Source: Nemertoderma westbladi (taxonomy: Eukaryota > Animalia > Xenacoelomorpha). Taken from it: a DNA stretch of 38,342 nt. The notes under the pieces are model-generated. The model saw nothing but the letters and a program-made list of their open reading frames with translations. It ran no database searches and was not told the DNA's origin. The stretch lies in contig JAUCBJ010007199.1 in the NCBI GenBank assembly GCA_032718475.1, positions 1 to 38,342 on the forward strand. The letters are read 5' to 3'. The translations under genes and the position numbers were made by a program. Below are positions 1-38,342 of the stretch, one piece after another. How positions within the stretch are numbered: position 1 is the first letter of the stretch; each line of letters starts with the position of its first letter.

Positions 1-504
1 ATGCTGCTTCTAGTGTTGGTCTTTTTATTAACTCCAGAAAGACCAAAATTTTGACAGTTAACTTTGAAAGTTCTCAACAAGTCTCTGATCGGGTGAGCAT
101 AAGCTCAAAGGATGGTATGCTTGAGCATGTGAACGACTTCTGTTACCTGGGATCATGGATCCGGAAGTCAGGTGAGGACCTTCGAATACGTAAGGAAAAG
201 GCATGGAAAGCCTTGAATAGGCTTTCCAGGATTTGGAAGTCACCGAGAATTAATCGGAAACCTAAGGTCTGATTATTTAGAGCAGCAGTAGTTCCAGTAC
301 TCCTCTATGGGAGTCCATGCTGGGCTCTAACTGCTGAGGACACCAAATCTCTGGATGGCATATTCACAAGAATGCTACGCCGGGTTCATTGTGTCAAGTA
401 CAATGCACACATCTCCAACCAGACACTATATAACATTGGAGGTGTCTCATTGGTTCCCCCAAGCTTGACACTAGAACAAAATCGCCTCCGCTTTGCAGGA
501 CATT
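1..504 (+). mobile_element. RTE-like non-LTR retrotransposon fragment (family 1), RT C-terminal region, 3'-truncated
   Basis: Translates as AASSVGLFINSRKTKIL...FCYLGSWI...LLYGSPCWAL...RMLRR...RLRFAGH, the post-RT motifs of RTE-clade LINEs. There is a stop at 270-272 where other copies have CGA. Near-identical copies lie at 1682-2337 and 15379-15778/7254-7606. Confidence 0.85.
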
Positions 505-1236
505 ACAAATCCAAAGCGAATCAATGGAACTAATATGGTTACAATTTTTACACTGGGTTACATAAATACCGAATCTCAAAAAGGAATTGAAATAGAGAGC
601 AACACCTATGGAGATAAAGTGCAGGCTAATTTTACTGACAGCTTTCGTAATTTAACTCTAAAACTTGTGATGACGTGGGTTTGGTCTGAACGATATTGTG
701 AGAAAGCAAGATTCGTTATTGTTGGGGATCAAGATATGTTTGTAAATCCTTTCTATTTAGTCGAGTTTATAGGAAAGAATAAAAACCGAACTGGTTTCTA
801 CGGAGGCCATACAAATTATAATTCTCCAGTATATCGATCCATCGATAAAAACATGTTGAGGTACCAAGTAAATGTTGAGGATTATCCACAAAAGTTCTAC
901 CCTCCCTATAACTCTGGAGGATTCTACTTGCTTTCTAAAGACGTTGTATCTCATTTATTAGCACAAGTTCCCTCACAAATCATAATTCCTGTAGAGGATG
1001 CTTTTGCTGGAATCCTTGCTTTTAGCATTGGCATAAAGCCTGTGAATTTGCCATCCATACAAGTTGCTGTTGTCGATGAGGACAATAAGTTCATCAAGTG
1101 CGATTGGTTACAGCTTATAGCTAGGCATGGTTTCAGTCCCGATAAAACTCGTGCTTTTTGGAAAATGTTAGTTGAAATCTATCAGTTTCACAGTAACCAT
1201 CAAGTTACCATTAGAAATCATCAAGAATGTAACTAA
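493..1236 (+). CDS. GT31 beta-1,3-galactosyltransferase/B3GNT-like catalytic domain, 5'-truncated (fused to LINE sequence at 504/505; possibly a pseudogene)
   Basis: Motifs IFTLG, ESNTYGD..Q.NFTDSFRNLTLK, GDQDMFVN (DxD), YPPYNSGGFYLLS and EDAFAG match the Galactosyl_T/GT31 family. The TM anchor, stem and IRxTW motif are missing, and the ORF start TTG lies inside the LINE fragment. Confidence 0.8.
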   Translation: MQDITNPKRINGTNMVTIFTLGYINTESQKGIEIESNTYGDKVQANFTDSFRNLTLKLVMTWVWSERYCEKARFVIVGDQDMFVNPFYLVEFIGKNKNRTGFYGGHTNYNSPVYRSIDKNMLRYQVNVEDYPQKFYPPYNSGGFYLLSKDVVSHLLAQVPSQIIIPVEDAFAGILAFSIGIKPVNLPSIQVAVVDEDNKFIKCDWLQLIARHGFSPDKTRAFWKMLVEIYQFHSNHQVTIRNHQECN

Positions 1237-1540
1237 TGAGAAATTTGTTAGATGAGGAAATTTTATAGGAAGAATACCATTGCGATCTTTGGATATAATA
1301 TAATCATAATATATTATAATATTAATTAACAAAACATATAATATTAATTATTTTTTCATTTAAAAAACCATATTATTATTCTAATATATATCATAATATT
1401 TAGCAATGAAATAGTAAACTTAAATTGACAAAGACTACCTGTTTGTTTATTGTACATTTTCCATATTAGTACATATCAAATTATATATATTATACATGCA
1501 TGACACTATTAATATACGTACATGACTTTATTATATAAAC

Positions 1541-1681
1541 ATGACATTTTCTAGATCACCGCATCCTCAAGGCCATTGTCCTTTAAGAGGCGTCTCAAGA
1601 AAGTCAACCATGATAATTCACTCCATAAGGCCGCCAAAGCACAAGATTTTGCACAGGCTGGTTTACCGCCAATGCCCTGCA
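1541..1681 (-). mobile_element. Degenerate inverted fragment of RTE family 1 3' region
   Basis: The reverse complement aligns by eye with about 2082-2241 (QPVQNLVLWRPYGVN...TFLRRLLKDNGLEDA). Confidence 0.75.
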
Positions 1682-2337
1682 TGAGCACAAGTTCAATGAA
1701 TGGTATGCTTGAGCATATGGACGACTCCTGTTGGCATGGATCATGGATCCGGAAGTCAGGTGAGGACCTTCGAATACGTAAGAGAAAGGCATGGGAAACA
1801 TTGAATGGGCTTTCCAAGATTTGGAAGTCATATAGAATTAATCGGAAACTTAAGGTCCGATTATTTAGAGCAGCAGTAGTTCCAGTACTCCTCTATGGGA
1901 GTCCATGATGGGCTCTAACTGCTGAGGACACCAAATCTCTGGATGGCATATTCACAAGAATGCTACGCCGGGTTCACTGTGTCAAGTACAATGCACACAT
2001 CTCCAACCAGACACTATATAACATTGGAGGTGTCTCATTGGTTCCCCCAAGCTTGACACTAGAACAAAGTCGCCTCCGCTTTGCAGGACATTGCTTTCGC
2101 CGTGAGGACCAGCCAGTGCATAATCTTGTACTTTGGCAGCCTCATGGAGTGAATAAGCATGGTGGACAGCCCATGACTTTCTTGAGACGCATCTTAAAGG
2201 ACACTGGTCTTGAAGATGCGGATGATCTAGCAAATGTCATGGGTGATAGGGGATTGTGGCGGCGCAATTTTGTCGACAAGCCGGCACAGCATTCTTACAA
2301 ATGCAGCTGCAATGCAGCATGCCGATACTAGTAGTAG
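1682..2337 (+). mobile_element. RTE-like LINE family 1, 5'-truncated copy with intact 3' end
   Basis: Continuous similarity to about 94-504, then RLRFAGHCFRR...LVLWQP...WRR..., ending GCAGCATGCCGATAC(TAG)3. Confidence 0.85.
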
Positions 2338-2830
2338 CCGGCAACCGATCAGATATGTCCAGCTGTCTATGCATTCCAGAGCATGTTGTGTATTCAATGC
2401 ATGGTGACGGTGGTGTTTGTGGGGCGAACCACTAAGTGAGCGAAGCCTTAGCATATGGGTGCCATTGGCGAGTTGTCTGTCGTCGTCGTCTGTTGTCGTA
2501 AATCACAACAGATAATAACTCGGTTATTCCTTGATGAAATTAAACAAAACTTGGTATGTATGTAGTCCGTCAAAAGTTTAGAAGGAATCTGAAGTTTCGT
2601 CAAAAACGAACGAACGCAACGAGGCACAAGATGAGGACGAGTATTTTGTTGAAGACTTCTGAATAACGGCAGACAACTCGTTAATGGAACCCATATGCTA
2701 AAGGCTTTGCTCACTTCGTGCTGCTCGAAGACCCCACGAACGTGTATGAATTCCAATATGACTCAAATATTTATATGAGCTGAGAGATTAAAGCAATGCT
2801 CTGGCTCTCTTCTCTTCTCTTTATTACACA

Positions 2831-2930
2831 TACTACTACTACTACTACCAGGTCGAGCAAGTTCGGACAGTAGAAATTATATCTATTCAGGCTTCCCGTG
2901 TCCCAATGTTTGTCTCAGTTTTGTTTCTAC
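2831..2930 (-). mobile_element. RTE-like LINE family 2, degenerate 3' tail
   Basis: (TAC)n followed by CAGGTCGAGCAAGTTCGGACAG, homologous to the 3' ends at 19938 and 24161. Confidence 0.6.
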
Positions 2931-3107
2931 TACAGGATCTCTTTCAGGTTAGCCTAAATATGCACATATTCCTTCGCCATATTACATCTACTACAGGAGA
3001 TAGTAAGTTAAGTAGTATTAATATATTTGTCTATTATGGCAAACCTCTTAGCTAACAAAACGCTGAAACCCAAGAATAGCCTCTACTATTATTGTATATA
3101 TGATTTC

Positions 3108-3647
3108 TATATACCATGTACTGGAATATAGTGTCTTTATTCAGGTACCACCACCCCAATTTCTATACAAATCTTAATAGATTGCATGGAATTTGAAACA
3201 GAGATAGTTTCACCACCCACATCCTCAGTGGGTGAGTCAGAAATTTTATTTTTGCTTTCATTTTATAGCTACAAGCGTTTGGAAAAGGTGTCTCCGTCGA
3301 TATACCGCAGTTATTCGTTAACCATATGGTGATGTACTGGTACAGTTAGAAACCTGGACATGTAGCCAAACGCAATTTTGTCGTAAAATAACTGAGATAT
3401 GAGCGTGCAAATGTATGAATAGCGGCTACCTGCCCCTATTGCATTGTTGCCCTGCTACATATTGGATAAAAAGATATTCCAATGGAACTATCCAAGGGAG
3501 GTGAAACTATCTCTGTTTCAAATTTCATGCAATCTCTCACTAAGATTTGTAGCAAATTTGGCTGGGGAGGAGATGGGGGGGGGGGGGGGGGGGTGCATGG
3601 CATGGTAGATACCTGAACAACGACACTATATTCCAGAACGGTGTATA
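3108..3647. mobile_element. Long-TIR non-autonomous DNA element (dispersed family)
   Basis: About 3108-3215 and 3500-3647 are inverted copies (…ATTGCATGGAATTTGAAACAGAGATAGTTTCACC). The same family recurs at about 19480-19860, 23970-24160 and 24520-25330. Confidence 0.6.
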
Positions 3648-4062
3648 CCCAAGAACCACTCATTACTACTGATTTACCGATGCAGTAGTTTCATTCCATG
3701 TTCAATGAAACCATTACATTGTATAATATTTACACTTATTCGGGTTTAGGTCCGTGTACTACATACTAAATCAAAATTAAAAATCGACACAAAAAATATC
3801 TCCAAATATATTATACCATAAGTTGTAGACTTATGATTGATGGACATCGTCATCGGAAGCTAAACAACCAAAAATTTCAAAATCTATATAACAATCTACT
3901 TAGGTATCACTGATTGTCTTAATTAACACACGGATAACTATTATGCACCGTGAAATCTTCATAATGAGTGTTATTCCGTCGCACACATCATGGGTGACGG
4001 TGCAGAGTTGAATAGGGTGAGAAGTATGATAAATATATATAATATATAAAATTACATTAATA

Positions 4063-4483
4063 GGGTTGGTGCGCGAAAAAATTGTTGGGCTAGAAACAAT
4101 AGAATAATGGGTAAACGTAACAAGGTGCCCTGAATAGAGTGGAAGGTTTTTTTTTTGTAAAAACTAGTGTTAAGGGTCGAAATGGCCGGGTTTGTAAGCA
4201 TAAGAAGCCAATTTTGAAAATCGGTTGTGATTGGCTGCTACAGTTTTGACGTCATTACGCAGTGCTCTGATAATTTCTTATATTGTTTTCTATGGGGGTG
4301 ATTTTAGATCCATTTAAATTCACATTAAATCTCAATCATTTCACACGTCGCTTATATTAATTGAAAGCGGAGAGTCTTGCGCATCTTTTAACATTACAAT
4401 TTCTTAAATTCTTGATCATAAACATTGATAAATACCCCTTATTCAATTGTTTCTAGCCCACCAATTTTTTCGCGCACCAACCC
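4063..4483. mobile_element. MITE with ~50-bp terminal inverted repeats
   Basis: GGGTTGGTGCGCGAAAAAATTGTTGGGCTAGAAACAAT at 4063, with its near-perfect reverse complement ending CGCGCACCAACCC at 4483. No coding capacity. Confidence 0.75.
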
Positions 4484-5349
4484 AATTATGATTACCCAAA
4501 GTTTAACCACCGATAATATGTACTGTAGATATTTATTATATTATAATTTGGATGATTTATTATAAGGACAGAGTTAACTAACTATTGATTGGAGAACGAG
4601 AAAGTTCTCCATAGCAACATCCCAGGTCGCCAGGTATGGTGATTGATTACCCCACATTTATTACCGTAAAACTCACAATGAATGCTTCATATAAATGTAT
4701 AATTAAGTGTCAACAAATTCTCCATAGCTTACTACTACTACCTTAAACTCGCAATGACACATATAAATTATATATAATCGTAATAAAAGTTCCTGTACAT
4801 TCAGCTTTATTGACAATTTTTACATAAATTATTTATAAATGTCATTGGAGTGGAGACAGGTGGGAAACTTGACGCAAATCCCATATCGGCCAAGATTTCG
4901 TCGAAAGGTCCCCGTCGTGAGTTAAGGAGTACCTACCTGTTCGATGGGTTGCTTTGATATGGATTAGTGTGTTGTGTTGTGTAATGTTGTGTAATGTGTA
5001 ATGTTGTTGCCCAAAATAGGAAACAAAAGTAAAATGTAGAAATTTAAAATTTATAAAATGTAGCGCATACGGAACTTTAGCCGAAAAACAATGTTTTAGA
5101 ACAAGCATTTTTGTTCTAGAACATTTCATCAAAAAATTATATTTTAGGGATGCTGTATTTTCTAATAAATGATTTGTGTTTATAACTATTAATTAAAATA
5201 AATTATCATGGTAGCTAGTTATCTGCGTAGCTGTTATTTGAGATATTTATAGCTAGTATTTTCTTCATTAGCTAAGGCCTAGAAATAAAAAACAAAAAGT
5301 ACACCCATAAATAGGCCTATATTGCATTAATATCACCAAAGGGGTTGAC

Positions 5350-6540
5350 GACTCGAATATTTTTTTCCAGTTTTCGTTGGTATCATGAGAAAAAGCATGT
5401 GAAAAAACCCCAGAGAGCAATTTTACTTAACAAAATATTATTGGCAGTGTTATAGAGATTTTTAAAACGTAATAACTATTTACTTGTGTGTAAAGTAGCA
5501 CTTTACAGTGTGATGATACGAGTGGCTTTGTTACACGAACGAACGTTAGTGAGTGAGTGAAAATAAAGCCACGAGGATCAGAACACTGTTAAGTGCTTTG
5601 CAACAAGTATGTATGTAGTTTTATTCCAAAATTGTAACATTATGAAATGAATGATTTAATGTATATATATTAGAAGTGAGAGAAACTGCACAAATTAAAT
5701 TAGTTTCTATATAAATAAATGTAAAAGTGACATAAATTATGTTATAAATAAGTTAGCTTATATTTATGGTGGCGTTTGGAGCCAAGTTAATAGTTTATAG
5801 CTAATGGTTAGTAATAGCTTTCGGTGGGTAATTCAGTAGGCCTCTTGCTGTCAGTCAATTAATAATGAATACCTACTACTGTATTGTTTATGTGGTAACT
5901 ATGACGGCGTGACTTTACAGCCACGAAGTCGGGACATTATATAAATAATAATACACCAATACAATACTAAATGTACAGGCCAATTCAATGCTGTAATATC
6001 CTCTATAGTTGTAAAGAGCTAAATCACAACTCACTGTTAATACTAACGGCGTTAAGTAATGTTACTATTTTGGAATGAAATTAGCAACATCGGAAAATCA
6101 GGCCCTTTCACGTCACCCAGCGACAGTTGTTGTCAAGCGCAGTTGATTGGCTAATATAAAATATTATATTGCCGTTATTTAGATTATATAAAATAATTAA
6201 GTAAATTAGTATTTATTTGAATGGTCATGTGTTAAGAATGGATTATAGGATAGCGGTTGGAGGCAAATGATTCATATCAAGTAAATTTTCTAGAATTATA
6301 TTTATTTCGCCAAGAACTCCAACCATAATTACTTTACATTACTATATTTGCAATCTATTTAATGTATTTTATTGGATATATCGATGTCACTAATGCAGTT
6401 TCGATGTTGCTAATTTTGCGTTTTAAAATCACTCTTTTAAGGCCAGTATTATTTTTTGTAGAACAATTTCTCTCTGTGTTTTTTTTCACATGGTCTTTCA
6501 CATGAAACCAACAAAAACTGGAAAAAAAATTCCACTCATA
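5350..6540. mobile_element. Degenerate DNA element with ~125-bp inverted arms
   Basis: About 5350-5475 is an imperfect reverse complement of about 6414-6540 (TTTTTTCCAGTTTT..GTTGGT.TCATG.GAAA..CATGTGAAAAAA). Termini are not sharp. Confidence 0.55.
5497..6076. repeat. Imperfect 100-bp palindrome plus 20-bp inverted repeat pair; resembles non-autonomous Crypton-like elements
   Basis: AGCACTT..CAGTGT..TGAT..GTGGCTTT / AAAGCCAC..ATCA..ACACTG..AAGTGCT (5497-5597). ATTCCAAAATTGTAACATTA (~5624) is inverted at ~6057-6076. Confidence 0.45.
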
Positions 6541-6605
6541 ATTTTCAGTCAGTCACTCAGTCTTTTGGCAAGTAAGTCTTTTGTCTTTGGAAAGAATACC
6601 GTATT

Positions 6606-7175
6606 GGCACTACTACTGTACAGTATTTGTACCCATGGCCAGGATTTTTTTGTAGTAGCTAGTTTTTGCTACTTTTTTTTTAAATTTTCTATGTCATATT
6701 AGCTATAGTTTTGTAAAAAAAATGTTTTAGAACAAATATTTGTTGTTCTAGAACATTAAAAAAAAATAAATGTATATTAGAAATTATTTGTTATGTGTAA
6801 TAAATTGTTTAATTATCTATAAACGTTAATAGCTATTAATTTTCAGGCTAGCTAGTGATTTTGCAAGTTTAGCTATCAATTAAAAAATTCAGAAATTATT
6901 TGTTATCTGTTTTTTTTTAATAATAGCTAACTTGCAAAATCACTAGAGCTAGCCTGAACATTAGTAGCTATTAATGTTTATAGATAAATAAACTAATTAT
7001 TACACATAATAACTAATTTTTAATAAATTTGTTTTTAATGTTCTAGATCAAACAATATTTGTTCTAGAACATAGCTTCTAACATGAAATAGAATAGTTTA
7101 GAATAGAAAAAAAGTAGCAAAAACTAGTTATAGTAAAAAAAATATGGTCAAGGGTACACATACTGTAGTAGTGCC
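6606..7175. mobile_element. ~570-bp foldback (whole-element palindrome) MITE with GGCAC...GTGCC ends
   Basis: Left arm GGCACTACTAC..CAGTATTTGTACCC pairs with right arm GGGTACACATACTGTAGTAGTGCC. Pairing continues to a centre near 6895 (e.g. CTAGTGATTTTGCAAGTT / AACTTGCAAAATCACTAG). Confidence 0.75.
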
Positions 7176-7251
7176 TAACTATATATATAGTGCTCTTCTG
7201 AGCCAGTTTCAGAGCGCTTAATAAAAATATAAAATTGTAACATAATAATTA

Positions 7252-7253
<2 letters not shown>

Positions 7254-7283
<30 letters not shown>

Positions 7284-7606
7284 TGATCGGCATGCTGCAT
7301 TGCAGCTGCATTTTTAAGAATGCTGTGCCGGCTTGTCGACAAAATTGCGCCGCCAGAACTCCCTATCACCCATGACATTTGCTAGATCATCCGCATCTTC
7401 AAGGCCAGTGTCCTTTAAGATGCGTCTCAAGAAAGTCATGGGCTGTCCACCATGCGTATTCACTCCATGAGGCTGCCAAAGTACAAGATTATGCACTGGC
7501 TGGTCCTCACGGCGAAAGCAATGTCCTGCAAAGCGGAGGCGATTTTGTTCTAGTGTCAAGCTTGGGGGTAGCAATGAGACACCTCCAATGTTATATAGTG
7601 TCTGGT
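7254..7606 (-). mobile_element. RTE family 1 copy, 3' half with (TAG)n tail (split by the LTR element)
   Basis: Reverse complement of about 2005-2337; (CTA)n at 7254-7283; continues at 15379. Confidence 0.9.
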
Positions 7607-8064
7607 TGTGACGGGATCAGAGATCCCGACCGGGTAATTGTAGTACGCGTCACCGTTCTGCTTTGGGATGGTGCTAACAGCTTGGCCGAGGCCGTTGGAG
7701 AAAAACAATAAGAGTTTGGTGTTGTCTCTTGATGTTAGAAAATGATAGCACAATTAATACGGCAGAAATACAGATATAATAGATACCGGTACGATAGTGC
7801 CGATGACGGTCAATAATTGTTACCGGTCTGCACTAAACTGAATAACCAACTGATGTACCAATCCAAGAATCTGACATAATATATGATTGATACACTAAAT
7901 ATTGCTTCGCCTCCTACTCTACCTTGGCCTCCTACCCAATGGATGCTTTCCTGCTCCCTATCACGTGCTTCCCTCCCCTCTATTGGCTAATATGCTACTT
8001 GTCACCTTGGCACTCTCTGGGAGTGTTTCCCCTCTGCTGCTAGCCTCTACTAGCTGTGTTCCCT
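7607..8064 (-). repeat. 3' LTR of BEL/Pao element, lacking the outer U3 part and PPT (deletion)
   Basis: 458 bp matching 14735-15192 with two mismatches seen by eye; similarity stops abruptly after GTGTTCCCT. Confidence 0.9.
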
Positions 8065-8349
8065 GGGTATGTTGTTGCTACCCCTCCTTGGTGCAATCGC
8101 GAGCTATGTTGCACCAAGGTATCTGACGTCTCCGTTCGAGACAATTGTGGACTCCTTTTCACACAATTTTTAAAAACTCCCACTCTGAACTCACTCTAAC
8201 CTCATTCTACTCTATCTCTTATGGACCCTTCTGTCCCTTACTCTCTCTCTCTCTTACTGCTCGCTCCCCATACTTGAATTGCACTCCTCTCACTTCCTCA
8301 CGCGCCAACACCTCCTCTCAGTACTTCCCTCGTACTTCTCTCATACTCC

Positions 8350-9040
8350 TCTCGGAACTTACCCCAGTCCATCGGCTTGTGGCAGACAAGCCTCATGAGC
8401 TGGCCCATCGCCACTGCTCCACAATGTCCCGTGCCCGCTCCGTGCCCCTCCCGGAACTTGCCCCAGTCCATCGGCTTGTGGCAGACAAGGCCCATGAGCT
8501 GGCCCATCCCCACTGCTCCACAATGTTCTGGGTTCTCTACCACTCCCAAAGTGCCAATTTTCCTTATTCTTACCCCTGTCTGTGCTATCATCCTATCTAC
8601 CTTGCTACTTATTTCTTACCCTTAAGAGCGTCTTACTACTAAATACCCTACTATTACTATGCTATGCCTACATACTCTTTACTTTCTTACTACATGGCGC
8701 TCTCGGTGCCCACAACTTCTAACTTCTATGGTACTATGTACCCTAATACTGCTATTACCTACATACTGTAATGCTACTACCTAATACCTACATACCACAC
8801 TCTCTCACTCCGTGGCGCTTTCGGTGCCCACAACCCCTCTAATACTACCTCTATGGTATACCTACATACCATACCCTCTACTCTCTTTCTACTGGCGCTT
8901 TTGGTGCCCACAACCCCTCTGCTACTACTTCTATGGTATACCTACATACCATACCCTCTACTCTCTTTCTACGTGGCGCTTTCGGTGCCCACAACCTCTA
9001 ACACTCTCGGTACTATGTACCCTGCTACTCCGGTACTATG
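8350..9040. repeat. Internal tandem repeats of the BEL element 3' region (102-bp x2; TGGCGCTTTCGGTGCCCACAAC motif x4)
   Basis: CCCAGTCCATCGGCTTGTGGCAGACAAG occurs twice about 100 bp apart. The TGGCGCT..CGGTGCCCACAAC motif occurs at about 8695, 8813, 8893 and 8974. Confidence 0.75.
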
Positions 9041-10035
9041 TAGCCTGCTACTACTCTTGCGGTATGTCTATATACCACACTCCCTAATCTCTAACTTCTA
9101 ACTCTCCTCTTACTTTTACTAACTTCTACTAACTTTCTTACTTCTTACTAACTTCTACTAACTTTCTAACTACTACTTACTATCTAACTATCTACTACTA
9201 TTACTTTCTAACTTTCTACTTATTTTATTATAAATTTATTTTCCTATTAATGTATTTTTTTTATATTTATGTGTGAGAAGGGCGTCTCGCCCTCATTCCC
9301 ACCCCTCTCAGTCCAACATATTGGACGACTAAACTCTAAGGGATTCCTTGATCTTCCATCGATTCTTCCAGAAGGCACTCTCCCACTGCCCCCCTGTAGG
9401 TCCTCTTATCCTTCGCCACACTCTCCTTGCCAATTCCAACTCTCTAGGAATTGATTCTCCCTCCTCCACCACCCTAAAATCGGGTCTTTCGGTCGCCTTC
9501 TTGATTTCCTCATGGTCCCCTGGCAACAAAATGCCACCCATATGTTGTCGTCACCTGGCGGTAGAATGAAAAGAAATCAAAAGAATAGATAAAACAGAAT
9601 GGATAATAGTAATCCTATCCCTTTCCACCCTGTCTTCTTATTTGACCTCCCCCTTTTCGGTATGCCTCTCAACCGGACCGGCGTCTCCTCCGGACACTTC
9701 TCCGGACATCTCGCCGTCCACTCTTCTCCTTCCACATACCGATACTTGCCGGGGACATCTTTGTTCAATCCCATCGTCTCTAAGTCTTCCGCGTCGAATC
9801 CATTCTCCTCCGCCCACTCTCTTGCTGTAGCTTCCCCTCCTAATTCATCTACCGACGGTATTTCTCTGGAACTATCCTCTATCCTTTCACCACGCTCCAC
9901 TATGCGTGGTTCCAGATCCATACCCAACTCCTGGTATCCTTCTCTGGGCCGCTTCTCGTATGGGACTTCCCCATCGCCTGCCTCTGGTTTCTCCTTTACA
10001 TCCTCAATGGTGCCTGATAGCATGCACCCTGATGT

Positions 10036-11397
10036 CTATGACACCCTGAATGGAATCTTGGTTTTAATTGGGCCACTAAGCGTCCATCCGAATGGCGTGA
10101 GAATCGCCGTCGGATCCCGCTGCTTATTCTCTCCGAATATGGTCCTTACTCTCTCGTGGGCCGTCGGACAATCCATTCCAACTATGATGGATACCTTCGA
10201 GACGTCCACTTCTGGTATTGAGAACTCGATATCGTCCAGGAACCGGTATTGTTCGACCTTGATCCTAGTGGGTCGCCTGGCACTTATATTAATCAATTCT
10301 ATTATCTGTATGGGGTCGATGGTCGCCCCATAGTCACATCCCGGTGCTATTGCTGATATTTCGCACCTTCCCGTCCTCATCTCCAGGACCTCATCCTTGC
10401 TGGAGATAGTAGTTACCGCCATCCTACTCAGCCTCGTCTGTAACCCTATCTCCTTGGCCACCCAATTCGCCACCAGCGTGAAGGCTGCTCCGCTGTCAAC
10501 CAGCATCAATGTTGTGACTGATCGGCCGCCCTTTCCTGTTATCCTCACTGGTACTACCCCGAGTAGTACTTTCCTCTTTCTTCTTGCTCCCGTCGTGCTC
10601 ATAGTCATAGTTTGGCCTCCAGTCTCATCGTCTCCTATCGGTGTATCTCTACACTCTCCGAATCTGTGTCCTTCTACCACGCATCGATGACATAGTCCGT
10701 TTGTATCCGCGTAGGCTACACGATCTTGTTTAGGTAACGCTTGCCAATGCTTACAACTCATGGTCTTATGGGTCCCATCCCTATGCAATTGGCATTCGTA
10801 TCCTGGATTGTAGCGCTCCCTGTATAGCCCTTCACGTATCGCGCATAGATTCATATCTACCGGTTTAGTGTTTTGGCTTTTTGGACTTGGCTTACTGGGT
10901 ATGTTGGGATTATATTTGTTCGTGTTGTTATTTTGTTTCTTTCCCTGCCACGGTGTGGCCCTACTCCCAGCTAACTGTGGACTTGTAGTCCCCTGCGTGG
11001 CTGCATGTGGTAGCGACTGTCTTACTCTCGGGAATGCATCTGCCGGATTATGTTCGGGTTTAGGCCTGTTGTATTCAGCTTTCGGCGCCTTCCCCAAACT
11101 ATCCTCACTGTAGACTGGGTCTGTAATCAACTCCGCTTCGTAATTGAGGAAGTTCGACATTTCCTCTAAGCCCGGTTCCGCACCTTTCTTCTCCCTGATG
11201 GAGAAGGCGATCTTCCTCCACTTGTTCAGTAGCCAGATCGGCAGCGCCTGCTCTATCGTGGTGATGTTATTCGATGTGTTGAGTTCGTATGGTGCATCCA
11301 AGGTCTTTAGCACGATTAGCGCCTTCTCGACCTTGTTCGCGAAAGTCTTTATACTGACAGGGTTATCCTGTAGGCCACCCGATGTTATTCCCCTCAA
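10036..11397 (-). CDS. BEL/Pao gag C-terminal region, Zn knuckles and aspartic protease
   Basis: LPIWLLNKW (Pao gag-like), CQLH..H....C and CHRCVVEGHRFGEC knuckles, LVDSGAAFTLV protease active site, IIVGMD, and the Pao-typical AILTPFGWTLSGP. It stops shortly afterwards. Confidence 0.85.
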   Translation of the reverse strand: MRGITSGGLQDNPVSIKTFANKVEKALIVLKTLDAPYELNTSNNITTIEQALPIWLLNKWRKIAFSIREKKGAEPGLEEMSNFLNYEAELITDPVYSEDSLGKAPKAEYNRPKPEHNPADAFPRVRQSLPHAATQGTTSPQLAGSRATPWQGKKQNNNTNKYNPNIPSKPSPKSQNTKPVDMNLCAIREGLYRERYNPGYECQLHRDGTHKTMSCKHWQALPKQDRVAYADTNGLCHRCVVEGHRFGECRDTPIGDDETGGQTMTMSTTGARRKRKVLLGVVPVRITGKGGRSVTTLMLVDSGAAFTLVANWVAKEIGLQTRLSRMAVTTISSKDEVLEMRTGRCEISAIAPGCDYGATIDPIQIIELINISARRPTRIKVEQYRFLDDIEFSIPEVDVSKVSIIVGMDCPTAHERVRTIFGENKQRDPTAILTPFGWTLSGPIKTKIPFRVS

Positions 11398-14300
11398 GGT
11401 CTGCCGGATGAATCGGATTTAAATGGCTCAACTGGTGGTAGCTCGATCCTGGTCTTAAGCGCATCAATGAGTGTTGCCATACCCATCGCCTGTGCTTCCA
11501 ATGGGTCCGATGGATGCTGTACAGACTCTCCTGTTGGGTGCGGTTCACCCGTCGGGCCTGTTGATTTCTTCTGTGTCGGATATATCATTGGGGGTAACGG
11601 CCCCCTCCATATCTCCGTGTCGCACGATCTGTTCTGGTCCAGGGGGTTCTGTGTTATTATTCTCGGCTGAGTGTATTGCTGATATTGTAATGGGGGAATG
11701 TCACCCTGTCCCCCCCCCACCCCCCCCCCCCCCACCGGTGTTGCGTTTGGTACTGGGGTTGATGTTCATATATTAGGGCCCACACATCTATCGGCAATAA
11801 CCCCCCCCCCCCCCCTCCCCTGGGTATATGTTATGTCCCTGCATATTATAGTCATACTGGTGTGCAGGTACTGGTATAGGCCTATCCACCTCTTGCCTAC
11901 CTACCGGTATGTATGCCGTGACTTCCGGGTCTAATCCCATTGTCCGCCCTACCCTATCGCCTACACTATTTCTTCCAGCATGGCCTATAGTATGTGCAGT
12001 TAGGCCTACAGTATGTCCTGCAGTCTGCCTGTGTCCTTCCGGACCGAAGTTTAAGAAGTCCTCCCCGCGACTACCGTACTCTCGATCGGCAGCTACATCT
12101 CGTCGGTAAGTTTCTCTTTGATCCCCTCTCCTGTTCTCATCCTCGTATCGGTACATTCTGTACCCTTCTCCTGGTGTGCGGTATATCTTACCAGGCTGCG
12201 TCCCTCCGGTGCGACGGCAATCTCCCGGAGTTCGACCCCACTGACTCTCTAACTCCATCTCTACTACCGACGGTTCGCTATCCGTCCTCGCTCTCCGGTT
12301 GCTCGTAGCAACGCTTCTTCTATTCTCTTCACTTCTTCTCTCTTCAGTGTAGCGATCCCGCTCATGAGACCTTTCTTCGAACTCCTGGTTAAACTCCACT
12401 GTTCTTCTTCTCTCTTCCGACTGACGTCTTCTCGCTCGCCCGCTCCCGGCACTAACATCTCTCTCTCTACCAGGTTGGACGCTCCCGGGGACATTCGCAA
12501 TCCCCCTACTATTCTCCGTCGTCGGGTGCCGCAGTTCACCTAACTCACCCCGCGCATTATCCGCCGACGCTTGTGGGACATTCTCTGCCCCCCCCCCCCT
12601 CTCGCCACTAATCTCCCGTGTTGGGGCGCCCGTAGCCCCCCCCCCCCCCCCCCACTCGCCACTTCTTACTTCACTACCTCTTACTTCGCTTCTACGCCCC
12701 TCTTGTGGGACATTCTCTGCCCCCCCCCCCCTCTCGCACTAATCTCCCGTGGTGGGGCGCCCGTAGCCCCCCCCCCCCCCCCCCACTCGCCACTTCTTAC
12801 TTCACTATGTCCTACTTCGCTTCTACGCCCCTCTCTAGTCGACGCATTGTCTCTACTGCGGCTGGGTCTATTCACCCACGCCTCTCCCTCTACCACTGCG
12901 TGGCCTTGCAGGCTCCTGTCGGGTTGACTCACCCCCGCTCCTCCCTGCCTAACTGAGTGGCCTTGCAGGCTCCCATCGGGGTGGCTCACCCCCGTCTCTC
13001 CCTGCGTACTAACTACGTGGCCTTCCAGACTCTCGCTGGCCGGGCCACCTATGTCTCCTACATTTGTATTAATAGCGCCGTTACCAACAATATTATTATC
13101 TAAATTATTCAAATTATTGAAATTATTTCGTTCGGAGTTCGGATTATTATTTGAATTATTTTGTATATTTAAATTAGAATTAGGATTATTTTGTTCGTTT
13201 GAATTAGAATTATTATTTAGATTATTTTGTGCGTTTGAATTAGGGTTATTATTTTGTATATTTAAATTAGAATTACCGTTACCGGGTAAAAGACTGTTTC
13301 CTGCAATGAAAGTTTGATTAGGGCACTACGGTACTATTAATATTAATTTCTTCTAACGTATTATTATTACCCCCCCCCCCCCCCCCCCCTCCGCCCGCAC
13401 GGTTACACCAGTCCTGGGTCTGTCGTCCAGTGCCTGTAAGTGGGGTATTAACAAACGTCTCCATCACTTCTGGCTCCTCGTAAATACTCACCCGAACCAG
13501 CCTCACTCTCTGATAATCCCAACTGCGCCAGTTCTAACTGGCACTTCTGCTTAGCCTGATATTGCATAAGCCCCCTTAGCCGGGCATGCCTATCGTCCCG
13601 CATACGCTTTCCCACTCTCTCTCTCTCTCTCTCTCTATATCCTCTCGCAAACTTTGGTTCGCTAATTCTATCTCTCTCGCCTCTCGCTCTTTAAGCTCAT
13701 TCGTTTCTCTCTCTACCCTCGCTGCCTCTCTCTCTTCCCGCTCCCTACAGTTTCTCGCCACCCTCTCGGCCCTCTCTCTACACTCTCTCGCTAACTCTCT
13801 CTCTTTCTCTAATAACGCAGTTCCCTCATCCAGCTGCCTCTCTAACTCTTTCTGATCCAGCGCCACCATGTCTAGTTGACACGCCAGATCTATCTCTAAC
13901 ACCCTTCTTGCTTTTGCGGAGGATGTAGCGGACTTATCGGTCGCGACGGACTCCCGTCGCCTCTCTGTCCTACTAACTTTCCCCCGCTTTCTGGGGTTCT
14001 CGCTAACTGACGAGACCGAATCCTCGGGGTTAACCTCGGGTTTGCCCTCGTGCGGATCCGCCCAACCCACTAACTTAATTCCCCTAGCATCCACTAAGTA
14101 AGGCCCTACGTACACTACTTCAGGCTCCATAACCCCGGATCGCCACAGTTCAAACAGTTCGGTGGCGACCCCCCTCGCTCTCTCACTCGCCAGTTCTCCC
14201 TGTCCAAAACGGACTAAGTATCCGGAAATGTTTGTTCGACTCACCTAGCCTTTGTTGTAACTTAGGCTGGTCTACCTTTCCTCCCTCTCTGGCCTCCTTC

Positions 14301-14680
14301 AGTAACTTCTTAGCGGCGTTGTAGGCCCGTCGTAGCCGATCACTCGTCCCGACGTCCTCTTCGCCGACTCCTCCTCCTCTCCTGGTTCGGCGTCGTACCG
14401 GCGGCCCCACCGTCGCCGTTCCGGTGGGCCGTCCGTCGCCCTCAGCCTGTGGCTGGCCGGCGACTTCGGTACTCCGACCGCCGTCGTGCGTCGACTCGTC
14501 TCTCCCTCGTGGTTGACGGCCGCCCTCCGCTTGGGCTACCGGATCGTCCCTCGTCGGCGAATCCGGCGTCGCTGGCCGATACCGTCTCGTCGCGGCCTCA
14601 CGGATCGTTTGGTTGGTATCGTCCGGGGTCCGCGGCGGCGTCCTCTCTCCCTCAGATAATCGGGGCTCTCTGTCGCTCAT
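11394..14680 (-). pseudogene. Fragmented, very long low-complexity/coiled-coil N-terminal gag region of the BEL element
   Basis: Chain of minus-strand ORFs starting 54 nt from the 5' LTR (14680), including an E/R-rich coiled coil (13576-14244). Many frame breaks coincide with poly-C and CT runs, so they may be decay or sequencing indels. Confidence 0.65.
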
Positions 14681-14734
14681 CTTTGTTCTTTCTGTCTCTG
14701 GCAGTCACAGTTTATAGCAGTTGGAATTATTGAC

Positions 14735-15378
14735 TGTGACGGGATCAGAGATCCCGACCGGGTAATTTTAGTACGCGTCACCGTTCTGCTTTGGGATGGT
14801 GCTAACAGCTTGGCCGAGGCCGTTGGAGAAAAACAATAAGAGTTTGGTGTTGTCTCTTGATGTTAGAAAATGATAGCACAATTAATACGGCAGAAATACA
14901 GATATAATAGATACCGGTACGATAGTGCCGATGACGGTCAATAATTGTTACCGGTCTGCACTAAACTGAATAACCAACTGATGTACCAATCCAAGAATCT
15001 GACATAATATATGATTGATACACTAAATATTGCTTCACCTCCTACTCTACCTTGGCCTCCTACCCAATGGATGCTTTCCTGCTCCCTATCACGTGCTTCC
15101 CTCCCCTCTATTGGCTAATATGCTACTTGTCACCTTGGCACTCTCTGGGAGTGTTTCCCCTCTGCTGCTAGCCTCTACTAGCTGTGTTCCCTCCGAGGTG
15201 GTTTGACCTCTAACCTTCCTTTCTATGTGGCTTCGGGGCTTGTGTTGCCCCCCCCCCCCCCCCCAATGTTGGTTATGATACGAGATTAATATTGGTAATC
15301 TCGTATCTCCAACATATTGCTAAAATGCCACTATCCCATTTTCTGGTGGGTAATGAAGTGGAATTGAATCCGCTTACA
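14735..15378 (-). repeat. 5' LTR of BEL/Pao element (644 bp)
   Basis: Minus strand reads TGTAAG...GTCACA. A TATA-like TATATTA at 15011 lies 32 nt upstream of an Inr-like TCAGTT (A at 14979). Confidence 0.9.
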
Positions 15379-15778
15379 CTGGTTGGAGATGTGTGCATTG
15401 TACTTGACACAATGAACCCGGCGTAGCATTCTTGTGAATGTGCCATCCAGAGATTTGGTGTCCTCAGCAGTTAGAGCCCAGCATGGACTCCCATAGAGGA
15501 GTACTGGAACTACTGCTGCTCAAATAATCGGACCTTAAGTTTCCGATTAATTCTCGGTGACTTCCAAATCCTGGAAAGCCTATTCAAGGCTGCGGCTGCC
15601 CATGCCTTTCCCTTACGTATTCGAAGGTCCTCACCTAACTTCCGGATCCATGATCCCAGGTAACAGAAGTCGTCCACATGCTCAAGCATACCATCCTTTG
15701 AGCTTATGCTTATCCGATCAGAGACTTGCTGAGGACTTTCAAAGTTATCTGTCAAAATTTTGGTCTTTCTGGAGTTAA
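15379..15778 (-). mobile_element. RTE family 1 copy, 5' half
   Basis: Joins 7254-7606 exactly once one CTGGT is removed; encodes NSRKTKIL...FCYLGSW. Confidence 0.9.
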
Positions 15779-16287
15779 AAAACACAATCAGTTGAGATAT
15801 AAAAAATAATTTAAAAAGAGTCAACATGAAATAATGTAAATAATTGATGGCCCTACAAGATTTATTCACCATATTATTCTGCTCTGAATAGGAACGTTAT
15901 TGATTAGGCCGATCTATATTACATTATTTTGTAATGTAATCTAGATATCACTAGAAAGTCATTTATTTGTAGATTCCGAACTTGAAAATCGTTTCAAATT
16001 TCACCTAAAATTGCCACAGATATTCCGGTTAATGGGCATTTTTTAACGGGTTGCTGTAGCTAAATAATATTAAAATTGAAAAATCTGGCCAGGTACCGGT
16101 AGCTGCAGTAGATGAAGTGAAAATCTGAATAGAAAATTTGACTTAACAAAACAAAATATTTATATTTATATATTGTATATTGTATATTGAATCTTGTTTC
16201 TTCTATTTTTGGGTGAATTTGGACTTTCCTGTAATTGAATAATAATTAACGTATAAATTTTGTAAATTTTATGATTATTAGCTTAAC

Positions 16288-18693
16288 ATGCAAAGCGACC
16301 CCCCACGCTCACTTAGGCCTACAACTACAAGCCTGCCGATAATCTTGGGCACAGTGAAGAAAGAGGATGATATCATTCTTGACGAATTAGATAAAAATGA
16401 AGCAAATCATCTCCCCATGGTTGACAGCCTGACACTAGTATATAAAAGATTAATCCGCCCGCTTGAGAAAAAATATCATTACAAACAATTCCATTGTACA
16501 TCACTTAGCTTTACGCCAAAACCGATGATTCTAATGGTGGGACAATTTTCTAATGGGAAGACGACCTTTTTAGAGCACCTCTTGGGATGCCATATCCCAT
16601 TCTCTTACATTGCACCACAGCCGAGCACAGACAGGTTCCAGGTGGTGGAATGGGGCCAGAATGAGAGCGACATACCCGGGAACACATTGACTGCCGACAA
16701 AAACCGCCAATTTGAAGGTTTGAAAGAATTCGGGCAAAATTTCCTTGATCATTTGCATTGTACTGAGATGAATAATCCGGTGTTGAAGTATATCACATTG
16801 ATAGACACGCCCGGAATCTTTGACGGCAGCTATAATACCGATTACAACTTCAACCGCGTTCTAACATGGTTCGCTGACCGGGTCGTCAGGATTATACTTC
16901 TCCTTGATGTGAACAAACACGACATCTCCGAAGAATTCAAAGGTGCTATCGAGGCGCTGCTCACAAACAGAACAAAAATCCGTATTGTCTTGAACAAATC
17001 GCATTTGCTATCCCATGAGGAACTCATGAGAGTTTATGGTGCGTTTATGTGGTCATTAAAGAAAGTGTGGATGATTCATGAGGTGCCAAGGATCTACATC
17101 GGCTCATTCTGGGCTAAAGGACTCTCCTCGGATAGAAGCAGGAACGTTTTCATCAAGAAAGAACACGCTGAATTATTAAACGACATTCGTACTTTGCCCA
17201 GAGAAGCAGCGCAACGAAATATTGATTCTCTTATTAAACGATTTAATTCTGTCATAATCCATGGTTACATTATTGGCTACTTGAAAGACGAGATGCCATT
17301 AACGCGAACTCTCCAAAAGGAAACCACACAGAACCTCATGAAAAACCTACATAAGGTTTTCAACACACTCGGGAAAAAATTCAACAGACCACAAGCAGAC
17401 TTCCCGGACATTTCAGAAATGCGGCAAAAACTGAAGGCCTACCCTAACTTCAATGAATTTCACGGTTATAACGAATCGATATCGTTATTTCCCAACAAAA
17501 TGTCGGAAGTTTTTGCAAAACTGATTTTGATGAACGATAGAATTGGGCAACTACAAGGGGAAATCATGGTACCAGGCTCGGTGTTTGATGAATCACACGA
17601 ACGGATACACGGTGCTATCGGAAGAGATGAGTCGTGGTCTGAAGGTGTCGGGAACAGAGAGTGGATCGTGGACAAGTATATGTTCATCTATAGACCATTG
17701 TTCAAAACTATGGGTCCCATCGATAGAAGTGGACGTGGCTCGGCTACTCACATCCAAGCAATAATAAACAAGTCCGATCTTCAGGATGATGACATTTGCA
17801 AAGTTAGAAATTTGGTGAACATAAAGAAACGATGGAATCTCAATCTACAAGAGTTCGGATTGGCTATGTATTTGGTACAGAATAAAAAGATGAAGGAGGG
17901 GTCGTCAATACCCGATGAATTACCAGAGCATTTAAAACCACCACGACTTCGCAGACGGAGTGGAAGTTTATCAGGTGATGATTCCGGAAAATTAACCCCA
18001 CCAAAGATGCAACTGATGATGCAACGAAGCACTTGGGATACAACATTAGGTATGAATGTCGTAAGTGAATCAAGTTTCAGTGGTTCACCCATTTTAGAAT
18101 CAATGGATTCCGAATTTATGGCTGAAGAAACTTCCGATATTATAATAAATAACAATGCCCCCATTATCGATCCATCAACACAAACACCCCTGCCGCCCAC
18201 AGAACCAGTCAGAATGATGGGGGGCAGAAGTCTACAAGAAGGGACATCTCCAACATCGATGCATAGGAATAGACGACATACCATGAGTGCTACAAGACGA
18301 GATAATGCCACCACCGACCTTCCCCGCTACCCTCCACCACACCAACACCTACATGACACCATTGACACCGCTCACACCCGCCGTCCACTTCCGCCACGGC
18401 CCGTCCAGCAAGACCCGCCAGAACAGCTACCTACCGACGACCCTGTCTGCCGTCCCAGAACGACATCCACCCGACACACCAGATCGAAGAGGGACACCCC
18501 CTCGACTTCATCAGAAGATGTTCCACCTCGTACATCGGGGTTGTTTAGACGAGAAACTGTTGCATCATTTAAAGATGTCAAACAGAGGGAATTAACACAC
18601 CGCCAAATTGACTTTCGCAAAAAACGTCAAGCGCCTCCACCCCCGCTCAGTACTCAAGACCCGCCTCAACCCTCAACGTCCGAGGATGATTGA
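16288..18693 (+). CDS. EHD: EH-domain-containing dynamin-like ATPase (EHD/RME-1/Past1 family), divergent, single coding exon, with long C-terminal extension
   Basis: KPMILMVGQFSNGKTTF (P-loop), APQPSTD, IPGNTL, IDTPGI, DISEEF, RIVLNK, LMRVYGAFMWSL, RIYIGSFW, DFPD, EW.V and P.ELP.HL.PP align with EHD1-4 over about 550 aa. Confidence 0.92.
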   Translation: MQSDPPRSLRPTTTSLPIILGTVKKEDDIILDELDKNEANHLPMVDSLTLVYKRLIRPLEKKYHYKQFHCTSLSFTPKPMILMVGQFSNGKTTFLEHLLGCHIPFSYIAPQPSTDRFQVVEWGQNESDIPGNTLTADKNRQFEGLKEFGQNFLDHLHCTEMNNPVLKYITLIDTPGIFDGSYNTDYNFNRVLTWFADRVVRIILLLDVNKHDISEEFKGAIEALLTNRTKIRIVLNKSHLLSHEELMRVYGAFMWSLKKVWMIHEVPRIYIGSFWAKGLSSDRSRNVFIKKEHAELLNDIRTLPREAAQRNIDSLIKRFNSVIIHGYIIGYLKDEMPLTRTLQKETTQNLMKNLHKVFNTLGKKFNRPQADFPDISEMRQKLKAYPNFNEFHGYNESISLFPNKMSEVFAKLILMNDRIGQLQGEIMVPGSVFDESHERIHGAIGRDESWSEGVGNREWIVDKYMFIYRPLFKTMGPIDRSGRGSATHIQAIINKSDLQDDDICKVRNLVNIKKRWNLNLQEFGLAMYLVQNKKMKEGSSIPDELPEHLKPPRLRRRSGSLSGDDSGKLTPPKMQLMMQRSTWDTTLGMNVVSESSFSGSPILESMDSEFMAEETSDIIINNNAPIIDPSTQTPLPPTEPVRMMGGRSLQEGTSPTSMHRNRRHTMSATRRDNATTDLPRYPPPHQHLHDTIDTAHTRRPLPPRPVQQDPPEQLPTDDPVCRPRTTSTRHTRSKRDTPSTSSEDVPPRTSGLFRRETVASFKDVKQRELTHRQIDFRKKRQAPPPPLSTQDPPQPSTSEDD

Positions 18694-18882
18694 CCATCTC
18701 TTACAGCGGACTGCTTTGAGATGCCATAAATAGTGGCGGTCATTTTCTCTCAAGTGATGGATTCACTGTGTTTAGTAAAGGAACTACTACTGTGTTTTGG
18801 TACCACTGTGTTTTACTTAAAAAAAAATGTTTTTGAACATGTTAGCTATTTCTTTTTAAAAACAATTTTGTTCTAACACTAA

Positions 18883-19103
18883 GGCCGCGTTCTATTATAT
18901 TCACACTATATTCACACTACGCTATATTCACACTACCGCGTCAAAGTCAAAAGAAAATAATTATAGCTAGCTAGCAATACTAAATTATAATACATAATAT
19001 AGGCCTAATATAATACATAAGGGCATTCTAGAAAAAATAAAATTTCATGTGATGTGTTTTATATTTTGTTTTTTGACTTTGACTCGGTAGTGTGACCACG
19101 ACC
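18883..19103. mobile_element. PIF/Harbinger-type MITE
   Basis: TAA on both flanks. GGCCGCGTT..CACACTACCGCGTCAAAGTCAAAA is inverted as TTTTGACTTTGACTCGGTAGTGTGACCACGACC. Confidence 0.6.
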
Positions 19104-19937
19104 TAACACAGTCTATTTACATATACTGTATATTTTGTTCAGGAACACTTTTAAAATAGTATTTTTAATAATAATAATAATGCAGATATTTAAAGCAGCG
19201 CCTATTTCTAAAGTTAATAAGTTCCAAGGAGCTTGTAAACAGCATGCTCTATTAAAGAGTACAGTTTTCGTTAGTTTCTATTTGAAAATGACCTATTTAG
19301 ATGTGAGCTATTATATTTAAGAATACATTATGTTCTACAACAAATATATTTTGGTCTAAAATATTTGAAAATATTTTTTAGGCCAAATTTTGGGAATTTT
19401 TAATTTTTTTTATTTCATAATAATATAATAATACTACGTAAGCCTACCATTAATTACATTACAATTGCAAACCCGCAAAATTTTTCTCCAATTCTTAATG
19501 AGATTGCATGATATTTGAAACAGAGATAGTTTCCTCTCCCTCCTCATTTTGTGGGTTAGTCAGTATTTTTATTTTCGCATACTATTGCACCAGTTACACT
19601 TCAGTTATTCTTCAATAGTGTTATAGTTATTATTTATTTAGTTAAGTAATGTAGGTTAGAAAGCTGAAAACTGTAGCTGTAAGGTTAGAAAGCTGGTCAT
19701 GCAAGTATTCGAAATTTATACCGTCCTCTTTTAGAAATTGAGAAAATGTAATTTTTGTTTTCGCTTTCAATCTTTAGCTTCAAAGAAAATGGTGTCGCCG
19801 TCGAAATTGCACTAGTCGTACTGCAGTTATTAGTCATTCCTCAAGCTGATTGCTATGGAAAGATGCAGCTGAAGGGATTTCAAATATATTTGAAAATTTT
19901 ATTTTACAAAGTAACATTTTTCATTTTTATTCATACA

Positions 19938-20240
19938 TACTACTACTACTACTAGGTCGAGCGAACTCGGACAGTGGAAATGAGATCCTTCCAGGCTTCC
20001 CGATTCTCCATAGTTGTCGCAATTTCGTTTCTCCCAAGTTCAGTATCCCTTTCAAGTTGATCTATATATGTTATGGCCGGTAAGCCACGACTACGCTTTC
20101 CATGAGTTGGTTGCCAGAGAAGTAGATCTGGTATGACCTCGTCTTTACTTCGCCAGCAGTGCCCACTGAATCTTAATCTGCGTTCACGGAGGGTGGTTGA
20201 TACAGGCGGTATTGTACCATAAAGCTCGGCGTACGTCCAT
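19938..20240 (-). mobile_element. RTE-like LINE family 2, 3' fragment with (TAG)n tail
   Basis: ELYG..PVS..LRERRLRFSGHCWR...LLLWQP.HGKRSRG.P...YIDQL..DT...M.NRE.W, typical of the RTE ORF C-terminus. Confidence 0.85.
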
Positions 20241-21238
20241 GCGTTCATACATAAACAAAACAAAATATTCCAAATTTTATCGATTATCTATATTTGGAAT
20301 CGTTGCATGGCCATCTCTCCATCAGTACGACCAAAACACTAAGGTTGATGAATAACTGTGTTTTGTAACTTTTTGCAATATTGACGGAGACACATTTTTA
20401 TACGCAACTAAGGATTGAAGCAAAATATATAGAGCGAAGTATAGAGCGAAAGAATTCCTAGCCTATTGGAAATCAACAACAAGAATGCTAGAGGTCTCGC
20501 TACGCGGACCTAAAAATGGAGTATTTTAATTCGTTTATTTCATGTATATATTGCTCAGACAAGAAGTAAAACTGTTATACTATAGGCCTACTGTAATAGT
20601 AAAAAAGCACAAAACCCAAAATACAGTAGAACTATTTAAGTGGTTGCAAAAAATAAGAATTTTTGGAAAGCGAAGCAACAATAATATAGCAGGGTCTCTC
20701 CATCATTGTGAATTTGGAAGTGTTATACCGCAGTTATTCTTCAACCTTAGTAATTTATACCGCAGTTATTCTGAGACCGGGGGGAAAACTGGACGCAAAA
20801 CCCGCCTTGGCGAATTAATATCCCGCCTCAATGTTAAATTCTCAATTTAGGGAAAGGAGCAGGTTACAGTGGCACGTTATTTTAACCAAAACAATAAACT
20901 AAGCACAATAGAACAGGTTACAGTTTTATTTTTTAGAGAAATCAGCTGTTATTTGCGTCGAATTTCCCCTGGAGAGGGATGAATTTTTATTGCGTCCAGT
21001 TCCCCCCCCCCCCCCCCCCCCCCCCTATCTGGTTATTTTTCAACCTTAGTAATTTATACTGTACCGCAGTTATTATTCAACCTTAGTAATTTGTTGGTAC
21101 TGCTAGAAAACTGCCAATGCAATAAGATTGCAAATATGTAATGACCAGTTCAATAGAGAGTAAATGGGGTCCCACCCGATTGAATAAAAAACGTTTTTCA
21201 CGGCACGCACTTGAGGTCAGTATAGATTAAAACACCCC

Positions 21239-22057
21239 AACTAGCGTACCGAGGAATTGGAAAAGGGGGATGCGTTAGCTGTGCCGGACTTTGACACTTC
21301 CACCCCCCCCCCCCCCCCCCAACCCCGGCGCAGACCCAACCAAACAAAAAATCGTGCAGCAAAAATTAAAAAACAAATTTTAATCATATTGACACTGCCA
21401 CCCCCACAACCACCCACCCCCCCCCCCCCCCCTCCGGCAGATCCAACCAAACAAAAAAAAGGCGCGTAGCAAAAACGGAAAAATAAATTTTTATCATATT
21501 GACACTGCCACCCCCACACCCCCCCCCCCCCACCCCGGCAGACCCAACCAAACAAAAAAAAGCGCGTACCAAAAACGGAAAAATAAATTTTTATCATATT
21601 GACGAAATAGTCTGTAAAATTGATTAAGGCACCGACAGTTGTTAGTCAGTCAAATTTTCTTTCTCGTAGATTTTCAATGTTTTACTGAGACTTTCCTACC
21701 TACAGTAATTGTAAACAAACATATCACAATCGCAAACACCCATCAACATCAAGACTGTTGAACTTACGGTGACAATGTTTTAGTAATATTTTCTAGTTAG
21801 TGGGATTCTGGTTGATTGGTGTGGTGAGGTTGAGCCAACATGTTTCAAGGTAGCTAAAAGTTTTTCGAATTTTGAATTTCAGGTGTTACAATAAAGGATT
21901 ACGCACTCTGACGACTGATTATTATCAGTGCGGTCCACCTACAACTATACTCTCCAAAAGGAAACCTTTCCCTTTAAAGTATTAGGGGATCTTTTCGTAC
22001 TTTCTTTCAAGGGGGTGGTCATAGACACATGGCCTACCCCCCCTCCGTACGCTAGTG
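21239..22057. mobile_element. TIR element with internal ~100-110-bp tandem repeats (3 units, 21291-21603)
   Basis: ACTAGCGTACCGAGG at 21240 is inverted as CCTCCGTACGCTAGT at about 22042-22056. TTGACACT-polyC-CAGA.CCAACCAAAC units start at 21291, 21389 and 21499. No TSD found. Confidence 0.55.
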
Positions 22058-23459
22058 CGAGTGGAGCTCACAACTAGGACACTTATTTTCCCTTCTACCA
22101 TATATCCTACTCCATCACTATATTCTACACCACAACTTTGTACAACTGTGTCTGATCTGCCTGCTCTTTACTACACACTCTAGAAGACTCTTCTTTAGTT
22201 TATACTCCACGCTTCGTAACTTAGGCCAAGAGAAGAAAGATCAATTAGTATGGTTTCTGGGCGGGAAATTTAAAACCGGTGAATAAACTGAATACAGGCT
22301 GACAGGAATAATAGGAGGTTGTTATTGTGCAGTGCAATTTGCATGTGGCTGTCTGCAGGTCTGGCTGTCAGGCTGCAGGCTGTGTGCTGTACGCTGTGGC
22401 AGTGTGGCATGTGTGACAGATATAACTGTATAAGGACTGAAGGATGAAGCGTAGCGGCCGTAGCCGTAAGGCGTAAGCTACACCTTGTGCCTTGCTGGTT
22501 CTGCCTTGCAGCCTTGCTCCTTGTTCTGTTGTTTAAGTGTTGTTTTTATCCTGTAATGCGTGTATGACGGTCTGGCTGTCTGACTACTGGACTATAGGCT
22601 GATAGGAGGATAGCTGGATTGCGTGTTGTAGCATGGCATAGCCTCAGTTGTAGTGGTTGAGTTGTGGTAGTCAGGTAGTGCTGTAGTGCAGTAGTGTGCT
22701 CCTGATCCATCGTACAACGTCAGATCAGAACGTACTGACGTCAAGACTGCAAGACGTACAGACGTAGCTGCGCAGGGCAGGGCAGGGCCTACCTCTGTAC
22801 ATTGTCAGCTTGTTGATTCGGTTTACACATTGAAACAAACTATTGGTATAAAAATAGACCTACTACCGCAGTCAGTCATCATTTATGGATTCAATTACTT
22901 TATACTTTTTACTACCGGTAGATCTGTAGATAGGTACAATTACTGTCGCCCTACTGCCCTATCACCTATTAGATATTATGTTAATTGATAATGCTGTAAT
23001 GTGTTATTATAAAAGTCTGGTAATGCAATAATATTAGTAATAATTTCAAACTGATTGGATTTTCCATCCACGGTTTTGTTTTTTGGTATGGCAGTAGGGG
23101 CCTACCTATATAACCTATTACAGTATTCTGGTATTAGGCCTATATGTTCATTTATTGTATTATGTGATGTTATTCTGTGTGCAAACTGTACGTTGTACCT
23201 GGTAGTTTTCAACTATGGCGCCATGCTGCTATGTGCGCCTGTTGTTATGAATATAATAATTAAATTTAATAAATTTATGAGTTGCGATTTGCTGCTTTGC
23301 ATCACACCGTCACAATCAGACAATCTGATTGTTTGAGATCTTGATAGTGAGCAGTGAGGGTCTGAGAGTGCAGTTGATTCAGTCAGTCAGTTGGAGTACC
23401 GTACCGGTACGGCAGCACGCTCTACCCGTACCCGCTACCTAACAATCGCATAATCAACA

Positions 23460-23572
23460 ATGAGTGTCGCGGATTACACACAAACCGTTGAGGATCATTG
23501 CAAGATATTAATTCTTGTTAAACCAATTAGTATCGGAAATGGCACCAAGGCAACAGACTTTAAGTTTAACAG
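23460..23572 (+). CDS. TRAPPC9: TRAPPC9 (NIBP/Trs120) coding exon 1
   Basis: MSVADYTQTVEDHCKILILVKPI matches the TRAPPC9 N-terminus (MSVPDY....EDH..LLV.V.P); donor AG|GTGAGT, phase 2. Confidence 0.88.
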
Positions 23573-23694
23573 GTGAGTCTTTTAGATTTGTTCAGTTGTT
23601 TGTACGGCTGTACGATGTCTCGACTGCAGGATTGCTCGATGTCTCGGGCGTTTGTCTAGTTGTCTAATAACTAATGCTTAATACCAGAATACGT

Positions 23695-23927
23695 GGTTGT
23701 CGTTCATATGCGTACCTCTGGCAAAAGAAGCAGGTTACAGTGGTGGTGTTTTCTAACCAAAACAATAAACTAATCTCCATTACTTAATTAACGGAAAGGA
23801 GCAGGTTACAGTGGTGGGCTTTTCTAACCAAAACAATAAACAATATCTCAATAACATAGGGTATTTCATACTTAGTCTTATTTTTGCAATACGAAAATAC
23901 CAGAGGTACGCATATGAACTATAACTG
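23695..23927. mobile_element. MITE with 20-bp perfect inverted repeat carrying two 68-bp-repeat monomers
   Basis: GTTCATATGCGTACCTCTGG (23702-23721) / CCAGAGGTACGCATATGAAC (23900-23919). Confidence 0.65.
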
Positions 23928-24160
23928 AATACCTAAAGTTACCGGTACCTAATTGCCTAATTCACTAGTCTGCCAAATTTTTCTACAAATCTTAATTAAA
24001 TTGTACGAAATTTGAAACATGAAACATAGATAGTTTCACCTCCATCCTCCTTGGCTGCTTGGGTGAGCCAGAATTTTTATTTTTGCTTTCAATCTTTAGC
24101 TGCAATGCAAGCGTTTGAAAAAGGTGTCTTCGTCTATATTTAACCAGTTACATTGCAGTT

Positions 24161-24340
24161 ATTACTACTACTAGGTCGAGCGAACTGGGACAGTAGAAAT
24201 GAGATCCTTCTAGGCTTCCCGATTCTCCATAGTTGTCACAATTTAGTTTCTCTCAAGTTCATTATCCCTTTCAAGCTGGTCTATATATGTTACAGCCGGT
24301 CGTCCACGGGTACGCGTCCCATGTGTTGGTTGCCAGAAAA
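24161..24340 (-). mobile_element. RTE family 2, short 3' fragment
   Basis: Homologous to 19938-20125, including the (CTA)n tail. Confidence 0.75.
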
Positions 24341-24519
24341 GTAGAGAGAACAATTACATAGGCCTACGTAATAATAGGCGCACAAAAGTATGCTTCGCAA
24401 ACGGTTACTACCTCGGCAACAGCCACATACAAATTCCAGACATTTTAATAAATTTCCAAGAACCTTAGTAGCTACCATATTCATTTTACCAAATTTGCGT
24501 ATATAAGAAGTTTACAGCC

Positions 24520-25330
24520 ATAAACCATGTCCTGGAATACAGTGTCGTAATTCAGTGACACCCCCCCCCCCCCCTCCCCCAAATTTTTCTAAAAATCTTA
24601 ATGGGATTGCATGAAATTTGAAACAGATAGTTTCACCTACCGGGTGAGCCAGAATTTTTATTTTGCTTTCAATCTTCAGCTACAAGCGTTTGAAAAAGTG
24701 TCTCCGTCGATATTACACCAGTTACACCGCAGTTATTCTTCAACCTTATAGTGATTTGTTGTTACTGATAGAACGCTGGCCATGCAAGGATTCCAAATAT
24801 ATAAAAATATTTGAATTTCGTTGAAAAATAACTGAGATATGGGCGTTCGAAAGTTGCATGTATTTGCTTCCGCTGCAGGCCATTTGTTCTATTTAATAAA
24901 TTTACCATGTTCTAGAACAGTTTGTTTATCTCATAAGTAGCTGGTCAATATTGCAATGCCTATAATAATAATACGATTACATGGATATTCAAACTCACAC
25001 ATAAACAAAATATTCTATAACATTGTGTACTTATTAAATAGAATAAATGGCCTACACCGGAAGCAAATACATGCAACATTCGAATGCCCCATTCCCAACG
25101 AAATGCAAATATTTTTCCATTTTTGGAATCCTTGCACGGTCAGCTTTCTATCAGTACCAACAAATCACTATACGGTTGAAGAATAACTGCGGTGTAACTG
25201 GCGCAATACCGACGGAGACACTTTTCAAACGCTTATAGCTAAAGATTGAAAGCGAAAATGAAAATTCTGACTCACCCAGTAAGTAGTCGGGAGGTGAGAC
25301 TATCTCTGTTTCAAATTTCATGCAATCTCA
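24520..25330. mobile_element. Long-TIR DNA element (same family as 3108-3647) in TRAPPC9 intron 1
   Basis: About 24600-24890 and 25040-25330 are inverted copies (e.g. CCGCAGTTATTCTTCAACC / GGTTGAAGAATAACTGCGG). Confidence 0.7.
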
Positions 25331-25360
25331 TTACTACTTTATTTTAATTTTTTTTTCTAG

Positions 25361-25592
25361 AATTCTACAGATGATAAATAATCTGAGCATGGTGACGATC
25401 CCCGATGAATCCCGCCAGATCCATATCCGATATCAGCGGGTTGTTCCGCTGGAGAACAACGATTGGGGAGAATTCCAGGCCCATCGGAAGGTGATGGGAC
25501 TCGTGGCGGTTGGATTCCTCACCCAGCTCGACACTGACCCGTCAACAGAAACACAAGTAACCAAAATCGTCGAACTATTCGACAATTTAAAG
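25361..25592 (+). CDS. TRAPPC9: TRAPPC9 coding exon 2
   Basis: IHIRY...PLENNDWGEFQAHRKVMGLV matches the conserved YIRY..PPENNEWGDFQTHRKVVGL; tttctag acceptor, AAG|gtgatt donor; phases are compatible. Confidence 0.92.
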
Positions 25593-25717
25593 GTGATTAC
25601 TTACTGAATTATGTAATTGGACTCTAATTAACCAACTCAATTGAATTAATCTGATCGCCATTAATAAATTGCTGACTTTTAGTAAATTTAAGTTTTAACT
25701 TACTTTTTTTTCTGCAG

Positions 25718-25857
25718 GAGAAATATGGGGCCACGTTGTATAACAGTAGGTGTATTGTGATTGGTCAAACCGCTAACCAATCGAACGAGCAGCTTCGTTC
25801 TGACATTCTATTCTACTTGAGTTTGGACCAATCGGATTCATTAGATAAGGACATCAG
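25718..25857 (+). CDS. TRAPPC9: TRAPPC9 coding exon 3
   Basis: EKYGATLYNSRCIVIG matches EIYGSTLYDSRLFVFG; ctgcag acceptor, AG|gttatt donor. Confidence 0.88.
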
Positions 25858-26372
25858 GTTATTTAGTTTATTGGGGCGCGGGGGGGGGGGGGGGGGGGGG
25901 GGTGTTAACTGTACAGTTTGCATATTTTGATGCTTCAGCTGTCTGTCTTAATATGCCGTAACAACGGGCTAGTTAAATACCGTTGGCTTAACCATATTGA
26001 CGCGTACTTACGGTTCGATGGAGATTACAACTGATTACTCTTAATAATATAACTGTAACCTGTTCTATTGACATTCGTTTATTAATTTTTATTGTCCGTT
26101 TAAATCCTTTTTTTGTCCTTTTTTTTATTTTTTATGTCCTCCAAAAATCTAATGTTAGGTTCCATGCTACCGGTTTCTCTACTGCTGTTCTCTCAGGCTA
26201 TCAGTACCGGTATTAGTATATATAGCACTATTTTGCTGTATTGTATGTACAGATGTAGGTATAAAGCAGGCATTTCTGTATTTTAGTACCGGTACCGGCA
26301 CCGGTACTGCTGTAGGCCTATTGTGTAGCCTACCATTTAAATACGGTACTGGTAGGCCTACCGGCTGACCGG

Positions 26373-26843
26373 TTGTTTTGGTTAGAAAATCCCGCCTCTG
26401 TAACCTGCCCCTTTCCCTCAATTAATTAAGTGATCGTTTATTGTTTTGGTTAGGAAATCCCGCCTCTGTAACCTGCTCCTTTCTCTCAATTGGTAATGTT
26501 ATCGTTTATTGTTTTGGTTAGAAAATCCCGTCTCTGTAACCTGCTCCTTTCCCTGATTTGGTAAAGTGACTGTTTATTGTTTTGGTTAGAAAATCCCGCA
26601 TCTGTAACCTGCTCCTTTCTCTCAATTGGTAATGTTATCGTTTATTGTTTTGGTTAGAAAATCCTGTCTCTGTAACCTGCTCCTTTCCCTCAATTAGTTA
26701 AATGATCGTTTATTGTTTTGGTTAGAAAATCCCGCCTCTGTAACCTGCTCCTTTACCTGATTTGGCAAAGTGGCTGTTTATTGTTTTGGTTAGAAAATCC
26801 GGCCTTAACCTGCTCCTTTCCATCAATTGGTAATTGTTTTTGG
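26373..26843. repeat. 68-bp tandem repeat, ~7 units
   Basis: TTGTTTTGGTTAG recurs at 26373, 26441, 26509, 26577, 26645, 26713 and 26781. Confidence 0.92.
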
Positions 26844-27266
26844 CTATAAAATGAGTGTTTTGCAACGTCATGTGGTAATCGATTATCGACAACAACCACA
26901 AACTATTAAATTTAGAGTCTTTTACCACAGGCGCATATGGAAATCTATCTCATAGTCTATAAATCATGGAATCATGGAATGTTTTGGCACAGGCATAGTG
27001 AAACCAACTGTCCGACAGTCCAGAATTCAACAAATTTTGAATGTTTTGGCATAGGCATGTTGAAATCAACTGTCTGACAGTCCAGAAATCAGTTTGACAG
27101 TTCTGACAGTTTGAAGAAATACATACATAAAAAGTCATTAAAAGGACAATAAAAGTCATTAAAAGAACAACAAAAGTCATTATGCACAATTCGTAAAAAA
27201 AGGAGGACAAAAAAGTCAAATAAAATGACATAAAAAATCACTGCCTTATTTCAATTTATTCCGCAG

Positions 27267-27518
27267 GGATTTTGTTTCTTCGATTTTCTGGGTTCTCGAG
27301 TCGAAGAATCGAGACAAATCATACGAACGATCGGAGCGACTGCCGCTACTCTCGGTCCCTATAGAGAAGCGCGACCTGGTCGGTATGGATACGGACAGTC
27401 GCAGTTACAAGAAGAAGTGTCTGGGCCGGTTGAGGAAGAACCTGGGCGACGTCTGTCTCATGTTGAACCTCACCCAGGACGCACTCATTCACTATAGAAC
27501 CGCCGTCGATTTGTGCAA
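27267..27518 (+). CDS. TRAPPC9: TRAPPC9 coding exon 4
   Basis: DFVSSIFWVLESK...PLLSVPIEKRDLVGMDTDSRSYKKKCLGRLRKNLGDVCL matches TRAPPC9; ccgcag acceptor, AA|gtttgt donor. Confidence 0.92.
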
Positions 27519-28108
27519 GTTTGTTACTTTGACGGTTATTGCGTAAGGGTTTGTTTTTACGCACTCATTATGCCATTTGGCAGGATTTATAACTACCGGC
27601 ACTAAAGGATTATAAAATAACTGAGACAGTGTTCCATCGGAAATCGGCTAAGGCTATACTGACCGGACCCGTTGCTCAACCGGACCCGTTGACCGGACCC
27701 ATTGACCAGACCCATTGCCATGTAAAGGAGCAGGCAAGTAAAGGACCAGGTTACAGAGGCGTTTTGGGGGAATCAAAACAATAAACGAAAGTTAACACAT
27801 TTTATAACAGTTCATAAAATGGAGTACAAAGTTGAGGTAATAAGGGCCGGTCAATAATACACAAGTAAAATATATATCAAATATAACGTACGGTCAATGG
27901 GTCCGGTCAGTAGCCACTTCCACGGAAATCCTATAATAAAGTATTCAGCTGTAAAGGCGAATATGTAAGTGGAACTTATTCCTATTTTGCCTATTTGATA
28001 AAGTGATTCTTTTCGTTTTTCTAATGAGTCGCATTTCAGTACCCATTAGTTTAGTTTAGATATCCTGTAAATTACTGGAACATTATATTGTATTGTTTTT
28101 CTCTTTAG

Positions 28109-28359
28109 ATCTTGTAACGACTTTCTATGGTTGGCCGGTTCTTTAGAAGGTCTTTGTGTCGCTTCGTTAACTAGCCAATCCCAAATGGATGAGTCATCGT
28201 CTCTTCACCGCATTGCCTCCTTCCAAGGATCAGCTGCAGGTCTCCTAGCCGTTTCTAACGCTAGAAGCCACCGCAACCGGTTGCTAGGGTCCACCCTTGC
28301 GGAGGGGGGACTTCCGGTACCCAAACTGAAGTATGAATTGTCATTTGATGAAATTATCG
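28109..28359 (+). CDS. TRAPPC9: TRAPPC9 coding exon 5 (gene presumably continues beyond the window)
   Basis: SCNDFLWLAGSLEGLCVAS matches SVNDFLWLGAALEGLCSAS; ctttag acceptor. Donor is G|gtaggt at 28359, with an alternative AG|gt at 28363. Confidence 0.88.
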
Positions 28360-28449
28360 GTAGGTGGACTACCTTGTGACGTCATTGTTTTGCCCTACTG
28401 AGACTTTGACTGATACAATCTTCTCCATTTTATGTTAAGTAGCACTTTA

Positions 28450-29071
28450 TGTGATAGCAATGTGATTAGTTTTATAGCAGAGTCAAGCTGTTTTTTTCGG
28501 CGCGTTGTTGTGGGGTAATAGCTGTACTCAGATGATTATTATGTTTTGTTTCGCAACGGAAGGAACAATAGAGTGAAATTATAAAGGGAGAACGATATAT
28601 ACGGTATAGTAAAGTGTGCCGTACCTGACTAACTGTTGGGTATCAATACCACAAGTGCATGTTCCAATCACGTTAATTGTTGTTCCCCGTGTACGCTGTA
28701 CGGATAGATGACAGATTGGGTGCTCCTTTTACGTGTTTAAACAACTCATATAAAAGACAGGCCGTCAACTTGCTTTGGGTTCGCTGCTGTGCCTCATGAT
28801 GTGGTTGTGTAGGTGTGTACCTGTGCGTACAGCCTTGCCGAGTTCGTTCCCTTCTTTGGCCGGCCCGTCCTTGTGTTGTTTAAAGCGTTCAAACAAGTCT
28901 TGATGATGTGTTCAAAATACCCCACCCTCCCCCCCCCCCACCCCACAAGAGGACAAGTGAATAAATAAAGAACGTAATGATATCCGGGACGGTGCGTCGA
29001 GCAGATCGACAGGAGTTACCGTGTCTATCTGAGCTGATGGTACCAAACATGTGAGAGGTACATCGATAACA
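28450..29071 (+). repeat. Possible LTR of a third, unrelated element
   Basis: TGTGAT...ATAACA ends, TATAAAA at about 28749 and AATAAA at about 28960. No second copy or TSD in the window. Confidence 0.3.
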
Positions 29072-29214
29072 TGACATGACTCGGAGTTCAAGTTCACCCT
29101 TGAGTTGAAAATTGAGATGGAGCAACAGACCGGTTGTCTGTGCTGTTGGGCATTTGCTCTTCAAGTCGTTTTGTTTGGGATACGAATAAGTCACCCACCT
29201 ATGATCTAAAGGCC

Positions 29215-30407
29215 TGTTCGCGCTTTTAGACCTTTGGCAGTTTAACCCGCCAAATTAGGATGTCTTCTAGATAATAAATCACTTTTAGCCTATGACAAGT
29301 ATTTAATTCACTACACTAGTCGAAACCAATCTGTGCGCGATCATTCACCCGCTGGATATACCCGGGAGATTGGGTTCGACGGCTTAATCTTATTGCTATG
29401 TAAGCTTAATGTATTATTCGACTGACAGTATTATATAATCTCTGACAATATTATTCACCTTCGGGAATATTAACAGTTCCTTTAGGACGTGGCGCTCTAT
29501 CTATATAAACAGAGTTATGACTTAAACTACTCACAACGATATGGCTTAGTTATAATTCACATATATGGCGCATTCTTTAGGAAATGCTTCGTTATCAGAC
29601 TCACTCATACACAATGCTGCACAATACTGCACACTGATCTGCCGATCTTCACTGATTTTAGTTATATATAAAAGGAACACGGACTGACTCATGTAGGGTC
29701 TATCAAATAACATTAGATTCACTTCAAACCACTTTAACATAAGTCACAATCGTTATATGTAACCTTTCTCTCTTACCTTCGGTATATCAAGAATATTGGG
29801 TTTCGGGGTTATTTATCGTTATTCCAAATATAATAATTCATCAACCATATTATGAAGAACTGACAGTAAATAGCAGTATAACAATATAAAAGTATGCAAG
29901 AAAGACCAAACATCAGTTTAGTTTGGATTGGATTGTTATGCACAGTGATTCAGTGTGATAACGGATATATGTCCTTATAATTAAGCCTACTAGTGTTAGA
30001 CTAAAACAGAAAAGCACAAAATATTTCCAAGCCGTTCTCTCCTGGCTCAGGAAGAAAGACCAACAACACTGAAAACTGATGTAAGAATAACCTTATTTAC
30101 AAAAGCTTCCACCCACCACAGAGAAAGAGCATACAGATAGGAAAATTCAGTTCAGTAGATCTGTGATAGGTCGAAATCAAAATCAACTCAAATCCTATTG
30201 GCAGATACAGAAAGCAGGGCTGTGGGGCAACTTTCCCAAGCTGGTTGGACAATCAAACGTAGCCCAGATCCCTTCGCACAGCAAATCAGCCAATCAGCCG
30301 GTAGCTTGCACTATTCGAGTTATAGATCCCTTTTTAGAGTATTCCAGCGCCTGGGGGGAACTGGTTAGCAAGGCAAACGAATCAGTTATCCCACAAAAGC
30401 TTTTACA
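29215..30407 (-). repeat. LTR A (1193 bp), 3' LTR
   Basis: Same termini (TGTTCGCGC ... CAAAAGCTTTTACA) as the TSD-flanked solo LTR at 34406-35608; flanks AGGCC/CCGCT are not a TSD; preceded on the minus strand by a purine-rich tract. Confidence 0.85.
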
Positions 30408-30416
30408 CCGCTCCCA
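30408..30416 (-). other. Polypurine-tract-like sequence
   Basis: Minus strand TGGGAGCGG immediately precedes the TGTAAAAG LTR start. Confidence 0.55.
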
Positions 30417-30485
30417 GAAAATGGGATTTAAGTCTATAAAATATACAAAATCACAATTTCTAATATACATAAATACTCTAAACAG

Positions 30486-33400
30486 TTAGTCTTTCTTGCG
30501 CGGACGGCGTTTACGCAGTTTTTTAAAGCTAGCAAGAGTCCTTTTCTCTTTGGGGCGAGCCACTTTACGAGGAGGGCTGTAGCTCCTAGGCGAAGGGTGC
30601 AATATAATTGCATCAGAAGGTGCAGGGTTACGATCGGTATACCCGCCGGTCGAAGTACCTGGTTGATTAATATCAACCTCAGTGGAGCGAGGTCTAACGG
30701 CCTTTAGAGCGCGTCTCAGGACAGCAGCTCCTACGGGTCCTTGACGGGTCGTCTGGACACTAGCGGTGGGTGGACCGTGAGTGGTGAGGAACTTTCTCGG
30801 TTTAATGGTTCTCTCCAGCTCGCGTTCTCGGGTTCGATATTCATATGGTCGCCGAGATATTTCCTGTAGTTCAGGATGCGAGTTCACAAAGATGTCGCCA
30901 TACTCAGGGTCCTGACGGATAAAATTGATCAGGTGATATGTGGTTATATCATTAGGGTTAACGTTTCTAAGGTATTTCCTGACAAACTTGGTGGAAATAC
31001 ACTCACCAACACGCTTCATTAACTCATAACTTGGTACGCGTGTTTTCTGTTCAATCGACGCGAATAGATAAGGATGGAACGCGTAAACTCCCTCGTAAGC
31101 TCGTCCAGGGTAATAGCGATGTCGGGATTCGCAATGTAAATCGGCGTTCGCTTCCCAAGCTCGGATGTATCGCAGGGTGATCATCTCGTCTACGCTCTCT
31201 AAATCGCGATTAAAGGGACAATTGTAACTTTCATGTCCTTTAAGTTGACAGTAGTGACATTGAGTCATAAATTGTGGGCAGACGGCAAATATATGAGAGT
31301 TATTAAGCCGGCAATAAGCACAATATATTTCCATCATCGGTTGTTCGAGGAAATAGGAACAAGGTACGCTCGAGTCTAGAGGAGTGAAGTGGTCTCTCGA
31401 TGCGCATAATCGACAAAGTTTTCGAGAAACGTAGTTGGCGTGTCGATAATCGTACGCTGTGAGACGCTGTGGACCTTGATACCACTCTATGACATAATCA
31501 TTGTCACTGCTCCGGGAAGCTGTAGGTTGAATCGCTTCTGATTCCAAGCATACTGGTTCATCCTCCAGCTGTATAGACGAAGTGGGTGCGTCGGTTTCCG
31601 TAAGTGGACCCACTGTCTGTATTTCCACGACAGAATAACCTGTAGATATTCGGGGTCTTTGTATAACGGATGAATGTAGGTTCTGTATACAAACGTCTTG
31701 AAAAACGGCAAATCCAGCGCTACTCAGTTTCTCCGCAGCTGAGTCTCTCAGACTGAGTTTGGTCAGCGCGCGGTCCTTGAACTGACTATCGACGTTACGG
31801 AACGGAGTCAGAAAGCGCCGGAAACATTCGAAACGTATGAACTTATTGTGTTCGTCTAACTTGGCGAGTTTAGTTCCAAGTATTAAGGGATGAGCGCGTA
31901 TGGTACGACTGCACACATCGGCTAGCCAACCGGCAAGTGCTGCGTTTTCAAAGATCGTGTATATAGCTAAGGAAGGACGAAGTGGAACACTCATAAAGCT
32001 ATATACGGCACCAGGCGCAGTTAATGGTCCATCAAAATATAAACGAGAGTAATGATCTCCATATACTTGCTGGTAATTGGTAGGATTTCCAACTTTGAAA
32101 TTCCATCCATATTCTTGAAAGGCAAGATGTCCGATGGATGTCCGTTGTACCTTAGTAATGTCGCTGGGTGTATGGGCATACATAGTGCGAAAGAAACCTC
32201 GCTCTTCGGCCCAAGGAGCAATCAGCTGAGTATCAACGAAAGGGTATGGAATGTTTTCCATATTCCGGAAGTCGTTTTGGAGATCTCCATAAACAGCTGA
32301 GCCGATTTTTAGGATTCTTTCGTTAAACAACATTTCGAGCACGGGTTGGGGTAACATTGATCCGTCGATACCCATGGCCGGTTTGCGCTCGGTGTCAGTG
32401 ACGTAACGCTGCGCGAGCTCGAATTGTCCATGTCGAAGTTTCTTTTGTGTCTCTGTAAGGGTTTCAAAAGAATAATCGATCACGTCGGAACACGCTCGAG
32501 TGAATACGTGGGTAGAACCAGCGAGTCCTCGTATATGTATCATTCGCGTAGTTCCTAGTTCTCCCACCGGAACGCTACCTTCGTTGTCATAAGTAACAAC
32601 GCCATACATCTCGATAACGTTAAGAGTCTCGTTCCATTCTTTAGTGGCGTTTTCGAGAGTCATTCCCACTGGATGCCACAAAGTAGCGCATTCGCTAGCA
32701 TTGGGTAAATCTCTATACTTTAAGCATTGTGTAGTATAGGTTTCCACATCTCCATATCGTTTTATTCTTTCTTCCTCGAATAACACGTCAAGATTCCAGT
32801 GTACCAATCGAGTTTTAATGAATCCATCAAGATTGTACGGAGGTAATATTTCTTTCTCTATTCTGGAAATATTATACGGTTTTCGAAATGAGTTTAGTTT
32901 AACTAGCTGATCTAGATGTTTTTGTAGTTGTTCGAGTTCGACGAGGTCGAGAGGATTAATCAATGGTAGAAACTTCAGACTATGCGTAGGATCTTCTGGT
33001 TTTACCATGTAATATTGCTTTAAATTGACGTAATAAGGATGATCCTTAATTCCATAAAATGAGTCCGGCAAAGGTCTAGCGCGTATGTTAACATCGTGCA
33101 CCATGCGACGGACAAGATCCGCTCTATTGTCCGGAGGCTCAACAAGTACGCCATCGACACGAGCAGCCTCGACGGGTGGACGTTGTAGCATGGGAGCGTC
33201 AGCAACGAGCTCTTGAGATCTGAGATCGGTGTTAACTGGTTGAGGCTGTACCGTAGCAAAGAGCTTGTCTTTAAAATGAGGAACCATAGAGGGGTGGAGA
33301 ATCGTTTTGGAATAGAGATCCGTCACGAGAATTTGAGCTTCTGGTTGGGCTAAAGCTGCTTCTTCCCTCTCAGTCAGCTCTATATGTCTCTCCTCGAGCT

Positions 33401-33626
33401 GATTTTCCTCCGCTTGTTGTTGCAAGCGCTCGTCCAGGAATTCCTGTAAAGAGTAGGTTCGTCCACGTTCGATGTCCTCCTCTAGATTTTGTATTTCTCT
33501 ATCGAACTGGGGTAAAGCTAGTTCTTTCACTGCTTGGACTTGTTGTTGCAATTTACGTTTCTCCAAGCAATCGTAAGTTCCCTTTCCGATTTTCTGCCGA
33601 ATAGCGTCCAATGCATTTCGTATCAC
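30486..33626 (-). CDS. 1046-aa retroelement accessory protein: coiled coil, DEDDy 3'-5' exonuclease domain, three CCHC-type Zn knuckles, basic tail
   Basis: ExoI VVTYDNEG, LPQPVLEMLFNERILKIGSAVYGDL (ExoII), FVDTQ, TSIGHLA and PL....IYTIFE (ExoIII) occur in the order of RNase D/WRN/EXD domains. CHYCQLKGHESYNC is a canonical CX2CX4HX4C. The C-terminus is KKLRKRRPRKKD. Confidence 0.78.
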   Translation of the reverse strand: MIRNALDAIRQKIGKGTYDCLEKRKLQQQVQAVKELALPQFDREIQNLEEDIERGRTYSLQEFLDERLQQQAEENQLEERHIELTEREEAALAQPEAQILVTDLYSKTILHPSMVPHFKDKLFATVQPQPVNTDLRSQELVADAPMLQRPPVEAARVDGVLVEPPDNRADLVRRMVHDVNIRARPLPDSFYGIKDHPYYVNLKQYYMVKPEDPTHSLKFLPLINPLDLVELEQLQKHLDQLVKLNSFRKPYNISRIEKEILPPYNLDGFIKTRLVHWNLDVLFEEERIKRYGDVETYTTQCLKYRDLPNASECATLWHPVGMTLENATKEWNETLNVIEMYGVVTYDNEGSVPVGELGTTRMIHIRGLAGSTHVFTRACSDVIDYSFETLTETQKKLRHGQFELAQRYVTDTERKPAMGIDGSMLPQPVLEMLFNERILKIGSAVYGDLQNDFRNMENIPYPFVDTQLIAPWAEERGFFRTMYAHTPSDITKVQRTSIGHLAFQEYGWNFKVGNPTNYQQVYGDHYSRLYFDGPLTAPGAVYSFMSVPLRPSLAIYTIFENAALAGWLADVCSRTIRAHPLILGTKLAKLDEHNKFIRFECFRRFLTPFRNVDSQFKDRALTKLSLRDSAAEKLSSAGFAVFQDVCIQNLHSSVIQRPRISTGYSVVEIQTVGPLTETDAPTSSIQLEDEPVCLESEAIQPTASRSSDNDYVIEWYQGPQRLTAYDYRHANYVSRKLCRLCASRDHFTPLDSSVPCSYFLEQPMMEIYCAYCRLNNSHIFAVCPQFMTQCHYCQLKGHESYNCPFNRDLESVDEMITLRYIRAWEANADLHCESRHRYYPGRAYEGVYAFHPYLFASIEQKTRVPSYELMKRVGECISTKFVRKYLRNVNPNDITTYHLINFIRQDPEYGDIFVNSHPELQEISRRPYEYRTRERELERTIKPRKFLTTHGPPTASVQTTRQGPVGAAVLRRALKAVRPRSTEVDINQPGTSTGGYTDRNPAPSDAIILHPSPRSYSPPRKVARPKEKRTLASFKKLRKRRPRKKD

Positions 33627-33697
33627 GCTCTCTTCGACTTCTGTTACAGGTTGGATAGGAGGGAGGCCAGGACGGTTGTAGGGGTTAAACGGTGATA

Positions 33698-34405
33698 TTA
33701 CATTAGATGACCGCGTCCTAGTCCAGCGAGGTAAGGTTGGCGAATATCTAACGAACCCACTACCGGAGTGCCCCCAATCAACTGTTCAGGTAACACTAGA
33801 TCTTTGAACAGTGAGTACAGTTCGGGAGGATCCGTAATACTATTAGGATCTAGAGTTTGAGGTATCACTTGGGAATGGGGAGGTCTGACCGAGTATTCCG
33901 GAACTCTGATCATGGGTTTATTCAATGATCGCTTAAGGCGCGCGACTGTAGGTGATACGTCGAAAAGGTTACGCTCGAAACTCCCATAAGTATATCGTGT
34001 AAAACTGTGTTTAGCGCAACGTCTCCGCGGATGCTTATGCCTTTCGATTTGCTGGTTAGGTCTAGGGCATTCGTCACAGTAATACCAAAGACGCACGTCT
34101 TGAAGGGGAAACGCGGGTGATCGCTCTCCAGTTTTACAATATTCCTCCATCTGTTCGAAGCTATCTGGAACGACAGGGAGTGGTCGATCGGCGGTAAGAT
34201 ACATCATCGTAAAATAGAGCCGTTTGAGTTCCGTCATAGGATCTGGATGTATACCTTGAGGATATCGAGTTTCGAGGTTTTGTTGACTAGCAACATTGAG
34301 ATAGGTCTCTCTTAGGAATTCTAGATATTCGTTGAAGTCGCTACGTTTATCAGGTTCTTCAACGTCTTCTCTTTCGAGTTTATTTCGAATAGAGTTCTCG
34401 TGTTC
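33698..34405 (-). pseudogene. Middle fragment of the same large ORF
   Basis: Open frame EHENSIRNKLERE...MTELKRL...GRGHLM; in frame with 35952-35614 once the solo LTR is removed. Confidence 0.8.
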
Positions 34406-35608
34406 TGTTCGCGCTTTCAGACCTTTGGCAGTTTAACCCACCAAATTAAGATGTCTTCTAGATATTAAATCGGTTTTTAGTCTATGACAAGTATTTGATT
34501 CACTACACTAGTCGAAACCAATCTGTGCGCGATCATTCACCCGCTGGATATTCCCGGGAGATTGGGTTCGACGGTTTAATTTTATTGCTATGTAAGCCTA
34601 ATGTATTATTCGACTGACAGTATTATATAATCTCTGACAATATTATTCACCTTCGGGAATATTAACAGTTCCTTTAGGACGTGGCGCTTTATCTATATAA
34701 ACAGAGTTATGACTTAAACTACTCACAACGATATGGCTCAATTATAATTCACATATATGGCGCATTCTTTAGGAATTGCTTCTTTAACAGACTCGCTCAT
34801 ACACAATGCTGCACAATACTGCACACTAATCTGCCAATCTTCACTGATTTTAGTCACATATAAAAGGAACACAGACTGACTCATGTAGGGTCTATCAAAT
34901 AACATTAGATTCACTTCAAACCACTTTAACATAAGTCACAATCGTTATTGGTAACCTTTCTCTCTTACCTTCGGTATATCAAGAATATTGGGTTTCGGGG
35001 TTATTTATCGTTATTCCAAATATAATAATTCATCAACCATATTATGAAGAACTGACAGTAAATAGCAGTATAAAACAACAATGAAAACACTGATTGTTAT
35101 GAGTTTGCAATGTTTCAGCAGTCAGTATGTATGATCAGTTAGCAGTAGTCGTTAGTTAAAGGATATATGTCCTTATAATTAAACCTACTAGTGTAAGACT
35201 AAAAACTGAAACACGGAGGTGCCAAAAGCCGGTTCTTAGGCTCTGGGCAAAAACATCACACTGAACTACTGAGTTTCTGTATATACCTCCAACACAGAGA
35301 CAACAAACGCTCTGATTGGTCAACCTGAACAACGAGAGAACAAAGAAACAAAGAAACGTCGACGTGGCAATATCAGCTGCTAGCCGTCGTCATGGTAGCG
35401 ACGCTGTTTTCAAGAGTATCGAGCTTTTACGTCACGGAATTACGGATTATGTCCTCTAAAGTACAAATACAGAAGAAATAGCTTTTATGTCCGCTAAAAC
35501 ACCAGTACAGCAAGGACACGGCCTTTTTATGCCTGTTAAACCAACTACAGAGTATTTTACGGGAAAAATAAGGAAAAGTAACCGGACAATTCAGCAAAAG
35601 CTTTTACA
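34406..35608 (-). mobile_element. Solo LTR B (1203 bp), same family as LTR A
   Basis: TG...CA ends, 5-bp TSD TGTTC (34401-34405, 35609-35613); splits SRIEH|ENSIRN, which is contiguous in the paralogue at about 38240. Confidence 0.92.
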
Positions 35609-35952
35609 TGTTCTATTCTCGATTTGTCGTTTCGACTCCGCTGGGTATGATATTTAAATAAAACCATTTCCCTTTCGGTATCGACATCGTCGGTGTCGTG
35701 TAAATCAATAGGATGACCAGTAGTCAAGAAGTCCATATACGTACCATTACGATGCGTATAGCGAGCCGTGAACTTTCTATAGTCCAATTCACGCGTAAGT
35801 TGCTCCTGGGACATTGGCGGTTCGATATAACGACCATCGTCCTCCGTAGTAGTTGGATCAGCGTCGCCGCGTATCAAGCTATCGACAAACGCTTGTAAAG
35901 GTAGAATATATCTCTCCCTGATACCAAGATCATCTTCTATTAATTCAGTCAT
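35609..35952 (-). pseudogene. N-terminal fragment of the large ORF
   Basis: MTELIEDD...DLHDTDDVDTEREMVLFKYHTQRSRNDKSRIEH, homologous to 38342-38245. Confidence 0.8.
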
Positions 35953-36781
35953 ATCTGCTATACGAGTTCACCAATATTATAATGAGTTTATATATTTATT
36001 AGGCGAGCGGGCGTCGCTGCCTACTTCTCCCTTGCCCCCGGACAGTATGAGATTCTCAGCGCCGATGTACCGCTGTCGCTATACTTTCGCCAACGACGTA
36101 GCCGTACAACGACAACGATAACCGGCACAAGTCACTCAACTGTCCGTCCCAAAGGCTTAGATGTACTTCAGGTTTTCCTTGGAGAGTTAGGTTACTTTTA
36201 CGATTGCGACTAGCTACTGTAAACACACTTTAGCAGTAACATTCACCTATAAACTCACAAATACCACACAACTGGTCACAACTACGCACATTCGGGCCAT
36301 TTGTCCGTTAGTCAATGCCTTCCAGAATGTCACTGTATTATTATGTATCCTTGGATACTAGCAGTGTGCTATTTATTCCCTATGCTATTCAATGGGACAA
36401 GCTTTCTATTGTTCTTTTAACTTAATTCCAATTCTAGCGTGGTTGTTGCTATGGTGACATTATGCAAAGCTAGCGGTAGAATTAGGGTAATTCCAATGCA
36501 TACAGATCTGGGATGTTATTTAATAGTATTCTTTAATAGTCAATGTTCTGTTTTATACATGACTTTATGAATTTTATCGGCTATTGACTATGTTTGGAAG
36601 ACTTTCGCACACTCATATGCATAATAAGATAAATCTCCGCTCCCTTGATCTATTAATTAATGGAATTTTGGGAATGTTATAAATTGCGTAAAAATGGCAA
36701 TTTATTAAATTCATTAAAAGGCATGAATTTAAATTTATTCCCTGAAATTTTATTATTTGATAATTAAATGGACATATTTTG

Positions 36782-37058
36782 ATTCTAGAACATGTCTGGG
36801 GACACAAGATCCTTAATTCTATGACAATTGTCCTTTTAAGAATATCGGTAAATGCTACGATATCTTAATTGACTAGAATTGTTGAAGGATCTGAATTTTA
36901 CAGATTTTGATTTATTAGATTTGCAAATATTAAATAATTAATATTTGAGATGGGCACCGATTTATTCCAGAACTTGTCTGGGGACGTTAACCACTGATTC
37001 TAGAATTTGTCTTTCAAGTATATCGGTGGGTGCCGCGATATCTTAATCGACTAGAATT
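36782..37058. repeat. Degenerate direct repeat (~95-bp core, ~180-bp period, 2 copies)
   Basis: AGAAC.TGTCTGGGGAC...TATCGGT...TGC..CGATATCTTAAT.GACTAGAATT at about 36782-36880 and 36964-37058. Confidence 0.7.
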
Positions 37059-37235
37059 ACAGATGGTCAAAGGGTTTAACAGATTTATTTTGCGTTATAC
37101 GCTACTGTTAAAGGGACATCACGCTACTATATGTATTATTTAATATACGGTATGAGAGCAATATCGCACGAAGCAATGTCAGTGTGAAGAGGCAAGTCGT
37201 TTCCAAGGTCTACCCAGAGCTTGGTATCTGCCGTT

Positions 37236-38342
37236 TCGATATGCTTCTCCTCGAGCTGATTTTCCTCCGCTTGTCATGGAATACGTTCGTCCAAAACTCT
37301 CGCAGAGAATAGGGTTTTCTAAGCTTGATATCTTCTTTGAGATTCGAGGTTTCCCAATCGAACTGAGAGAAGGCCAATTTGTTTATCGATTGGACTTACT
37401 GTTGTAACTTACGTTTATCTGAACAAACGCAGGTTTCTTTTTGATCTTTATAGAATAGCGTTTACCTCGTTTCGTACAACGCTCTCCTTCACCTTGATGA
37501 AGGGTTGTATCGCGTTAAACGGGACGACCATACGGTTGGATAGTGATATTAGGTGTCTGCGTCATAATCCAGCTAGGTAAGATGGGCGGCTAGCTAGAAA
37601 TCACTGTCGGAGTGTTACCGATTAATTGTTAGGGTAGCACTAGATCTTGAACAGTGAATACTGTCCGCGAGGATCCGCGACACCACCAGGATCGCAGGTC
37701 TGAGGTCCAACTAAGGAATGAGGAGGTTTGACCGAGTATTCCGGGACTCTGATCGTAGGTTTACTCTAGGATCGTTAGAGCCGAGTGAGCATAGGTGATA
37801 CGTCAAACAAGTTTCGCTCGAAACTCCAGTAAATATAACGAACACAACTGTGTTTAACACAACGTTTCCGTGGATGTTTATGTCTTTCCGTTTATTGGCT
37901 GGGTCTAGGGCATTTACCGTAATAATACCCAAAAACGTACGTCTTGTAGGGGAAACGCGAGTGATCTTTCTCCAGCTTACAATATTCCTCCATCCGTTCG
38001 AAGCTATTCGGTACAACAGGTAGCGGTCGATCGGCGGTAAGATACATCATAGGGGAATCGAGCCGTTTGAGTTCTACCATGCGGTCATGATGTATACCTT
38101 GAGGATATCGAGTTTCTAGATTTTGTTGACTGGCAATATTGAGATATGTTTCTATCAGGAATTCCAGATAATCGTTGAAGTCGCTGCGTTTATCCGGCTC
38201 CTCAACGTCTTCTCTTTCGAGTCTGTTTCGAATAGAATTCTCGTGTTCCATTCTTGGTTTATCGTTCCGCCTCCGCTGGGTAGGATATTTCAATCGTACC
38301 ATTTCCCTTTTGGTGTCGACATTGTCCGTATCGTGTAAATCG
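37236..38342 (-). pseudogene. Decayed paralogue of the N-terminal part of the large ORF
   Basis: Aligns with 35700-35609 plus 34405-33380 (…MMYLTADRPLPVVP.SFE.MEEYCK…AEENQLEE.HIE), with stops and frameshifts; diverges before the exonuclease domain. Confidence 0.85.

Follow-up and report, generated by a model that had tools for sequence, protein, structure and literature searches.

We describe an accessory gene of a massively amplified LTR retrotransposon in Nemertoderma westbladi, found on a contig of 38,342 nucleotides (the window, meaning the whole stretch of DNA that was analysed). Its product is predicted to combine a DEDDy-type 3'-5' exonuclease with three zinc knuckles, and the element is likely of the BEL/Pao group. 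We propose, at a probability of roughly 0.4, that the protein trims or destroys host small RNAs directed at the element. The features on which this reading is built are listed in Table 1.

Table 1. Coordinates of the accessory gene, its domains and its surroundings in the window
Feature	Position	Strand	Remarks
3' LTR	29215..30407	(-)	1193 bp, TG...CA, starts 78 nt past the ORF stop
PPT-like purine-rich tract	30408..30415	(-)	directly before the 3' LTR; 8 nt with one pyrimidine; weak
Longest open frame, third ORF piece	30486..33785	(-)	1099 codons; includes the 1046-codon ORF
Basic C-terminal tail, putatively NLS-like	30492..30521	(-)	8 K/R in 10 residues
Family-specific module: three zinc knuckles and conserved helical tail	31020..31433	(-)	aa 732-869
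Predicted DEDDy/DnaQ-type 3'-5' exonuclease domain	31893..32663	(-)	about aa 322-578; D347, E349, D448, probably Y556/E560
Second ORF piece	33698..34405	(-)	frame closes at 33698, overlaps next frame
Solo LTR inside the ORF	34406..35608	(-)	1203 bp, TG...CA, 5-bp target-site duplication
5' piece of the accessory ORF	35609..35952	(-)	ATG at 35952; severed by the solo LTR
Internal region upstream of the ORF, non-coding and in very high copy number	35953..37225	(-)	in many other copies preceded by one other sequence absent from the window
Older, decayed copy of the ORF's 5' part	37236..38342	(-)	75% DNA identity

An initial annotation, made from the sequence alone, had reported an intact ORF of 1,046 codons. 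The stretch 30486-33626 on the minus strand does translate into 1046 amino acids without a stop, but it starts at an internal GTG (the first ATG in that frame is at 33287), is enclosed in a frame open from 33785, and its coding sequence extends upstream in another frame and then across the solo LTR to the ATG of the 5' piece. The frame change between the second and third pieces lies at about 33773 to 33657. At 38244-38341 the older copy is matched by the 5' piece at 84% of the DNA, and its frame continues there without the LTR insertion. By coordinate arithmetic the gene spans about 1,420 codons, of which the 1046-codon ORF forms the 3' three-quarters, and in this copy it is broken by the solo LTR and the frame change. 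Of the 18 variants shown in the second piece, 15 are synonymous in its frame. As the annotation had stated, no transmembrane segment is present in the ORF (maximum Kyte-Doolittle 19-mer hydropathy of the three pieces 1.19, 1.07 and 0.73). No reverse transcriptase or integrase is left in the window, nor does the window contain a 5' LTR, gag or pol belonging to the ORF. The low hydropathy and a Pfam search without match gave no sign of an env-type fusion glycoprotein or membrane anchor, and roughly the first 670 residues of the complete gene product are without useful match.

The distance of about 80 nt from the ORF to a PPT-like tract and a 1.2-kb LTR proved accurate, with 78 nt measured between the stop and the 1193-bp LTR. 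This LTR is adjoined by near-unique DNA on its far side and lacks a flanking duplication, and is therefore no solo LTR. Its ends are identical to those of the solo LTR, the two being 96% alike across the 3' 669 bp and about 50% alike on the U3 side. They were rejected as a 5'/3' pair, given that the upstream LTR interrupts the ORF and bears a target duplication; the two therefore cannot be used to date the insertion. The element is cut at 37225 in the window, a position past which 41 contigs of run X1 continue with an agreement of 0.99. The older copy beyond it is of the kind that occurs in a widespread deletion derivative. This derivative has neither nuclease nor knuckles, and its joint (30626 to 37223) is present in all four runs. 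The family is very highly repeated: 55,160 contigs from one run fall on the 9.8-kb region, and depth summed across the ORF comes to about 1e5 versus 21-24 for flank contigs, which bears out the earlier view that the ORF is LTR-linked and not a single-copy host gene.

Profile and structure searches together predict a DEDDy fold with high confidence. The motifs occur in the ORF in the order first described, with D347/E349, KIG..GD containing D448, VDTQ at 464 and SIGHLA at 497. The ExoI D-x-E (D347/E349) falls on predicted strand 1 and is aligned by profile with the D-C-E of EXD2 and Egalitarian, and the column of the ExoII Asp (D448) likewise matches the Asp of both proteins. For ExoIII, a Y-x3-E motif with terminal Glu had been proposed; BLAST to the closest homologue (P0002) supports it as Y556-x3-E560, where the last predicted helix begins, whereas MAFFT places Y542-x3-S546 there, and neither register provides an Asp. 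The last catalytic residue is thus ambiguous, E560 or S546, and the S546 register would mean a dead site. A small ExoIII-site deletion private to this copy was considered and rejected, no indel at a share of at least 25% being listed in 31900-32620.

Searched against 177,635 PDB sequences, a profile of seven family members returned Egalitarian (E 5e-4), EXD2 (2.7e-3), Egalitarian again and RNase D (0.08) as the top four of six matches. The AlphaFold model of the domain is of low confidence (mean pLDDT 42.7, with no residue exceeding 70), the C-terminal half lying below 50, the ExoIII half poor and residues 320-513 best supported; a single-sequence model (pLDDT 32.3) was useless and was left out of the structure searches. 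With the former, low-confidence model all 10 Foldseek matches at E<=1e-3 were EXD2 or WRN, and the first 31 rows of VIA-align were DEDD-type nucleases or proofreading domains, so that both agree with the profile on the DnaQ/RNase H-like fold that the initial annotation had anticipated. EXD2 scored best in VIA-align (Z 8.1, rmsd 5.8, 113 aligned), tied as to subfamily with the second-ranked Rrp6 (Z 7.3), which is absent from the sequence-profile matches. In the ESM Atlas, both the window domain and the homologue P0003 led to PF01612 clusters (0.92). Single-sequence and Pfam searches did not lend such support: phmmer of the window nuclease domain against PDB gave chance-level matches only, a Pfam scan of the window protein gave no match, a profile of three homologues without P0002 left the window nuclease undetected (E 0.11), and PDB searches with a 244-aa piece or aa 560-735 returned nothing useful. 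An HRDC domain after the nuclease was found neither in Pfam nor in the PDB search of aa 560-735.

The second part of the architecture, the zinc knuckles, was confirmed as three Cys/His knuckles at residues 738, 769 and 790. Their module is the best conserved part of the protein, with 12 invariant columns across nine sequences, and a profile built from homologues only scores it at 28.5 bits in the window versus at most 2.6 in 200 shuffles. An origin as a copy of the BEL/Pao Gag array was rejected, since the Gag arrays of the two homologous loci L003 and L004 score 8.2 and 0.4 bits versus 28.5-87.6 for members. The module likely binds single-stranded RNA.

The knuckle module is carried by three homologues among 1.84 billion representatives and by seven loci out of 79 pattern matches. 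At L004 an unbroken 2076-aa BEL/Pao gag-pol (Pfam matches Peptidase_A17, E 7e-38, DUF5641, RVT_1 and DUF1759) stands directly before the homologous ORF, which follows pol in the same frame with one stop between; at L003 a BEL/Pao gag-protease precedes the ORF, which sits in another frame. BEL/Pao genes thus lie upstream at two of the seven loci, and five are without visible gag-pol, including L001, which has decayed direct repeats on both sides; at L005, L006 and L007 a purine tract and then TGT occur about 160-210 nt past the stop. The PR-RT-RH-IN gag-pol of BEL/Pao is absent from the window, where the element is cut, and precedes the ORF in L004 and partly in L003. The env position claimed for the ORF is therefore not visible in the window, as no gag-pol lies upstream, but it is seen for the homologue in L004. 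The LTR lengths of 1193 and 1203 bp are within the 0.2-1.2 kb of Belpaoviridae, a range that is not family-specific, and the 8-nt tract with one pyrimidine is a weak fit to the Belpaoviridae PPT of about 10 nt.

From these homologues we infer that this copy probably belongs to BEL/Pao, which would extend to that group the DEDDy-ORF arrangement known from rotifers. On this separate question of element class, it is rather unlikely that the copy is a Ty3/gypsy element, or an LTR element that never had pol, and that the gene moved between classes. The window without pol, the five loci without gag-pol, L001 in its decayed repeats and the rotifer DEDDy ORFs common to several classes agree with such a history, but both loci with upstream retroelement genes are BEL/Pao, no gypsy pol was found beside homologues in the 21 of 57 ORFs scanned with Pfam, and the size of the LTR and the purine tract are in keeping with the ICTV profile of BEL/Pao, without being specific to it. 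Further relatives were not recovered: word-index protein searches, which cover near lengths only, gave nothing for P0001 region 180-930 or alignment A1 and only itself for P0002; P0001 found no related locus among viral, metagenome and genome contigs; and alignments A3, A2 and A7 against viral contigs and A3 against genome contigs gave none. The suggestion of an undescribed family is plausible, because the combination of exonuclease and triple knuckle was not found in print and recurs in other genomes, although the DEDDy ORF as such has a precedent in rotifers (PMC5408684).

The nuclease domain appears to be under purifying selection, at a rough estimate. Selection among copies, which the initial annotation had suggested as a check, is indicated by 32 of 40 shown variants being synonymous versus 28.6% expected (p 2e-11, rough omega 0.1), the 40 being the best supported of 135 and mutually non-independent; no catalytic codon is hit by any of them. 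The older copy, when compared, lends weak support: third positions account for 69 of 139 differences, 43 codons differ synonymously and 53 non-synonymously, and the old copy has three stops, with part of the diagonal out of register. Selection at the level of the fold cannot separate binding from catalysis.

The function that we prefer, degradation of host small RNAs, starts from the LTR linkage, the high repetition, the broken copy and the recurring architecture of nuclease and knuckles. Catalytic activity is fairly probable given D347, E349, D448 and E560 and the apparent purifying selection. The knuckles, by analogy with trypanosome RNase D, would hold RNA and feed its 3' end to a two-metal site. 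Since derivatives without the gene have spread, the protein would work in trans. Its substrate would be host piRNA or siRNA, the least supported step, suggested by the roles of the closest folds. The boldest version, which we regard as doubtful, is a BEL/Pao lineage in which a small-RNA-degrading exonuclease with a knuckle RNA clamp has taken the place of env as a suppressor of piRNA silencing that enables amplification, and has become, in sister lineages, an RNA adaptor without catalysis. In hosts, Nibbler and EXD1 belong to the piRNA pathway, and a transposon-borne exonuclease could equally feed silencing. Rodriguez et al. saw no clear link of DEDDy ORFs with copy number.

The foremost competitor, tentative and on the whole unlikely, holds that the protein chiefly works as an adaptor which binds the RNA of its own element for nuclear export, localisation or packaging, with the DEDDy fold as an RNA surface as in Egalitarian and catalysis optional. 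The knuckle module is better conserved than the catalytic residues, the ExoI D-x-E being retained in five of seven family members and the ExoII Asp in three; at least two of the seven have lost catalytic residues, some of them still with knuckles. Among these is the L004 homologue, the sole one beside an intact gag-pol, which has lost ExoI, and catalysis is therefore dispensable in part of the family. The top profile match, Egalitarian, has a structure solved bound to RNA localisation signals, the basic C-terminal tail looks NLS-like, and a nuclear RNA-export protein is encoded by Cer1 (PMC10309623). Against the adaptor, the window family retains D347, E349, D448 and probably E560 in a domain under apparent purifying selection, and four acidic residues are also kept in P0002 and P0003.

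It is improbable that the nuclease works inside the element's replication cycle, where it would act within the particle to trim genomic RNA, primer tRNA or cDNA at the 3' end. Such a role has been proposed for the rotifer ORFs and Dada transposases, the knuckles resemble nucleocapsid fingers, and the position of the L004 ORF in the pol frame after a single stop makes read-through into the particle possible; but replication of BEL/Pao elements in general does not depend on a gene of this kind, the L003 ORF is in a different frame, and dead versions exist. Proofreading for the reverse transcriptase is very improbable and the weakest of the functions first suggested, because the nuclease has an ORF of its own and some relatives that spread have lost it or carry it in a dead form. 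The structural matches do include proofreading domains of polymerases (Klenow Z 6.8), but the knuckles are of RNA-binding type, EXD2, Egalitarian and Nibbler match best, and the L004 copy is catalytically dead beside an intact RT. A host EXD/Mut-7-like gene lying by chance beside an LTR, for which host proteins with exonuclease and CCHC could be cited (an Atlas cluster in Euglenozoa; TbRND), has been refuted by the repetition and by the LTR linkage, with purine tract and LTR 78 nt past the stop, and is further opposed by the lack of introns in the gene and by homologues inside retroelements.

Extra genes of LTR retrotransposons are usually labelled "env-like" from position alone. DEDDy exonuclease ORFs at such a place are already in print for rotifer elements; new here are the triple-knuckle module and the ties to BEL/Pao. 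A gene family with catalytically complete and dead forms in a massively amplified element is a tractable candidate for asking whether the retrotransposons of animals bring their own enzymes against small-RNA silencing. The stretch from nuclease to knuckles (aa 320-870), which has no break in this copy, could be assayed unchanged.

The closest parallels are the bdelloid rotifer Juno and Vesta LTR elements and Athena/Terminon, which carry a DEDDy ORF3 (PMC5408684; PMC6431247); we set these ORFs beside the present family by their published descriptions. In Juno and Vesta, as here, a DEDDy exonuclease ORF without transmembrane segment and with a variant tetrad follows the enzyme genes and precedes the 3' LTR. 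The rotifer tetrad is DEED (PMC5408684), whereas here it reads D-E-D-E or D-E-D-S, with D448 as the third acidic residue; the present protein, of about 1,420 aa, includes a conserved triple-knuckle module, its homologues are tied to BEL/Pao, and the rotifer families are low-copy (on average 1-2 full copies) whereas this one is very highly repeated. With Belpaoviridae (ICTV, PMC8742986; PMC3118150) the element shares a 1.19-kb LTR with TG...CA and a short purine tract, and L004 adds a gag-PR-RT-RH-IN polyprotein with a second ORF at the env-like place. The extra gene described for that family is env-like, however, this copy has no gag-pol in the window, and an exonuclease is mentioned in neither account (no occurrence in the main text of PMC3118150). 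Host EXD2, WRN exonuclease, Egalitarian, Nibbler/Mut-7 and EXD1 have the fold and the ExoI and ExoII motifs in common with the predicted domain, but structural alignments give 10-17% identity, and the present gene differs in its fourth acidic residue (Glu or missing), its fused knuckles and its intronless, mobile state. Dada DNA transposons (PMC3706591) also carry a DEDDy exonuclease, within a DDE transposase and not in a retroelement. TbRND serves as a working analogue, with no membership claimed: in it (PMC7797062) a nuclease is followed by zinc fingers that drive RNA binding and cleavage, and the enzyme, a structural match at Z 5.7, trims small guide RNAs. That protein is cellular, with four fingers adjoining the nuclease, whereas here three knuckles lie about 150 residues away and are joined by a family-specific tail.

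The minus-strand accessory ORF and the LTR that follows it (see table) agree in most respects with the initial annotation: all motifs named there lie at their positions in the 1046-aa ORF (D347/E349, D448, V464-D-T-Q, S497-I-G-H-L-A, Y556-x3-E560), hydropathy reveals no hydrophobic segment in keeping with the reported lack of a TM segment, and the 1.2-kb LTR is present. Three Cys/His knuckles are found at residues 738, 769 and 790. The ORF is not intact as had been described, since a solo LTR splits the gene and a frame change follows downstream. The accessory-gene feature is thus real, but this copy is broken and its element is incomplete in the window, which contains no 5′ LTR, gag or pol belonging to it. 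The claim that the ORF lacks RT or integrase motifs held in two scans of the window: a BEL/Pao polyprotein used as tblastn query matched only the protease of another element (at 10 kb), and the single match to RT-like motifs lies inside that same protease ORF.

Coordinates of the accessory gene and of other features in the window
Feature	Position	Strand	Remarks
Accessory ORF	30486-33626	-	Stop-free, 1046 residues; frame open from 33785
3′ LTR	30407-29215	-	1193 bp, TG...CA ends; starts 78 nt past the ORF stop; 8-nt purine-rich tract directly before it
Gene start (ATG)	35952	-	Cut by solo LTR downstream
Solo LTR	35608-34406	-	Ends same as 3′ LTR; 5-bp duplication on flanks
Second ORF piece	34405-33698	-	Then frame change into the accessory ORF
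Cys/His cluster	34085-34005	-	In second ORF piece; possible zinc site, unmatched in Pfam and PDB
Older gene copy	38342-37236		Frame crosses the LTR insertion site without any LTR
Separate young LTR element	7607-15192	-	458-bp LTRs, 99.6% identical
EHD-like ORF	16282-18693	+	803 codons, unbroken; Dynamin_N, DUF5600, EH; long low-complexity tail
Galactosyltransferase ORF	475-1236	+	Unbroken; PF01762, E 1e-30; set among repeats
Recurrences of these repeats	1682-2337, 7275-7608, 15379-15782		Both orientations
Tandem array	26305-26848		68-bp unit
Long imperfect palindromes	6612-7172, 24599-25333		MITE-like

The DNA on either side of the solo LTR matches the older gene copy (75% identity), whose frame continues past the insertion site, so the gene here runs from its ATG across the solo LTR; by coordinate arithmetic, the full gene comprises about 1,420 codons. 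Other copies place the frame change between 33773, where their variants are synonymous in the upstream frame, and 33657, where they are synonymous in the downstream frame; the change may be private to this copy (12 of 135 indel rows). Over the 3′ 669 bp the two LTR copies are 96% alike, but on the U3 side similarity is about 50%, which suggests U3 exchange between subfamilies; one 100-column block within the shared 3′ part is fully identical.

The window also holds unrelated elements. Besides an aspartic protease (Asp_protease_2) that matches BEL/Pao protease regions, the young LTR element has gag-like ORFs with frameshifts; it shows no RT or integrase and is likely a non-autonomous BEL/Pao element. 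The EHD-like ORF could be a retrocopy or a gene carried by a transposon.

In Pfam, the 1046-aa protein has no family at E 0.1, and its C-terminal part alone gives weak knuckle matches only (E 0.043). A HMMER search of 1.84 billion representatives returned three proteins at E ≤ 0.001: the nuclease region matched P0002 (E 2e-7), and the knuckles matched P0003 and P0004; all three are unnamed, and each combines a nuclease-like N-terminal part with the knuckle module (three zinc knuckles and a tail). We aligned seven nuclease-domain members, 14–23% identical to the window and including no known nuclease. The first four of six PDB matches to the resulting profile were Egalitarian (E 5e-4), EXD2 (2.7e-3), Egalitarian and RNase D (0.08). 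With this alignment, AlphaFold produced a weak model (mean pLDDT 42.7, pTM 0.39) whose opening three strands are those of the DnaQ fold; its 10 Foldseek matches at E ≤ 1e-3 are all EXD2 or WRN, and in VIA-align against 48,161 chains each of the first 31 rows is a DEDD-type nuclease or a proofreading domain (Z: EXD2 8.1, Rrp6 7.3, Nibbler 6.9, EXD1 6.6, Trypanosoma brucei RNase D, TbRND, 5.7). The ESM Atlas agrees with the DEDDy direction, as leads only. Profile, Foldseek and VIA-align thereby uphold the earlier proposal of a DEDDy domain, here a predicted fold whose subfamily these matches do not distinguish. No HRDC domain was matched in the protein by Pfam or, for residues 560-735, in the PDB, although Rrp6 ranks second by VIA-align structure.

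Twelve columns of the knuckle module are invariant across nine sequences. A module profile built without the window scores the window at 28.5 bits, against at most 2.6 for 200 shuffles and 8.2 and 0.4 bits for the Gag knuckles of the homologous loci L003 and L004; judged by these scores, the module is a family signature and no Gag copy.

Among the seven family members, the ExoI D-x-E is present in five and the ExoII Asp in three. For ExoIII, BLAST to the closest homologue pairs Y556-x3-E560-N with Y-x3-E-N of P0002, and MAFFT pairs Y542-x3-S546 with Y-x3-D of P0003, L001 and L003; the last helix of the AlphaFold model begins at about residue 551. The earlier reading of the last acidic residue as Glu corresponds to the BLAST register (E560), which we favour as the more probable; the MAFFT register would place S546 there. 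Contigs over 31900-32620 gave 135 variant rows, and in the best 40 of these, third codon positions account for 33 variants and synonymous changes for 32, where 28.6% would be expected with the same transition/transversion mix (rough omega 0.1; binomial p 2e-11, indicative only because the rows are the best supported and share ancestry). Codons 347, 349, 448, 556 and 560 show no variant among the best 40 of 135. In the upstream frame, 15 of 18 listed variants are synonymous; comparison with the decayed older copy gives a weaker signal than the variant rows. This pattern indicates purifying selection on the accessory gene.

The stretch is wholly or partly present in six sequencing runs from four studies. 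In one run, 55,160 contigs map to 28500-38342, and the median summed depth across the ORF body is 140,670, against a depth of 21–24 for long flank contigs; since summed depth is not copy number, we conclude that the family is very highly repeated. The repeat starts at the LTR end near 29214 and takes in the non-coding 35953-37225, and at 37225, 41 contigs of that run pass into one other sequence (agreement 0.99), so the window lacks the typical element's 5′ part. A 30626→37223 joint, found in four of four runs, marks a deletion derivative in which the ORF retains its 5′ part and its tail but lacks nuclease and knuckles; this derivative forms a non-autonomous subfamily.

Scanning metagenome contigs with the homologue alignment confirmed seven loci (L001–L007) from 79 pattern matches; the loci are not independent, as five of the seven contigs have one accession prefix; tblastn with the window protein reaches L001, L002 and L003 through the knuckles. 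L004 encodes an unbroken 2076-aa polyprotein (DUF1759, RVT_1, Peptidase_A17 at E 7e-38, DUF5641). A single stop codon separates it from a 1010-codon ORF that continues in its frame and carries the knuckle module together with a degenerate nuclease. Read-through of this stop (L004:6275-6280) between BEL/Pao pol and the nuclease-knuckle ORF is possible. In L003, a BEL/Pao gag-protease ORF that lacks RT precedes a 617-codon nuclease-knuckle ORF, and in L005, L006 and L007 a purine tract and TGT lie about 160–210 nt past the stop. Decayed direct repeats bracket the nuclease-knuckle ORF of L001 (8616-11679), where gag-pol was not matched, and L001 may be an LTR-ORF-LTR element or a subgenomic-RNA copy. 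In L002, the upstream DNA is too short to show gag-pol; its protein (P0004, L002:124-2022) carries the module twice in tandem, along with a degenerate nuclease. No gypsy pol was found by Pfam on 21 of 57 ORFs of at least 150 aa or with the BEL polyprotein against all seven loci. Element class is visible in two of the seven loci, both BEL/Pao, and these two argue that the homologues are BEL/Pao genes.

We propose, with a probability of about 0.4 for the whole chain, that the protein is a trans-acting, knuckle-guided exonuclease on host small RNAs. It would be translated from a second ORF and act in trans, its basic tail perhaps directing it to the nucleus; by analogy with TbRND, the knuckles would bind single-stranded RNA and pass the 3′ end to a two-metal site. 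Host small RNAs are the putative substrate because the closest folds include piRNA-pathway proteins. A spreading derivative exists without the nuclease, and a counter-defence role is suggested because an accessory gene dispensable in cis fits it. The main rival, somewhat unlikely in our judgement, would have the protein serve the element's own RNA as an adaptor: the knuckles persist where catalytic residues are lost, the member beside an intact pol is catalytically dead, and Egalitarian is the top profile match. That the protein processes ends inside the particle appears improbable, and proofreading for the RT hardly credible. Of these readings we favour the trans-acting exonuclease.

Exonuclease accessory genes as a kind were known before. 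Putative exonucleases, DEDDy ORF3s with a DEED tetrad, occur in the rotifer elements Juno and Vesta and in Athena elements (Rodriguez et al, 2017; PMC5408684), and DEDDy domains are also described in Terminons (PMC6431247) and Dada transposons (PMC3706591). BEL/Pao elements are metazoan, which makes an animal the likely host of this element. For them the ICTV profile of Belpaoviridae gives env-like extra genes only (PMC8742986), and the main text of PMC3118150 lacks the word "exonuclease". Titles and abstract openings in the literature yielded no exonuclease ORF in BEL/Pao, where one may be on record unnamed (supplements, Repbase, GyDB). What is new here is that such a gene joins the exonuclease to a conserved triple-knuckle module, is tied to BEL/Pao elements and is under purifying selection in a family that has amplified massively. 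In TbRND, according to PMC7797062, a zinc-finger domain binds RNA and feeds the 3′ end to the nuclease site; by analogy, the exonuclease-knuckle protein would work like such a nuclease-plus-zinc-finger RNase, and we claim no membership for it in the rotifer ORF3 group.
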